Origin: an uncultured Actinomycetes bacterium
GTDB taxonomy: Bacteria > Actinomycetota > Actinomycetes > S36-B12 > UBA10799
DNA: 64,000 bases
Assembly: GCA_946803585.1 (NCBI GenBank)
Contig: CAMPEQ010000005.1
Location: forward strand, 10,517-74,516
Direction: 5' to 3'
In this document: in pieces, positions 1 to 64,000 of the stretch
How positions within the stretch are numbered: position 1 is the first letter of the stretch
How the letters are laid out: the number at the start of each line of letters is the position of its first letter
Notes under the pieces: model-generated
What the model saw: the letters and a program-made list of their open reading frames with translations, nothing else
Told to the model about the DNA's origin: nothing
Databases searched by the model: none
Position numbers and translations under genes: made by a program

Positions 1-1516
1 GTCCGGACCGCTGACGCCAGGCACACACTGCGAGCAAGCTGAGTAGTGCACAGGTCGCGAATCCGACGATTCCATCTGGCCATTCGAGTCGGGCAAACGG
101 TAGCTCGTAGCTCCACCGAGCGGTTGAAGCAATCCACCCCGTTGGGTATCCGGCTGCAACGGCAAACCACCGACCGACCTCCTGCGAGATCATCGCCGTG
201 ACTGCTGAGATCGCACCGAGAATGGTGGCAAACGGTACGGCTGGCGCAGCGATGACGTTCGCTGGGACGCCCGCCAATGGGACACCTCCGCCGATCGCGG
301 CGATCAACGGCATCGTCGCGATCTGAGCGGCTGCGGCGATTCCGAGTGCCTGGGCCGCGACGAATCTCAGCCAAGGGAGGCCGCTACGTTTAATCCGAGA
401 ACCGGTGATGGATCGCGCGTAGATCAGCAGTCCGCCGGTGGCAGAAACCGATAGCGCAAATCCCAACGACACCGACATCCATGGGTCAATCAGCAACAAC
501 AGGAATGCACTTGCCACTAGGGCTGTGACTCCAGAGCGTCGTGTCGATAGGAACAAGGCCAGGAGCGCGACCGAGCCCATGAATGCAGCTCTGAGAACAC
601 TGGGCTGAAAACCCGCAACCACAACGAAGCCAAACATCGCGACCGCGCTGAGGCCAACAGAAAGCCGACGATTGATTCGTAGTAGGCGAGCCACCAACAG
701 GACGGCGCCAGCGACGATTGCGAGATTGGCACCGCTAACGGCCGTAAGATGGCTCAGCCCAACGGCTTGCATCTCGTCCCGCAGATCAGTCGGAACCTTC
801 GACTCGTCTCCGACGACGAGCCCTGGCAGAAGCCCGCGGGGGTCGACGGCTAGTCCATCTGCCGCCCCAGAAAGCGATGCGCGGACCTTGTGCGCGCTAA
901 CTTGCCAGCCCGGTGCCACTTCGCGGACACTTGGTTGCTCGGTGGCTCGCAGAACGGCGGCGGTCCCGCGCATGACGTCACCAGGCTCAACTGCCGCGGA
1001 AACCCTAATCCGCGAGCCCGGAATAAGTACATGGGTGAGTTCACGCCCGACGGTTGAGCCCGTCAACAGAACGGGGGCATCGAGAGTGGTTCCACGCCTT
1101 CCCTCAGTGAAAGAAACAAGATCTCCGTGCAGGTACCAATTGAGGTCTGCACGTGGGTCGTCGGGACTCGACGACGAGAAGCTGTTTGGCGAGTACTTCG
1201 GCGGTGTCTTCACGACTACCTCGGCCGCCACGACGGCGCGCTGCGCGGCCATCGAGGTCAGCGGCTCGGCCGCGACCGAGGCTAGCCTCATCGAGGCGAG
1301 TATCACTCCCACTGCGACTGCGAAGCCGACGGCTAGCCAGGTCAGCCGTTGGTGGGGCGGGGCCACCGTCGCTACGAGCCCGAGCCCAATGGCAACCCCG
1401 AGGAGAGACCAACGCACAAGGCCGCCATCCTGAAGGGACGCCGCCCAGATCGTGATGCCCTGCGCCACCCAGAGCCCAACAACAATGGGCAATAAGCGCA
1501 GATCTAGGCTGCGCAC
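1..1516 (-). CDS. comEC: ComEC/Rec2 DNA internalization channel, N-terminal part only (gene runs off the left edge)
   Basis: Not in the ORF track because it is edge-truncated. My own translation of the minus frame (codon first positions = 1 mod 3) gives three consistent segments. A GTG start at 1516 reads VRSLDLRLLPIVVGLWVAQGITIWA. The stretch near 1162-1100 reads DDPRADLNWYLHGDLVSFTEG. The stretch near 538-425 reads RSGVTALVASAFLLLLIDPWMSVSLGFALSVSATGGLLI. This is a ComEC-like TM / OB-fold / polytopic pattern, and it sits 8 nt downstream of comEA. Confidence 0.8.
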   Translation of the reverse strand, partial: MRSLDLRLLPIVVGLWVAQGITIWAASLQDGGLVRWSLLGVAIGLGLVATVAPPHQRLTWLAVGFAVAVGVILASMRLASVAAEPLTSMAAQRAVVAAEVVVKTPPKYSPNSFSSSSPDDPRADLNWYLHGDLVSFTEGRRGTTLDAPVLLTGSTVGRELTHVLIPGSRIRVSAAVEPGDVMRGTAAVLRATEQPSVREVAPGWQVSAHKVRASLSGAADGLAVDPRGLLPGLVVGDESKVPTDLRDEMQAVGLSHLTAVSGANLAIVAGAVLLVARLLRINRRLSVGLSAVAMFGFVVVAGFQPSVLRAAFMGSVALLALFLSTRRSGVTALVASAFLLLLIDPWMSVSLGFALSVSATGGLLIYARSITGSRIKRSGLPWLRFVAAQALGIAAAAQIATMPLIAAIGGGVPLAGVPANVIAAPAVPFATILGAISAVTAMISQEVGRWFAVAAGYPTGWIASTARWSYELPFARLEWPDGIVGFATCALLSLLAVCAWRQRSG

Positions 1517-1524
1517 CGCGCGGC

Positions 1525-2259
1525 CTAGACCGTGACCAGCGGCTCGATGCCTGCGAAGGTGACATCGCCGACGCCAGAAACCTCCTTGAGTTGGGCGACG
1601 CTGCGAAAACCGCCGTACTGAGTGCGGAAATCGATAATCTTCTCTGCAGTGACAGGTCCAACCCGTGGAAGCTCCTGCAGTTCAGTTGCCGTTGCCATGT
1701 TCAAGTTAATCAATCCCGCCGCCGCGCCCGTGGCGCCTAGTCCGGCGGACGGTCCGGCAGCGGTCGTGGCCCCCAAACCCCCTGACTGACCTGCTCGCGC
1801 CGACACGTCAATCTGCTCGCCATCGATGAGAACTCGAGCGAGATTCACGGTCGTTTTACCCTTACTCAGCCCACCTGCCGCAGCCACCGCATCGGCCACT
1901 CGAGACCCAGCAGGCAAGGTGACCACTCCAGGGGTCCTCACCCGCCCAATAACGTCGACTATGACCTCTCCGGCCAGCTCAGGGGTGGAACTGGCCACCC
2001 CGTTCGAGCTCCCAGGCTCAGTCGATGCTTGTCCCGATTCGACCGGTGGCGCTGAGCCCTGCGCTGTCACCGCTGTCACACTGGCCGATTCGCTTGGGGC
2101 CGAGCGCACCATCGCGAAGACCGCAACGACAAGTGCGCCAACGAGTAGCGCGACCAGCCACCGCACTGCTGCACGATCCCACAGCACCACGAGGCGCTCG
2201 TTCAGCGTCCATTCATCGTCGGGTTCCGGGTCTGAGGGCCGGTTGTCAAAATCGCTCAT
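1525..2259 (-). CDS. comEA: ComEA DNA receptor (TM anchor, SLBB-like region, C-terminal helix-hairpin-helix)
   Basis: 244-aa ORF with an N-terminal TM. The C-terminal INLNMATATELQELPRVGPVTAEKIIDFR is an HhH motif typical of ComEA. It lies immediately upstream of comEC. Confidence 0.85.
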   Translation of the reverse strand: MSDFDNRPSDPEPDDEWTLNERLVVLWDRAAVRWLVALLVGALVVAVFAMVRSAPSESASVTAVTAQGSAPPVESGQASTEPGSSNGVASSTPELAGEVIVDVIGRVRTPGVVTLPAGSRVADAVAAAGGLSKGKTTVNLARVLIDGEQIDVSARAGQSGGLGATTAAGPSAGLGATGAAAGLINLNMATATELQELPRVGPVTAEKIIDFRTQYGGFRSVAQLKEVSGVGDVTFAGIEPLVTV

Positions 2260-2358
2260 GAGCTGACGCTAGGGCGATGTCCATCGAACGTGCGACGCCT
2301 TCTTCGGGACCTGGGGAGTGCGGTCCACCGCGTGCGAGCCTGTGAACAAGTCCAGGAA

Positions 2359-2961
2359 CTAGGTGGCGGGTTTGGCTCGCCGCCGGCGCCAATCGCCTAG
2401 TGCGGTAGCAATATTCGACCGGTGTTTGACAATCACGAGGACGCCAATTGCCACCCCCAAAACGGTGACTTCGATGTTGTTGTTCTCCAGCAAGGCGGTC
2501 ACGATCAGGGCAAGCGCGGCGCCGACACTGGCGATTCCGGCCCGGCGGACGATGAGGAAGATAATCGCGAACGTCACGAGCACTGGAATCAACCACCAGG
2601 GTTCGGCCCCTGCCAGGACACCTAAGGTCGTGGCAACTCCCTTCCCGCCGTGGAAGCCGAGGAAAGGCGACGTCATATGGCCCAGGATCGCCGCAAATCC
2701 CGCTACCGCACCCGCCCCCGGACCAAACAGAGCAGTGAAAACCAACACCGGAACAAGTCCTTTGAGGAAGTCCAAGGCGAAGACGGCGATACCCGTCTTG
2801 CGCCCCATGATTCGACTAGCATTCGTCGCTCCGGGATTGCCCGAGCCGCTCGATTGAAGGTCAATTCCCCGGGCTTTTGCGATTATCGTTGCCGGATTTA
2901 TTGAGCCCAAGAAGTAGCCGACGAGCGCGGCTACTATCCACCAAGCCGACAGATCATCCAT
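2359..2961 (-). CDS. plsY: Glycerol-3-phosphate acyltransferase PlsY
   Basis: 200-aa polytopic ORF carrying the GSGNPGATN and HGGKGVAT motifs characteristic of PlsY. Confidence 0.9.
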   Translation of the reverse strand: MDDLSAWWIVAALVGYFLGSINPATIIAKARGIDLQSSGSGNPGATNASRIMGRKTGIAVFALDFLKGLVPVLVFTALFGPGAGAVAGFAAILGHMTSPFLGFHGGKGVATTLGVLAGAEPWWLIPVLVTFAIIFLIVRRAGIASVGAALALIVTALLENNNIEVTVLGVAIGVLVIVKHRSNIATALGDWRRRRAKPAT

Positions 2962-2966
2962 TGCGG

Positions 2967-3821
2967 TTACCAGGACCGTGGAGCAACGACGGCCGACACG
3001 GTATTCGGCCCAACATGCGTTCCGACGACGGCACCAATCTCGATCTCGATGATCTCCTGGCCCCCCAACTCCTTGCGAAGGACATCGGCCAGCGCCGCAG
3101 CACGATCCGGCGCTCCAATGTGTTGAACTGCCACATCGACATCTCGGCCATCTGCGGCGATCTTCTGCAGAGTCATATCCGCCAACCGAGCAAGCGCCTT
3201 ACTTGAAGTTCGCACCTTCTCAACGAGCTCAACCCTGCCGTTATCCACCTTGAGAATGGGCTTAACCCGAAGCGCCGTTCCCAGCGCCGCGGCAGTCTTT
3301 CCCATCCGTCCACCGCGACGCAGGTACTCGAGAGAATCAACGTAGAAGAAGCAATCGGAGACAGCAGCGCGCCCCCTGATCGCCGCGGCTACCGCTTCCA
3401 TATCGCCGCCTTCGTCTGCGACACGTGCCCCAGCCAGACATGCGAAACCAAGGGGCATCGTGAGAGTTCGACTATCGATGACCTCAACTGGCACCGGGCT
3501 ATCGCGGGCGGCAAGGATCGCCGTTTCGACCGTGCCAGATAGATCTCCGGAAACATGAGCACTCACGATTGACTCCGCGCCGGCGTCCGCCGCGGCCTGG
3601 AACGCGTCGACGAACTCTTGCGGGGACGGCCGAGAGGTACTAACCGGCTGCCATTCACGCAAAGCTTGCGCGACGTCGGCGGTGGAGATGTCCACGCCTT
3701 CTTTGTAGGCCTTTCCGCCAACAATCACCTGGACCGGGACTTTGATGATCTGCGCCTCCTGCGCCCACTTCGTGGGCAGGTAGGAGGTGGAATCAGTGAC
3801 AACAGCTACGCGACGGGCCAT
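2967..3821 (-). CDS. DegV family fatty-acid-binding protein
   Basis: The track ORF is 2967..3899. I start it at ATG 3821 (MARRVAVVTDSTSYLP), which removes the overlap with the leuS 3' end. The DegV-like pattern runs through the whole length. Confidence 0.85.
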   Translation of the reverse strand: MARRVAVVTDSTSYLPTKWAQEAQIIKVPVQVIVGGKAYKEGVDISTADVAQALREWQPVSTSRPSPQEFVDAFQAAADAGAESIVSAHVSGDLSGTVETAILAARDSPVPVEVIDSRTLTMPLGFACLAGARVADEGGDMEAVAAAIRGRAAVSDCFFYVDSLEYLRRGGRMGKTAAALGTALRVKPILKVDNGRVELVEKVRTSSKALARLADMTLQKIAADGRDVDVAVQHIGAPDRAAALADVLRKELGGQEIIEIEIGAVVGTHVGPNTVSAVVAPRSW

Positions 3822-3858
3822 GGAGATGACGCTACCGAAGAACCGCCAATCAATCGCG

Positions 3859-6351
3859 TCAAGATGCGACGATATTGACCAGCTTGGGTTCCCGCACAAT
3901 CACTTTTCGGATCTCTAGCCCCTCGAGCGCGTTGATCACCGGGTCGGCTGCCAGCGCTAGCCGTTCAAGGTCAGCAGCGCTGATATCTGGGGCGACCTCG
4001 AGGCGAGCGCGGACTTTACCTTGAACCTGCACAACACAGGTCACAACATCCTGAACCAGTAGCGCCTCATCGACTACTGGCCAACCGGCACGAGCAACCG
4101 ACGGTTGATGACCAAGACGAGACCACATGTCCTCGGCTGTGTAGGGCGCCACCAGAGACAGCATGACTGTGATCGCCTCGACCGCTTCGCGGACGGCGGG
4201 ATCAACCGGACCGCAGCCGGAGTCGATCGCTTTCCTAGTTGCGTTCACCAGTTCCATCGTCTTGGCTACTGCCACGTTGAACCGATGAGAATCAACCGCG
4301 ATCTGTGCATCGTTGACCAACCGGTGCGTGGCCTTGCGTAGCTCCATATCGCCGTCCGCCGCTGGGACACCTGGATCGCTCGTCACGTCGCCCGAAAGCC
4401 GCCATGCTCGAGCCAGGAACTTCTTCGCTCCGGCGGCAGAGACGTCTCCCCAATCAATATCGTCCTCTGGCGGGCCAGCGAACACCATGGTGAGCCGCAC
4501 CGCGTCGACACCATGCACATCGAGTTCATCAGAGAGACGAACGAGATTCCCGCGAGACTTGCTCATCGCTGAACCATCCATCTGCACCATGCCCTGATTG
4601 AGTAGCCGAGCGAATGGCTCGACTACCTCGACCAAGCCCATATCGTGCAGCACCTTGGTGAAGAACCTGGCGTACAGCAAGTGCAGGATCGCATGGGTGA
4701 CACCGCCGACATACTGATCGACCGGAAGCCATTTCCGAGCCTGATCAGGATCGAACGCTTGCGCATCGTCGTGGGGGTCTAAGAAGCGAAGGAAGTACCA
4801 CGATGAGTCAAAGAAGGTATCCATCGTGTCGGTATCCCGCTTGGCCGGTTGACCGCAGGATGGGCAGGCGACGTTCACCCAGTCTGTTGCGGCACCCAAC
4901 GGCGATGAGCCCTTCGGCTGTAGGTCGAGACCCTCCGCCGGTGGCAACTTCACTGGTAGCTGTTCCTGCGGAACTGGGACCTCGCCGCAAGTTGAGCAGT
5001 GAATGATCGGGATTGGCGTTCCCCAGTAGCGCTGCCGCGAGATCAGCCAGTCGCGCAGTCGGTAGTTGACGGCGGTATCGCCACCGTCTTGCGCCGATAG
5101 TTGCTCGATGATCGACTTGATCGCTTCTTCTTTGCCAAGACCGTCGAGTGGTCCCGAGTTCACGTGGATGCCGTCATCGGCTGTCGCCTCGCCAGTGACT
5201 GCCGGATCGGTGTCGGCTTCGACGACAACGCGCACTGGCAAGTCGAAGGCTCGGGCAAAGTCAAGGTCACGTTGGTCATGCGCCGGAACTGCCATAACGG
5301 CTCCGGTGCCATAGTCAGCTAGGACGTAGTCAGAGGCGTAGACCGGCAACTGTTCACCATTGACTGGATTCGTCGCGTAACGGTGCAGGAATACACCGGT
5401 CTTGGGTCGGTCAGTCGCCAGACGATCAATATCGCTGGCCTTCTTCACGGTCTCCAGGTACTCCGCGAACTCGACTTCGGCTGGGCCGTCTGCGGCGAGT
5501 TCAGCAGCGAGTTCGGAATCCGCTGCAACAACAAAGAACGTTGCTCCGTACAAAGTGTCCGGTCGTGTCGTGTAGACCGTGACCGGCTCGTCACGGCCGG
5601 AGATGGCGAAGTCAACATTCGCACCCGTCGAGCGGCCGATCCAGTTGCGCTGCATCAGCAGGACCTTCTCAGGCCACTGCCCCTCGAGTTGGCTCATATC
5701 GTCCAGCAGACGGTCGGCATAATCGGTGATCCGTAGGTACCACTGGTTCAGCTTCTTCTTGGTGACAACCGAGTCACAGCGCTCGCATTTTCCGTCAACA
5801 ACCTGCTCGTTGGCCAGCACAGTCTGGTCCGTCGGGCACCAGTTGACCGCGCTGTCTTTGCGATAGGCCAAACCTCGGCTGTACATCTGCAGGAACAGCC
5901 ACTGATTCCAGCGGTAGTACTCGGGATCGCAGGTATTGAGAACCCGGTCCCAATCGAATGAACAGGCGTAGCGCCGCATCGATGCCTTCTGCGTCGCAAT
6001 ATTCTCGTACGTCCACACCGCGGGATCCTCTTTGCGCTTGATCGCGGCGTTCTCGGCGGGAAGACCAAAGGCGTCCCAACCAATTGGGTGCAGAACGTTG
6101 AAGCCCCTCTGCACCCAATACCGGGCGATGACATCACCTAACGCGTATGCCTCCGCGTGACCCATGTGAAGGTCCCCCGACGGGTACGGAAACATGTCCA
6201 GGACGTACTTGCTGGGCCGAGGGTCTTCTGGATCTCCAGAGCGGAACGGCGCGAGTTCATCCCAAACGGGCAACCACCGTTCTTGCATCGCGGCAGGATC
6301 GTAGACATTGGCGTTGTCGGGTTGAGACGCGACAGAATCGGCTTCACTCAC
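3859..6351 (-). CDS. leuS: Leucyl-tRNA synthetase
   Basis: 830 aa with a class I HIGH motif ([10 protein letters not shown]) and a KMSKS-type motif ([10 protein letters not shown]). The LeuRS-type editing and zinc region is present. Confidence 0.97.
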
Positions 6352-6373
6352 CGGATAAGGCTAACGACCCCTC

Positions 6374-7099
6374 CTACGCCTTGAACCCGACCACCCGAAG
6401 TTCCGCTGCCGTGGCATCACCGATGAGGCGATGCGTGCGCCAGGAGTAGTGAATGCCATCAGGATTGGCGCTGCCATCGACCAGCGACGGGCGCACCATA
6501 TCGTCGATCTCCACCAGCCCAGTCTCATGCCGATCAGCCCACCGTCTAGCTGCCACTAAGGCGGGTTTGTGGTGGCGATCGCTCGGGTAGTCCGGTGAGT
6601 CGTGGATACCAGGAGCCACAAGCACAACCGGGATCGTTGGGTTGAATACGCGAGCGGCAGCCGTAATTCGGGCCAGGTAGTGGTCGGTGGCTTCCTGCGG
6701 CAACTGGCGGAGGCGACCGCCCGTCAGCCGAATCGTTGGCGGCGACAGAGTTCGATAGGTGTCCCTCACCCGTCGCCGGAGCGCGGCAGGACGCAAGTAA
6801 GGAATTCCATCGCGTAGGTAAGTGGGCACTGAGGCGGGTAGGTGGTCCATCCCGCCGAGCGCTAGGACGAGAGCATCTGCGCGCGGGAGCACTGCACCCC
6901 ACAGGTACGGATCCTTCGTCACTGCCCACCAAGCATCCCTCGCGGTCCAACCCAGCCTCGCGACGAGATCAACAGTCACTTCATCCCCGAAGTCAGCCGA
7001 CATGATGTTGGGCCAGAGCCGGTCGTCGGTTAACACGTGGGGCCTATCGGGCCCGTGGTAAGTCAGCGAATCGCCGACGACCAAGACGTGTTGAGTCAT
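6374..7099 (-). CDS. SGNH/GDSL-type hydrolase
   Basis: Block I reads VLVVGDSLTYHG and block V reads NPDGIHYSW (DxxH). Start taken at ATG 7099; GTG 7117 is the longest alternative. Confidence 0.7.
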   Translation of the reverse strand: MTQHVLVVGDSLTYHGPDRPHVLTDDRLWPNIMSADFGDEVTVDLVARLGWTARDAWWAVTKDPYLWGAVLPRADALVLALGGMDHLPASVPTYLRDGIPYLRPAALRRRVRDTYRTLSPPTIRLTGGRLRQLPQEATDHYLARITAAARVFNPTIPVVLVAPGIHDSPDYPSDRHHKPALVAARRWADRHETGLVEIDDMVRPSLVDGSANPDGIHYSWRTHRLIGDATAAELRVVGFKA

Positions 7100-7184
7100 G
7101 GCCAAACAGTAGGGCACGCGCGCTGAAATTCGCGGTGGGATAGACTCTCGCCCGCTATCAAGTAAGACTTACCGATAGCGATTC

Positions 7185-7257
7185 GGGGCCATAGCTCAGC
7201 TGGTAGAGCAATTGCCTGGCAGGCAATAGGTCAGGAGTTCAAATCTCCTTGGCTCCA
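7185..7257 (+). tRNA. tRNA-Ala (anticodon GGC)
   Basis: Hand-folded cloverleaf. The acceptor GGGGCCA/UGGCUCC includes the G3:U70 alanine identity pair. The anticodon arm is attgc-CTGGCAG-gcaat, giving anticodon GGC. A TPsiC arm GGAGTTCAAATCTCC is present. No CCA is encoded; CCG follows. Confidence 0.95.
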
Positions 7258-7276
7258 CCGAGTGTTTACGCAGATC

Positions 7277-7297
7277 TCTGGCTCCGATTGAGCCAGA
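7277..7297. terminator. Hairpin between tRNA-Ala and the convergent pilin gene (possible bidirectional terminator)
   Basis: tctggctc (7277-7284), a 5-nt loop, then gagccaga (7290-7297), followed by the T-rich tcctcttctgt. Confidence 0.35.
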
Positions 7298-7320
7298 TCC
7301 TCTTCTGTCGGACGGTTCAG

Positions 7321-7926
7321 CTACTCGCAGGCAACTCCATCGTTGTCTCGATCCAAATGAGATCCGTAGCCTGGATCACCCCGATGTAGTGGCGTGACAC
7401 CGGCAGCACGCGCGGCCGTACAATTCTTGTAGTAGACGACGGGTGTAGCGCTGCCGCCGCAGTACGCAGCTTCAGCGAAGTTGATTGCTATTGGGCCGTT
7501 CGGCCGCGCCGCAACCATGGAGTCCCAGTCAGCGGCCGTTTGCATACCGTAGGTATTTCCTCCTGCGTCGACCCACGCATTGAAGCTCGTCACCATTTCT
7601 TCTTTGACGCCGTCAGAAAGCTGGAGAGCACCGTCGTCCAGTAGTCCCTTGTACCAAGCCGGAAGGGTCTTTGAGTCCGCTGTGGACTGGGGGTTCGTTA
7701 CCGAGTACGCAGCAACCGCCCTTTCGAACGTGGCGCAGTTCGCTTCCTTCGTTGCTGTCTCCGCGTCTCCACGAAAATTCGCGACGCCAAAAATGACGAC
7801 GGTCGCAAGAATACCGAGGATCACGATCGTGATGAGTAGCTCAATTAGAGTGAAGCCGGAATCAGTGCCTCGGCCTTGCTGGTGACCGTGTAGTCGGTTC
7901 CTCCACAGAGCGAGAGCGGGCTTCAT
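7321..7926 (-). CDS. Type IV prepilin-like protein with a C-terminal Excalibur calcium-binding domain
   Basis: Class III signal: a 24-aa basic leader ending ..TDSG, then FTLIELLITIVILGILATVVIFGV with Glu at mature position 5. The C-terminus YKNCTAARAAGVTPLHRGDPGYGSHLDRDNDGVACE matches the Excalibur DxDxDGxxCE motif. Start taken at ATG 7926 (the track uses TTG 7962). Confidence 0.75.
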   Translation of the reverse strand: MKPALALWRNRLHGHQQGRGTDSGFTLIELLITIVILGILATVVIFGVANFRGDAETATKEANCATFERAVAAYSVTNPQSTADSKTLPAWYKGLLDDGALQLSDGVKEEMVTSFNAWVDAGGNTYGMQTAADWDSMVAARPNGPIAINFAEAAYCGGSATPVVYYKNCTAARAAGVTPLHRGDPGYGSHLDRDNDGVACE

Positions 7927-7949
7927 ACACACAGTGTCGGCAAAATTCG

Positions 7950-8477
7950 TCAGATTCTCCAACCACGCACCGACGACCTAGTCCAAACGAGCAACCCCGT
8001 TCGCCGCGCCGCTAAATCAGCAGCTACCCACATAGCGGCGGCGAGTCCCACTTCCAGCTGAGTCATCAACACCTGGTCGTCCAACCGCCTAGTCTCGAGG
8101 ACGGGTGGTCGGTCGTGTGTGTGGATTGTGCCGCGTGGGCTGGTCCATTGGATGGTCGTCTTCGTGTCATCGAAGTCGTCGGGGCTGTCAGGTTTATCGG
8201 GGTCTGGCTGGATGTCGGGTGGCTTGTTGGGTGTGGTGGTGACGTCGATTTTCCATCGGTTGTGGGCTTTGAGTCTGTGGTGGCGCCGGCATTCGGTAAT
8301 CAGGTTCGCTGCGCTGGTGGTTCCGCCGGTGTCGTCGCCGGTGAAGGGGTTGATGTGGTCGATATCGCAGCGGTAGCCGGGCATTGAACAGCCCGGGAAC
8401 TGGCAGTTGCGGTCCCTGGCGATGATGTACTCGCGGAGGCGGGCTGGTGGGGTGTAGGTGGCACTAGGCCGACTGAG
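7950..8477 (-). pseudogene. HNH endonuclease remnant (C-terminal HNH part of a DUF222-HNH type protein; N-terminal about two thirds missing)
   Basis: The frame is open from just after an in-frame TAG (8478-8480) and reads LSRPSATYTPPARLREYIIARDRNCQFPGCSMPGYRCDIDHINPF...TECRRHHRLKAH. This is a typical actinobacterial HNH core. No DUF222-like N-terminal domain is present, and there is no start codon before the HNH core. Confidence 0.7.
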
Positions 8478-8500
8478 CTAGTACCGGTCCAGCCGCAGTG

Positions 8501-9106
8501 TCAGGTGTTCCCTGGTGGATTCTGAAGTTCAGCGAGGTGAACGTCGAGGACAGAACGAACCATAGTGGCGTCATCGGTGACTGGGTCGGCTATTCCATGC
8601 AGGGCAAGTCCATCGATGAGGGCATGGAGCCGAGCGGCCTCAACCGGGATGCTTCGATCTTGATGAACTGATCCCAGCTCGGCGCGAGTCGTCAGGATTT
8701 CTGTAACGAGGTTTCGGACAATCGCATCAATCTCGTTGACTTGACTATTGAGAAGTGTGCTGTCGTTGCGGCGGATCAACAGCTCGAACCAGATCCGCGC
8801 CTCCGCTGTTCGCTGTGCGTCAAGCGGGAGGATCTGCTCCAGCACTTCGCGTAGCTTCAAGTTGGTCGCCCGCGCTGGGTCGACATCAGCGATTCGAGAA
8901 GCAATAGAGACGAGCATCTCGCCCGTGGCAAAGGACAACAACTCATCGTGTGTTCCGAAGTAGTGCTGTATCGCACCGACAGACCAGCCGGTCTCTTGCG
9001 CGAGGGCACGAATCGTGACGGAGCTTCTGCCCTTCTCGGCGAGTAGACGCCACATCGCATCGGCGATCTCTCGACGTCGCGCCTCATGATCAACGACTTT
9101 CGGCAC
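8501..9106 (-). CDS. TetR family transcriptional regulator
   Basis: 201 aa with the N-terminal HTH TIRALAQETGWSVGAIQHYF. GTG start with a GAGGAG SD. Divergent from the ALDH-MFS-P450 genes. Confidence 0.85.
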   Translation of the reverse strand: MPKVVDHEARRREIADAMWRLLAEKGRSSVTIRALAQETGWSVGAIQHYFGTHDELLSFATGEMLVSIASRIADVDPARATNLKLREVLEQILPLDAQRTAEARIWFELLIRRNDSTLLNSQVNEIDAIVRNLVTEILTTRAELGSVHQDRSIPVEAARLHALIDGLALHGIADPVTDDATMVRSVLDVHLAELQNPPGNT

Positions 9107-9181
9107 CGATTCTCCTCACCGTGCGTAAGTAGCCCAATCGTAGTGCCTTGAAAATGCAAGGTCATGATTCGCGTGCCTATA

Positions 9182-9204
9182 GTTCCAATACAACATATTG
9201 CAAC
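9182..9204. promoter_or_regulatory. Imperfect palindrome, candidate TetR operator
   Basis: GTTCCAATA-CAACA-TATTGCAAC has 8 of 9 matching arm positions and lies just upstream of the ALDH SD (AGGAAA 9207-9212). A second small inverted repeat, CCTTG-aaaatg-CAAGG, lies at 9146-9161. Confidence 0.3.
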
Positions 9205-9215
9205 CTAGGAAATCG

Positions 9216-10619
9216 GTGGTGCCTGTGCCTTCTCAAGTCGACTCAACTGAATCGATTCCGAGTACTGTCAAACGGTTGCGGGAGTACTTCGAGTCAGGGG
9301 CAACCCAATCGAGTACCTGGCGTGAGGAGCAGCTCTCTGCCCTCGTGACCATGCTTGAGGTCGAAGAGAAGGCGATCCTCGACGCACTCGCCAAGGACAT
9401 CCGAAAGTGCACCTTCGAGGGGCACCTCTCCGAGATCTTTAGTGTTAAGAACGAGGCAATCGAGGCCCGCGATGAGGTCTCCGCTTGGATGAAGCCCGAG
9501 AAGATCCCAATGTCCCTCATTGGCGGAATCGCCGCGAGTACTCGGGTGGTACACGACCCGCTCGGAGTAGGACTGATCATCGGCGCCTGGAACTACCCGA
9601 TCATGTTGACGCTTGGTCCCCTTGTTGCCGCGATCTCCGCGGGCAATACAGCACTGTTGAAGCCCTCAGAGCTAGTTCCCACCTGCGCAGCATTGATCTC
9701 GCGACTCGTACCGCAGTACCTCGACAAGAACGCCTTCGCCGTTGTTGAAGGTGGCATCCCCGAGACCACCGAAATTCTTGCCCAGCGCTTCGACCATATC
9801 TTCTTCACTGGTAGTCCTCCGGTTGCCAAGATTGTGATGGCAGCTGCCGCAAAGAACCTAACGCCGGTCGTCCTCGAACTGGGTGGCAAGAGCCCAGCCA
9901 TCGTCTGTGCCGACGCGAATCTTGGTACGGCAGCTCGGCGCGTGGCCTGGGGCAAGTTCTTCAATGCCGGTCAAACGTGCATCGGAGTCGACTACGCCAT
10001 TATCGAGGATTCCATCTATGACGAGTTCCTCGATCGACTGGCCAGCACTGTGCAGGACTTCTACGGCCCCCTGCCGCAACAAAGCCCCGACTTCGCGCGC
10101 ATTGTTAACGAGGCCAACCTGGATCGCATCCATCAACTCACAGATGGCCAAGAGATCGTTATCGGCGGGCAAACCGACCGAGACGACCTCTACCTTGCGC
10201 CAACTATTCTGCGAGATGTCAGCCCCGACTCCCCCGTTATGCAGGATGAGATCTTCGGTCCAGTCCTTCCCACGATGCGCTTCTCCGACCTCGACGAGGT
10301 GATCTCCTTCATCAACGCAGGCGAGAAGCCACTAGCTCAGTACATCTTCAGCGGGAGCCGTCAGAAGCAGGACCGGATTATCGCCGAGACAAGCTCCGGG
10401 GCCGTTGGAATTAACGACACCCTCAGCCAGATCCTCATCCCAGGTGCACCGTTTGGCGGAGTCGGTCAGAGCGGTATGGGTGCCTACCACGGCTACGACG
10501 GTTACCTGGCGTATACCCATCGGCGGACTGTTCTGACTCGTAGCGCTGCGGTTGATCCTCCAGTCAGGTACCCACCGTATTCCGACCTCAAGGCCAAATT
10601 GACCGGTTGGCTACTTTGA
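9216..10619 (+). CDS. Class 3-type (fatty/aromatic) aldehyde dehydrogenase
   Basis: Catalytic motifs ELGGKSP and NAGQTCIGVDY, with a length typical of ALDH3. Start moved to GTG 9216 (or 9219) behind the AGGAAA SD; the track start is TTG 9198. Confidence 0.88.
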   Translation: MVPVPSQVDSTESIPSTVKRLREYFESGATQSSTWREEQLSALVTMLEVEEKAILDALAKDIRKCTFEGHLSEIFSVKNEAIEARDEVSAWMKPEKIPMSLIGGIAASTRVVHDPLGVGLIIGAWNYPIMLTLGPLVAAISAGNTALLKPSELVPTCAALISRLVPQYLDKNAFAVVEGGIPETTEILAQRFDHIFFTGSPPVAKIVMAAAAKNLTPVVLELGGKSPAIVCADANLGTAARRVAWGKFFNAGQTCIGVDYAIIEDSIYDEFLDRLASTVQDFYGPLPQQSPDFARIVNEANLDRIHQLTDGQEIVIGGQTDRDDLYLAPTILRDVSPDSPVMQDEIFGPVLPTMRFSDLDEVISFINAGEKPLAQYIFSGSRQKQDRIIAETSSGAVGINDTLSQILIPGAPFGGVGQSGMGAYHGYDGYLAYTHRRTVLTRSAAVDPPVRYPPYSDLKAKLTGWLL

Positions 10620-11869
10620 CCGAAACGGCCGTCGACCAACCCGAGGCACTTCGCGAGCACAAGGGGCTGGTCCCGGCATCCGCAGCGCTGATGGTCGCCG
10701 GGTTCCTCACGACCTTCCTGTCCCCGATGCTCGCAACATCGTTCGCTAACGAGTTTGACTTCGGCATCGAACAGGCCGGACTACTCGTCGCCTGCGGGAC
10801 TGCTGGTGTCGCGGTCTCCGCACTCGGAGTTCTGCCGTTCATCGATCGTCTTAACCGTCGAACGCTTGGGATCGTCGGGGTGCTTGTCGCCGCCGCTGGC
10901 ATGGTGGCAACTGGGTTCGCAGCTAGCTTCGGCGTCGTCCTTGTATTGCAGATCTTGGTCGGACTCGGAGCAGGTTTGGCATATGCCGCGGCAAACTCAG
11001 CCCTTGCCTACTCCCGAGTCCCGGAGCGCGCCTTCAGTATCGTGACGATCTCGTGGCTTGTCGTCGGTGCCGCGATGCTGTCGCTGGGACCGGTGCTTCA
11101 TTCTGCCTGGCCAAAGGTCGGGATCTATCTAGCCATCGCCGCCGCCGAACTCCTGTGTCTCGTCCTCATCGTCAGACTTCCCGATGTTCGTAATCTTCCC
11201 AAGGACAATGAGAGCACCGAGGAGCTCGAACAAGAGGTAGATCCCGGGGAAGCCGAAGCATCGCCTTCTCCCCTCGGATCACGTCGAGCCGCCCTACTAC
11301 TCGTTGCCGCCGTACTCGTCATGAACATCGGCAATCTAGTGATCTGGACGTACGCAGAGGACATCGGCGAGAAAGCTGGCCTCTCACCACAAGCAACTGC
11401 GACCTTCCTTGGCCTGAGTCAACTTGTCGGCCTCGTCGGTGCCGGAATAACCCTCTTGATTGGCGACCGAGTCGGGAAAATGATGATCTTCGTTCCAGCC
11501 GTGGTGCTACTGGCCGTTGGCAATCTACTTGTTGGAACCGCGGCGAACCCGGCGATGTTCATCATCGGTTTCCTACTCATCAACATCACCTTCTTCTGCT
11601 TGAGTCCGCTGCTCCTTGCACTTGCCGCCGAGCTCGACTCCAGTTCCGGGCGCCTTGTCGTCATCGTCGGTGCAGCAACGCTCATCGCCGGCGCTATCGC
11701 CCCGGCAATCGGAGGATTCATCGCCGGCAGCGATGAAGTCTGGTCCCGCTTGGGCTACACCGCATTTGCCCTCGCGCTGATTTCCCTACCTGTCCTCATC
11801 GGACCAGTTCGGGCCGCAAAACGACGTCACAACTTAGAAGCAGCTCTAGCAACTCACCAACAGGGCTAA
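10607..11869 (+). CDS. MFS transporter
   Basis: 420 aa with about 12 predicted TM helices in two halves separated by an acidic loop. The start overlaps the ALDH stop (TTG 10607, or the TTGA overlap at 10616). Confidence 0.8.
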   Translation: MATLTETAVDQPEALREHKGLVPASAALMVAGFLTTFLSPMLATSFANEFDFGIEQAGLLVACGTAGVAVSALGVLPFIDRLNRRTLGIVGVLVAAAGMVATGFAASFGVVLVLQILVGLGAGLAYAAANSALAYSRVPERAFSIVTISWLVVGAAMLSLGPVLHSAWPKVGIYLAIAAAELLCLVLIVRLPDVRNLPKDNESTEELEQEVDPGEAEASPSPLGSRRAALLLVAAVLVMNIGNLVIWTYAEDIGEKAGLSPQATATFLGLSQLVGLVGAGITLLIGDRVGKMMIFVPAVVLLAVGNLLVGTAANPAMFIIGFLLINITFFCLSPLLLALAAELDSSSGRLVVIVGAATLIAGAIAPAIGGFIAGSDEVWSRLGYTAFALALISLPVLIGPVRAAKRRHNLEAALATHQQG

Positions 11870-11899
11870 AGACCGCACTACCGAGAGGAACAGAAGAAG

Positions 11900-14800
11900 A
11901 TGAGTTCACAGTTCGAAGCAGTCCCCACCCCGAGTAACCGCGTTCCAATCCTTGGCGATGCGATGCATCTTGACACGAACCATCCGACCCGGTCCCTGAT
12001 GGATCTCGCGGACGAGCTAGGCCCCATCTACGGACTCAAAGCCCCAGGGCAGGACGTCATCGTGGTGACCGGCGGCGACATCATCGAGGAGTGCCTCGAT
12101 GAAACGCGCTTCGAGAAGAACGTTGGCGTGGAACTCATCGCAATGCGTGAAGTCGTGGGCGACGCTGTCTTCACTTCGTGGACAAGTGAGCCAGCGTGGA
12201 AGAAGGGGCACAATATTCTGCTTCCCGCGTTCGCGCCACAGGCAATCAAGGGCTACACCGCGAAGATGGCTGATATCGCCGAACAGCTCATTCTCAAGTG
12301 GGCTCGATTGAACCCCGGCGAGCCGGTTGACGTCAGCACCGATATGACAAAGCTGACCTTCGACACCATCTCGCTCGTCTGCTTCAGCTACCGTCCGGGT
12401 TCGTTCTATCGCCAAGATATGCCGCCCGAGGTACAGGCGCTTGAAGAAGCCATTACCGAGTGCGTCAACCGGCCGAGCCGACTTCCTGGACAGGACGTCT
12501 ACGAGGCCCTCAAGGGCCGGCGCGAGTACAAGGAGAACGTCAGCTACCTCAACCAACTCGCAGACAAGATCATCACCGACCGGGTGGAAGGTGGCAAAAT
12601 TGGCGAGTTCGGAGATGTCCTCGACATCATGTTGACCGAGGCAGACCGGGCATCCGGCGAGAAACTCGACAGGCTCAACATCCGCCAGCAACTCCTCACC
12701 TTCCTCGCAGCGGGCTACGACACCACCAGCGGAATGCTGATGTGGACGGTCTACTACCTCCTGAAGAACCCCGATGCGCTTGCCCGCTGCTACGAAGAGG
12801 TCGATGAGGTGTTCGGCACCGATCTCTCGGTACTGCCCGATGAGACCCAGATACCTAAGCTCCAGTACGTCATGCAGTGCATGAAGGAGGCGCTACGTCT
12901 GTGGCCAGTCGGGCCAGGATTCCAGGTCCGACCGTTAGAGGACGAGGTTCTGGCTGGAAAGTACCAACTCAAGAAGGGGCAGCCAGTTCTGATTCTGACA
13001 CCCCAAGTACAGCGCAACCCAGAGCTCTTCCCCGACCCCGAGTCATTCGATCCCGATCGTTTCTCCCCCGAACTTGAAGCACAGCGGCCTGCCTGGTCGT
13101 GGATGCCGTTCGGAAGCGGGGAACGTGCCTGTATCGGACGTCACTTCTCCTTCTACGAGTCGCAGCTACTACTCGGACTCATCTTGCAGCGGTTCAAACT
13201 CATTGATGAGCCTGAGTACGAGCTCGACATCAAGGACTTCTTCTCCATCAAGCCGATCGATCTTCAGATGCGGATCGAGCCGCGACCGGGCCAGGAGCAA
13301 GCCGTCATGTCGGGGATCGGTCGCGCTGGAACTACCCCAGAAGACGACTCAGCGACGACGACTGAGCCCAAGAAGGCTCAACCCACCTCCGATGTCGGAG
13401 CGGGAAACACAATCACGGTGCTGTACGGGTCCAACCTGGGAACATCGGAACGCGTCGCAAACGAGATCGCCCAAGACGCCCAGACGAATGGCTTCACCGT
13501 CGTCCAGGGTGAGCTGGACTCTTACGTCGACAAACTTCCGACCGAGGGCGTCGTAGTGATCTGTACGTCGTCGTACAACGGCCACCCACCAGACAACGCA
13601 GTCGAGTTCCACAAGTGGCTCGGGTCAGGTCTTGCCCCCGACTCATTGGCCGGGGTGAAGTTCACCGTCTTTGGATCTGGCGACAAGGTTTGGGCATCAA
13701 CCTTCCAGAAGGTACCCGCAGAGATCGATGAGCTCCTCGTCGCCGCGGGCGCCCAGCGCGTCTATGAGCGGGGCGTCGCTGATGCCTCCGATGACTTCGA
13801 CGGGATGTTCCGCCAGTGGTACCGAGACCTCTGGAGCAACGTCGGCGACACCCTGGGTATCGCAATGCAACCAGATGTCGCCAATGAAATCGATCGCTAT
13901 GAAGTAGAGGTCACCGAGTCTCGTCTGCACGGCTCGTTCTTCTCATCGCTAGATGCAACTGGCTTCCGAATTGTCACCAACCGTGAGTTGCTCGGCCGAG
14001 TCGAGCAGCACAGTCCACTGGTTCGCTCGACGCGACATATCGAGTTTGCGGTGCCGCCCGGCGTCACGTACCAGACTGGTGATCACATCGCCCTGATCCC
14101 TAGAAATGCGACCCAAGTGCTCTCCCGTGCGGCAGCAATCGCTGAGCTCGAACTCGACCAGCTAGTGGTCTTGCGCGCGAACTCGAATGGTGGATCGCAT
14201 CTGCCGCTCGATGTCCCGTTTGTTGTCTCCGAGCTGTTCGCGACTCGCCTTGAGCTTCAGGAGCCGATGACCAGAGCACAGATTCGGACCTTGGCGGCGT
14301 TTGCTGACGACGATCGTGAACAGGTCGCCCTCACCGAGCTCGGTTCTGATGAACCTGCTCAGATTGAGCAGTACCGCTCACAGATTCTGGCCAAGCGAAT
14401 CAACCTGTTCGACATGCTCGAGCGGTTCCCTTCGATCGACCTTCCCCTCAATATAGGGCTGGACCTACTACCAGCGCTGCGTCCTCGCTACTACTCGATA
14501 TCCTCCTCGCCAAGTGCTGACCCAGAGGTTCTCAGTATTACGGTTGGTGCGCTTCGTGCTCCAGCACGTAGCGGCGAGGGGAACTACTTCGGGACGTCAT
14601 CGAACTTCCTGAACGAGGCCGCCGTCGGCACTGTCGTGCACGGGTTTGTTCGACCTCCCGGACTACCGTTCAACGTTCCAACTGACCCGAGCACGCCAAT
14701 AATCATGATTGCTACCGGAACGGGGCTCTCACCCTTCAGGGGCTTCCTACAGGAACGAGCAGCCCAGGCAAAGGTCGGCGAGGTCGGCAAGGCCCTATTG

Positions 14801-15154
14801 ATCTACGGATGCCGTGCTCCGGACTCCGACTTCATCTACGAGGACGAAGTACGAGCGTACGAGAAGGCTGGGGTGGTCGAGGTTGTCACTGCCTACTCCG
14901 ATCTACCGGACGGCAAGGGAGCCTGGGTTCAGAACAAGGTCACCGAGAACGCCGATCAGATCTTGGACCTGCTCGATCAGGGCGCAGTCGTCTACGTGTG
15001 TGGTGGCGCCGACACCGTCGCTCCCGCACTGCGGCAAGCATTCGCCGACATCTACTCGGCGGCGCACGGAGCCGACGATGAGCAGGCACAGGCCTGGATC
15101 GAGTCATTACGGTCCTCGCAGCACTATCTAGAAGATGTCTGGGCTGGGCACTAA
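11900..15154 (+). CDS. Self-sufficient cytochrome P450 fused to an NADPH-P450 reductase (CYP102/BM3 type)
   Basis: 1084 aa. The heme-thiolate loop reads FGSGERACIGRHFSFYE. A flavodoxin-like FMN domain follows (TVLYGSNLGTSE...). The FAD motif is RPRYYSISSSP and the NADPH motif is GTGLSPFRGF. Confidence 0.92.
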   Translation: MSSQFEAVPTPSNRVPILGDAMHLDTNHPTRSLMDLADELGPIYGLKAPGQDVIVVTGGDIIEECLDETRFEKNVGVELIAMREVVGDAVFTSWTSEPAWKKGHNILLPAFAPQAIKGYTAKMADIAEQLILKWARLNPGEPVDVSTDMTKLTFDTISLVCFSYRPGSFYRQDMPPEVQALEEAITECVNRPSRLPGQDVYEALKGRREYKENVSYLNQLADKIITDRVEGGKIGEFGDVLDIMLTEADRASGEKLDRLNIRQQLLTFLAAGYDTTSGMLMWTVYYLLKNPDALARCYEEVDEVFGTDLSVLPDETQIPKLQYVMQCMKEALRLWPVGPGFQVRPLEDEVLAGKYQLKKGQPVLILTPQVQRNPELFPDPESFDPDRFSPELEAQRPAWSWMPFGSGERACIGRHFSFYESQLLLGLILQRFKLIDEPEYELDIKDFFSIKPIDLQMRIEPRPGQEQAVMSGIGRAGTTPEDDSATTTEPKKAQPTSDVGAGNTITVLYGSNLGTSERVANEIAQDAQTNGFTVVQGELDSYVDKLPTEGVVVICTSSYNGHPPDNAVEFHKWLGSGLAPDSLAGVKFTVFGSGDKVWASTFQKVPAEIDELLVAAGAQRVYERGVADASDDFDGMFRQWYRDLWSNVGDTLGIAMQPDVANEIDRYEVEVTESRLHGSFFSSLDATGFRIVTNRELLGRVEQHSPLVRSTRHIEFAVPPGVTYQTGDHIALIPRNATQVLSRAAAIAELELDQLVVLRANSNGGSHLPLDVPFVVSELFATRLELQEPMTRAQIRTLAAFADDDREQVALTELGSDEPAQIEQYRSQILAKRINLFDMLERFPSIDLPLNIGLDLLPALRPRYYSISSSPSADPEVLSITVGALRAPARSGEGNYFGTSSNFLNEAAVGTVVHGFVRPPGLPFNVPTDPSTPIIMIATGTGLSPFRGFLQERAAQAKVGEVGKALLIYGCRAPDSDFIYEDEVRAYEKAGVVEVVTAYSDLPDGKGAWVQNKVTENADQILDLLDQGAVVYVCGGADTVAPALRQAFADIYSAAHGADDEQAQAWIESLRSSQHYLEDVWAGH

Positions 15155-15169
15155 CCGGGAGGAATTGAC

Positions 15170-15595
15170 ATGGTGACGAGGACAATCGATATTGCAGCAA
15201 GTCCGGAATCGATCATGGATGTGTTAGCGAATCTGCCAGCAGTCGCCTCCTGGGCGGAATCAACCTCCGTCGAGGTACTCCAAGTTCACGCGGATGGTCG
15301 ACCCGCACGCGCTCGGTGGTCGGAAAGCTACGGGCCGATTCCAGACGAGTTCATTCTGGACTACGAGTGGAACGGCGATGAGTCGTTCAGTTGGCGTCTC
15401 GTCGAAGGTCGGGTATTACAACGCGAGGACGGCAAGTACGAGCTGACTGACGTCGGTCAAGGTGTGACCCGCGTGAGGTACTCCCTCGACCTTGGGCTAG
15501 CTATTCCGCTTCCAACACTGGTCACTGACAAGATCGCGTCATCAGTGGTGGCGGCGGGCCTGGTTGCGCTCAAGGACAATGTTGAGGGAGTCTGA
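15170..15595 (+). CDS. SRPBCC (START/polyketide-cyclase-like) small ligand-binding protein
   Basis: 141 aa with the size and pattern of the SRPBCC family. It starts 16 nt downstream of the P450. Confidence 0.55.
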   Translation: MVTRTIDIAASPESIMDVLANLPAVASWAESTSVEVLQVHADGRPARARWSESYGPIPDEFILDYEWNGDESFSWRLVEGRVLQREDGKYELTDVGQGVTRVRYSLDLGLAIPLPTLVTDKIASSVVAAGLVALKDNVEGV

Positions 15596-15634
15596 CCAAC
15601 GAGGTCCAAGTCGCTAGGACCCGCTCGCAGCGAT

Positions 15635-15660
15635 CCGCGATCGCGCCACCGGGATCGCGG
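15635..15660. terminator. Hairpin between convergent genes (possible bidirectional terminator)
   Basis: ccgcgatc (15635-15642), a 10-nt loop, then gatcgcgg (15653-15660). It sits between the SRPBCC stop and the glutaminase stop. Confidence 0.35.
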
Positions 15661-15662
15661 CG

Positions 15663-17495
15663 TCAGAACTGTGTCTCCGCCATGCTCTCCAGCAGTTCAA
15701 GCATTCGGCGCTGACGGCCTGCAAGCAGTTCAGCCAGACCGCGCAGCATCGCGCTCGCCAGGTCGGGCTCATCCAACTCGAGTTGGTCCCACCGATGCGT
15801 GCTCAAGAACGCGATCCGAGTGGGCTGGGTAGTTACTGCACTCGCCCGATCGAACCCATCGTTGACCATTGTGAGTTCACCGAACACCGCGCCAGGCCCG
15901 ATCCCACGCAGACGGGTTGAATCAATCAGGCTTTCAACAGGTACCAGCAGGTCAACCTCGCCGGAAAGTAGCCAACTGATCCCGGTGGGTCGATCACCAG
16001 AAGCCACGAGCACTTCCCCCTGCGAGTGGTCGGCAAAACTCAGCAGCCCAGCGACGACCGCGAGTTGCTCGCTGGTTAGCGTTGCGAGGATCTGACACTC
16101 CCCGAGTTCAACGAGGACTCCCGGTGTCGGCATCGCGCCACATTCGGCCAGGATGAGTTCATCCTCAAACCGCTGCAGGACTAGGTCGCGGTCGCGATCC
16201 ATCCGAACCCGCCAGCTCTGTGGTGATCGCCGACCACCAGCGTGCTGAGTCTCGACGACGGCGACCTCTACACCCGACTCGACGAGGGCCACGAGCGCCT
16301 CATTCACAATTTTCAATGCGCCCGGATGGAACTCGGCGACTTGTCGAACATCCAATACGAGCCATCCTGCCGACTCGGATGTGCTCGTGTCAGCAATACC
16401 CTCGACGACCTCTTGTGCCCCGAGCAGACTGATTGACCCCTGTAACTCGACGATCCGCAGCTGGTTGCCGTGAGTACTCAGGATCTCTTGCTCGCGTGGG
16501 GTGCGGCCGGTCCGTGCCCGCACCACCTGGCTCGACGTCACCCGACGAATCGGTGATTGTGATGCCCCGGTCGGGAAGTACACGTGCAAATCGAGATCGT
16601 CAGACAGCAACTCCATCGCTTTCACACCGCGCACTGAGTTGCCGTGGCGGTCTAACGGCGGACTCCAGGCTGCGATTCCCAACTGATTAGGCAGGACTGC
16701 CATGATCGCGCCGGAAACGCCGCTCTTGGCTGGCAGTCCCACGCGGTACATCCATTCGCCTGCACCGTCGTACATTCCGCAAGTCGACATGATCGTGAGG
16801 ACCGGAGAGATCAACTCAGGGGGCACGACCTGCTCATTGCTCAGCGGGTTTCGCCCACCAGATGCCAACGTTGCAGCCATGACCGACAGGTCCACAGCGT
16901 TGATAAGTACCGAGCACTGCGCGATGTAACAACTCAGCGCATCCTCAACGTCGATCTCTAGCGACCCAGCGCCCTTCATCAGGTAAGAGATCGCCCGGTT
17001 GCGATCGCTCGTGTCGCGCTCTGATCTCGCGACATTCTCGTCGATCGAGAGCTCGCGGCCCGCAAAGCGCGAGAGACCGTCACGTATCCGTTCAGCCCGC
17101 GCACGATGATCCTTGCCCTCAACGAGGGTTGACGTGACGATCGCACCGGCATTGACCATCGGATTGAGCGGTTTACCCGAAGCAGCCGAGAGAGTGACCG
17201 CATTGAAAGGGTCCCCGGTGGGTTCAATCCCCACGTGATCTAGGACGTAGTCTTCGCCCCTATCCACCAGGGCCATCGCATAGACGAACGGTTTTGACAC
17301 GGACTGGATCGAGAACTCCAATCCCGAGTTCCCGGCGCAGTACGCCTTCCCGTCGACGGTTGTAGTCGCCAGTCCAAACCAGTCCGGGTTGGCTGCGCTC
17401 AACTGGGGGATGTAGCTGGCAAGTTCGCCCGAGCCTTGCCCCGCGAGTTGCTCATGGAGTTGATGCAGACGGCTCTCGATCGGGGTGCGACTCAT
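15663..17495 (-). CDS. glsA: Glutaminase with C-terminal STAS-like and cyclic-nucleotide-binding domains
   Basis: The N-terminal ~310 aa form a serine-dependent glutaminase (SVSKPF nucleophile motif). A STAS-like segment follows (LRIVELQGSISLLGAQEVVEGI...WLVLDVRQVAEFHPGAL). A cNMP-binding segment comes last (GPGAVFGELTMVNDGFDRASAVTTQPTRIAFL). Confidence 0.88.
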   Translation of the reverse strand: MSRTPIESRLHQLHEQLAGQGSGELASYIPQLSAANPDWFGLATTTVDGKAYCAGNSGLEFSIQSVSKPFVYAMALVDRGEDYVLDHVGIEPTGDPFNAVTLSAASGKPLNPMVNAGAIVTSTLVEGKDHRARAERIRDGLSRFAGRELSIDENVARSERDTSDRNRAISYLMKGAGSLEIDVEDALSCYIAQCSVLINAVDLSVMAATLASGGRNPLSNEQVVPPELISPVLTIMSTCGMYDGAGEWMYRVGLPAKSGVSGAIMAVLPNQLGIAAWSPPLDRHGNSVRGVKAMELLSDDLDLHVYFPTGASQSPIRRVTSSQVVRARTGRTPREQEILSTHGNQLRIVELQGSISLLGAQEVVEGIADTSTSESAGWLVLDVRQVAEFHPGALKIVNEALVALVESGVEVAVVETQHAGGRRSPQSWRVRMDRDRDLVLQRFEDELILAECGAMPTPGVLVELGECQILATLTSEQLAVVAGLLSFADHSQGEVLVASGDRPTGISWLLSGEVDLLVPVESLIDSTRLRGIGPGAVFGELTMVNDGFDRASAVTTQPTRIAFLSTHRWDQLELDEPDLASAMLRGLAELLAGRQRRMLELLESMAETQF

Positions 17496-17842
17496 TGTGC
17501 CTGGCGGATCTCTTTTGCCACCTCGAAAGGCTCAGGAACTTCTAGAACAAGGCGCTTGTACTTGTCGCCGAGGAGATTGATCACGAGGACATGGTCGGCC
17601 CGATGGACGTACCAAAACTGGATATCGTCACCGGTCCCAAAGCTCCCAGCATCAAGGATTCCGGGGATTCCCGCACCAGCGCGCTTAAACCCTGGCCGTT
17701 TCACTTCGATCAGCGGTTTCGCCTCCACGGAATCGATTGAACTCAACGGCACAACGATCTGGCTCTTAAGGGAGAGAACCCGACCGACCCCCTTGATCGT
17801 GACATCGAGGTTCTGACCGTCAATCTTCACCGTTGCCGTCAT
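17492..17842 (-). CDS. Hypothetical small protein (possibly PH-domain-like), translationally coupled to the glutaminase
   Basis: Start taken at ATG 17842 (MTATVKIDGQNLDV...), which avoids overlap with the divergent esterase gene. Its TGA stop overlaps the glutaminase ATG (ATGA at 17495-17492). Family not recognised with confidence. Confidence 0.45.
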   Translation of the reverse strand: MTATVKIDGQNLDVTIKGVGRVLSLKSQIVVPLSSIDSVEAKPLIEVKRPGFKRAGAGIPGILDAGSFGTGDDIQFWYVHRADHVLVINLLGDKYKRLVLEVPEPFEVAKEIRQAQ

Positions 17843-17891
17843 GTCTAGGACGGTACCGGAACCGGCAGCACCGGCGTGATTGGATGCTGTA

Positions 17892-18881
17892 ATGAAACGT
17901 CTCGTTCTGGTGGCTGCGCTCACTGCGCTTGTGATGACTGGGTGCTCGGGCACTTCAACGGACACCTCCACTCAAGGTGGTGACCCAACGGCCCAGGCAG
18001 AGGTAACGCCGGTCGCATCGGACTGCTCAACACCACGGCCCGCGCAGGTCGGCACGACGACCGAGACAATCACCGTCGACGGGATCCCGCGCAACTACCA
18101 ACTCAACGTTCCTCCGAGCTACGACCCAACGCAGCCAACCCCGGTGGTCATGACCTTCCACGGCCGCGGGAGTAACTCCGGTCAGCAGTTGCTGGTGACC
18201 GGGTTTGGCGGCGCCTCGGATGAGAACGGCTTTATTCTGATCGCGCCGGATGCGATTGGCGGCCAATGGGACCTACCCAGCGGATCAACGACGACCACCA
18301 GTGACACCGACTTTGTCGCCGAGGTGCTGACCGAAGTCCGCGAGGACCTATGTACGGATATCACGCGAACCTACGCGTCTGGGTTCTCGCTGGGATCAGC
18401 TTTCACTCTGCTCCTAGCCTGCGCACCGACTCAAACGTTCGCCGCATTCGGTGGTGCTGGCGCGAGCTTCTACCAATCGGACTGCGACAATTCCCCACCC
18501 GCTCCAATCATCTACTTCCATGGAACGAAGGACCCAGTTGTCCCGTTCAAGGGTGGGTCAGTCGCAGGCTCGCCGTCGAATGACCCGACATCGACGGTGA
18601 CTCCAGCCACCGACAATATGGCTGGCTGGGCTGCACACAACGAGTGCACAACGGGACCGACTAAGAAGACATTCGGACAGACAACGCGACTGCTATGGAG
18701 TGATTGTGCGAATAGTGCCGATGTTGACTTCTACCGCACCAGTGGAGGCGGCCACACCTGGCCAGGAAGCAGCGAGACGATCGCGGCATTCCTGGAAAGC
18801 TCTCTTGGGACGACGACTCAAGATGTCGACGCCACTGAGTTGATGTGGGAGTTCTTCAGCCAGTACCAACTACCGGGTTGA
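17892..18881 (+). CDS. Secreted lipoprotein esterase, PHB-depolymerase/LpqC (COG3509)-like
   Basis: Lipoprotein signal MKRLVLVAALTALVMTGC. HGRGSN and GFSLGS (GxSxG) motifs. Overall resembles the COG3509 esterase family. Confidence 0.7.
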   Translation: MKRLVLVAALTALVMTGCSGTSTDTSTQGGDPTAQAEVTPVASDCSTPRPAQVGTTTETITVDGIPRNYQLNVPPSYDPTQPTPVVMTFHGRGSNSGQQLLVTGFGGASDENGFILIAPDAIGGQWDLPSGSTTTTSDTDFVAEVLTEVREDLCTDITRTYASGFSLGSAFTLLLACAPTQTFAAFGGAGASFYQSDCDNSPPAPIIYFHGTKDPVVPFKGGSVAGSPSNDPTSTVTPATDNMAGWAAHNECTTGPTKKTFGQTTRLLWSDCANSADVDFYRTSGGGHTWPGSSETIAAFLESSLGTTTQDVDATELMWEFFSQYQLPG

Positions 18882-18893
18882 GTGCCGCCCGAT

Positions 18894-19478
18894 CTACGGT
18901 TTGCACTGGCCCGATTCCAGCAACTGAGATGCCGGAATCGGTTCAAACCGTAGTACCGCGTGATCGGAAAGATCCATCGTGGCACCGAAGATTCCGGTCA
19001 CGAACGAATGTTGGGCACGCACCAGCACGCCGATACTCGTCATCGCTTCGTCCCCTGGGCACGCATTGACGTCCTCATGACTCCACGCCCCGCTGGTTTG
19101 GACCAGTGATGATCCCGAAGGGGTAAAGACGATGCACCTCGTTGTGCACGAGGTGAAGGTCTCGGTTGTCGAGGTGATCGAGGCCCCGTTAGTCGGATAG
19201 CCCGACTCGTTGGACTCAAAGACCCACACTTCCGTGACGTCACTCAAGGGCATCGTCGTGCCCGCACGTGCGACAGCTGCGGCGCCATCAATCGCGAAGG
19301 TCGACAGCCGCGGCTCGGCCGAGGCGACGCGAGCACCAGATCGAGCAGCGGAGGTTAAGGCGACGTGGTCGCGCAACACCATCGCAAACTCGATAACCCC
19401 GAACAGAATCAAGATGAGCAGCGGAAAGACGATCGCGGCCTCCACGGCAACAGAGCCGCGATCGCAGCGACGTCTCAT
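18894..19478 (-). CDS. TadE-like pseudopilin / Flp pilus assembly protein
   Basis: The N-terminus MRRRCDRGSVAVEAAIVFPLLILILFGVIEFAMVLRD is the TadE-like hydrophobic segment. Divergent from flp. The longest ORF extends to TTG 19517. Confidence 0.7.
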   Translation of the reverse strand: MRRRCDRGSVAVEAAIVFPLLILILFGVIEFAMVLRDHVALTSAARSGARVASAEPRLSTFAIDGAAAVARAGTTMPLSDVTEVWVFESNESGYPTNGASITSTTETFTSCTTRCIVFTPSGSSLVQTSGAWSHEDVNACPGDEAMTSIGVLVRAQHSFVTGIFGATMDLSDHAVLRFEPIPASQLLESGQCKP

Positions 19479-19696
19479 CAGCTTCTGCCCGAACACAGTT
19501 GATCCATCGACACTCAATTAGGCAGGGTTTAGCCCAATTCTTTGAACACAGGAATGAAAATTACTTTGTCACCCGATTGGGCGACCCGAGTACAGATTTA
19601 GCAATCAACCATCCGAAGTATGGAACGTAACCGCCGGACACTCCCAGCGAGTAGCTCGGTGACACAACAGAATTACTCGCCGATCGGAGAAGGAAA

Positions 19697-19879
19697 ATGC
19701 TAACTCGAATTCGCACCATCCTGTACACGGGCAAGAAGGACACCGGAGCGAGCGCCGTCGAATACGGTCTCCTCGTCGCTGGTATCGCTCTCGTTGTGAT
19801 CGCCGCGGTCTTCTTCCTCGGTGGCGCCGTCTCAGACAGCTTCAATGAAGTCGGAAGCGCCGTCAGCAGCGCTGGCTAA
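19697..19879 (+). CDS. flp: Flp family type IVb pilin
   Basis: 60 aa with the leader ...KKDTG followed by ASAVEYGLLVAGIALVVIAAVFFLGG (Flp motif with conserved EY). GGAGAAGGA SD upstream of the ATG. Confidence 0.85.
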   Translation: MLTRIRTILYTGKKDTGASAVEYGLLVAGIALVVIAAVFFLGGAVSDSFNEVGSAVSSAG

Positions 19880-19899
19880 GCGCCGACAGGACGTTTGGT

Positions 19900-19930
19900 G
19901 GGCGGCTCCCGCACTGATCGGGAGCCGCCC
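19900..19930 (+). terminator. Perfect 12-bp GC-rich stem-loop just after flp (attenuator / transcript-stabilising hairpin)
   Basis: gggcggctcccg, loop cactgat, then cgggagccgccc. It starts 21 nt after the flp stop and has no U tract. Confidence 0.5.
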
Positions 19931-20015
19931 CTTCAAACGACATAACGGGGAACAATCGCTGCCCTGGGGCAACCAATGTGCACCGCAGCAACCACCGCTC
20001 GGATAGGACACCACC

Positions 20016-20657
20016 ATGGCCCGCAAGCTGCTCTTGATCTTCGCGTCACTGACGTTAGTGATCGCGGGCGGCGCCCTGTACCTCGCACTCTCAAAGTCCC
20101 CCGCAACCGCCTCCGGAGCAACTCGCTCCGTCCTGGTGATCACCGGTGACCTTCCACCCGGGACTCCAGGTGCGAACCTGACGGAGGCTCAGGTTCAGCC
20201 AGTCGATGTCTCCGCAAACCTTGTCCCCGCCGACGCGGTAACGAATGTTGGCCAAATCGCGACCCTAAAGTCGATCGGCCCCCTGTTCCGCGGCCAAATT
20301 CTGATGGGCCGAATGTTTGCTCCCACTTCTGCAACGGGCGGCCTGCCCATTCCCCAAGGAACGAATGCGATCACGCTTCAGATCACCGATTCCGGTCGAG
20401 TAGCTGGCTTTGTCCAACCAGGTTCAAACGTTGTCATCTACGAGCGGGCTCAGGGAACTGGGAACCCCGGCGTCGTCGTTCTTCAATCAGCCCAAGTCAT
20501 CGCAATTGGACCGACCACCTCAGGCGGGCAGCCAACTGGCGGTGCAGTTCCCAACGCGAATGCAGCAGTCACCCTTGTGACCTTCGCTCTAAGCCCCAAA
20601 GACTCAGTCAAGGTGGTGGGCCGCGAAGACCTCTACCTCGGGCTACTCCCGTCATAA
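20016..20657 (+). CDS. cpaB: Flp pilus assembly protein CpaB/RcpC
   Basis: 213 aa with an N-terminal TM followed by a SAF/RcpC-like pattern. Its position after flp fits. Confidence 0.8.
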   Translation: MARKLLLIFASLTLVIAGGALYLALSKSPATASGATRSVLVITGDLPPGTPGANLTEAQVQPVDVSANLVPADAVTNVGQIATLKSIGPLFRGQILMGRMFAPTSATGGLPIPQGTNAITLQITDSGRVAGFVQPGSNVVIYERAQGTGNPGVVVLQSAQVIAIGPTTSGGQPTGGAVPNANAAVTLVTFALSPKDSVKVVGREDLYLGLLPS

Positions 20658-20687
20658 CAACAACTGTGGATCTGGAAAGGAGGAGTT

Positions 20688-21893
20688 ATGGCCGTCATTC
20701 TTGAGTTCGACGAATCTATTGCCCATGCCGTTGGCAGCGCTCTGGGCGGCTCCTCCACCGTGTTAACCGATGCGTCGCAGCTCCCTCCACACGTGGCAGC
20801 CACTGGAGACCCACTCGTAGTGATTGGGCCGAGTGTTGATGCCGCTGTCGCCGCGCGGGTAACCGCCGCCACGATCGAAGCCCAACCGATTGCCGGGATT
20901 ATCTGGCTACGACGTCGAGTTGATACCTCGACGGTGCTGGAGGCGATTCGGGCTGGAGCTAGCGACGTCGTTGGTGAGAGCGACCTGCCCGCCCTGGTGG
21001 CTGCGGCAGATCGAGTTCTCGGACGGGCCAACACTGTGGCCACAGCAACAGGCGATCCCGCTGCCGTTGGCGCTACTCCTCGCGGGACTGTAACCGCGGT
21101 GTTCGCGTCCAAGGGCGGGTGCGGAAAAACCAGTATCGCCACTAACCTCGCGTGCCTACTCAGCAGTGAAGGGCAAAAGCGAGTCGCGATTCTGGACCTC
21201 GACCTCGAGTCCGGCGACGTCCAACTCCTGATGTCGCTACCACGTGGCCGCTCGATTCTTGATGTTGCCGCCCTGGGAAGTGGCGTGGATACCGGCTCAC
21301 TGGCCGCGTGTATGTCCGCGCACTCGTCAGGAACATACGTGCTACCCGCGCCACGACGGCCCGAAGAAGCTGCCGGGATCTCACCGCAGCTCGTGAGTCG
21401 CGCTGTGGAGCTAGCAGCGAGCATGTTCGACCATGTGATCATCGACTGCCCGCCCTATGCCACCGAACATGTGCTGTCGGTTCTCGATATCGCTGACCAC
21501 CTCGCCCTGGTGTGTACACCCGATGCCGCCAGCGTCAAGAACACCGCTATTGCACTGGAGATGTTCGACGAACTGAACTTCAAAGGACACATCTCTTTGA
21601 TGATTAACCATGCCGGTGACAAGGTCGGAATCACCACCTCCGACATCTCCGAGGCGCTCAACTACCCCGTCACCTGTGAGATCCCTACATCCCTAGATCT
21701 ACCGCTGGCCACGAACAGCGGGCGAATCCTCACCCTCACTCACCCACGGCATCCGATCACAACGGCGCTCCGAGACTGGTCCACATTGATCAATCCACCA
21801 CTAGCCGAGGCGGTGACCGCACAAGCCCAGAAGAAGACCGTCCCGGCCCAGCGCAAACACCGGTTCTTCAGTAAACGGGTGGCAACGTCATGA
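20688..21893 (+). CDS. TadZ/CpaE ParA-MinD-type ATPase with an atypical receiver-like N-domain
   Basis: Deviant Walker A ASKGGCGKTSIATNLA after a ~130-aa receiver-like N-terminal domain. Confidence 0.85.
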   Translation: MAVILEFDESIAHAVGSALGGSSTVLTDASQLPPHVAATGDPLVVIGPSVDAAVAARVTAATIEAQPIAGIIWLRRRVDTSTVLEAIRAGASDVVGESDLPALVAAADRVLGRANTVATATGDPAAVGATPRGTVTAVFASKGGCGKTSIATNLACLLSSEGQKRVAILDLDLESGDVQLLMSLPRGRSILDVAALGSGVDTGSLAACMSAHSSGTYVLPAPRRPEEAAGISPQLVSRAVELAASMFDHVIIDCPPYATEHVLSVLDIADHLALVCTPDAASVKNTAIALEMFDELNFKGHISLMINHAGDKVGITTSDISEALNYPVTCEIPTSLDLPLATNSGRILTLTHPRHPITTALRDWSTLINPPLAEAVTAQAQKKTVPAQRKHRFFSKRVATS

Positions 21894-23284
21894 ATCTGGC
21901 TGACCGACTCAAGGAGTCACGAGCCGGACGTACTGCCGCGCCACTCGTACCAGATGCCCGAGCAGGCGGAGACGACGTTTCCGCCCCACCCACGCAGGCC
22001 GATGGCTACGCTGAGGTTCGCAAACAGGCCCGGGCCGCAGTCGTCAAGAACCTCGGAACGCGCATCTCCGATGCCAGCGTCAGCGATGACGATCTGCGGT
22101 CATTGGTCACCGCCGAACTCCAAGAAGCTCTCACTAAGATTGATATACCGCTATCAAACGAGGCACGAGCACGCCTGACCAGCGAGATCGCCCAAGAGGT
22201 CGTTGGCCTCGGTCCGATCGAGCCACTCCTTCGCGACCCCACCGTGACCGAGATTATGACCAGCGGCCCCTACAACGTGTGGGTTGAGCGCAACGGTAAA
22301 ACAGAACGTACCGATGTGAAGTTCGACGACGAGGCCCATATCCGGCGCATCCTGGACCGAATCGTCTCGCGCATCGGTCGACGTATCGACGAGTCCAGCC
22401 CCAAGGTTGATGCGCGCCTACCTGACGGTTCTCGTGTCCACGCGATCATTGCACCGCTAGCCGTTGACGGCACCGCGCTCACGATCCGGAAGTTCTCCGA
22501 AGACAAGTTCACCAGCGATGATCTCGTCTCTTTTGGGACGCTCTCCCCTGCCGCTGCCGAGTTCTTGCAGTGTGCAGTCAGCGCGCGTTTGAGCATCCTG
22601 GTCGCGGGCGGAACCGGTTCAGGAAAGACCACCACGCTCAACATGCTCAGCCAGTTCTTTCCTAGCCAAGAGCGAATAGTGACGATCGAAGACCTAGCCG
22701 AACTCAAACTCGACCACGATCACTGGATTCGATTGGAAGGTCGCCCGCCCAATATTGAGGGCAAGGGCGAAGTCACCCTCAGTGCCCTAGTCAAGGAATC
22801 GCTGCGTATGCGCCCAGATCGGGTGGTTGTCGGTGAGATCCGCGATGGTCACGCAGCCATGGACATGTTGCAGGCAATGAACACCGGCCACGAAGGATCC
22901 ATGGGCACGGTGCACGCGAATAGCCCCCGTGACTGCTTTACCAGAATCGATGGGATGGTCGCGATCGCCGGTATGAAGATCGATCAAACTGCGCTCTATG
23001 CCCAGATTGCCTCAGCGATCGACCTCATCGTCTACCAAACGAGGATGCGCGACGGTACGCGCGCGGTAACCCACGTAGCCGAGGTCACCGGTATGGAAGG
23101 TCCGATTATCAGTATGCAGGATGTCTTCGTTCGACCGACCAATGCCGACAGCGCAAAAGTCCCGCTACAACCGGCGGGGATGATTCCCAACTGCTTCCAA
23201 CGAATAGTCGACAACGGCGTCGCGTTGGAGCGGGGTATGTTCCTCAGCGCCCCCGACTACGACACCCCTGCAAGGTGGAGGTGA
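21890..23284 (+). CDS. TadA/CpaF secretion ATPase
   Basis: Walker A GGTGSGKTTTLN with the VirB11/CpaF family pattern. 4-nt overlap with the upstream gene. Confidence 0.95.
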   Translation: MNLADRLKESRAGRTAAPLVPDARAGGDDVSAPPTQADGYAEVRKQARAAVVKNLGTRISDASVSDDDLRSLVTAELQEALTKIDIPLSNEARARLTSEIAQEVVGLGPIEPLLRDPTVTEIMTSGPYNVWVERNGKTERTDVKFDDEAHIRRILDRIVSRIGRRIDESSPKVDARLPDGSRVHAIIAPLAVDGTALTIRKFSEDKFTSDDLVSFGTLSPAAAEFLQCAVSARLSILVAGGTGSGKTTTLNMLSQFFPSQERIVTIEDLAELKLDHDHWIRLEGRPPNIEGKGEVTLSALVKESLRMRPDRVVVGEIRDGHAAMDMLQAMNTGHEGSMGTVHANSPRDCFTRIDGMVAIAGMKIDQTALYAQIASAIDLIVYQTRMRDGTRAVTHVAEVTGMEGPIISMQDVFVRPTNADSAKVPLQPAGMIPNCFQRIVDNGVALERGMFLSAPDYDTPARWR

Positions 23285-23290
23285 GTCGCC

Positions 23291-24271
23291 ATGTTGGATC
23301 TCCTCTTACCGCTGAGCATTATTGGAATCGTCCTGGCCGGGATCGTCATCGTTGCCGTCCTGGTGATTCCGAATCGCAACACCGAACGTTCTAAGGCGCT
23401 GTCGGGAATCATCGCCGACTACCAACGCGAGCAGCCCGACGTCGTCGATATCGACAACTCCGCCTTAACGGCCCTTCGTGTCCGCAGCACCGAGCGCACC
23501 GCGAAGCTCATTGCGGGCAAATCGTGGACGCAGCGACTAGCGACTGGTCTCAATAGTGCCGGGATGTCTCTGCGTCCCGAAGAGTTCATCCTTGTGACTG
23601 CTGGTGCTGGTGGGTTCGGTGGTCTCATTCTCTACGTGCTGTCCCGTGGGTCTATCCCAGCCGGCGTCTTTGGCCTAGTCATCGGGCTCGCAATCCCGCC
23701 GATGGTGCTTCGGTTTCGCGCGAGTAAACGCCAAGCACGTTTCGTTGCGGAGATGCCTGAAATGCTCACGGCCCTGGCCAGTGGAATGTCGGCAGGGGCA
23801 TCTCTACCGCAAGCGATCGAGGGTGTGGCCGCTGACACCACCGGCCCGATGGCCGACGAGCTCAATCGAACGATCATGGAGACTCGACTCGGGACCTCGG
23901 TTCCTGACGCACTCGAACAATCTGCTCAACGGATGAACTGCCGCGATCTACACCTCGTGGTGATGGCGATGCGACTGCAGAGCATGCACGGTGGAAACCT
24001 CACAGAACTACTCAACACCGTTGCCGCCACCTTGCGAGAACGGGTTCAGATGCAACGGCACGTCAAAGCGCTCTCCGCTGAGGGCCGCCTGTCGTTGATG
24101 GTGCTGATGTCGCTTCCCGTTGTCATGCTTGCCTTCATGGCTGTCGTTCGCCCTGAGTACTTCAACTTCTTCATCACCACTCCCAAAGGAATTGTCATGC
24201 TGATTGGTGGGTCGATCGCCATGCTGCTCGGCTTCCTCTGGGCTCGCACGATCGTCGCGGTGGAGGTCTAG
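23291..24271 (+). CDS. TadB (T2SS-F domain) inner membrane platform protein
   Basis: 326 aa with an N-terminal TM, a cytoplasmic T2SSF-like domain and C-terminal TMs. Confidence 0.85.
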   Translation: MLDLLLPLSIIGIVLAGIVIVAVLVIPNRNTERSKALSGIIADYQREQPDVVDIDNSALTALRVRSTERTAKLIAGKSWTQRLATGLNSAGMSLRPEEFILVTAGAGGFGGLILYVLSRGSIPAGVFGLVIGLAIPPMVLRFRASKRQARFVAEMPEMLTALASGMSAGASLPQAIEGVAADTTGPMADELNRTIMETRLGTSVPDALEQSAQRMNCRDLHLVVMAMRLQSMHGGNLTELLNTVAATLRERVQMQRHVKALSAEGRLSLMVLMSLPVVMLAFMAVVRPEYFNFFITTPKGIVMLIGGSIAMLLGFLWARTIVAVEV

Positions 24272-24273
24272 CC

Positions 24274-25203
24274 ATGTCTTCCACCGGCCTACTCGCGATC
24301 ACCGGGATCTGCCTGGTAGTCGGGATCGTGATCGCCGTCATCGCGTGGCGAATGAAAGACGACAGCGAAGGACGCGAACTCCTCAAACAGATCACCCACG
24401 ACGTCGGTCGAAAGGGTGTGATCGATGAGCGTTCGCCGTTCCGCCAGCGGGTACTTGACCCGATTCTTCACAAGCTCACTCGCCTCGGATGGAAGCTCAC
24501 TCCCGCCGAACGGTTACGAGCACTTGAAGAACGGGTGGAAGCCGCAGGGTATCCAGCGGGCTGGGACCTCAACCGTTTGATCCTCATCAAGGTCCTGAGC
24601 ATGTTTGTGGGTGCGGCGTTCGGACTCCTGGTTGCGTTCACCTTCAACCTGGGCTTCGGGATCGTGCTCATGATTGTCCTAGCAGTCGGAGCCTTCTTCG
24701 TCCCGGACTTCGTGTTGAGTAAGGTCGCGGAACGTCGCACGGATGAGATGCGACGGACCTTGGCTGACACCGTCGACATGTTGAATCTGACGCTCGCCGC
24801 TGGAATCAGTTTCGATTCCGCACTCAAACTGGTGGCGCAGAATACAAACGGGCCACTGTCAGATGAGTTCGGCCGAGTGGTGCAGGAGATCACTATTGGG
24901 AAGTCGCGATCCGAGGCAATGATTGCCCTGGCAGACCGAACAAAGGACGACGATCTACGGCGGTTCGCGACCACATGTGTGCAAGCTGAACGGCGGGGTA
25001 CTCCATTCGGTGAGATCCTGCGAATCCAATCACGAGAACTACGGATCAAACGCCGCCAGATCGCCGAGGAGAAGGCCCAGAAGGTACCCGTAAAGATCCT
25101 ATTCCCCATGATGATCTTTGTCCTACCCGTTCTCATGCTCGTCGTCATGGGACCAGCCGTCATCCAAATTATGGAGGGCGGACTCGGAGGCGGGGGTGGA
25201 TAG
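24274..25203 (+). CDS. TadC (T2SS-F domain) inner membrane platform protein
   Basis: 309 aa, a paralogous T2SSF pattern directly after tadB. Confidence 0.85.
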   Translation: MSSTGLLAITGICLVVGIVIAVIAWRMKDDSEGRELLKQITHDVGRKGVIDERSPFRQRVLDPILHKLTRLGWKLTPAERLRALEERVEAAGYPAGWDLNRLILIKVLSMFVGAAFGLLVAFTFNLGFGIVLMIVLAVGAFFVPDFVLSKVAERRTDEMRRTLADTVDMLNLTLAAGISFDSALKLVAQNTNGPLSDEFGRVVQEITIGKSRSEAMIALADRTKDDDLRRFATTCVQAERRGTPFGEILRIQSRELRIKRRQIAEEKAQKVPVKILFPMMIFVLPVLMLVVMGPAVIQIMEGGLGGGGG

Positions 25204-25205
25204 GA

Positions 25206-28199
25206 ATGCGGACCGCTCACCCGATCATCAGTAGGCTGCTGCGCACCCCTGGATCTGCAGTGGTTGCGCTGACCTACGTCGTGACCCGATCGATTCTCGT
25301 GCTGATTCCGTTCGGGTTCTTCCCCTACCCACGCGGAACACTGGTCGGGGCCGATATTCGGCAGTACTGGGTGTGGGCAGACGTCATCGGCAGTGGACAC
25401 TTTCCGGTGAACGATCCCATGTGGCAATACCCGCCACTAGCGGGCTTCGTATTCTGGATCGGGCAGCAGATCTCAGTGCGGCCACTAGTCGGCTTCGTCG
25501 GACTCGCATTACTTCTTGACGCGATCATCTTCATGGTCCTACTCCGCCGCGGTCTGACAATCCGGGACCGACTACGTACCGCCGACAACTCGAACCCAAA
25601 CACAGGCTTTGCCGGCGCCTGGTTCTACGTCCTAGCAGGCGCTGCGATCGGCCCAGTACTACTCACTCGTTTCGATATCTTTCCGACTTTCTTTGCCGTG
25701 CTCGCCCTCCTCGCGATCGCCAAGCCAGTGCGCAGTGGAGTCCTCTTGGGAATCGGAGCCTTGCTCAAGCTCTGGCCCGGGTTTCTCATCTTGGCGCTTC
25801 CCCGTCGCGGTCTAGCCAAAGGACTATCAGCGATGCTGATAGTCGGCGTTGTGGGCATCTCAGTGGCCATGCTGTACGGCCCCTACTCCATGTCCTTTAT
25901 GTCAGGCCAAGGCGAACGGGGACTGCAGGTCGAGTCAGTTGGAGCGATCGGCTACGTCATTGCCCTGATGGCGGGATTCGATATCGAGACCGTGTTCCGG
26001 TTCGGCTCAATCGAGGTTGATGCCGCCGGCGCCGGACTCGTTGCCACCGCGATCACCTTCGTCGGGTTCGCGATCATTGCAACCGTGGGTTGGCTACGGC
26101 TCACCGGACGCCTAGAGCGAGTGGCTCCGGCTGATGTCGCGCTCGCATTGGTCCTAGTCCTGATCGCGACTAGTCGGGTTTTCTCGCCTCAGTTCATGGT
26201 GTGGGCCGCGGGTATTGCCGCCGTTTGCCTTCTTAATCGACGCACTCTGATGCGACCAATCGCGGGGCTCATCCTCCTGGTCTGCGTGCTTGGGCAGGTG
26301 GTGTACCCGTTGGGCTACAAGTCCCTACTCACCGGCGGGGTGACGATGGGACTCGTCCAAACACTCCGGGTCAGCGCCTTGGTATTGGCTACCGGATGGG
26401 CACTGTGGCGGATCTACCAAGTCTCGCGTCGAGAGCCTCCAATCGTGACTCAACCCAACCCAATCACCGAGCGGTTGCGAATGGTTCAGCTCAGTAAGGA
26501 TCGAGGCGCAGTCCTGGTAACGGCATCAATCGTCATGGTGCCGCTGGTTCTAGGATCAGCTGCGATCGGTGTCGATGCCTCCAACTGGTACTACATGGGC
26601 CACCGCCTTCAGGTCGCTGCTGACGCTGCTGCCCTCGCCGGAGCCGTCTATATGCCTGGCGACTTCTCAGAGGCGACTGCTTCTGCCCGCGATATGTCGG
26701 CGAAGAACGGGTTCACCCATGATCCTAGTAACTCCAATGTGAACAAGCGGGTCACCGTAACGCCGGCCTCCTCAGCTAAGGCCTCGGAACTGCGCGTAAC
26801 AATCACCGCCACCAAATCGAACTGGTTCGGTTGGGCGATCGGCGGCCTCGACCAAACGATGACGCGCACTGCCGTAGCCGAGTACCGCGGTCCGGTGCTG
26901 ATGGGTAGCCCCTGCAATCTGTTTGGCGATGAGCCCCCTGGCGGGACCGCCGAGTGGGAGAGCGCGTCGACCGATGAAGGCTGTAACCGGACTCCGGAAT
27001 TCTGGGCGAATGTGGCGGGACCCGGATCAGCCAAGAGTTACGGCGACAGGTACGCAACAAGACGCTGCGATAACAGCAACTCTGGCTGTACCAGCAGGGA
27101 CAACGACGACTACAGCCCAACCGGGCACTTCTACAAGATCAGTGTCAAGGACGCCGTGACATCGTTCGACGTCGAGATCTTCGATCCACTCCTGGTGGAT
27201 GTAGGTGACTATTGCGAAACCAACAACCTCAGTAGTAGCTGGTCGTGGGACCAACCAAATCCGTATTCAACGGTCTCTGGTGACGCTGCTGAACGCTACG
27301 TTGGAGGTGCCGACTCCGCTTACTGCACCGGAGACAAAATGTTCTCCGGCTCAGCAAGTACATCGGTGACTACGTTCGCAGTACGAGAACCAATCCAAAG
27401 TGGAAACCCCTTGAACGCACCCGTCAAGAAAACGTGTACCAAGCAGTTCCGCGGATACAGCAGTAGCGGAATCAAGGACAAACTCCGGACGAGTAAGAGC
27501 GCCTACGACTCAGACCTAGCCGCAAGCTTCCGACAATGGTCATCACTTTGCACCATCAATAACCCCACCATCGGTGATTACTACTTACAGGTGCGCACGA
27601 ACCTGCCCTCGGGGACATCAGACTCCACCGCTTTGTCTTCGGCAACGGAATTCCCGACGGTGAACTGGAGTGGACATAACCGCTACTCGATGCGGGCAAA
27701 GGTGGTCGGCGACGCGAGCAATGTCACCGTCGCCGGGTACGGCTCGATGGTTATCTACACCAATAGCCCTGCGGCCGACACCAACTTCTACCTCGCTCGA
27801 GTCAATCCTGCCTCAGCTGGGATGAGCTTGGACGTGAATCTCTTCGATGCTGGGGACGCGTCTCAGGCTGGCGTCATCACCATTGAACCGCCACCGGATG
27901 CCACGAGCGGGGGGGCACCGCTCACTCTCTCGACCTGCCAGGCGATCGGTGACGTACGTGGCTCGGAGAGTAGCCCGTCCACTATTAGCAACTGCGCTAT
28001 GACCAACGTGTCCTCGAGCTCGGGTTTCAACGGGCAGTCCCAGGTGATTCGGGTATCGATCCCAGTTGACTACGACTGCGACGAAGGCGATCCCTACGGC
28101 TGTTGGTTCAAGATTGACTTCGACTATCCGGCAGCGGCGAACGACACCACGTCGTGGGCTACGGATCTCGTAGGCCAACCCGTCCGCCTCGTTGAATAG
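25206..28199 (+). CDS. Fusion protein: N-terminal polytopic GT-C (GT87/DUF2029-like) glycosyltransferase domain plus C-terminal TadG-like pilus-associated domain
   Basis: A single uninterrupted 997-codon frame. Residues 1-~415 have ~12-13 TM helices, and the first loop reads GADIRQYWVWADVIGSGHFPVNDPMWQYPPLAGFVFW (the D..Y...G..PY....YPP pattern of DUF2029/GT87). From the internal ATG at 26481 the sequence reads MVQLSKDRGAVLVTASIVMVPLVLGSAAIGVDASNWYYMGHRLQVAADAAALAGA (a TadE/G-like N-terminus). A ~540-aa Cys-rich extracellular region typical of actinobacterial TadG-related proteins follows. Confidence 0.75.
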   Translation: MRTAHPIISRLLRTPGSAVVALTYVVTRSILVLIPFGFFPYPRGTLVGADIRQYWVWADVIGSGHFPVNDPMWQYPPLAGFVFWIGQQISVRPLVGFVGLALLLDAIIFMVLLRRGLTIRDRLRTADNSNPNTGFAGAWFYVLAGAAIGPVLLTRFDIFPTFFAVLALLAIAKPVRSGVLLGIGALLKLWPGFLILALPRRGLAKGLSAMLIVGVVGISVAMLYGPYSMSFMSGQGERGLQVESVGAIGYVIALMAGFDIETVFRFGSIEVDAAGAGLVATAITFVGFAIIATVGWLRLTGRLERVAPADVALALVLVLIATSRVFSPQFMVWAAGIAAVCLLNRRTLMRPIAGLILLVCVLGQVVYPLGYKSLLTGGVTMGLVQTLRVSALVLATGWALWRIYQVSRREPPIVTQPNPITERLRMVQLSKDRGAVLVTASIVMVPLVLGSAAIGVDASNWYYMGHRLQVAADAAALAGAVYMPGDFSEATASARDMSAKNGFTHDPSNSNVNKRVTVTPASSAKASELRVTITATKSNWFGWAIGGLDQTMTRTAVAEYRGPVLMGSPCNLFGDEPPGGTAEWESASTDEGCNRTPEFWANVAGPGSAKSYGDRYATRRCDNSNSGCTSRDNDDYSPTGHFYKISVKDAVTSFDVEIFDPLLVDVGDYCETNNLSSSWSWDQPNPYSTVSGDAAERYVGGADSAYCTGDKMFSGSASTSVTTFAVREPIQSGNPLNAPVKKTCTKQFRGYSSSGIKDKLRTSKSAYDSDLAASFRQWSSLCTINNPTIGDYYLQVRTNLPSGTSDSTALSSATEFPTVNWSGHNRYSMRAKVVGDASNVTVAGYGSMVIYTNSPAADTNFYLARVNPASAGMSLDVNLFDAGDASQAGVITIEPPPDATSGGAPLTLSTCQAIGDVRGSESSPSTISNCAMTNVSSSSGFNGQSQVIRVSIPVDYDCDEGDPYGCWFKIDFDYPAAANDTTSWATDLVGQPVRLVE

Positions 28200-28334
28200 C
28201 GCCGAGAAAGATGGCTCGGAGCTAGCTCGTTGGGCCGAAGGTCCCGCCAACTCCTGCCGTTGAGCTACTAACAGTCGCGGCGATATGCGTCATCCTCGGT
28301 AGTAGGAAAACCGACGCTTCACAGGGAGTAGCTG

Positions 28335-29099
28335 ATGACCCACCAGAAACTAGATGTGCTGGCCGACAAAGGCTTCGTCGTTCTCGACTCCTATGGCGAC
28401 CTGGTCGATCCACGCGAGTGGCAAGCACTCGAGTATGTCGACTGGAAATCCTCCGGCGACACTCGGTTTGCACCGCTTGCCAGTGCCTATGGCGAGATTG
28501 AGTGCAATGGCTTCTGGCATTTCGATCCGCCGAAGCCGGACAAAGATGGTGTGTGGATCGACAGCCAAACGCAAAAGGCTCCAACCCTGTCCTGGCGGGC
28601 CCAAGAAGCTGGAGCAAACATCGGTCGTTGCCGCGTCATCGAGCTGCAACCGAACTCCTATGCCGATGCGCTCTACAACTCTCACCTGGATGACAACAAC
28701 CGTCTCAATCCCGAGGAAGAGGGCTGGATTGTTCGGTGCTTTATGCAGCTCACCGACAACCCGAACTCCTACATGATCTTGCGGGAGGACGTGAAGGATC
28801 CGTCAACCGAGACTCGGATCGCGCTGCCAGCGGGTGCGCAACTCCTGGTTGATTCCGAGCGCATGTGGCACTCTGTTTGGCATCAAGGTGACGGGCCGCG
28901 CTACTGCCTCATCACATCATTTGAGACCGGTCCAGAGCTTGAGAAATGGGTCGAGGCTAATAACCCGACAACTGAGGTTGTCCAGGTTGAGCTTGCGGTA
29001 GAAGCTGCCGCTGCGGCGGAAGACGAAGCACAGAATCGCCGCGACGCACGTACTGCTTTCTACGGTTACGACCCAACGACTGTGCGTTCCGAGGCGTAG
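28335..29099 (+). CDS. Hypothetical protein, possible cupin/Fe(II)-2OG-oxygenase-like fold (HxD...H)
   Basis: 254 aa, soluble. NSHLDDN (HxD) and MWHSVWHQGDGPRYCLI (distal His, Arg) are spaced ~60 aa apart, as in Asp/Asn-hydroxylase-like cupins. This is motif-level only. The 3' end overlaps convergent cydC by 34 nt. Confidence 0.5.
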   Translation: MTHQKLDVLADKGFVVLDSYGDLVDPREWQALEYVDWKSSGDTRFAPLASAYGEIECNGFWHFDPPKPDKDGVWIDSQTQKAPTLSWRAQEAGANIGRCRVIELQPNSYADALYNSHLDDNNRLNPEEEGWIVRCFMQLTDNPNSYMILREDVKDPSTETRIALPAGAQLLVDSERMWHSVWHQGDGPRYCLITSFETGPELEKWVEANNPTTEVVQVELAVEAAAAAEDEAQNRRDARTAFYGYDPTTVRSEA

Positions 29100-30757
29100 G
29101 GGCTCCCACCCTCCTCACCAAGCACGACTACCGCGTCGGCGAGTTCCAGCCCGTACGGCAGATGCGTGATGTAGATGACGCTGCGATCACCCATCACCGT
29201 AAGGATATCGGCGGCAAGCGCAGCAGCGGTATCGGCGTCGAGGTGCTCCGTTGGCTCATCGAAGATGGCGATCGGTGGGTCAGCCAGGATCATTCGAGCC
29301 AATGCCAGACGCTGGCGCTGGCCGCCGGAAAGCTGAGCGCCAAACTGACCAACCCTCGTCTCGATGCCCAGCGGCAGACTTGCCACCCACGTTCCTAACC
29401 GGACACGTTCAAGCGCCGCTACGATCTGCTCATCGGTGGCATCACGACGAGCTAGCCGGATGTTCTCGGCAATGGTGTTGTCAAAAATGTGCCCGTGCTG
29501 GGCCGAGTAGCCGATCACCTCTCGCACCCGATCGCCGGTAAGGGAGGTGATCGGGACATCGCACAAGGCCACCTCGCCAGTCATCGGAGCGAACTTGACG
29601 AGTCCTGCCGCGAGACTTGACTTGCCGACGCCACTTGGACCCACAATCGCGACGCGCTTACCCGCAGGCAGCTCAAAGGTCACGTCAGCGACGGCCGGTT
29701 CCGTCTCCCCCGGCCAGGTCACGGCGGCTGAGCGAACCGATAGGTATGGGCGCCGCACGGCCGACTGCGGCAGGTCTGCTGGATTACTCGGATCGGGAAC
29801 CGCATTCGGCGCATCCAGGATCTCCACGATCCGCTGCGAACTCGCTCGGGACTTCGCCAACCAGACTGCTGCCGCAGGAAGGGTCGTCACCAGTTCGAAT
29901 GCGACAAGCGGGATAAGCACGACAACGGCGAGATTGACACCATCGAGCTGGCCCGAGGTGACCGCCGGAACCGCCAGGAGAATGACCGCTATCAACGCGA
30001 AACCTTGTGCTGCCGAGCCGATCGCCGCTGCGAGCCCCATCCCCTTCGCGGTTGTGCGCTCGGCCAATCGAATCGACTCGTCCAATGCGCGCACCTGACC
30101 GATCTCTGCGCCATCCGCTCGGGCGGCAACTAGATCCTCACTGTCGGCGAACAACGACGTCAACTCCGCAGATAGCTGTCCCTTGAGGTGGACTTCGCGG
30201 GACGCAGCGCGTCGGCTCACTGCGCCAGTCACCCACGGCGCGATTACCCCCGCAACCAGGAGTCCGATGAGGAGCACGATCCCCGCTGCGGGAAGCAACC
30301 AGCTGACCAGTCCAACCACCGCCGCGCCAACAACTACGGCACTCGATGCCGGTAGCACTGTGCGCAAGCCAAACTCTGAGCTCGTGTCGACATCGTCAAC
30401 GAAGCGGCGCATCGCATCGCCTTGGCGCAACCGAGCTGTTCCACTCGGAGCCACAATGGCGATCCGATCAACGAGTTGCGAACGAATCTCGGTCAGCCCT
30501 CGTAGTGCAGCACTGTGCGAGACAAGCCGCTCGGAATATCGAAACACTCCCCGGCCTAGACCTAGCGCGCGAACCGACACCACGGCCACGCTCAGAGCCA
30601 GAATCGGAGGTTGTTGCCAGGCACGGGAGATGAGCCAGGCGCTAGTGGCAATCAACCCAATCGCACACGCCAGTGATAGCGACGCCAGCAGGACCGAAAG
30701 CGCCCCTTGACCTCGGCGCGGTTTGATCACCTGCCAGACCCGGCGTAGATCGCTCAT
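29066..30757 (-). CDS. cydC: ABC transporter CydC (cysteine/glutathione exporter subunit)
   Basis: 563 aa with 6 TM plus an NBD. Walker A GPSGVGKSS and signature LSGGQRQR. 4-nt overlap with cydD. Last gene of cydABDC. Confidence 0.85.
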   Translation of the reverse strand: MSDLRRVWQVIKPRRGQGALSVLLASLSLACAIGLIATSAWLISRAWQQPPILALSVAVVSVRALGLGRGVFRYSERLVSHSAALRGLTEIRSQLVDRIAIVAPSGTARLRQGDAMRRFVDDVDTSSEFGLRTVLPASSAVVVGAAVVGLVSWLLPAAGIVLLIGLLVAGVIAPWVTGAVSRRAASREVHLKGQLSAELTSLFADSEDLVAARADGAEIGQVRALDESIRLAERTTAKGMGLAAAIGSAAQGFALIAVILLAVPAVTSGQLDGVNLAVVVLIPLVAFELVTTLPAAAVWLAKSRASSQRIVEILDAPNAVPDPSNPADLPQSAVRRPYLSVRSAAVTWPGETEPAVADVTFELPAGKRVAIVGPSGVGKSSLAAGLVKFAPMTGEVALCDVPITSLTGDRVREVIGYSAQHGHIFDNTIAENIRLARRDATDEQIVAALERVRLGTWVASLPLGIETRVGQFGAQLSGGQRQRLALARMILADPPIAIFDEPTEHLDADTAAALAADILTVMGDRSVIYITHLPYGLELADAVVVLGEEGGSPYASERTVVGS

Positions 30758-32370
30758 CGGGCCACCGCCGTAGAGATCTCAACCACGTGGTCTGCCACCG
30801 AGATCAGCAGGTCACGGTGGGCCACAACGACAACTGTTCTAGTGCGAGCCAACTCCCGAATAGCGCCGGCAATCGCTTGCTCTGTTGCGGCGTCGAGGGC
30901 TGCCGTCGGCTCGTCAAGTAGTACGAGGCCAGCCTCGGGCTGGCAGAACACCCTTGCCAAGGCCAAGCGTCGGGTCTGTCCGGCACTAAACACCCGCCCT
31001 GCCTCGCCCACTCGCGTGGCCAACCCCTCGGGAAGTGCCCGAACCATGTGCGCTAAGTCGACGGTCTCAAGCGCGGCCCAGACCTGCTCTTCTGAAGCAC
31101 TTCGATTAGCTAGCCGAATGTTGTCCAAGAGCGACCCAGAGACAAGGCGCGGATCTTGCCCTACCCAAGCGACATTGCCTCGCCAGGCGCTTGTCTGGAA
31201 GTCCGTGAGTACTTGCGTGCGTCCTTGCGCGGAGGTCACCTCGACTGATCCACTATCTGCATCAATGAACCGTTCCAGCAGTGCGAGAGCAGTTGACTTA
31301 CCCGCCCCACTAGGACCGACCAGTGCGGTGATCGAGTTGGGTTCAATCACCATGCTGAGACCGTCCAATGCGACCTCATCACGGCCCAGGTAACTGACGC
31401 TCACCTGCCGAAACGAAATCGTTGACTGGGCTAGATCTGGCACATCGGTGTCGAGACCACTGCGCGGCGGGTCCTGCTCAAGAACCTCGATCATCTGCTG
31501 TGCGGCACCGAGTCCTTCCGCGGCGGCGTGAAAGTGCATCCCAACCAGTCGCAGCGGCAGGTAGACCTCGGGCGCAAGGATCAGGACGAGTAGACCCGCT
31601 TCAAGCGTCATCGACCCTTCAACTAGGCGCAGTCCGATGGATACCGCGATCATGGCGACTGACAGCATCGCCAGAACTTCTAGTACGAGAGATGACAGGA
31701 ACGAGATCCGCAGAACCCCCATCGTCGTCTTGCGATACTCGTCGCCAATGACCTGCACGCGCTTGGCCTGAGCTCGACCGCGCCCGAACGCCTTCAGCGT
31801 TGTCATCCCCACCACGACGTCCACGAAGTGACCGCTGAGGCGAGACAGCGATTCCCACTGCCGGTCGACCCGATTACGGGTGTACATCCCAATGAGAATC
31901 ATGAAGATCGGGATCAGCGGAACGGTCACAACGACGATGACGGCGGCGAGTAGATCCTGGGTGAGGATGACTACGCCCACGCTCAGTGGCACCATCACCG
32001 CGAGGACTAGCTGCGGGAGGTACCTGGCGAAGTAGGCATCTAGGCCGTCCACTCCGCGCGTGGTGAGTGCAGTGAGCTCGGCCGAGTTTCGGCTAGCAAG
32101 CCAGACTGGCCCAAGATCGAGCACGTGTTCAGTGACGCCGAGTCGAAGCTGGCTCTTGGCATCGGCCGCTGCCCGGAAGGCGACCCATTCGCTGAGGTAA
32201 GAAACCGCAATCCGAATGATGACGACGACGGTGAGAACCACCACCGCAGTACTTACTTGCTCGAACCCTTCGCCGCGGGTGAACACCGGAACGACGATCC
32301 CGGTGATTGCAAAGGCTTGAACAATGATCAAGATTGTCGTGACTATTCCAACGGCAACTGCCGCCACCAA
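30754..32370 (-). CDS. cydD: ABC transporter CydD
   Basis: 538 aa. Walker A GPSGAGKST and degenerate signature FSAGQTRR. It follows cydB. Confidence 0.85.
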   Translation of the reverse strand: MVAAVAVGIVTTILIIVQAFAITGIVVPVFTRGEGFEQVSTAVVVLTVVVIIRIAVSYLSEWVAFRAAADAKSQLRLGVTEHVLDLGPVWLASRNSAELTALTTRGVDGLDAYFARYLPQLVLAVMVPLSVGVVILTQDLLAAVIVVVTVPLIPIFMILIGMYTRNRVDRQWESLSRLSGHFVDVVVGMTTLKAFGRGRAQAKRVQVIGDEYRKTTMGVLRISFLSSLVLEVLAMLSVAMIAVSIGLRLVEGSMTLEAGLLVLILAPEVYLPLRLVGMHFHAAAEGLGAAQQMIEVLEQDPPRSGLDTDVPDLAQSTISFRQVSVSYLGRDEVALDGLSMVIEPNSITALVGPSGAGKSTALALLERFIDADSGSVEVTSAQGRTQVLTDFQTSAWRGNVAWVGQDPRLVSGSLLDNIRLANRSASEEQVWAALETVDLAHMVRALPEGLATRVGEAGRVFSAGQTRRLALARVFCQPEAGLVLLDEPTAALDAATEQAIAGAIRELARTRTVVVVAHRDLLISVADHVVEISTAVAR

Positions 32371-32420
32371 GAACCCCCGGGTTGCGCTCGCGTATCGCGA
32401 GAGCCGGGGGTCGAACGGCC

Positions 32421-33494
32421 TTATCCCACTGGAACTGATGGTTTCGCCTCGTCTGGGTAGTCAAGCGATCCAGATTCCGGACTCGGGATCGCATCTCCGC
32501 TGATTCGCTTGCGGAACACCCAGTAGGTCCAGGCTTGGTACAGCAAGACGATCGGGACAAAGATAGCCGCAACGATTGTCATCACCGTCAGCGTGTACTC
32601 GGTACTCGCTGCGTTGTAGATGGTCAGCGACAGTGCCGGATCGTTGGAGGACCGGAAGACGTCGGGGAAGAGCACCCAGAAGAGGTAGGCGACCGTTGAG
32701 ACCATCGTAGCGGCGCTCAAGGTGAACGCTAGGCCTTCTTTACCGATCCGGTGAGCGATGATTCCGCCCACCCAGAGCCCTGCGGTGACAACGACCAGGA
32801 TCCAGGTCTCGGGCTTGCCACTATAGGCAACCTGCGTCCACACCAGGAAGACCACAGCAAGAACCGCGGCGATCAGACCAAGGGGGGTGGCGATCTTGTT
32901 TGCCCGATCGTGAATGGTCCCGCTCATCTTGATGGTCAGGAATACCGCACCGTGAGTCATGAACAAAAACAGTGTGGTGAGCCCTCCGAGGAGTGCATAC
33001 GGATTAAGAAGGTTCAGTAGGGCATCGCCGTCATAAAGGATGTTCCCGGCTGGTTCGGCGGCCCGCAACGGGACACCGCGAACGATATTGGCGAAGGCAA
33101 CTCCCCACAGCAAGGCAGGAACAAACGACCCGACCGTGATCGCCCAGTCGAACGATTTGCGCCACTTGAGATCGGAGCGTTTTGAGCGGTATTCAAACGC
33201 GACGCCACGAACGATCAACGCCAGGAGGATCAGCAGTAGCGGTAGATAGAACCCACTGAACATCGTGGCGTACCACTCTGGGAACGCCGCGAAGGTCGCA
33301 CCACCAGCGACTAGCAGCCAGACCTCATTCCCATCCCAAACGGGACCGAGAGTGGTCAAAATGGCGCGACGCTCCCCCTCGTTCTTCGCCAGGGGCCTCA
33401 TCAGAATGCCAACACCGAAGTCGAAGCCTTCGAGTACGAAGTATCCCGACCACAGGACTGCGATCAGAACGAACCAAACTGCTGCCAGATCCAT
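32421..33494 (-). CDS. cydB: Cytochrome bd ubiquinol/menaquinol oxidase subunit II
   Basis: Start taken at ATG 33494 (MDLAAVWFVLIAVLWSGYFVLEGFDFGVG, the canonical CydB N-terminus), 13 nt after the cydA stop. Confidence 0.9.
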   Translation of the reverse strand: MDLAAVWFVLIAVLWSGYFVLEGFDFGVGILMRPLAKNEGERRAILTTLGPVWDGNEVWLLVAGGATFAAFPEWYATMFSGFYLPLLLILLALIVRGVAFEYRSKRSDLKWRKSFDWAITVGSFVPALLWGVAFANIVRGVPLRAAEPAGNILYDGDALLNLLNPYALLGGLTTLFLFMTHGAVFLTIKMSGTIHDRANKIATPLGLIAAVLAVVFLVWTQVAYSGKPETWILVVVTAGLWVGGIIAHRIGKEGLAFTLSAATMVSTVAYLFWVLFPDVFRSSNDPALSLTIYNAASTEYTLTVMTIVAAIFVPIVLLYQAWTYWVFRKRISGDAIPSPESGSLDYPDEAKPSVPVG

Positions 33495-33507
33495 GTCAGA
33501 TGCTCCC

Positions 33508-34944
33508 CTAGTACGTGATGGACATTGGTCGTTCGCCAGATTCATCGGCGACAAACGGATCGGCGACCTCTTCCGGTGGGCCGATAATGACTGCTCGGCG
33601 AATCAGATCGAACTCGACTGCTGCGAGGATGGCGTAGATCAGAGTAAGGCTGGCCAGCGATGTGATGACCAGGCCACTAGTTGAGGTCGGAGATACCCCG
33701 GACTCCGTCTGCATGAGCCCAAATACCACCCACGGTTGGCGCCCCATCTCGGTGAAGATCCATCCAAAGCTATTGCCAATAAGCGGGAGGAAGGGCACCA
33801 ATAGCGCCGATCGCCGGAACCACTTCCCGTGCGGTACGCGACCCTTCCTTGTCATCCACAGCGCGTACAGTGCCCACACTCCGGCCAACATTCCAAAGCC
33901 GATCATGAACCTGAAACTCCAGTACGCAACTGGGATATTCGGCTTGTAGTCCCCTGGCCCGAACTCCTGCTCGTACTGCTCCTGAAGGTCGTTAATACCC
34001 TGCACTTCACCGTCGAGAGTGTGAGTAGCGAGCAGGGATAGACCGTGCGGTATATCGAGCGAGAAGACCGGTTCTGAGCCATCCAGAGTTCCGATAGTAA
34101 AGATGCTGAATGGCGCTGGTGCGGCCGTCTCGTAGAGGGCCTCGGCCGCCGCCATCTTCATCGGCTGCTGCTCCACCATCACCCGCCCCTGCTGATCACC
34201 GGTAATGCCCAGACCTGCCGCACCAAGCAAGATGGTGACGATTCCCAGCTTCATGGTGGAGCGAGCCACGTCGGGACTCTTCCCCTTCACCAGAAGCCAA
34301 GCGGAGATACCGGCGACGACCGCACCGGCCGTCAAGAATGCAGCCGTGATCGTGTGAGCAAAAGCCACGACCGCTGTGGATTGGAATAAGACTTCGAAGA
34401 AGTTCGTCAGCTCAACCCGATCAGTCTCAGGATTGAACGTATAAGCAGTCGGATGCTGCATGAACGAGTTCGCAGCGAGAATGAAGTACGCCGACAACAG
34501 CGTGCCGATCGCTGCTAGCCAAATCGTTGCGAGATGCAGCTTCTTATTGAGTCGATCCCAGCCAAAGATCCACAGACCCAGGAATACCGATTCCATGAAG
34601 AACGCGGCCAAGCCCTCGACTGCCAGTGGCGCTCCGAAGATATCGCCGACGAACCGGCTGAAGTCCGACCAGTTCATCCCGAACTGGAACTCTTGGACGA
34701 TCCCTGTTACCACACCCATCGCGAAGTTGATCAGAAAGATCTTGCCGAAGAACTTCGTTGCCCGAAGCCACTTCTCGTTATTCGTTCGCACCCAGGCGGT
34801 CTGCATGATCGCCACGAGAAAGCTCAGGCCAATCGTGATTGGCACGAATAGAAAGTGGTAGACAGTCACGACGCCAAATTGGAGCCGCGAAAGGTCCAGA
34901 ACATCCATACCCGCGAGGTCGAGTGCATCCATGCTCGCGATCAT
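33508..34944 (-). CDS. cydA: Cytochrome bd oxidase subunit I
   Basis: 478 aa with the Q-loop and the EMGRQPWVVFG motif. The true start may be one of the Met codons within the first 13 residues. Confidence 0.95.
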   Translation of the reverse strand: MIASMDALDLAGMDVLDLSRLQFGVVTVYHFLFVPITIGLSFLVAIMQTAWVRTNNEKWLRATKFFGKIFLINFAMGVVTGIVQEFQFGMNWSDFSRFVGDIFGAPLAVEGLAAFFMESVFLGLWIFGWDRLNKKLHLATIWLAAIGTLLSAYFILAANSFMQHPTAYTFNPETDRVELTNFFEVLFQSTAVVAFAHTITAAFLTAGAVVAGISAWLLVKGKSPDVARSTMKLGIVTILLGAAGLGITGDQQGRVMVEQQPMKMAAAEALYETAAPAPFSIFTIGTLDGSEPVFSLDIPHGLSLLATHTLDGEVQGINDLQEQYEQEFGPGDYKPNIPVAYWSFRFMIGFGMLAGVWALYALWMTRKGRVPHGKWFRRSALLVPFLPLIGNSFGWIFTEMGRQPWVVFGLMQTESGVSPTSTSGLVITSLASLTLIYAILAAVEFDLIRRAVIIGPPEEVADPFVADESGERPMSITY

Positions 34945-35012
34945 TCCAGTCTGATCTGAACAGACGTTCCCGCATTGGGTCCCATTTAGTCGACCAAGGT
35001 CATATGAACATC

Positions 35013-35026
35013 GGGACTAAAGTCCC
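35013..35026. promoter_or_regulatory. DosR/DevR-type box GGGACTAAAGTCCC
   Basis: Perfect 6-bp inverted arms GGGACT / AGTCCC with a 2-nt AA spacer. This equals the core of the mycobacterial consensus TTSGGGACTWWAGTCCCSAA. It lies in the divergent cydA / response-regulator intergenic region. Confidence 0.55.
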
Positions 35027-35083
35027 AGGTTGGTCGGAGCTTTTGCTCCCCCGTTGCGGGCTAGCGCAAAGTACGGTGACAAC

Positions 35084-35734
35084 GTGACCGACGATAAGAA
35101 GATCAGAGTGTTCCTCCTTGACGACCACGAGGTGGTCCGACGGGGTGTGGCTGAGATGCTCGAATCATCCGGAAAGATCGAGGTGGTCGGGGAGGCATCG
35201 ACCTGCGCTCAGGCAATCGATCGGATTCCGACGGTAAAACCCGACGTTGCGATTCTCGACGTACAGCTTCCCGATGGCAGTGGGGTGGATGTCTGCCGGG
35301 AGATGAAGTCAGCACAAGTCGACGTCAGTTGTTTGATGCTGACGTCATTTGTTGACGATGAGGCCCTGCTCAATGCCATCATCGCCGGAGCCAGTGGCTA
35401 CGTACTCAAACAGATTCGTGGCAATGACTTGATCGGGGCAGTTCAAACGGTCGCAGCAGGGGGCTCGTTGCTCGACCCGTCAGCGACGGCCCGGGTGATG
35501 CAGCGGATCCGCTCGGAGGCAACCAAAGTTGATCCCTTGTCGGAACTCACCGACCAGGAGCGCAAGATCCTCGATCTGATCGGCGAAGGGATGACGAACC
35601 GACAGATCGGCGAGGAACTGTTCCTCGCCGAGAAGACGGTGAAGAACTACGTGTCGAGTATCTTGGCCAAACTTGGCCTACAACGACGCACCCAGGCGGC
35701 GGTGTTCGTGACCCGCAGTCGCGACAGCACGTAG
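35084..35734 (+). CDS. NarL/LuxR-family response regulator, DosR/DevR-like
   Basis: REC domain (RVFLLDDHEVV...DVAILDVQLPDGSG) plus a LuxR HTH (LTDQERKILDLIGEGMTNRQIGEELFLAEKTVKNYVSSILAKLG). Start taken at GTG 35084. The track start TTG 35030 would begin 4 nt after the Dos box. Confidence 0.85.
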   Translation: MTDDKKIRVFLLDDHEVVRRGVAEMLESSGKIEVVGEASTCAQAIDRIPTVKPDVAILDVQLPDGSGVDVCREMKSAQVDVSCLMLTSFVDDEALLNAIIAGASGYVLKQIRGNDLIGAVQTVAAGGSLLDPSATARVMQRIRSEATKVDPLSELTDQERKILDLIGEGMTNRQIGEELFLAEKTVKNYVSSILAKLGLQRRTQAAVFVTRSRDST

Positions 35735-35737
35735 CAG

Positions 35738-37393
35738 CTAGGCGGTTGTGGGAGCCTCACCTCGTGGAAGGGCAATACTCCACGTCAAGCAAGTAGTCCA
35801 CTCGCTGTCGACGCTGGAACTGGTGTCGCTACCGCACCTCGACTCGATGGCGAACTGACCGCCGTGTGCTTGAGCGCGCGATGCCAGGTTTCCTAGACCG
35901 AGGCCACCGTCTCCTGACCCCCGCACACATTCCTTGACCCCAGTCGGCAAACCGTCACCGTTGTCATAGACAAGGACCGTCAAGGTCGAACCGTTGTTCT
36001 CAATGACGAGTTTGGCCTTAGTCGCCCTCGCATGCTTGGAGATGTTTGTCAGCGACTCGCGCACGACCGCCATCACATCATCTTCGGCGTCCTCAGGGAT
36101 TCCCGCGTCGATGAGCCCATCGATCTGCACCTTAACGCTGAAACCGAGGACCGAGCTAAGCTGATCGGTCAAGCCAATGACCTGCGCGCGCAAACCTGGG
36201 GCTCCGTCGCGATGCAGCGTTTGCAAGGAATAGATCGTCGATCGGATCTCCCGAATCGTGAGATCTAGGTCATCACCAATTGAGTGGATCTTCCTGACAG
36301 CCTGCTGCTCTTCGGGGATCTGCCGGGCGAGCGCCTCTAGTGCTAGGCCGGCAGCAAACAGCCGCTGGATCACCGAATCATGAAGATCTCGCGCGATCCG
36401 GTCTCGATCCTCGAACAGGCCAATGCGCTCCGCATCGTGGCGTGCCTCGGCAAGTTCTAAGGCGATAACGGCTTGGTCAGCAAATGCCTTGAGCTGCCCG
36501 ACGACACTGCGTTCAAATCCGACACCGTTGCGGTCTCTTGCCACGCCCAACGCTGCGCTGGGCCCGCGCCGTCCCAACGGCACTACCAAGGAAGGCTGAG
36601 GAAGCGGTAGTGGCTTGCCGATGTATTCACTTGCTTGTTCTCCGTCAGCGATCTCGATCAACTGCGTTCCGCTGCCGTCGTCAAAGGCGATCACGGCGAG
36701 GTCGGCCTGGGAGATCCTGCGAGCAGCACTAGCGATAAGGGCCAAGACCTCCGAGGAGTCCTCATCCGCTAGCAGCGCACGATTGACTTCTGCCCGCGCC
36801 CGCTCCCGCTCCTGCGCGCGACGAGCATCACCATAAAGGCGCGCATTCTCGATCGCAACACCGGCAGCCGTCGCCAACGTGATGACCAAGTCCTCGTCAG
36901 CTTGGGTGAACTCCCCCGTCGACTTCTCCGTCAAGTACAGATTGCCAAATACTCGTCCCCGTACGCGGACAGGCACGCCAAGAAACGAGTGCATAGGCGG
37001 ATGGTGAGCGGGAAATCCGACGGAGGCAGGGTGCTTGGCAAGGTCCGCGAGGCGAATCGGTCGAGGGTCACGCACCAAAAGGCCCAGAATCCCACCGCCG
37101 TGGGGCAGCGGACCAATCGCCTCGCGTTGCGCATCATCGAGACCAGTAGTCACGAACTCCACGAGGGTAGATTCCTGTGACCTGGCAGCACGAATGTGGA
37201 AGTCCTCCCCGAGTACCCCAAGTGCGGCGTACTCACAGTCCACCAACTCAACGGCAGTCTTGGTGATCTGGTCGAGAACGACCTCGAGTTCTAGCTCGCT
37301 TCCAACCGTCATGACGGCCGCAAGCAGCTGCTGGACCCGCGAATCAGGATTAGATTCAGTCTGCTGCTGGGAATCGTGAGGTCCGTCAGTCAC
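35738..37393 (-). CDS. Tandem-GAF sensor histidine kinase, DosS/DosT-like
   Basis: 551 aa with two GAF-like regions. HisKA_3 H-box DRDRIARDLHDSVIQRLF and an HATPase_c with GLGLGNL. Convergent with the regulator, with stop codons 3 nt apart. Confidence 0.85.
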   Translation of the reverse strand: MTDGPHDSQQQTESNPDSRVQQLLAAVMTVGSELELEVVLDQITKTAVELVDCEYAALGVLGEDFHIRAARSQESTLVEFVTTGLDDAQREAIGPLPHGGGILGLLVRDPRPIRLADLAKHPASVGFPAHHPPMHSFLGVPVRVRGRVFGNLYLTEKSTGEFTQADEDLVITLATAAGVAIENARLYGDARRAQERERARAEVNRALLADEDSSEVLALIASAARRISQADLAVIAFDDGSGTQLIEIADGEQASEYIGKPLPLPQPSLVVPLGRRGPSAALGVARDRNGVGFERSVVGQLKAFADQAVIALELAEARHDAERIGLFEDRDRIARDLHDSVIQRLFAAGLALEALARQIPEEQQAVRKIHSIGDDLDLTIREIRSTIYSLQTLHRDGAPGLRAQVIGLTDQLSSVLGFSVKVQIDGLIDAGIPEDAEDDVMAVVRESLTNISKHARATKAKLVIENNGSTLTVLVYDNGDGLPTGVKECVRGSGDGGLGLGNLASRAQAHGGQFAIESRCGSDTSSSVDSEWTTCLTWSIALPRGEAPTTA

Positions 37394-37539
37394 AAGGTCA
37401 GCTTTCCATGCCTGAGCCCCACCTGGGGTGAACTTCGCCCCTGCCCGCCTACTTATTACCTGCCAGAGGGTGACAACGGACCCCGGCGTGGGCCAAGATG
37501 GGAATCCGATAGGTCACGTGTCACGTGGGAGGGTTCACC

Positions 37540-37968
37540 ATGAAGATCGCATCAGTCCTAAAAGGCAAGGGTGACTTTGTTGCCACGATTAGTCCCGACT
37601 CAACAGTCGCCTCGCTACTCGCAACGTTGGCTCAGTATCGAATCGGCGCTGTAGTGGTATCGAGCGACGGCCAATCGATGGCCGGAATGGCATCAGAAAG
37701 AGACGTCGCGCGTGCGCTGACCGAGAGTGGCTCGGTCATCTTGGACGGACCCGTTTCCCAAATCATGAGCAGTATCGTCGCGACCTGCGCCCTCGATGCC
37801 TCAGTGGAAGACGTCATGGTGCAAATGACCGAGCTTCGCGTGCGCCACGTTCCCGTCATCGATGAAGACGTCATGGTCGGCATCGTCAGCATCGGTGACG
37901 TCGTTAAGGCCCGAATCGACTTCCTCGAAGAGGAACGCAAATCGTTGCTGAACTACATCACCAGTTAG
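37540..37968 (+). CDS. Tandem CBS domain protein (hypoxic response protein 1-like)
   Basis: 142 aa with two CBS repeats. ATG 37540 has a GGGAGG SD. It resembles the mycobacterial DosR-regulon CBS protein Hrp1 in size and architecture. Confidence 0.8.
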   Translation: MKIASVLKGKGDFVATISPDSTVASLLATLAQYRIGAVVVSSDGQSMAGMASERDVARALTESGSVILDGPVSQIMSSIVATCALDASVEDVMVQMTELRVRHVPVIDEDVMVGIVSIGDVVKARIDFLEEERKSLLNYITS

Positions 37969-37989
37969 GCGATCCCGCTGACGAGGCGC

Positions 37990-38709
37990 TTACCGATCGT
38001 CAGCGGTTGCCTCATCTGGCAGGGTGCGAGCGTTGTACTCAACAAGTCGCCAGCTAGGCGTCGGCGGGACATCGGGGAACTGCGCGCTTGGTGCCGCAAC
38101 TACATCGGCCAATGACCCCGTCGAGGGAGTTGATCCTGGTAGCTGCGCTTCGCCTAGAACACACCAGGCGCAGTTCGTCAGGACCCCTAGAATCCCCCAG
38201 TGATCGGTTGGAAGGCCCAACATACTTCCGATCGCGGCGCGGGCAGAGCCCCCATGAGTGACGACCACGAGTACACCGTGGGCGGGCACATCGATCAAGG
38301 CGCGGTCAATTGCCGCTGTCATACGCGCGGCGACCTCGCTGCGACGTTCACCGCCACCGGGGGCAAGGTCAGACCCAGCAGCCCAAGCGGCGAGCTCGCC
38401 ACCGAAACGCTCTTCTAGTTCGCTTCTTCCCAGCCCCTCCCAAGCCCCGGCGTAGGTTTCTCTCAGCTCGGGATCAACCACCACATCGAGACCAGCCGCT
38501 TGGGCCAAGGCCTGGGCCGTCGACTGGGCCCGGACCAAATCGCTACTAACAATCTTCGACGGGTTCAGCTGAGCAAGCATTCCCGCCGCCAGTTCCGCCT
38601 GTTTTTGTCCTACCTCGTCCAGTGGAATGTCACTGTGACCCTGAAAGCGACGTTGGGCGTTCCACTCGGTGCGGCCATGCCGCCACAGAACGACTTTTCG
38701 AGCGGTCAG
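37990..38709 (-). CDS. Histidine phosphatase (phosphoglycerate-mutase-like) family protein; proposed CTG start
   Basis: The track ORF starts at ATG 38580, but the same frame is open up to 38718. The upstream part reads (L)TARKVVLWRHGRTEWNAQRRFQGHSDIPLDEVG, which is the catalytic RHG motif. The only plausible initiator is CTG 38709, preceded by AAGGAG with a 5-nt spacer and overlapping the rsfS TGA stop (CTGA). Confidence 0.75.
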   Translation of the reverse strand: MTARKVVLWRHGRTEWNAQRRFQGHSDIPLDEVGQKQAELAAGMLAQLNPSKIVSSDLVRAQSTAQALAQAAGLDVVVDPELRETYAGAWEGLGRSELEERFGGELAAWAAGSDLAPGGGERRSEVAARMTAAIDRALIDVPAHGVLVVVTHGGSARAAIGSMLGLPTDHWGILGVLTNCAWCVLGEAQLPGSTPSTGSLADVVAAPSAQFPDVPPTPSWRLVEYNARTLPDEATADDR

Positions 38710-39086
38710 GACGACTCCTTAGCCAGCGCCGGAAGAGCGATTTGCGGACAGTCACTCCACAAGCTCTCGAGGCGGTAGTAGTCCCTGGCATCTTTCAAGA
38801 ACGCGTGGACCACAACGTCCGGGAATCCGATGAGAACCCAGTCGTCGCCGCCAGAACCCTCTCGGTGCAACCGCTTATGCCCAGCCTCAATGAGCTTCTC
38901 CTCGACATTGTCAATCACCGCACGCAATTGCGGCTCGTTCTTCGCCGTGCAGATGACGAATACATCCGCGAATGGAAGATGGGAACTCACATCGATTGCG
39001 ACGACATTCGTCGCCAATTTGTCGACCGCAGCTTGTGCGGCGATGGCGGCACAGTCCTTGGCTTCTTGTGTTGCGGTCACGAGCAA
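38706..39086 (-). CDS. rsfS: Ribosome silencing factor RsfS (Iojap)
   Basis: 126 aa with the RsfS pattern ending ...ARDYYRLESLWSDCP. Conserved position downstream of nadD. Confidence 0.9.
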   Translation of the reverse strand: MLVTATQEAKDCAAIAAQAAVDKLATNVVAIDVSSHLPFADVFVICTAKNEPQLRAVIDNVEEKLIEAGHKRLHREGSGGDDWVLIGFPDVVVHAFLKDARDYYRLESLWSDCPQIALPALAKESS

Positions 39087-39147
39087 CCTCTCAGGCTAGG
39101 GAGCCACCCATCACTCTGGTGGCATATCGACATGCTACCCACGCAGC

Positions 39148-40377
39148 TTACGGAGTCTGCGGTGGAGAGGTTCCGGTTGTTCCTGACGGGCCTGTCGACG
39201 GCGGTGCCGTCAGCGGCGTGTCTGGTGCAAGCCGGATGGCAGCTTGCGCCCCGGCCGACTGCTCACTATTGACCACCACACTGTCCGCGGCAAGGCCTAA
39301 CAACTCGGCCAGCTCAGCTCCTAGTGCACGGGCCTGCTCCGACGGTACGTAGATCTTTGAGGAGGCCCGATCCTTCTTGGGTCCTCCCCACACCATCGTA
39401 AGGTCGTTGTCGGCGAGCAAGTCCTGGGTGGCCAGCACCGAGGTGTTGCTTACTCCAGCGGCGAATACCCGCACTCTGGGTAGAGCATCGTCGGTTCCCG
39501 GACGCAGAATCGAGTCCGCAAATAGCCGCTCGATCGTGGGCTGACTAGCGGCCGGCTCCAGCGTGTAGATCGCGTCTGCGGAGGTTCCGGCGACTGAAGT
39601 CGGGGCAGTACCGGCCTGGTTGACCTGCTCGGCTAAGGCGGTTTGCACGCCGAGGAGGATCTCTGCGCTCTCCTCTGCCGAGAGCGAAGTTCTCGACAGC
39701 GCACCGAGACTCCCGACGATACTTCGGACGCGGTCCACATTCGCAGGCAGCTTGAGAATGACTTGACGAAAGACCTCGTCGAAGCGCGCCATTCGCGCTT
39801 CTTGTGGCTCGCCTGGATTGAGGGTGATCACGTAGCTAGCAGCGCTGGGCCCAAACAACTTTGTCCTAGTTGGCTTAACCAACACGACCTGCTCGCCTTC
39901 GGCATCCTCCCCGAAGATTGGGGTTCCGCCAGCCACGGTAACTCCGCCGACCGCGTCGACCATTGCGGCGAAAGCCAGCCGGTCAAGAATCATCGCACCA
40001 TCCACCGCGATGCCAAACTGATTGGCCACATTGGAGTTGATATCGGCCGGGGCCGCCGGGCCACGATCGGCCAGGGTAAGGGTGCCGGCCGCATTGATAT
40101 CGACCGACAGCCCTGGCTGCACTGACAGCCAGCTCCCAGCAGGTGGCTGGTTAGGGGGAACTGTGCCGAGTACGACGGAATCGGCGATTAACCCCGTGTT
40201 GTCCCGGACCGCGAACAGCATCGTGTTCTGAACGGGACGTTGCGGTGTCGTACTAGTCGGGCTCGGGTCGGGATCGGGGTCAGGCGCTGGCGGTGTACTG
40301 CGAACGAGTACGGCGACTGCCACACTGACGATTACCAGGACGAGTAGTCCGATAATTATGACGAGTCGGCGACTCAC
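39148..40377 (-). CDS. LytR-CpsA-Psr (LCP)-like membrane protein with a LytR_C domain
   Basis: N-terminal TM and a PD-rich linker. An LCP-like core follows (NTMLFAVRD...FGIAVDGAMILDRLAFAAMVDAVGGVTV). A LytR_C-like C-terminus comes last (RVRVFAAGVSNTSVLATQDLL...). Confidence 0.6.
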   Translation of the reverse strand: MSRRLVIIIGLLVLVIVSVAVAVLVRSTPPAPDPDPDPSPTSTTPQRPVQNTMLFAVRDNTGLIADSVVLGTVPPNQPPAGSWLSVQPGLSVDINAAGTLTLADRGPAAPADINSNVANQFGIAVDGAMILDRLAFAAMVDAVGGVTVAGGTPIFGEDAEGEQVVLVKPTRTKLFGPSAASYVITLNPGEPQEARMARFDEVFRQVILKLPANVDRVRSIVGSLGALSRTSLSAEESAEILLGVQTALAEQVNQAGTAPTSVAGTSADAIYTLEPAASQPTIERLFADSILRPGTDDALPRVRVFAAGVSNTSVLATQDLLADNDLTMVWGGPKKDRASSKIYVPSEQARALGAELAELLGLAADSVVVNSEQSAGAQAAIRLAPDTPLTAPPSTGPSGTTGTSPPQTP

Positions 40378-41000
40378 CTAGTCACCAACCGATCGGGCTC
40401 CCGATCGAGATCCCGATAGAGCCCATGACCAGCGATGTAGTCCACAACGGCCGGCGGCGTTAACTCGGAAATCGATTCGTTCCGTCGTACCCGATCTCGC
40501 ACCATTGACGAGGAGACGTCGATCCCAGTGGTATCGATCTGCAGTACGGGGAACTCTGCGCGCAACGCAGCGCTAGTTTGGCTAGTTCCCGGCCGTGTCA
40601 CTGCAACGAATGTCGCTAACTCGGCCAACTGAGTGTGGTCCTTCCACGAGGTAATACCTGCGATCGCATCCGCGCCGGTAATGAAGAATAGTTCCGCATC
40701 GCCAAATTCGGGTAAGCGACGCAACGCAACGAGGGAGTCAATCGTATAAGTAGGTCCTGGTCGATCAATCTCCATCCGACTCACTACGAAGCGATCGTCA
40801 CCAACGATCGCGAGTTGAACCATTGTGTAGCGGTCCTCGCTACTCGCCTGGACATCCGTTTTGAGCCACGGCTGTCCGGCCGGCATAAAGACGACTTGGT
40901 CAAGGTCAAATTGGTCGGCCACAATCGTGGCGGCATTCAGGTGACCTACATGGATGGGGTCAAACGTCCCGCCGAATATCCCGATCCGTTGACCTGCCAC
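40374..41000 (-). CDS. nadD: Nicotinate-nucleotide adenylyltransferase
   Basis: GIFGGTFDPIHVGHL (the (H/T)xGH motif). 208 aa. Confidence 0.92.
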   Translation of the reverse strand: MAGQRIGIFGGTFDPIHVGHLNAATIVADQFDLDQVVFMPAGQPWLKTDVQASSEDRYTMVQLAIVGDDRFVVSRMEIDRPGPTYTIDSLVALRRLPEFGDAELFFITGADAIAGITSWKDHTQLAELATFVAVTRPGTSQTSAALRAEFPVLQIDTTGIDVSSSMVRDRVRRNESISELTPPAVVDYIAGHGLYRDLDREPDRLVTR

Positions 41001-41024
41001 GGGTAGCAGACTTCTGGCGCTGCG

Positions 41025-41207
41025 TTAGCGATCGATATTGAGGCGCGTCAGGGCAAAAATGGTCAGAGCAAAGAAAGCCAACGCCATTGCACCGTAACCG
41101 TATGGGCTGGCGTAGAAAGCCACGGCCTCCGGCACGGGGTCAAGCGCGCTGGCTCCACCGGGGTACCGACCATCGACGATCTCACTAGCAAGCAAGTTCA
41201 GGAACAT
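41025..41207 (-). CDS. Hypothetical small membrane protein
   Basis: 60-aa ORF with one C-terminal TM (YGAMALAFFALTIFALT). It fills the proA-nadD gap on the same strand. No family recognised. Confidence 0.3.
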   Translation of the reverse strand: MFLNLLASEIVDGRYPGGASALDPVPEAVAFYASPYGYGAMALAFFALTIFALTRLNIDR

Positions 41208-41231
41208 AGAGCAGACTCTAGCGGTGCCTGA

Positions 41232-42527
41232 CTAGGAACGCACATGACCATCGCCGGTTACGACGAATTTCGTTGTCGTAAGTTCCGATAAGCCCATCGG
41301 GCCGCGCGCGTGGAGCTTCTGGGTCGAGATCCCAATTTCCGCCCCGAATCCGAACTCAGCGCCGTCGGTGAACCTGCTCGAGGCGTTCACCATGATCGCA
41401 GCCGAGTCGACCTGCGCCGTGAACTGGTTGACCGCGCGCTCCGAATCGCTAACAATAACCTCGGTATGGCCAGTCGACCATTCCCGAATGTGCCCAATCG
41501 CATCCGAGAGCGAGTCAACCACGCCGATTGCCAAGTCGAGCGAATAGAACTCGGCCGCCCAGTCGCTCGGCGTGACCTCGACGATATGGTCACCGAAGCC
41601 AACTGCTGCCCGGTGCGATCGAGTCGCCGAATCTGCGTGCAGGGTTACGCCAGCATCCACGAGGGCCGGAATCGCCACGGCGAGGTACTCCGCTGCCACC
41701 TCGCGGTGGACCAGCACCGTCTCAGCGGCGTTACACACACTCGGTCGTTGCACCTTCGAGTTCAGAGTGATCTCGACGGCCGTCTGGATATCGGCGGCAG
41801 CATCGATATAGACGTGGCAGTTACCAACGCCGGTCTCAATGACGGGAACCGTCGCGTTCTGAATGACAGACTGGATGAGCTCGGCGCCGCCCCGAGGAAT
41901 GATGACATCGACCAGCCCGCGAGCAGTGAGCAACTCTTTGACTGAGTCGTGGCTAGTTCCGGGAACCAACGACACCGCTGCCGGTGGCACGTCGGTCGAG
42001 GCCAGCGCCGCTTGCATGACCTCCACCAGAATCGTGTTGGAATCGAAAGCGGAGGACGATCCGCGTAGGAGCGCTGAGTTCCCGCTCTTAAGTGCGAGAA
42101 CCGCTGCATCAACGGTGACGTTCGGGCGAGCCTCATAGATCATGCCGACAACCCCCATGGGGACCCGCAACTGGCGCACCTGTAGTCCGTTGGGGAGGCT
42201 GTAGCCCCGAACAACCTCGCCGACCGGATCGGGTAGGGCCGCGACATCGCGGGTGGCCTCGGCGATCGCGGCGATGCGCTCGCGGGTGAGCGTGAGCCGA
42301 TCGATCAGCGCTGCCGAAGTGCCATTGGCCTCGGCGCGAGCGATATCGCGTGAGTTAGCTGTGACGATCTCGGCGGTCCGTTCGACGAGTGCGTCGGCGA
42401 TCGCCAGCAACGCAGTGTCCTTTTGAGTACGTGTGAGCGGTCCGAGCGCCACGCTCGCGTCGCGAGCTGCTTGGGCGACAGAGGTAAAGTCGGGCCGGTC
42501 CGACTCAGCATTTCTGGAATCACTCAT
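41232..42527 (-). CDS. proA: Gamma-glutamyl phosphate reductase
   Basis: ALDH-fold protein with the catalytic Cys motif [11 protein letters not shown]. Start taken at ATG 42527, 19 nt after the proB stop. Confidence 0.95.
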
Positions 42528-42546
42528 GCGCCCTAGCTTACGTCGC

Positions 42547-43674
42547 TTAGATGAGGACGAGGTCGTCACGGTGTACGACTTCTCGGTCATACGCCGACCC
42601 AAGCGCGGCCGCCAACTCCGCCGTTCGGCGCCCGATCAAAGCTGGGAGTTCACTAGCGTCGAAACTGACGATTCCCCGAGCGATTACCGTTCCATCTGCC
42701 GCCGCGAGCTCCACTGGGTCCCCGGCCTCGAATGATCCGGTTACCTCGATAATCCCTGCTGGCAGCAGTGAGGCATTCCTGGACACAATTGCCAGGACTG
42801 CACCATCGTCTAAGACCAAACGCCCCACAACATCCGGGCCGTGTTTGAGCCACAACAGCCGCGTTGGCTGACGTCGGCCGGTCGGGTGAAAAACTGTTCC
42901 AACCGCTCCTCCCGCGACCGCGGTTCGAGCCAGCGCCGCAGAACTGAGAACGACGGGGATTCCGGCATCAGTCGCCAGCCGCGCGGCCTGCACCTTTGTC
43001 CGCATACCGCCGCTGCCGACCCGGCTGCCAGCACCACTGGTCGTGACGAGTTCGAGGTCGGAGGCATCGTGGACCTCGCGCACAGGTGAACTACTAGGTC
43101 GATCAGGCGGACCATCGTAGAGCGCATCAACATCGGAGAGCAGGACCAGTCCGTCGGCGTGAACTAAGTGAGCCACGAGAGCCGCAAGTCGATCGTTGTC
43201 ACCAAACTTGATCTCATCGGTTGCCACGGTGTCGTTCTCGTTGACGATTGGGACAACGCCGAGCTCAAGAAGGCGCTCGAGCGTCCGTTGGGCATTTCGG
43301 TAGTGAGCGCGTCGCCCAATATCGTCTGCGGATAGCAGAACCTGGCCGACGGTCAAGCCGTGCGCCGCGAACCTGCCTGAGTAAGCGGCCACCAGTTCGC
43401 CTTGGCCCACACTTGCGGCAGCTTGAGCAGTAGCGAGATCGGTCGGCCGCTTGACCAGGCCAAGGGGAGCCATACCGCTGGCGATCGCACCACTGGAGAC
43501 CAGGACAAGCTGCCGTCCAGCCAGGGCTGCGCTAGCGAGAACGTCGACGAGGTGGTGGACACGACTCAAATCGATTCGACCCTCGGAGGTGGTCAACGAC
43601 GATGAGCCGACCTTGACGACAAGCCGTTTTGCGTTGGCAATCTTGCCGCGCGGATCAGTCGGCTGGGTCACCAT
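42547..43674 (-). CDS. proB: Glutamate 5-kinase
   Basis: The [10 protein letters not shown] amino-acid-kinase N-terminus plus a C-terminal PUA domain. Start taken at ATG 43674, just after the obg stop. Confidence 0.95.
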
Positions 43675-45026
43675 TCCTCCAAGCGAATGTCTTGCCCCCT
43701 CGGCGAAGCCGGTGCGGCATCCCCTGCTTGCACGCTTGGCTGCCAATCGAATACGACAGCGTCGTCTCGGTCACCGATGATCACGGTTGCGCCTGGCTGT
43801 GCGCCCTTCTTAAGGAGCTCGTCTTCCACCCCAAGCTTTGCTAGGCGGTCGGCAAGAAAGCCAACGGCCTCGTCATTGGAGAAGTCGGTTTGACGCACCC
43901 AACGAGCTGGCTTGTTGCCAATCACTCGGTACTCATCACCTTCGCGCTTTACGACGAAACTCGAATCGTCTACCGGAAGTGGTTTTACGACAACAGCAGC
44001 GAGCTCATCAGAGTCGGCCCGTTCCTCGCGAGTCGCGGCCACTACCTCGGCCATCGCAAAGCGCAAGCGGTCCAGACCGGTATGGGCAATAGTCGAGATC
44101 TTGAATACTGGCCACCCGCGCTCCGCGGCTTGTTCAGCGATCATATCGGCAAGCTCGTCGGCCTCCGGAACATCGATCTTGTTCAAAGCGACGAGGCGCG
44201 GACGGTCGGCGAGGCCGCCGTAGGCGGCAAGCTCAGCCTCGATGACGTCGATATCACTGAGCGGATCACGCCCCGGCTCAAGGGTTGCGCAATCGACAAC
44301 GTGGACGAGTGCAGCGCAGCGCTCCACATGGCGCAGGAACTCCAGGCCTAGGCCCTTACCTTCACTGGCTCCGGGAATCAGGCCCGGGACATCGGCCACG
44401 GTAAACACCGTCTCCCCCGCTTTGACCACTCCAAGGTTGGGAACGAGAGTGGTGAAGGGGTAGTCGGCGATCTTCGGGCGGGCAGCGCTCAACACCGAAA
44501 CGAGGCTGGATTTACCTGCCGAGGGGAACCCAACGAGCCCGATATCGGCGATGGTCTTCAGCTCAAGTACGACATCGGCGCTGGAACCCGGCTCACCTAG
44601 CAGAGCGAACCCAGGCGCCTTGCGCCGTTTGTTCGACAGCGCAGCATTACCGAGCCCACCGTGCCCGCCAGCGGCGACAACGAACCGAGTCCCTTGCCCG
44701 ATGAGATCGGCAATGAACTCGCCATCTTCGGTCGTAACGACGGTTCCGTCCGGGACGGTTACGAAGATGTCGCCCGCGTCCGATCCGGATCGATTCGATC
44801 CTTGACCGGGCTTTCCGCCGGCCGCGCGTCGGTGAGGCGAGCGATGAATGTCTAGCAGGCTGTTCGTTCCGTGATCAACTATCAGGACAACGTCGCCACC
44901 ACGGCCGCCGTTTCCGCCATCTGGACCACCGAGAGGTTTGAACTTCTCCCGGTGAACAGACGCGCAACCGTTGCCACCGTCACCAGCTACCGCGTGAAGA
45001 ATCGCACGATCGACGAAAGTAGTCAT
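43668..45026 (-). CDS. obgE: GTPase Obg/CgtA
   Basis: Obg fold ([18 protein letters not shown]) and G1 [13 protein letters not shown] 45026 has an AGGAG SD 5 nt upstream. Confidence 0.95.
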
Positions 45027-45077
45027 GAGCACTCCTAAAGAGTGATTCGAGTGCCCAGCAGAAGTTAGTGAGCGCTG

Positions 45078-45332
45078 TTAGGAAACTTCGATGATGTTGA
45101 CGACACGACGGCCACGGCGGGTGCCGAAGTCCACTGTGCCAGCCGACAGCGCGAACAGAGTGTCATCCTTACCGCGGCCAACATTCTCACCTGGGTGGAA
45201 GTGGGTTCCACGTTGACGAACGATGATCTCACCAGAGTTCACGAGCTGTCCGCCGAAGCGCTTCACACCGAGGCGCTGAGCGTTTGAATCGCGACCATTT
45301 CGGGTGCTAGCTGCACCTTTCTTATGTGCCAT
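45078..45332 (-). CDS. rpmA: 50S ribosomal protein L27
   Basis: [24 protein letters not shown], the canonical L27 N-terminus. Confidence 0.97.
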
Positions 45333-45338
45333 GGCGGA

Positions 45339-45653
45339 CTACTTTCCGATCTCGATTGAGGTGACCTTGAGTTTGGTCAGAGCTTGGCGGTGTCCCTGGC
45401 GACGTCGGTAACCGGTCTTGTTCTTGAACTTACCGATGTCAATCTTCGGGCCTTTGGAATGCTCCACGATCTCGGCGGTCACATCGACCTTGCCCAGATC
45501 TGCGGTATCGGTTGTGACGGTCTCACCATCGACGAGTAGCACGGCGGGCAGCGAAATGGTTCCGCCTGGCTCGCCTGCAACACGGTCGGACGTGATGACA
45601 TCGCCAACAGCGACTTTCTCTTGACGGCCGCCGGAGCGCACGATCGCGTACAC
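45339..45653 (-). CDS. rplU: 50S ribosomal protein L21
   Basis: [14 protein letters not shown], the canonical L21 N-terminus. GTG start with an AAGGAG SD. Confidence 0.97.
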
Positions 45654-45781
45654 AGGAACTCCTTGTGAAAAACATTGATTGGTCTGTTGAATGGTCTTGT
45701 GTGCGAATGACGCACTTGCGGCTAGGTGAACTTAGCGCTTAGCTATCGTACGCCATCGACCACCGAGACACCTAACAGCTA

Positions 45782-48259
45782 TCAGTTATCTACGTCTCCA
45801 TCAGAGTCAGTCACCAGATTAGGCGTCCCAGCATCGTCTGAAGCGGTAGCCAAATCCTGCCCCGCGTCTTCTCGTGCGTCATCTGAATCAGTGGCGATAT
45901 TGGCATCGTTGACCGCATCGGAGTCGGTCACTTCGGTTGAATCGGTTGAATCGGTTGACTCGTCTGAATCGGTCGATTCCCCGTCCTTACCCGTCTCGTC
46001 GGTGGCCGCTTCATCTTCCTGCACGGCCTTGACGACCGCTGGGGCCCCGGGAATCGGGCCGGCTGGCCGTCGCCGACGGCGCGGTGCGGGAGCTTCCGGA
46101 TCACCGCGATCCACCGGATCGGTCGAGACCTTTACCCCGCGACCGTTACAACAGTCGCACGGTTCACTAAAGGTCTCGAGTAGCCCTTGACCGACGCGTT
46201 TACGGGTCATCTGCACAAGTCCAAGCGAGGTAACCTCCGCAACCTGGTGCTTGGTCCGGTCCCGTCCGAGGCACTCCATCAGCCGACGTAGGACCAAATC
46301 ACGGTTACTCTCGAGCACCATATCGATGAAGTCGATAACAATGATCCCACCAACATCGCGCAGTCGAAGCTGTCGAACAACCTCCTCGGCAGCCTCAAGG
46401 TTGTTGCGAGTGACGGTCTCCTCAAGGTTTCCGCCCTGGCCGGTGAACTTCCCGGTATTGACGTCGATCACGGTCATTGCCTCGGTGTGATCGATAACCA
46501 GCGAGCCGCCGCTAGGGAGCCAGACTTTGCGGTCTAGTGCCTTTGCCAGTTGCTCATCGATGCGGTGCGCAGCGAAGACGTCCTCGTTCTTGGTCCAGCG
46601 CTTCACCCGATCGGAGAGGTCTGGGGCTACTGCCGAGACGTACTCCTCAATCGTTGACGTCGCGCTGTCCCCGGAGACGATCAGTGAGGCGAAGTCCTCG
46701 TTGAAGCTATCCCGGACCACTCGGGTCGCCAGATCTGGCTCGCCATGGAGTAGCTCTGGGGCCTTAACGGAGTCAACCTTCGCTTGGAGCGCATCCCACT
46801 GACCCGTGAGGCGAGAAATATCGTGGGTGAGCTGATCCTCCGTCGCCCCCTCGGCCGCAGTACGGACGATGACGCCTGAACCAGATGGCAAGGCGTCCTT
46901 CAGGAGCCGCTTGAGCCGACTACGTTCTTTATCGGGTAGCCGTCGACTGATACCAGTCATCGACCCACCCGGGACGTAGACCAAGTAGCGCCCGGGCAGC
47001 GAGATTTGGCTCGTGAGCCGCGCTCCCTTGTGACCGACTGGATCCTTGGTCACCTGAACCAAGACCGGATCACCGGACTTCAGCGCGAGTTCGATTCGCT
47101 TTGGCTGGCCGACTAGACCGGCCGCGTCCCAGTTGACTTCACCGGCATACAGGACCGCATTACGGCCGCGACCGATATCAACAAACGCCGCCTCCATGGA
47201 GGGAAGGACGTTCTGCACTCGACCGAGATAGACATTACCAACCATCGAGGTTGATGCCGATCGATTCACATAGTGCTCCGCGAGCACGTTGTCTTCTAGG
47301 ACCGCAATCTGAGTTCGCTGCGCTTGCTGACGCACCACCATCACGCGCTCGACGCTCTCGCGGCGGGCTAGGAATTCGGCTTCAGTCAGGATTGGCGCTC
47401 GACGGCGACCAGCTTCGCGACCCTCACGCCGACGCTGCTTCTTAGCCTCTAGCCGCGTTGATCCTCGGACGCTCGTAACCTGGTCGTTCGAAGATCGGCC
47501 CTGTCGAACATGCGTCACGGTATTCGGCGGATCATCTTCTCCTGAACCGCCGGATCCGCCGGAAGTACGTCGGCGACGTCGACGGCGGCGCGTGTTTCCT
47601 GAGTCAGACGAGGACCCGTCACCCGCGTCATCCTGGTCACTGTCGTTGTCGTTGGAGCCATCATCGCTGGCGCCATCCGTGCTGTCATCATCGGGATTGT
47701 TCGAACTGTCGCCAGCCTCGCCCTCGCCCGCTGGCTTCTTACGGCGACGACCACCGCGACGGCGGCGACGTTTGGGTGCCCCATCGCCCGTTGAGTCGTC
47801 ACCATCATTGCTATCGGAACTTGGCCCGCTATTCGAATCTGAGCTATCCGCGTCTGAGTTGTCAGACTTTTGGGATTTGTCGGATCTTTCGGATTTGTCA
47901 GACTCTGCGGACTCGCCCGATGGCCGAGCAGCGTTATCCCTCTTGGCCTTTGCCGGTAGCGCGGGTACCTCGGCAGGAGGCTGGAACAGTGCAGCAGCCG
48001 TAGCGGGCTTTGAGGTCTTTGCTTTTGCCGACTCAGGAGCGGCGTCAGTCTTCGAATCGTCGCTCTCGGAGGGCTTGGGCGCGCTAAAGGCCGCATTCAG
48101 CGCTGCCGGTGCTCCGGCAGGTCTCGATGCCGCGCGCCGTCGGCGTTTGGGAGCCGCCGCACCTTCACTGTCCGTCGAATCCGCAGGAGCGGACTCAACG
48201 TTGCTGGTGTCGTTCTCAGCATCGCTTGACGCACTTACGTTGTTGTCTTCATCGAGCAC
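45782..48259 (-). CDS. rne: Ribonuclease E/G with long low-complexity N- and C-terminal extensions
   Basis: S1 domain (GNVYLGRVQNVLPSMEAAFVDIG) and the catalytic core (VIDFIDM, zinc-link CDCCNGRG). The ~290-aa N-terminal region is rich in D/S/R/G. The C-terminal tail is acidic and TDS-rich. Confidence 0.9.
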   Translation of the reverse strand: MLDEDNNVSASSDAENDTSNVESAPADSTDSEGAAAPKRRRRAASRPAGAPAALNAAFSAPKPSESDDSKTDAAPESAKAKTSKPATAAALFQPPAEVPALPAKAKRDNAARPSGESAESDKSERSDKSQKSDNSDADSSDSNSGPSSDSNDGDDSTGDGAPKRRRRRGGRRRKKPAGEGEAGDSSNNPDDDSTDGASDDGSNDNDSDQDDAGDGSSSDSGNTRRRRRRRRTSGGSGGSGEDDPPNTVTHVRQGRSSNDQVTSVRGSTRLEAKKQRRREGREAGRRRAPILTEAEFLARRESVERVMVVRQQAQRTQIAVLEDNVLAEHYVNRSASTSMVGNVYLGRVQNVLPSMEAAFVDIGRGRNAVLYAGEVNWDAAGLVGQPKRIELALKSGDPVLVQVTKDPVGHKGARLTSQISLPGRYLVYVPGGSMTGISRRLPDKERSRLKRLLKDALPSGSGVIVRTAAEGATEDQLTHDISRLTGQWDALQAKVDSVKAPELLHGEPDLATRVVRDSFNEDFASLIVSGDSATSTIEEYVSAVAPDLSDRVKRWTKNEDVFAAHRIDEQLAKALDRKVWLPSGGSLVIDHTEAMTVIDVNTGKFTGQGGNLEETVTRNNLEAAEEVVRQLRLRDVGGIIVIDFIDMVLESNRDLVLRRLMECLGRDRTKHQVAEVTSLGLVQMTRKRVGQGLLETFSEPCDCCNGRGVKVSTDPVDRGDPEAPAPRRRRRPAGPIPGAPAVVKAVQEDEAATDETGKDGESTDSDESTDSTDSTEVTDSDAVNDANIATDSDDAREDAGQDLATASDDAGTPNLVTDSDGDVDN
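45925..45978 (-). repeat. In-frame 9-nt tandem repeat (about 6 units, plus-strand unit cggttgaat) in the rne 3' coding region
   Basis: Units read cggtcactt / cggttgaat / cggttgaat / cggttgact / cgtctgaat / cggtcgatt. They encode ...ESTDSDESTDSTDSTEVTD on the minus strand. Confidence 0.6.
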
Positions 48260-48443
48260 GTGATGCTCCGTGTCCGGCCGTCACGGTGCGCGGAAGCGAC
48301 CTAACTACGCTCGTCGCCACGCCCGTTTCGGGCCTATCGTCGGCACCGGGTGTCGCCATCGGATGGCGGCACTCGGCGCGAAAGCCTGGGTTGTCCTACA
48401 CGCTGCAGTTACGCAACGTGCCGACGAGTGACCAAGCGGCGCC

Positions 48444-49250
48444 TTAAGACTGTGACGCGGTCGTGCTTGTGTCCAAGCTCTTCTGGTCGGACCCAGCGCG
48501 ATCGGGCGCCAGTGGGTCGCTGACCGTCCGAGCGTCCGCGGCAAGCTGCCCCTGTGCCAGCCGAGTTACCTGAACAGGTACCGGCGGCACGAGGTCGGCC
48601 ACTTGCCGCAAGGCGGCTAGGACATCGTCGGGTCGAACAGACGGGGTTCCGTGCTGTGCGACCACAGTGAGTATCGCACACTGTGGGGCTTGCGCGGGGT
48701 TCAATGAGACCTCGACTTTGCGCAATGGGCCGCGAGCGTCGAACTTCTTGATCCCGCTCTTGGTCTTTCGGTCGACTTCCACAACCTCTTGCGCCAGGAA
48801 TTTGTCGATCGCCGACTGCAGCGTTTCTTGCGATACCTCCGGGAAAACGAACTGCCAGACACTGCCCTGGAGTCGGCTCACCAGATCCCCGGATTCATCC
48901 GGGTCTCCTGCAAGTACCGCATCGACGATATCGAGCCCGGGCGGCATGGCGGAATCGAGTTCAGCACGAAGCTCAGCGACATCTCGCGGTGCAGCTAGGC
49001 CGATCTCGATGTACTCCGCCTCGCTGGCCACCCCAGTCGGGGCCGCGTTGGCGTAGGAGATCTTTGGATGTGGGCGGAACCCCGCCGAGTAGGCCATCGG
49101 CACGCCAGCCCGTCGTAGCGCACGTTCAAAAGCTCGCTGAAAGTCCCGGTGGCTAGAGAATCGCAGACGGCCGCGCTTGGCGTATTGAATCCGCACCTTG
49201 GCAACCGGCGCGATGTACTCCCGGCCCGGATCGCGCGATTGGCGAGCCAC
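48444..49250 (-). CDS. Radical SAM-linked protein (DUF2344 / TIGR03936-like)
   Basis: 268 aa reading VRIQYAKRGRLRFSSHRDFQRAFERALRRAGVPMAYSAGFRPHPKISY, typical of this family. Its GTG start overlaps the upstream TAG by 1 nt (TAGTG). Confidence 0.8.
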   Translation of the reverse strand: MARQSRDPGREYIAPVAKVRIQYAKRGRLRFSSHRDFQRAFERALRRAGVPMAYSAGFRPHPKISYANAAPTGVASEAEYIEIGLAAPRDVAELRAELDSAMPPGLDIVDAVLAGDPDESGDLVSRLQGSVWQFVFPEVSQETLQSAIDKFLAQEVVEVDRKTKSGIKKFDARGPLRKVEVSLNPAQAPQCAILTVVAQHGTPSVRPDDVLAALRQVADLVPPVPVQVTRLAQGQLAADARTVSDPLAPDRAGSDQKSLDTSTTASQS

Positions 49251-51220
49251 TAGTTCACTACCGTCAGTGGTAAGAGTTGACGCCCTGTGGGGCCGATCTG
49301 GATCTCAGTTCCGAGTTGATCGCATACTCCGCAATCGAAGCACGGCGTCCATCGACAATCATCGACCTCGTTCTCGTCGAGCGCCTCCAGCCAGTCCTCC
49401 CACAACCAGTCGCGATCCAGACCAGAATCCAGGTGATCCCAGGCAAGAACCTCCGACTCCTCACGTTCCCGAGTCGTGTACCAATCAACGTCAATAGGCA
49501 GATCTGCAAAGGCCTTGTCTGCTGCCGACATCCAACGATCGAATGAGAAGTGCTCGCTCCATCCGTCGAACCGAGCACCATCGCGCCACACCTGTTCAAT
49601 CAGTAGTCCGGTGCGGCGATCCCCTCTTGAGAGCAGACCTTCAACGATCCCAGGACGCCCATCGTGGTAACGGAATCCGATCGCTTTGCCGACCTCCTTA
49701 TCGTTACGAATCGCGTTGCGTAACTTCAGCAGCCGAGCGTCAGTTTCCTCCCACCCAAGCTGTGCGGCCCACTGAAACGGCGTGTGCGGCTTCGGCACAA
49801 AGCCTCCGATCGAGACCGTGCACCTGATATCGCGGCGTCCACTCGCTTCCCGGCCGGAGCGAATAACTTCCCGCGCCAGCTCAGCAATCTCGAGAACATC
49901 CTCATCAGTCTCAGTTGGAAGACCGCACATGAAGTAGAGCTTCACCTGGCGCCAGCCTGCGCCGTAGGCAGCAGTAACCGTGCGAATCAGATCCTCTTTG
50001 CTAACGGTCTTGTTAATCACCCGACGAATTCGTTCACTGCCGCCCTCGGGAGCGAACGTCAATCCGGAGCGGCGTCCATTTCGCGTCAGCTCGTTGGCGA
50101 GGGTGACGTTGAAGGCATCGACCCGCGTCGACGGTAGCGACAACGACGTGTTGGTCCCCTCGTACCGATCAGCAAGCTGCTTGGCCATCGGGCCGATCTC
50201 GGAGTGGTCCGCGCTAGAAAGGCTCAGCAAGCCGACTTCATCGAATCCGGTCTTCTCTAGGCCAGAAGCGATCATCTGTCCGACCGTGTCCACCGAACGT
50301 TCTCGAACCGGGCGAGTGATCATTCCTGCCTGGCAGAACCGGCAGCCGCGGGTACATCCCCGGAAGATCTCGACCGATGAGCGCTCGTGAACCGTCTCAG
50401 CCAGTGGGACCAGGGGTGCCTTGGGATAGGGCCATTCGTCGAGATCCATGACCGTTCGCTTTGCCACTCGCCAAGGCGCATCGCCCTGCGAGTTGGGTGC
50501 GACCCGGTGAATCCGACCGTCTGGCAGGTACTCAACGTCGTAGAAGGACGGGACGTAGACCCCCTCGATCGCGGCCAGCCGGACTAGGAGCTCTTTGCGA
50601 CCGTCCGGGGCGCCCTCTGCCTTCCAACCGGCGATGCAATCGGTAATGTCCAGTGCGGCTTGCTCGCCGTCGCCCAGCACTGCCGCATCAACGAAGCGTG
50701 CAACGGGCTCGGGATTGAAGGCGGCGTGACCGCCGGCAATAACGATCGGGGACTCGTCGTCTCGATCCTGCGCCAAGATGGGAATCCCGGCAAGATCGAG
50801 TGCGGTCAACATATTGGTGTATCCAAGCTCCGTGGAGAAGGACAGGCCAAAGACATCGAAGTCACCAACTGCCCGGTGCGCATCGACTGTGAACTGCGGA
50901 ACCTGGTTGTCCCGCATCAACTCCTCGAGGTCCGGCCACACGGAGTAGGTTCGCTCCGCGAGAGCATCGCTACGCTCATTAATGACCTCGTACAGGATCT
51001 GGACACCTTGGTTAGGTAGCCCTACCTCATAGGCATCCGGGTACATCAGCGCCCAGCGAACGTCGGCGGACTCCCAGTCCTTAACGACAGAGTTCAGCTC
51101 ACCGCCGACATACTGCACAGGCTTGCTGACGAACGGCAGTAGACGCTCGAGCTGATCGAATACGGTTCTTCCTTCATAGCGCACATCAGCCAGGGTACGT
51201 GGCTTCTCGCGCTCACCCAA
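49250..51220 (-). CDS. B12-binding-domain radical SAM protein (TIGR03960-like), function unknown
   Basis: CxxxCxxC motif FRGCTRGCRFCQAG. The longest ORF (TTG 51271) overlaps the rodA end, so the start is more likely TTG 51220 or GTG 51184. Confidence 0.85.
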   Translation of the reverse strand: MGEREKPRTLADVRYEGRTVFDQLERLLPFVSKPVQYVGGELNSVVKDWESADVRWALMYPDAYEVGLPNQGVQILYEVINERSDALAERTYSVWPDLEELMRDNQVPQFTVDAHRAVGDFDVFGLSFSTELGYTNMLTALDLAGIPILAQDRDDESPIVIAGGHAAFNPEPVARFVDAAVLGDGEQAALDITDCIAGWKAEGAPDGRKELLVRLAAIEGVYVPSFYDVEYLPDGRIHRVAPNSQGDAPWRVAKRTVMDLDEWPYPKAPLVPLAETVHERSSVEIFRGCTRGCRFCQAGMITRPVRERSVDTVGQMIASGLEKTGFDEVGLLSLSSADHSEIGPMAKQLADRYEGTNTSLSLPSTRVDAFNVTLANELTRNGRRSGLTFAPEGGSERIRRVINKTVSKEDLIRTVTAAYGAGWRQVKLYFMCGLPTETDEDVLEIAELAREVIRSGREASGRRDIRCTVSIGGFVPKPHTPFQWAAQLGWEETDARLLKLRNAIRNDKEVGKAIGFRYHDGRPGIVEGLLSRGDRRTGLLIEQVWRDGARFDGWSEHFSFDRWMSAADKAFADLPIDVDWYTTREREESEVLAWDHLDSGLDRDWLWEDWLEALDENEVDDCRWTPCFDCGVCDQLGTEIQIGPTGRQLLPLTVVN

Positions 51221-51230
51221 GGGCCACTGT

Positions 51231-52520
51231 TTACTCGCGAGATCGCAAGTGGACGGACTGCAGTAGTCCAATCCCTATCCAGGCTGCGAACATAGAGGTC
51301 CCGCCATAGGAAACGAACGGCAGTGGGACTCCGGTAACAGGCATGATTCCCAGGTTCATTCCGATGTTCTCGAAGGCCTGGAAGCCGAACCAACACACGA
51401 CACCGGTAGCCACCAATCGACCGAACGGGTCTCGAGCCATCCGGGCGATCTGTAGTCCTCGCCAAATGACTACCGCAATGAGACCAATGACAACCGTTGC
51501 CCCAATCAGCCCGAACTCCTCCCCCACGACAGAGAACACGAAGTCGGTCTGCTGATAGGGAACGAAGGCTCCCTGCGTTTGGTCGCCGTTGAGGAAGCCT
51601 TGCCCAAACAGTCCGCCTCCACCAATCGCGATCCGCGCCTGAGAGGTGTTGTATCCAATGCCCTGCAGGTCACGACTGGGATCAGTAAAGGCCAGCAATC
51701 GGTCAATCTGATACTGATCGAGTACACCCAGTGCAATGGCTAACAGGCCACCAAGCACGGCCGCCGCGAGGAGCCCGATAACCCACCGGGACCGCGCATT
51801 GGAAATGACGATGATCCCGATGATGATCGTGCCAATTACCAACACCGTGCCAAGGTCAGGCTGCAGCATGATGAGGGCAACCGGTCCCGCAGCCCACACG
51901 AGGGAGCGCCGCACGTCAGCCTCCATCGGCCGATCTCGTCCCACACCACGTTCGGACAGGATCATCGCCATCGCCAAGATGACAACGATCTTGGCGAACT
52001 CGCTCGGCTGCACCGTGAATCCCGCGGGTAGTGAGATCCAGGCATTCGCACCGTTAATCGTCGTGCCGAACGGTGAGAGCACAACAAGTAGGAGGGTGAT
52101 CACCACCCCATATGCAATCGGCGTGTAAGCCCGCAGGGTTCGGTAGTCGACTCGCAAGACGACCCAGCCGAGCGAGATTCCGATGACGAGGTTCAACAGG
52201 TGCTTAATCAGGAAGCTGTTGGGATCATCGTCTGCCGCGAGCAGTCGACCTCTGGTCGCGGAGAACACGAGCAGCGCTCCGATAAGCGACAGGCTCAGCG
52301 CTGTGCCCAGCAGGACGACATCGAGCTTTCGCAGACTTGTGACGTTATTGCGAACAGCACCTGCGATCCGCTCGCCTCGACCTGTACTCGCTGGGCGCCG
52401 TTCTACGACCTGAGCCTTGGGCGGTGTTGGTGGCTGCTGAGTCGGATCGGTTGGTCGGCTTCCGTCTCGGAGGTCGATCGTCGGCCGGGAGATGCCTGCC
52501 TTTGGTGGGTTAGCCGTCAT
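51231..52520 (-). CDS. rodA: SEDS peptidoglycan glycosyltransferase RodA
   Basis: FtsW/RodA/SpoVE polytopic pattern (PSEFAKIVVIL). 4-nt overlap with pbp2 and position within the mre cluster. Confidence 0.9.
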   Translation of the reverse strand: MTANPPKAGISRPTIDLRDGSRPTDPTQQPPTPPKAQVVERRPASTGRGERIAGAVRNNVTSLRKLDVVLLGTALSLSLIGALLVFSATRGRLLAADDDPNSFLIKHLLNLVIGISLGWVVLRVDYRTLRAYTPIAYGVVITLLLVVLSPFGTTINGANAWISLPAGFTVQPSEFAKIVVILAMAMILSERGVGRDRPMEADVRRSLVWAAGPVALIMLQPDLGTVLVIGTIIIGIIVISNARSRWVIGLLAAAVLGGLLAIALGVLDQYQIDRLLAFTDPSRDLQGIGYNTSQARIAIGGGGLFGQGFLNGDQTQGAFVPYQQTDFVFSVVGEEFGLIGATVVIGLIAVVIWRGLQIARMARDPFGRLVATGVVCWFGFQAFENIGMNLGIMPVTGVPLPFVSYGGTSMFAAWIGIGLLQSVHLRSRE

Positions 52521-54889
52521 TGAACGCGACCTGCCGATCGACTCGGCGCGATCCCAAGCGGGGTCTCAATTGACTGTGAGGAGTTAGGAACAGGTGATTC
52601 GCCGCCCGATACCGACGGGACTGGACCGGGCGTCTTGGCTGTCTTTGGCGCGACCGCAACCTCGGCATCGGTGGCGCTGGGATCGGGGTTTGAGTTAGCT
52701 CCGAGGCCGTCACTGCTCACTGTTGGCAGCGCATCGGTAGGTTCCCCTCCCACCAGGACGCTCTTATTCGGGTTCACCTTGTCACCCGTCACACCGAAGA
52801 TCGCCTCGTAAATCGCTCGTACGCTGGGACCACAGGTTTCCGATCCCGTGCCTCCTTGGGACACCATGCAAGTGATGGCGTACCGAGGAGCATCAGCAGG
52901 AGCAAAGGACGATACCCACGCGGTGGAGGTCTTTCCGACAACCTCGGCCGTTCCGGTCTTGGCCGCAACCCCGCCAACCTCGGTGAGCGGGAATCCCTCG
53001 AAAACACCGCGGGTCGTACCACTCTCGCTGGTCGTTGTGAGGGCTTCGCGCAAGTACTCGAGCGTGGCATCTGAGGCATCAACTTGCCCGTTACTCACCG
53101 GCGCGAACTCTTCGCGGACCTCGCCGTCTCGGCTGATCGCGGCTTTTGCGAACTGCGGCTCCCAGAGAGTTCCCCCGTTTGCGATCGCGGCGTATGCCGC
53201 ATTGATCTGCAGCGGGGTGGCGACCGTGTCACCCTGACCGATTGAGAAGTTCAACGCATCCCCGGCACGGTACTTATCGCCCTCGGCACAGTAGTCGGAT
53301 GCGTAGGACTTCAGCAGCGCCGCGCGGTCAGCGTCTTTTAGCTCTGGATACCCCTGCTCAGCGCGGCGGCAGAAGTCGGCTCGGCGCTCGGCGTAGTCGG
53401 CGATCTTCGTCTCTCGACCGACGACTCGACCTGCCGATTCACCGGGAATATCGACTCCAGTTGGTTGACCCAGGCCGAAGCTGCGGGCCTGCTGGTAGAT
53501 GGCCTCTTGCGGATCGCTGGTGGGGTTGAGGCCGCCGTCGGCTTCCCACATCTCGTGGGCCAGCCGGTAGAAGACGGTGTCGCACGAGACTGCTAACGCC
53601 CGGGCGAAGTCCACCGATCCGTACGACTTGGACTCGTAGTTCCGGAATGCCTGACCGTTTACCGAGTAGGACGAGGGACACGGGTACTTGCTATTGGGAT
53701 CGTAGCCAGCCTTAATCGCAGCTGCAGCAGACACGATTTTGAAAGTCGAGGCTGGCGCGTAGGTGCCCTGTGTTGCTCGATTCAGTAGCGGATTTCCTTG
53801 CTTCTCATCGGTGAGTTCGGTGTAGTCCGCATCATCGATCCCACCTACCCAGACCTCTGGGTCATAGCTTGGGGCCGAGGCCATCGCGAGGACTTGCCCA
53901 TTGGTGACATCTGTGACGACGATGGTCCCCGAGTCCGCCGGCTTGCCCTGCTCGCGCCCACGCTCGAGGGCGGCAATGAGTTGGCGCTCAACAACGGCCT
54001 GCAACTTGGCATCAACGCTAGTCACTAGGTTGTCGCCGGGGATCGCCGCCTCATCGCGCAAGGTGTCGGTGACCGCACCTGAACGGCTGACCGCAACCTG
54101 CTGAACACCTGCCCTACCCATCAGCACTTCGTTGTATTGCTGTTCGAGCCCGGCTCGTCCGACTGCTGAGGAGGCCATGACTTTGTCTTCCTCCGCAAGC
54201 TCGGCGACTTCTTCTGAAGTCATCGCGCCGAGATAGCCAGCGGCATGGGCAAAGTTCGCACCATAGGGAGCCGGATAGGAACGAGTCGGCATGAGCTCAG
54301 TCCGGACCGCCTTGAAATCGCCCTCCGCCTCCATCAACTGCAAACCGACATCCTGCGGCACATCCTCGGCAACGATTGCAGGCTGCTCGTTTGGCCCGTT
54401 CCAGCACAAGGGCTGTTTAGGGGCCCCCGGTGTACCGCAGGACTTCAGTCGAGCAGCGAGTGCCTCCGAGGATGTGCCCAGCTTGGCCGCAAGTTGGGTG
54501 AGGACCTCGGCGCCATCGTCTGGCTGACGGGCAAGTTCCGCACGATCGATTGTTACCGACAGGGTGGAGCGGTTCGCCACCAACGGACGACCCTGCTGGT
54601 CGAGGATCAAACCACGCTGAGCCGGAACAACCACCTCGCGAACGCTATTCGCGGTAGCGGCGGTGCGGTACTGGCCACTATCGCCAACTTGCATCCACGC
54701 GACGCGTAAAAACAACGTCGCGATCAACGACAGGAATAGCACTTGCAACACAATCAGGCGTGCGTCACGACGGCGAACCGCCGCGATCGCACCTTCGCGC
54801 GCCCTCGTCCGCTGAGGTTTCGGGCGGTCGTCTTCGCTACGCAATGGTCCGCTAAACCGGTGCCGTAGCTCGTCCCAGTCAAAGTTCAT
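52517..54889 (-). CDS. mrdA: Penicillin-binding protein 2 (class B transpeptidase) with a P/S-rich C-terminal tail
   Basis: Motifs STFK (ASTFKIVSAAAA), SCD (AVSCDTVF) and KTGT (AAKTGTAEV). N-terminal TM. Confidence 0.9.
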   Translation of the reverse strand: MNFDWDELRHRFSGPLRSEDDRPKPQRTRAREGAIAAVRRRDARLIVLQVLFLSLIATLFLRVAWMQVGDSGQYRTAATANSVREVVVPAQRGLILDQQGRPLVANRSTLSVTIDRAELARQPDDGAEVLTQLAAKLGTSSEALAARLKSCGTPGAPKQPLCWNGPNEQPAIVAEDVPQDVGLQLMEAEGDFKAVRTELMPTRSYPAPYGANFAHAAGYLGAMTSEEVAELAEEDKVMASSAVGRAGLEQQYNEVLMGRAGVQQVAVSRSGAVTDTLRDEAAIPGDNLVTSVDAKLQAVVERQLIAALERGREQGKPADSGTIVVTDVTNGQVLAMASAPSYDPEVWVGGIDDADYTELTDEKQGNPLLNRATQGTYAPASTFKIVSAAAAIKAGYDPNSKYPCPSSYSVNGQAFRNYESKSYGSVDFARALAVSCDTVFYRLAHEMWEADGGLNPTSDPQEAIYQQARSFGLGQPTGVDIPGESAGRVVGRETKIADYAERRADFCRRAEQGYPELKDADRAALLKSYASDYCAEGDKYRAGDALNFSIGQGDTVATPLQINAAYAAIANGGTLWEPQFAKAAISRDGEVREEFAPVSNGQVDASDATLEYLREALTTTSESGTTRGVFEGFPLTEVGGVAAKTGTAEVVGKTSTAWVSSFAPADAPRYAITCMVSQGGTGSETCGPSVRAIYEAIFGVTGDKVNPNKSVLVGGEPTDALPTVSSDGLGANSNPDPSATDAEVAVAPKTAKTPGPVPSVSGGESPVPNSSQSIETPLGIAPSRSAGRVQ

Positions 54890-55407
54890 GCGAGCCGCCG
54901 ATCATCTGCCGCACCGCGGTACAACGTCCCCACTACGGGGATGAGCACCAGGGATAGCAGGACTGCGTAAAGCAACTGGGTGACGACCAATAGCGGCACA
55001 ATCGACCAGGTCACCTCCGGAGTACCGATAACACTTGCCAGCATCGCCTGGGCAATCACCGCACCCGCGCTCAATCCGGCGACCGTGCCAACCGACTGCA
55101 CATCAGGTCGACCGGGTTTGAGTTCAACGAAGCCAGCGAGGAACCCAGCGATCGCATAAATGGCGGCGGTCTGCCCCAGCGATCCAGCAGATGGCGGCGC
55201 AAGGTCAACTAGCACCCCCGCAGAGAAGCCAATGATCGCCCCCGCGCCCGGCCCCGCGCACATCGCGAACACGAGCACCACCACCAACAGCACTGCCGGT
55301 GTCGCACCGGGCAATCCCAGACGAGCAAACAACGATGCCTGCAGGACAACGGCACTCAGTAATGCCGCCACTACGAGCAACACACGCGAGGTGTTCATGT
55401 TCATCAT
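54886..55407 (-). CDS. mreD: Rod shape-determining protein MreD
   Basis: 173-aa polytopic ORF between mreC and pbp2. Confidence 0.8.
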   Translation of the reverse strand: MMNMNTSRVLLVVAALLSAVVLQASLFARLGLPGATPAVLLVVVLVFAMCAGPGAGAIIGFSAGVLVDLAPPSAGSLGQTAAIYAIAGFLAGFVELKPGRPDVQSVGTVAGLSAGAVIAQAMLASVIGTPEVTWSIVPLLVVTQLLYAVLLSLVLIPVVGTLYRGAADDRRLA

Positions 55408-55410
55408 TGG

Positions 55411-56313
55411 CTATTGCCCCGCAGACGGGGATGCGCTCGGCGATGCCGAAGAAGTCAAGGCACCGGGTGCGATCGCGTCGCGCGTCTGGGTCCGGGGTGC
55501 GGTCACGACTACCCCAACCACATCGAGGGCACCCATCCGAGCAGCTGGCTCGATGATGGCGACCCGGTCGGCCTGACCTGGTTCGCCTCGAAGTCCGACG
55601 ACTGTGCCAAGGGGTAGCCCGGCAACGTACGGTCGCCCATCCGGAGAGCCGAAGGTCACGAGCTGGTCGCCCTCGGCAACTGGCGCTGTGGGGTCCAGGA
55701 GTCGCAGAATGCTCTCTGTGGGTATTCCGGTTCCTTCTAAGGCCCCAGCATCACCAGATGACACCAAACGCGCACCGATAACCGAATCATCGTCAGTTGC
55801 TAATTGGACAGTCGCAGTTGCTGGGCCGACGCTGATTACTTTTCCGACGAGTCCCTGCCCATTCATCACGCTCATATCGGTCGAGATACCGTCGCCACTT
55901 CCGGCGTCGATCGTCACGGTGCCATTGAACGTCTGAGCTGTCCCGTAGGCGACGACTCGGGCTGGCAGGACGGAGTAGCCCCCGACCCCGGCAGTTTTGA
56001 GCATCGCCTCGAGCTCAGTCGCAGCTCGGATCACATCGGACTGGGCTGCGGCACTTCCACCCGCCTCGCCAAGTTGCTCGGAGGCGACCGCGGTGCGCTC
56101 ATCAGCGTTGCCAAAGCTTGTAGCCGACTGAGCCATGCTGACGAATGGTGCGCTCACCGAAGCAACCGCTGTCTCGACCGGGCCGACCACTGCGCTGACC
56201 AGTCCACGCAGTCCCCCGACTGCGCTACTGCCGCGGACATCGAGCAAGATGAGCGTGATCGAGACAAGCAGAAGCACGCCGAGTACTGCTCGCGCCCTCG
56301 TTGCCTCACGCAT
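55411..56313 (-). CDS. mreC: Rod shape-determining protein MreC
   Basis: N-terminal TM, a coiled region, then two beta-barrel-like repeats (GQGLVGKVISVGPATATVQL). Confidence 0.85.
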   Translation of the reverse strand: MREATRARAVLGVLLLVSITLILLDVRGSSAVGGLRGLVSAVVGPVETAVASVSAPFVSMAQSATSFGNADERTAVASEQLGEAGGSAAAQSDVIRAATELEAMLKTAGVGGYSVLPARVVAYGTAQTFNGTVTIDAGSGDGISTDMSVMNGQGLVGKVISVGPATATVQLATDDDSVIGARLVSSGDAGALEGTGIPTESILRLLDPTAPVAEGDQLVTFGSPDGRPYVAGLPLGTVVGLRGEPGQADRVAIIEPAARMGALDVVGVVVTAPRTQTRDAIAPGALTSSASPSASPSAGQ

Positions 56314-56406
56314 CTAGCCGCCCCTCCTGGCCGTTCTCATCTCCCCATCGGCGCTCACTTTGCCGACTTACTGCCCACCTATCGCAAAATGCTTGTACCG
56401 CACTTA

Positions 56407-57669
56407 CTAATAGCGCGACTCTGCTAGTAGAACCGGCTTAAGCGCCTCGAAGTCCTCGACACACCGACCTGTTCCCAATGCCACACATCCAGCAGGGTCT
56501 TGCGCGACCTGTACTGGCATTCCCGTCTCGTGCCGTAGCCGCTCGTCGAGTCCGGTCAGCAGTGCCCCGCCCCCAGTTAGCGCGATCCCGGAATCCATCA
56601 CGTCGCCAGCTAACTCCGGCGGCGTGCGATCCAGAGTCGTTCGGACAGCGTCCACGATCGCGGTGACCGGATCGTGCAGCGCGCGCCGAATCTCCTCAGA
56701 GGTGAGCACCACTGTCCGAGGAAGTCCGCTAATGAGGTCACGGCCGCGAACCTGCGCCTGCGGCTCGTTTCGGGTCGGGAAGGCAGACCCGAGTCGGATC
56801 TTGATGTCCTCGGCAGTGCGCTCCCCGAGCAACAACGAGTATTCCTTCTTGACGTGGTGAACGATCGCGTCGTCGAGCTGATCTCCACCCACCCGCGCGG
56901 AGATGCTGGTGACGATTCCCCCGAGGCTGATTACCGCAACCTCGGTCGTCCCCCCACCGATGTCAACAACCATCGAGCCCTCGGCATCGTGTACCGGTAG
57001 ACCCGCTCCGATCGCGGCCGCCATCGGCTCCTCAATCACGAACACCCGCCTGGCTCCCGCAGCGTAGCCAGCATCTTTGACTGCTCGCTGTTCAACGGCG
57101 GTGATTCCGCTGGGCACACAGATGACGAGCCGTGGTTTAGCCAACGTACGTCGGCCGTGCACTTTCTGGATGAAGTAGCGCAGCATTCGTTCGGTCGTCT
57201 CGAAATCGGAGACAACACCGTTCTTCAATGGCCGGATTGCGACGATGCCATCCGGGGTGCGGCCCAGCATCTGCTTCGCAGCTGTTCCGACCGCAACGAT
57301 CGCTCCAGTGCGTTGATCAAGGGCGACCACACTCGGCTCGTCCAGGACCACACCACGGCCCTTGATGTACACGAGCGTATTTGCGGTCCCGAGATCAACG
57401 GCCATATCTCGACCAAGTGCCGCCAACGCACCGGAGATCGACCACTTGCTCTCAGCAGGTTGACTGACGGGAACCGCTTGCTCTTCTCGGCGTCGAGCGC
57501 GAGAAGACCGCGGTGGGTTTCGACGCCCAGAACGACCTTCCGGCTCGCCCTGCTGCTCGTGGGAACCTGCCTCGTCGCGCGCAGACCCCACAACGGAGAC
57601 ACGGTCGATAGAGACGTCAGTCTCCGACCGGTCCGAAGCCGACGAATCGGCGGGCCTAGGTGGCGTCAT
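56407..57669 (-). CDS. mreB: Actin-like MreB, possibly with a ~75-aa disordered N-terminal extension
   Basis: Core motifs DLGTANTLVY and DIGGGTTEVAV. The longest ORF (to 57795) overlaps ndk, so ATG 57669 is the first start downstream of the ndk stop. Shorter GTG starts cannot be excluded. Confidence 0.9.
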   Translation of the reverse strand: MTPPRPADSSASDRSETDVSIDRVSVVGSARDEAGSHEQQGEPEGRSGRRNPPRSSRARRREEQAVPVSQPAESKWSISGALAALGRDMAVDLGTANTLVYIKGRGVVLDEPSVVALDQRTGAIVAVGTAAKQMLGRTPDGIVAIRPLKNGVVSDFETTERMLRYFIQKVHGRRTLAKPRLVICVPSGITAVEQRAVKDAGYAAGARRVFVIEEPMAAAIGAGLPVHDAEGSMVVDIGGGTTEVAVISLGGIVTSISARVGGDQLDDAIVHHVKKEYSLLLGERTAEDIKIRLGSAFPTRNEPQAQVRGRDLISGLPRTVVLTSEEIRRALHDPVTAIVDAVRTTLDRTPPELAGDVMDSGIALTGGGALLTGLDERLRHETGMPVQVAQDPAGCVALGTGRCVEDFEALKPVLLAESRY

Positions 57670-57730
57670 GGCGCGGACGCTTACCTTCCAATTGAGTGCA
57701 GGGTGGGAAGGAGACGAGCTTACGTCGAAG

Positions 57731-58141
57731 TTAGCCCAATTCTGGGAAGAACAGGCCGATCTCTCTGTCCGCAGATTCGGACGAATCGGAACCATGTGTG
57801 ACGTTGTGGCTCATTTCGGTCGCGAAATCGCCGCGAACGGTGCCTGGTTCGGCCACCTTCGGATCGGTCGCACCCATCATCGTGCGCCAAGCGCCGACGA
57901 CACCTGGGCCCTCGACAACCGCTGCAACGAGTGGACCTGAGGTGATGAACTCGACGAGGTCGTCAAAGAACGGCTTACCCCGGTGCTCCCCGTAGTGCTC
58001 GCCAGCTAGCTCTGCGCTAATCGTGCGCTGATCCATGGCCACGATCCGGTAGCCGCGCTGCTCGAGGCGGGTGAGTACCTGCCCGGTGAGACCCCGTGCA
58101 ACGCCGTCTGGCTTGACCAAAATCAGGGTTCGTTCGCTCAT
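57731..58141 (-). CDS. ndk: Nucleoside diphosphate kinase
   Basis: 136 aa from ATG 58141 (MSERTLILVKPDGV), with the active-site motif NVTHGSDS. Confidence 0.95.
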   Translation of the reverse strand: MSERTLILVKPDGVARGLTGQVLTRLEQRGYRIVAMDQRTISAELAGEHYGEHRGKPFFDDLVEFITSGPLVAAVVEGPGVVGAWRTMMGATDPKVAEPGTVRGDFATEMSHNVTHGSDSSESADREIGLFFPELG

Positions 58142-58200
58142 TCGTACTTCTCCTCGAGAATCGGGTGGTGCGGTGATTAATGGTGAGCTGAGTGTGGCGA

Positions 58201-58563
58201 TCAGGCTACGTTGGGATTCGGGTTGTTCTTCTCTTGGGCTTCCCGAGCTGCCTTGATGGCATCCCCTTGGCGGCCGACTCTGATGGCGTAGAACCATACG
58301 ATCGCAAATATGGCGCCGAGAAAGAACATGATCGGGACCAGAAATCCGAGGAGAATCATGATGACTTGAATGACCCAACCGCCGGTCAGTGCCCACCGGT
58401 GCCGACGCTGCGCTGCGGAGAGATAGATAGCCGCAACCACTAGAAAGATCCCGCCGCCAATTCCGACAGCCGGCGAGACCGCGTGCGTTTGAATAGCGAC
58501 CGGAATAACGAGGAGCAAGACAATCGATTCAAAGGCCAAGACGGCTGCGCAAAGGGTCTTCAC
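58201..58563 (-). CDS. DUF4233 family membrane protein
   Basis: 120 aa with 4 TM. Conserved actinobacterial position between folC and ndk. Confidence 0.7.
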   Translation of the reverse strand: MKTLCAAVLAFESIVLLLVIPVAIQTHAVSPAVGIGGGIFLVVAAIYLSAAQRRHRWALTGGWVIQVIMILLGFLVPIMFFLGAIFAIVWFYAIRVGRQGDAIKAAREAQEKNNPNPNVA

Positions 58564-58602
58564 GAACTGTGCTCCAGAATCGAGTAGCAGTGGTGGCCTG
58601 GG

Positions 58603-60108
58603 TTAGGAATCATCGCGGCCCTCGTCGAGGTCATCGTTGGCATCAAAGATACCGTCGACATTCTGTAACGGATCGTTCTCGACTCCCCCGTCATTGACGG
58701 CGTTTCCCTCATCGTCAAGCAATTCCCCTGGGTGAGAGGGAACACGCAACCGCTTGGGTAGCAACATCTTGCGCACGTCCGCGGCAGTAACAACCGATCC
58801 GAGGGCTACCACGGCAGCCGAACCCCACTCCGCGACATCATCGGCTAGGCCCACGGCAACGTCGACGCCCTCCTCGATCTGAGCGCTAGCAAACACGCGA
58901 TCGTCGCCAAAGACATCAATCGCTAGCTCAGCAAGGTCATCTACGTCCATAGACCGAGGTGACGAGTTCCGGGTTACCACAATCGAGTCGAAGCCTGGTT
59001 CAAGTGCAGTGAGCATCCCACGCACATCCTTGTCAGCCACTACCGCGAAGACCGCAATCAGTCGACTGAAGTCGAAGGACTCCGCCAGGGTAGAGACGAT
59101 GGCTCGCGCACCATGTGGGTTGTGAGCGGCATCAATGAAGACCGTCGGACTCGTGCGGACGCGTTCAAGGCGCCCCGGAGAAGTTACCTCGGCCAGTCCA
59201 GCGCTCACTGTCTCTTTATCGAGAGCGCGATCGGCGGATGCCCCCAGGAAACTCTCCACCGCGGCGAGGGCGACTGCAGCATTCGCCGCCTGATGCTCCC
59301 CATGAAGTGGAAGGTATAGCTCCTCGTAATCACCCGAAAGCCCGTGGACGACTACTTGCTGACCGCCCACCGCTAGCGTTCGATCAACGACGGCGAACTC
59401 AACTCCCTCACGAACAGGCTCGATCCCGAGATCTGAGCATCGACTCATCAGCACGGATGCGACCTGGGGGTCTTGTCGAGCGAATACTGCGTTTGCTCCG
59501 GACTTGAGGATTCCGGCCTTCTCCCGAGCGATGTCCTCGATGTTGTCTCCGAGGTAGTCCTGATGATCGAGCCCGATCGGGGTGATCACGCAAACCGCTG
59601 GTTCCACCACGTTAGTGGCATCCCAGGCACCACCCATCCCGCACTCGATGATCATCACGTCGACTGGGGCATCGGCAAAACTAGCGAAGGCCAACGCCGT
59701 CACCGCCTCGAACATGGTCACGGGCGGGGCATGAACCCCCGTAGCTTGATCATCAATCATGCGCAGGAACGGTTGAATCTCCTGATAGCCCTCAGCGAAG
59801 CGCTGTTCGGAGATCGGCTCACCGTCGAGTTGGATCCGATCCGTGATCGACTCCAGGGAGGGGCTGGTATAGAGCCCCGTGCTGAGTCCGTACTCGCGCA
59901 ACAGGCTCTCAATAATTCGCGCGGTACTGGTCTTTCCGTTCGTTCCGGCAACATGAATGACGGGGGCGCACTTCTGCGGCTCACCGAGGAAATCCATCAG
60001 TGCAGTAATGCGTCCAAGTTCGGGAGCAACCTTGTTCTCAGGCCACCGGTTCGCGAGGTCGGAAAGCACATCATCGAAGTCTGAGGGGTCGTCCTGGGTG
60101 CCCGGCAT
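58603..60108 (-). CDS. folC: Folylpolyglutamate synthase / dihydrofolate synthase with an acidic C-terminal tail
   Basis: Mur-ligase P-loop [11 protein letters not shown] with an overall FolC pattern. The last ~60 aa are D/E/N-rich. Confidence 0.9.
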
Positions 60109-60176
60109 ACAGTCAGTCTAGGGATTGGCTTTTGGCGCCTGAAAGCGGTCGGGCACCCTTCATTAGGATGACCCAC

Positions 60177-62735
60177 ATGACCGACGATGCAACAGCGCGT
60201 TCCGCCATGCCCGAAAAGCCCTCACTCGATGGAATCGAGAGTAAATGGGCAACGGTGTGGCGCGAGAACGGCACGTACACCTTCGACCGCAGCAAGACCC
60301 GTGATGAGGTCTACTCGATCGATACCCCACCGCCTACGGTGAGTGGATCGCTACACGTTGGCCATGTCTTCAGCTACACCCACACAGACACCATCGCGCG
60401 CTACCAACGGATGCGTGGTCGTGAGGTCTTCTACCCAATGGGGTGGGACGACAACGGATTGCCAACCGAGCGGCGGGTGCAGAACTACTTCGGGGTTCGT
60501 TGCGAGCCAACATTGCCCTACGACCCGGACTTCGCCCCACCGGAGAAGCCAGAGAAGAACCAGCTTCCGATCTCGCGCCGCAACTTCATCGAGCTCTGCG
60601 AGCAGTTGACAGTCGAGGACGAGAAGGTCTTTGAGGATCTGTGGCGTCAACTCGGGTTGTCAGTTGACTGGTCACACACTTACCAAACGATTGATGAAGG
60701 GGCCCGCGCGACTTCTCAACGAGCCTTCCTGCGCAACCTCGCCCGTGGTGAGGCTTACCAGGCTGAAGCTCCCACGCTCTGGGACGTCACGTTCCGAACG
60801 GCCGTGGCCCAGGCAGAACTTGAAGACCGCGATCGTCCGGGCGCGTACCACCGGATCGGCTTCCCGCGGGGCGACGGTGGCGATCCGGTGTTCATTGAAA
60901 CCACTCGCCCGGAACTACTAGCAGCCTGCGTCGCGCTCGTCGCCCACCCAGACGATGAGCGCTATCAGCCGCTATTCGGGTCGACGGTCACCTCCCCTGT
61001 GTTCGGCGTCGAGGTCCCTGTCGTTGCCCATCACTTGGCAGATCCGGAGAAGGGCTCCGGAATCGCGATGATCTGTACTTTCGGTGACACCACCGACGTC
61101 ATCTGGTGGCGCGCATTGGACCTCCCGACCCGCCCGATCCTTGGTAGAGACGGTCGCATCATCCGAGAAACCCCTGACTGGATCACCACGACAACCGGGC
61201 GGGAAGCCTACGAACAACTCGCTGGTGCAACCGTCTTCACCGCGAAGGAGCGCACCGTTGGGCTCTTGACCGCCTCAGGCGACCTCGTCGGTGAGCCCAA
61301 GACCATCAGCCATCCGGTCAAGTTCTTCGAGAAGGGCGAGAAGCCCCTTGAGATCGTCACCTCGCGACAGTGGTACATCCGCAATGGCGGTCGGGATGAA
61401 CGACTCCGGGAGGAGTTACTCGCCCGAGGTGCAGATATCGATTGGCACCCACCGCATATGCAGGTTCGCTACCGAAACTGGGTGGAGGGCCTCAACAGCG
61501 ACTGGCTCATCTCGCGGCAACGGTTCTTCGGTGTACCGATTCCGCTGTGGTACCGACTAGACACCGCTGGTGACCCAATCTATGACTCGCCGATCGTTCC
61601 GGACGAGGCGCTGCTACCGGTTGACCCTTCGGCCGAGGCACCAGCGGGATTCGACGAGTCCACCCGCGGGGAGCCGGGCGGGTTTATGGGCGACCCCGAC
61701 ATCATGGATACCTGGGCAACCTCCTCGCTGACCCCCCAGATTGCTGGCGGCTGGGAGCGCGACCCTGACTTGTGGTCGCGGGTGTTCCCGATGGATCTGC
61801 GCCCACAAGCGCACGAGATCATCCGGACGTGGTTGTTCTCTACCGTCGTGCGTGCTGACCTTGAGGACAATTCCTTACCGTGGAAGCACGCGGCGATCAG
61901 TGGTTGGATCCTGGATCCCGACCGTAAGAAGATGAGTAAATCCAAGGGCAACGTTGTCACCCCGGCCGATCTGTTGAGTGAGTACGGCTCCGACGCGGTG
62001 CGCTACTGGGCAGCATCGGGACGGCCGGGAACGGACACCGCCTATGACGTGGGCCAGATGAAGATCGGGCGGCGCCTGTCCATCAAGATTCTCAATGCAT
62101 CCAAGTTTGCGCTGATGCTAGGCGCGCAACGCGACGACGCCGCCATCACCGAACCAATCGACCAAGCCCTGTTAGCGGGGCTACGTCAGGTAGTCGAGAA
62201 CGCGACCGCTGCCTTCGATGACTACAACTACACGAAGGCCCTTGAACTGACCGAGACCTTCTTCTGGTCCTTCTGCGACGACTACATCGAGCTGGTAAAG
62301 GAGCGAGCACACGGAGCCCGCGGAGAAGCGGCCGCTGACTCGGCAAAAGCAACCCTGGCGCTGGCATTGTCGGTCCAACTACGGTTGTTTGCCCCCTTCC
62401 TACCGTTCGTCACTGAAGAGGTCTGGTCGTGGTGGCAGGAAGGACTCGTCCACCAGGCACAGTGGCCCAGCACAGCTGAGCTCACTGCGGCTGGCAGTGG
62501 CGAGTATGCGGTCTTAACCGACGCCGCCATCGTGCTGACAGCGATCAGAAAGGCCAAATCCGAGGCGAAGGTCTCGATGCGTACACCGGTGTCCTCAACG
62601 CAGGTCACCGGTCCGGCGACGGCGGTAGCCAATGCCGAACGAGCAGCTGCAGATCTAGCAGCGGCCGGTAGCGTGGCCGAATTGAGCTTCGCCGCCGATA
62701 GCGGCGAATACCTGATTGCAGCAGTCAGGCTCTAA
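60177..62735 (+). CDS. valS: Valyl-tRNA synthetase
   Basis: HIGH ([11 protein letters not shown]) and KMSKS motifs. Start taken at ATG 60177 with AGGA 8 nt upstream; ATG 60168 and TTG 60132 are alternatives. Confidence 0.97.
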
Positions 62736-62832
62736 CAGAAATTTCCGATACAGCCGGTCACAGTTGGCGCGCGGGTGAAGATCGAACCCGGTAAACGTGC
62801 GTCCTCGAGTCAATTGCGAGATTGTCGGGGAC

Positions 62833-64000
62833 ATGACCGATGTCGACGTTGATCTCCATGCTGATGATGTTCCCGAGCCCGCTGATGCGGCCGTTGCCCT
62901 GGATCTGCTTCTGACCGAAGCAGCACTCGGCACTGCCTATCACTTCCGGCCACGAACTGCGACGCTGCGGATGGCCGCCAAACTCGCGACCAAACCCTCG
63001 ACTGTTGCCAAGCGCACCCGAGACCTGGGGACCGAACTAGTACGAATCGCCGCAGGCAAGTCAAGGGTCGCTCCGGACGCCCGCGATCGTCGGTTCGCCG
63101 ACGAGGAGTGGGACGAGAACCCACTACTGCGGCGGGTTCTGCAGAGCTACCTGGCCGCGGGCAAGACCGCCGAGGACCTTCTCTCCGATGCTGAGCTCAG
63201 CTATGACGATCACGAGAAGGCTGAATTCCTCATCCGCAACATCAATGAGGCCCTCGCCCCAAGTAACAGCCCTCTGCTCAACCCGACGGCGATCAAGACT
63301 GCCAAAGCCACCAAAGGCAAGAGCGTCGCCCGTGGGGCCAAGGCGTTTGCCCACGACATGCAGCATGCGCCTCGTCTACCAGAAATGGCTAGTGACGAAG
63401 GCTTCGTCATCGGCGAGAACATTGCGGCCACGGCCGGTTCCGTGGTGCTGCGCACCGAGATGTTCGAACTCATTCAGTATCAGCCCACAGCTAAGACTGT
63501 CTATCGCCATCCACTCATCATCATTCCGCCGATGATCAATAAGTTCTACGCGGTGGACCTGGCTCCAGGCCGAAGCATGGTGGAGTACCTGCTAAGCCAG
63601 GGACAGCAGGTCTTCGTCGTCTCGTGGCGCAACCCCACTGCTGAGAACCGCGACTGGGGGTTCGACGAGTACGGCGCAAGCATCCTTGAGGCCATCGCCG
63701 GAGCCCGAAACGTCACAAACGCCAAGAAGGTCAATCTCTACGCAATGTGTTCTGGCGGCATCGTCACCTCGATGACCCTGGCGCATCTCAAGAAGATCGG
63801 CGAGTCTGACCAGGTCGCTGGACTCGGTCTCGCGGTTGCGGTCCTCGATCAAGACCAAGCAGGGTTGGCGGCAGCGGCCATCGATAGCAAGACCGCAAAG
63901 GCAGCGATTGCGATGTCTGCCTCACGCGGCTATCTAGACGGGCGTCATTTGGCCGAGGCCTTCGCCTGGCTGCGACCAACCGACCTCGTGTGGAGCTACT
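62833..64000 (+). CDS. phaC: Class I poly(R)-hydroxyalkanoate synthase, N-terminal ~389 codons (runs off the right edge)
   Basis: Not in the ORF track because it is edge-truncated. My translation from ATG 62833 has no stop to 64000. It contains DRRFADEEWDENPLL, HPLIIIPPMINKFYAVDLAPGRSMVEYLLSQGQQVFVVSWRNP and the lipase-box-like AMCSGG with the catalytic Cys. An in-frame GTG at 62797 is an alternative start. Confidence 0.85.
   Translation, partial: MTDVDVDLHADDVPEPADAAVALDLLLTEAALGTAYHFRPRTATLRMAAKLATKPSTVAKRTRDLGTELVRIAAGKSRVAPDARDRRFADEEWDENPLLRRVLQSYLAAGKTAEDLLSDAELSYDDHEKAEFLIRNINEALAPSNSPLLNPTAIKTAKATKGKSVARGAKAFAHDMQHAPRLPEMASDEGFVIGENIAATAGSVVLRTEMFELIQYQPTAKTVYRHPLIIIPPMINKFYAVDLAPGRSMVEYLLSQGQQVFVVSWRNPTAENRDWGFDEYGASILEAIAGARNVTNAKKVNLYAMCSGGIVTSMTLAHLKKIGESDQVAGLGLAVAVLDQDQAGLAAAAIDSKTAKAAIAMSASRGYLDGRHLAEAFAWLRPTDLVWSY

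Follow-up and report, generated by a model that had tools for sequence, protein, structure and literature searches.

In the window analysed here, the whole of a 64-kb stretch of actinobacterial DNA, the last gene of a Tad pilus operon joins a GT87-family membrane glycosyltransferase to a TadG-type minor pilin in a single reading frame. The gene (25206..28199, forward strand) encodes 997 amino acids, arranged as a GT87 module, a linker, a prepilin-type leader and the minor pilin. Both halves are known kinds of protein, and we found no description of their union in the searchable literature; nor, as far as that literature could be searched, has a Tad locus with a fused GT-C enzyme been described, as the original prediction had supposed. 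In our view the gene is best explained as encoding a polyprotein-like precursor, in which an intact GT87 enzyme would occupy the leader position of a TadG tip pilin in a genuine, selected fusion, and we hold this reading with about even confidence; which sugar is transferred, to which acceptor, and that the precursor is cut, are inferred. More tentatively, the prepilin peptidase may act as a polyprotein processor, freeing a GT-C enzyme and a tip pilin just glycosylated by it in cis, a proposal that we regard as plausible and somewhat doubtful.

The reading frame opens with an ATG and runs for 997 codons to a TAG, with no internal stop. It lies directly 3' of tadC, whose stop codon is separated from the ATG by two nucleotides (TAG-GA-ATG), about 5.3 kb downstream of flp, and a purine-rich Shine–Dalgarno sequence precedes the ATG at 25206. 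The peptides cited in the original prediction, that of the Flp gene included, were found in the translation as given, and its central claim, a continuous GT87–TadG frame at 25206-28199, is confirmed by Pfam matches for both halves, by independent assemblies and by the retention of the fusion across lineages. Independent initiation at ATG 26481, which it had also raised, can be discarded as a conserved feature, since this codon has no Shine–Dalgarno sequence and aligns with ATA in the most widespread lineage. Reads for the window's strain amount to one 152-nt contig from a single DNA run, with no RNA run found, a point in favour of the idea that a frameshift or a lost stop merged two genes during assembly or annotation. 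Against this idea, the exact 997-aa protein is recorded on three contigs, and the orthologues in independent assemblies from JGI, ENA, NCBI and Logan, one of them on a contig of 754 kb, are each one uninterrupted ORF with identical architecture and operon position. Furthermore, indels in the linker are multiples of three, and none of the unfused sister loci contains a GT87 gene of its own from which such a merger could have arisen. On these comparisons the artefact reading is effectively refuted.

The surrounding locus is that of a Tad pilus. The operon contains flp for the major pilin (19697..19879, +; 60 aa, recognized from its ORF and translation, its orthologues in related loci matching Flp_Fap PF04964), rcpC/cpaB (20016..20657, +; Pfam RcpC PF16976, E 2.4e-9), tadZ/cpaE for a ParA-like ATPase (20688..21893, +; Pfam ParA, AAA_31 and CbiA), tadA/cpaF for the secretion ATPase (21890..23284, +; Pfam T2SSE, E 1e-64), and tadB (23291..24271, +) and tadC (24274..25203, +) for the platform proteins (Pfam T2SSF, E 4.8e-18 and 4.9e-24, respectively). 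A gene for a TadE-like minor pilin (18894..19517, −; Pfam TadE PF07811, E 7.9e-15) is divergent from the operon and occupies an identical position in all related loci; its product also matches NCBIfam TadE_Rv3655c weakly. The TadG half is encoded together with flp, tadZABC and this TadE-like gene, with the same synteny in related loci. No prepilin peptidase gene was found within the 64-kb window.

Residues 1-408 (25206..26429, +) form a GT87 module of the GT-C(A) type, a class whose enzymes take polyprenyl-phosphate-mannose, or -arabinose, as donor at the outer membrane face. Pfam GT87 (PF09594) matches residues 73-323 (E 1.1e-8; 35.6 bits against a gathering score of 25) over profile positions 1-232 of 237, and the AF2 model of the module (pLDDT 94.2, pTM 0.92) retrieves, each with a Foldseek probability of 1.00, GPI mannosyltransferase I (GPI-MT-I; 9wno), PIG-U, PimE (9dm5/9dm7), ArnT and ALG3. 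With 12 transmembrane (TM) and four juxtamembrane (JM) helices and a short TM6, its helix pattern is that of PimE. The suggestion that the N-terminal half is a GT-C/GT87 enzyme is thereby upheld by an above-threshold profile match, by the fold and by the 12 TM helices. Sequence relationship to solved structures is distant: PDB searches with either half, and with a GT87 family profile, gave nothing useful and did not reach PimE, and structural alignment with PimE yields 16–17% identity at TM scores of 0.54–0.60 (9dm5/9dm7). The fusion differs from PimE further in that its C-terminus runs on into a pilin and its gene sits in a pilus operon, not with envelope-glycolipid genes.

The likeness to PimE may extend to the putative active site. 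The first outer loop carries a JM1 helix (residues 44-62) with a candidate catalytic dyad, D50 and Y54 (25353..25367, +), proposed from conservation and spacing. As anticipated for an Asp in this loop, D50 is kept in at least 90% of 90 family members, Y54 in 100% of them, and both are identical in all fused modules; their i/i+4 spacing, an Asp-x3-Tyr motif, equals that of PimE D58/Y62. Just before the short TM6, the invariant K188 (25767..25769, +) is a candidate ligand of the donor phosphate, as compared with PimE K195. D50, Y54 and K188 are 90–100% conserved in the family and in all fusions, with a spacing and position that match PimE D58, the supporting Y62 and the phosphate-binding K195, and on grounds of spacing and position D50 is a candidate equivalent of the PimE catalytic D58. 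Moreover, all 50 positions conserved in at least 90% of 89 stand-alone relatives, among them D50, Y54, D70, R155-F156-D157, K188 and R324, are identical in every fused module, and only about five fixed differences separate fused from stand-alone modules, with the active site unchanged. The GT87 module is apparently complete and catalytically intact. The top Foldseek matches include chains of PIG-U, and by analogy with PIG-U in the GPI transamidase the module might be a non-catalytic GT-C-fold scaffold that binds a lipid-linked glycan or serves as an anchor. Such a role is highly improbable in view of the 50 out of 50 conserved positions, a dN/dS of about 0.05 and a module with no sign of decay.

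The C-terminal half had been predicted to be a TadG-type protein with a Cys-rich ectodomain, an assignment borne out by profile, fold, homologues and cysteine conservation. Pfam Tad (PF13400) matches residues 434-480 (E 8.5e-7; 29.6 bits against a cut-off of 22.3), whereas TIGR03816 (Rv3654c TadE-like) gives a weak, sub-threshold match (23 bits; cut-off 51). Residues 435-480 (26508..26645, +) constitute a pilin-type alpha-1 helix and 13th TM segment, and residues 481-997 (26646..28196, +) the ectodomain, modelled by AF2 with a pLDDT of 92.8 as a small beta-sheet followed by beta-sandwich domains. In the model of this half a continuous 58-residue helix (model residues 3-60) precedes strands at 96-140 and then beta-rich domains. 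Of its 12 cysteines, ten recur in 94% or more of 50 relatives, and several of its 565 stand-alone homologues are labelled TadG or TadG-related by their source databases. Foldseek returned no significant match for it in the PDB or BFVD, only low-probability beta-sandwich noise, and neither Pfam nor Foldseek detected a vWA domain.

The two halves meet in a variable linker (residues 409-425; 26430..26480, +). Taken as the stretch between the WALWRI motif and a point six residues ahead of DRGAV, it measures 19 aa here and 32–53 aa in the orthologues measured, with a dN/dS of about 0.4. Its proposed cytoplasmic location finds support in homology, as the N- and C-termini of PimE are both cytoplasmic. 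The linker gives way to the stretch MVQLSKDRG (residues 426-434; 26481..26507, +), recognizable by conservation in relatives as an ancestral prepilin-type leader ending in the invariant G434, and the predicted prepilin-peptidase site lies between G434 and A435 (nt 26507/26508). All 100 of the stand-alone TadG relatives that are ungapped here have the leader Gly. Stand-alone leaders are Arg-rich, with 0–52 residues before the Gly (median leader 17 aa, n = 108 relatives); in the fusion the Gly motif and basic leader are internal, preceded by 425 residues, so that the whole ‘leader’ amounts to 434 aa. A motif D-x-G↓(A/S)V.V, the arrow following the glycine, is common to the fusion, Flp (...KKDTG↓ASAVEYGLL...) and the TadE-like protein (...CDRG↓SVAVEAAIVF) of the same locus. 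Judged by sequence, the fusion keeps its ancestral Arg-rich prepilin leader at the junction.

TadG of A. actinomycetemcomitans is said to have been described originally as a membrane protein, with no TadV processing shown, and only TadE and TadF were reportedly demonstrated as TadV substrates by Tomich and colleagues in 2006. If TadG-type proteins are static inner-membrane assembly factors, the GT87 module could stay beside one as a permanent, uncleaved fusion partner, possibly an additional anchor. The residue at +5 is T439, and Glu never occupies this position in the TadG family members compared, which fits such a role; likewise T439, fixed in all fused proteins and replaced by Met or Val in unfused ones, could reflect packing of the helix against the enzyme. 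An absent Glu at +5 is also typical of the first, tip-most pilin (GspK-like). For CpaL, a similar argument has been made in published work. Permanent fusion leaves it puzzling that the invariant Gly and Arg-rich leader are strongly constrained though 12 upstream TM helices already set the topology, and it accords poorly with the pilin-type 58-residue helix and beta-sheet of the AF2 model. Current literature, in addition, puts TadG, CpaL and KilN at the pilus tip: recent work treats them as minor pilins of the tip that lose their leader in processing, and TadG has been detected in pilus preparations. We consider an uncleaved fusion unlikely. If the leader is removed from TadG-type tip pilins, the fusion predicts proteolytic separation of its halves. 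Furthermore, since sister loci function with an unfused TadG, the fused TadG half would have to do the same job, and as a 12-TM anchor would block work at the tip, that anchor would have to be cut off.

The GT87–TadG fusion is rare. It was found in 1 of 1.84 billion protein-cluster representatives and in 2 of 185,579 species genomes; the same fusion, directly after tadC, is carried by at least five lineages of uncultured actinobacteria at 57–82% identity. Each half has a dN/dS of 0.05–0.08 at a synonymous divergence close to saturation, which indicates strong purifying selection on both. In homologous Tad loci, to which the original prediction had looked for separate as opposed to fused genes, both fused and unfused TadG occur, and the sister loci with unfused TadG have no separate GT87 gene. 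In neighbour-joining trees with bootstrap, the GT87 modules form one clade and unfused TadG proteins nest among fused ones, a pattern that implies a single gain of the module followed by its loss or exchange. Several candidates for further fusions were rejected: L024 and similar long GT87 matches are tandem paralogues, P0046 has the look of a frameshift read-through, and P0027, P0029 and P0045 are ordinary TadGs into which a domain has been inserted.

These features are compatible with a 13-TM topology that places the TadG ectodomain outside. On the polyprotein-like reading, the precursor would insert with the D50/Y54/K188 active site outside, the linker and old leader in the cytoplasm and the ectodomain outside. 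Like PimE and the stand-alone paralogues, the GT87 module would use polyprenyl-phosphate-mannose to add mannose to an acceptor that already bears it. Synthesis of the enzyme alongside the pilus machinery would make O-mannosylated pilus proteins the likeliest targets: the TadG ectodomain, rich in Ser/Thr, in cis, or Flp, or both. Prepilin peptidase would cleave after G434 and release the mature tip pilin, leaving the enzyme in the membrane, and the freed tip pilin, together with TadE, would prime Flp polymerization.

Comparison of the loci gives no signal for a pilus acceptor. The Ser-rich C-terminus of Flp (VGSAVSSAG) had been taken as a pointer to Flp glycosylation, an argument with no power to discriminate: Flp tails are Ser/Thr/Ala-rich in fused and unfused loci alike, equally so in sister loci that have no GT87 module, and the tails were therefore discarded as evidence for Flp as the specific acceptor. 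Similarly, the Ser/Thr content of TadG does not differ between fused and unfused loci. Five TadG columns show fusion-correlated Ser/Thr, four of which are also Ser/Thr in the unfused P0008 and are thus phylogenetic, which leaves T439. Stand-alone GT87 relatives (50–56% identity) have a GT4 enzyme and another multi-TM protein as neighbours, close to trpD-ctaE-qcrCAB, a context that presumably resembles the mycobacterial region with pimB' (Rv2188c) and mptC. As the fused module is nearly unchanged from these housekeeping paralogues in an envelope-glycolipid-type context, the acceptor could equally be a lipoglycan. The fusion would then serve co-expression or localization only, and the GT87 module, just like its stand-alone paralogues, would modify a glycolipid or lipoglycan of the envelope (PIM/lipomannan-like), perhaps to remodel it at the site of pilus emergence, with cleavage either way and with pilus proteins not its substrate. 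Consistent with this are the neighbourhood of the relatives, the roughly five fixed differences beside an unchanged active site, and the lack of a fusion-correlated Ser/Thr signal in Flp or TadG. Yet, besides their action on PIMs, GT87 enzymes reportedly extend O-mannose on mannoproteins secreted by actinobacteria (PMC12757957). They are reported to serve glycoproteins with no separate active site, so the unchanged site does not favour lipid over protein. An envelope acceptor also leaves unexplained why the enzyme is joined in frame to the tip pilin, with a dN/dS of about 0.05 maintained over saturated divergence. On balance we think a purely envelope-directed enzyme rather unlikely.

The TadG half shares with TadG, CpaL and KilN the Tad N-terminal motif, a Gly-ended leader, a long hydrophobic alpha-1 helix in which the acidic or aromatic residue usual at the register position is missing, a small pilin beta-sheet with a large C-terminal module behind it, and a tad locus with a TadE-like minor pilin. 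In contrast to CpaL and proteobacterial TadG, which carry a vWA domain, the fusion has a Cys-rich beta-sandwich assembly as its ectodomain, and its 434-aa ‘leader’ holds an enzyme. In type IVa systems, pilin glycosylation enzymes (TfpW, TfpO/PilO and PglL) are encoded beside pilin genes; TfpW has been described as a GT-C-type arabinosyltransferase, PilO and PglL as Wzy_C-type oligosaccharyltransferases. The fusion resembles these, going by such descriptions, as a membrane enzyme with a lipid-linked sugar donor and a genetic link to pilus genes. They are, however, separate proteins encoded next to the major pilin gene in Gram-negative type IVa systems, whereas here the enzyme is fused to a minor (tip) pilin of a Tad system in an actinobacterium, and Pfam reports only GT87 and Tad in the protein, with no Wzy_C or O-antigen-ligase-type domain. 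Modular type IV pilins are known from Streptococcus sanguinis, in which PilB bears a vWA domain and PilC a lectin; there the added module sits at the C-terminus and moves with the pilin, whereas that of the fusion is N-terminal, membrane-integral and unable to do so.

Should the reading of a cleaved precursor glycosylated in cis be correct, the fusion would be the type IV filament superfamily's first example of a leader that carries an enzyme, and the first case of a glycosylation module dedicated to a Tad pilus. It points to Tad pilus glycosylation in Gram-positive actinobacteria, a process for which the searchable literature yielded no dedicated enzyme. It also indicates that a whole membrane protein with an even number of TM helices can take the place of a prepilin's cytoplasmic leader without topological conflict, which informs the understanding, and perhaps the engineering, of what prepilin peptidase accepts. 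The fusion is also a natural test of whether tip proteins of the TadG type undergo pilin-like processing, which would show in the conversion of a product of ~107 kDa into products of ~46 kDa and ~60 kDa, and the gain-and-loss pattern among sister loci offers ready natural controls. Downstream of the fusion gene lies a conserved 254-aa ORF (28335..29099, +) for which no PDB relative was found and whose only profile match is a sub-threshold one to Asp/Arg hydroxylase; it follows the TadG gene whether the locus is fused or unfused and may be a further member of the operon.

The fusion gene (25206-28199, + strand) is one open reading frame of 997 codons, running from an ATG start to a TAG stop. 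It starts 2 bases past the tadC stop, with a purine-rich ribosome-binding region upstream as for the other operon genes. The surrounding tad locus is compact and of actinobacterial order: a TadE-like minor pilin gene (18894-19517, - strand) divergent from the operon, flp (19697-19879, + strand), rcpC/cpaB, tadZ, tadA, tadB, tadC and the fusion gene. In the encoded protein, Pfam identified GT87 (PF09594) at residues 73-323 and the Tad/TadE/G-like N-terminal motif (PF13400) at residues 434-480, both above gathering scores. Reading frame, domains and tad neighbours thus bear out the original prediction of a GT87 glycosyltransferase fused in a single frame to a TadG-like protein. Directly 3' of the TadG-type gene, an ORF of 254 aa (28335-29099, + strand in the window) is found in the window, in L013/L014 and in the unfused sister loci L006, L007 and L008; it is absent from this position in the fused loci L003 and L001. 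Its sole Pfam match, below threshold, is Asp/Arg beta-hydroxylase (cupin-like), and a search for a relative in the PDB found none. It might be a tad operon member modifying the Cys/Asn/Asp-rich ectodomain.

A word-indexed search of 5.8 billion proteins recovered 5 further two-domain proteins (57-80% identity) from JGI, ENA, NCBI and Logan assemblies, one of them present in 34 index blocks. In all loci recovered the fusion gene lies immediately 3' of tadC, in the same operon, and the genes further downstream vary by lineage. Intact fusions of 1045 codons are carried by 2 species-representative MAGs (JBLHZE010000043 and CAWGCB010000006, the latter a 754-kb contig). The linker between the two halves measures 19 aa in the window and 32-53 aa in the orthologues measured, its length always changing in frame. 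Synonymous sites were near saturation in a codon comparison with 3 orthologues (pS 0.63-0.78). Against the two closer orthologues, dN/dS values lay at about 0.04 in the leader with the first helix, about 0.05 in the TadG ectodomain, about 0.05-0.08 in the GT87 module and about 0.4 in the linker; against the most distant orthologue (L001), the two halves had values of 0.17-0.26. This comparative evidence of orthologues, synteny, in-frame linker changes and dN/dS makes an assembly artefact very unlikely, and the fusion is considered real. On the 754-kb MAG contig (L016 5455-9039), the tadZ and tadB equivalents are each broken into 2 ORFs, probably by long-read indel errors, and the 1045-codon fusion is intact.

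The arrangement is rare. When 1.84 billion cluster representatives were searched exhaustively with HMMER, 4,235 matched, and only the fused protein P0002 spanned both halves; the remainder were stand-alone TadG-type proteins (about 550-640 aa, aligned to residues ~430-997) or stand-alone GT87 proteins (about 400-450 aa, residues ~20-410). The full fusion was present in 2 of 185,579 species genomes scanned, a lower bound since the scan relied on two GT87 peptide patterns. Long multi-segment matches in that scan arise from tandem GT87-like genes, as at L024 9892-13722 in another uncultured Actinomycetes genome, which holds 3 such genes (447, 406 and 474 aa) and no fusion. P0046, an apparent TadE-TadG fusion of 825 aa on a single 7-kb ENA contig, has a junction resembling out-of-frame sequence; a frameshift or read-through artefact is more probable here than another type of N-terminal fusion to TadG. 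The literature searched contained no paper tying DUF2029/GT87 to pili, nor TadG to a glycosyltransferase in the sense of a fusion.

An AlphaFold2 model of the GT87 module (residues 1-408), built from an alignment of 90 family members, reached a pLDDT of 94.2 and a pTM of 0.92. Foldseek matched it in the PDB exclusively to GT-C proteins, all with probability 1.00 (GPI mannosyltransferase I, PIG-U, PimE, ArnT and ALG3), with a TM score to PimE of 0.54-0.60, as anticipated for this half. The module comprises 12 transmembrane and 4 juxtamembrane helices; TM6 is very short and directly follows an invariant Lys, and the exit from TM12 is rich in Arg. PimE has the same 12-TM and juxtamembrane layout, with both termini cytoplasmic (PMC12041525). 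In PimE, the catalytic base D58 lies on JM1 and is supported by Y62, and K195 is a ligand of the donor phosphate. The proposed catalytic residue D50 is indeed conserved in at least 90% of family members, and Y54 and K188 are invariant; we infer the equivalence of D50, Y54 and K188 to D58, Y62 and K195 from position and spacing rather than residue-level superposition. By profile and fold the module is a GT87/GT-C protein, and its candidate catalytic residues, matched in this way, are consistent with this. Each of the five fused modules retains the family residue at all 50 positions whose conservation across 89 stand-alone relatives is at least 90%, and only about five differences are fixed in the fused proteins. 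Judged from this conservation, the module is not a decayed anchor and its active site has undergone no visible change.

The nearest stand-alone GT87 relatives are 50-56% identical, one of them bearing the name of a GT87 protein of Candidatus Nanopelagicales. Their gene context is conserved and of housekeeping type, consisting of a HisKA_3 kinase, a LuxR-type regulator, a multi-TM protein of ~488 aa, GT87 and, in convergent orientation, a GT4 glycosyltransferase; trpD, ctaE and qcrCAB are nearby. The ~488-aa gene (L009 6538-8004, L011 6550-8004 and L012 6391-7872) is translationally coupled to the stand-alone GT87 gene, whose start its stop overlaps. Its product matches no family in Pfam or NCBIfam, carries a DVD motif right after the first TM helix, and is a candidate for a further GT-C-type enzyme, so far undescribed, within an HK-RR-X-GT87-GT4 module. 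This gene context resembles the mycobacterial Rv2181-Rv2196 region, and suggests a role in envelope mannolipid or lipoglycan synthesis. PimB corresponds to Rv2188c (PMC12041525). According to a recent review, PimE, itself a GT87 enzyme, lengthens the O-mannose chains of secreted mannoproteins as well, and other actinobacteria use GT87 members likewise (PMC12757957). An active site left unaltered thus fits a glycolipid acceptor as well as a glycoprotein one. One lineage has another set of Tad-like genes (T2SSE, two for T2SSF, and a pair encoding a kinase and a regulator), together with an Flp gene of 83 aa, immediately ahead of its stand-alone GT87 pair (L011 639-8004), an arrangement that hints at a wider link of this GT87 subfamily with Flp pili.

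The TadG-type half (residues 426-997) belongs to a large family, with 565 matches among stand-alone actinobacterial proteins; the closest has 63% identity, and several carry the name TadG or TadG-related in their source records. Its AlphaFold2 model (pLDDT 92.8) shows a continuous 58-residue helix, a small beta-sheet and then beta-sandwich domains, as modelled a pilin-like module with a large extra domain; Foldseek found no significant structural relative in the PDB or BFVD. Its 12 conserved cysteines fit an extracytoplasmic location. Among 108 TadG relatives, the N-terminus is a leader rich in Arg (0-52 aa, with a median of 17 aa) that ends in [D/E]-x-Gly, the Gly being present in 100 of 100 ungapped relatives, and the residue at +5 of the following hydrophobic helix is never Glu. 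The fusion (DRG↓AVLVT), Flp of the same locus (DTG↓ASAVEY) and TadE (DRG↓SVAVEA) share D-x-G↓(A/S)V.V, the arrow following the conserved Gly. By motif, fold and locus this half is a TadG-type minor pilin, albeit one without a short N-terminal leader and, unlike CpaL-type proteins, without a vWA domain. In recent papers, TadG, CpaL and KilN are described as minor pilins of large size which, after leader removal, form a tip or priming complex of the pilus with TadE and TadF; the same papers mention that TadG has been detected in pilus preparations and that the lost register residue fits a first, tip-most subunit. The only fusion-correlated substitution found in this half is T439 (26520-26522), at +5 after the conserved Gly, where all five fused proteins have Thr and the 14 unfused TadG proteins nearest to them have Met or Val, also those that branch among the fused proteins.

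At its end the linker keeps the ancestral leader RLRMxRLSxDRG, as constrained as the flanking domains. Since 12 upstream TM helices already set the topology, this retention suggests that basic leader and invariant Gly keep their original role, recognition by prepilin peptidase at the cytoplasmic face. Independent initiation at ATG 26481, for which a check had been suggested, is unlikely as a rule because no Shine-Dalgarno sequence precedes this codon, and the most widespread lineage has ATA at the aligned position, another lineage GTG.

Relationships were examined with neighbour-joining trees (Kimura-corrected distances, 300 bootstraps), which are distance trees of limited sampling. Set among the 89 stand-alone relatives, the GT87 modules of all fusions form a single clade with 90% support (the core four with 100%). 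Their TadG halves are not monophyletic (0% support): in the L001-type fusion, this half is nearest to the unfused P0008 and P0007, and the P0008 locus (L095) has flanks as in L001, an unfused TadG and no GT87 gene. The unfused loci L006, L007 and L008 share synteny with the window, including the 254-aa ORF, two ABC transporter genes and cytochrome bd, and have no GT87 gene within 10 kb. The survey of homologous Tad loci called for by the original prediction found the fused gene recurring after tadC, together with unfused sister loci devoid of GT87. The simplest reading of these trees and loci is that a GT87 paralogue was recruited once to a place directly upstream of tadG, and that loss or recombinational exchange among close relatives followed. 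This pattern implies an identical role for the TadG half whether or not the module is present; a tip pilin bound for good to a 12-TM protein would not easily fit this.

That the gene is a real fusion of an intact GT-C enzyme to a TadG-type pilin, and a member of the tad operon, we regard as very likely; the functional model that follows is the best supported and has, taken as a whole, an even chance of being right. A 13-TM precursor would insert such that the enzyme active site and the TadG ectodomain face outwards, while the linker and leader lie in the cytoplasm. The enzyme would then transfer a sugar, probably mannose from polyprenyl-phosphate-mannose, onto mannose-bearing acceptors that are produced when and where the enzyme itself is made; the most plausible ones are the TadG ectodomain, rich in Ser/Thr (about 20% Ser+Thr), and/or Flp. 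Prepilin peptidase would cut after G434, and the mature pilin would leave the membrane at the pilus tip. A serious rival holds that the acceptor is an envelope lipoglycan and not a pilus protein, and it is favoured by Flp tails and TadG Ser/Thr content, which show no difference between fused and unfused loci. For the same reason, the Ser-rich Flp tail, previously put forward as an argument for glycosylation, carries no weight. If the functional model holds, the leader of a prepilin would be as large as an enzyme, and a Tad pilus would have a glycosylation module of its own; sister loci with and without the GT87 module offer natural controls.

TfpW is a GT-C enzyme encoded beside a pilin gene, and by analogy the fusion protein may work like it, although it belongs to another family, occurs with another pilus class, has a minor pilin as its partner and is covalently joined to it. 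A PglL/PilO-type oligosaccharyltransferase is ruled out, since those enzymes carry a Wzy_C domain and the fusion protein has none.

Elsewhere in the window, a 213-aa protein (7321-7962, - strand) combines a prepilin N-methylation motif (N_methyl) with a C-terminal Excalibur calcium-binding domain, and a ComEA-like protein (SLBB and HHH_3; 1525-2259, - strand) is encoded a few kb away; both may be competence-pilus components. A self-sufficient, BM3-like cytochrome P450 of 1084 aa (11900-15154, + strand; P450, flavodoxin, FAD and NAD domains) is followed by a small polyketide-cyclase/SRPBCC protein (15170-15595), and a 610-aa glutaminase with a C-terminal cyclic-nucleotide-binding domain is encoded at 15663-17495 (- strand).
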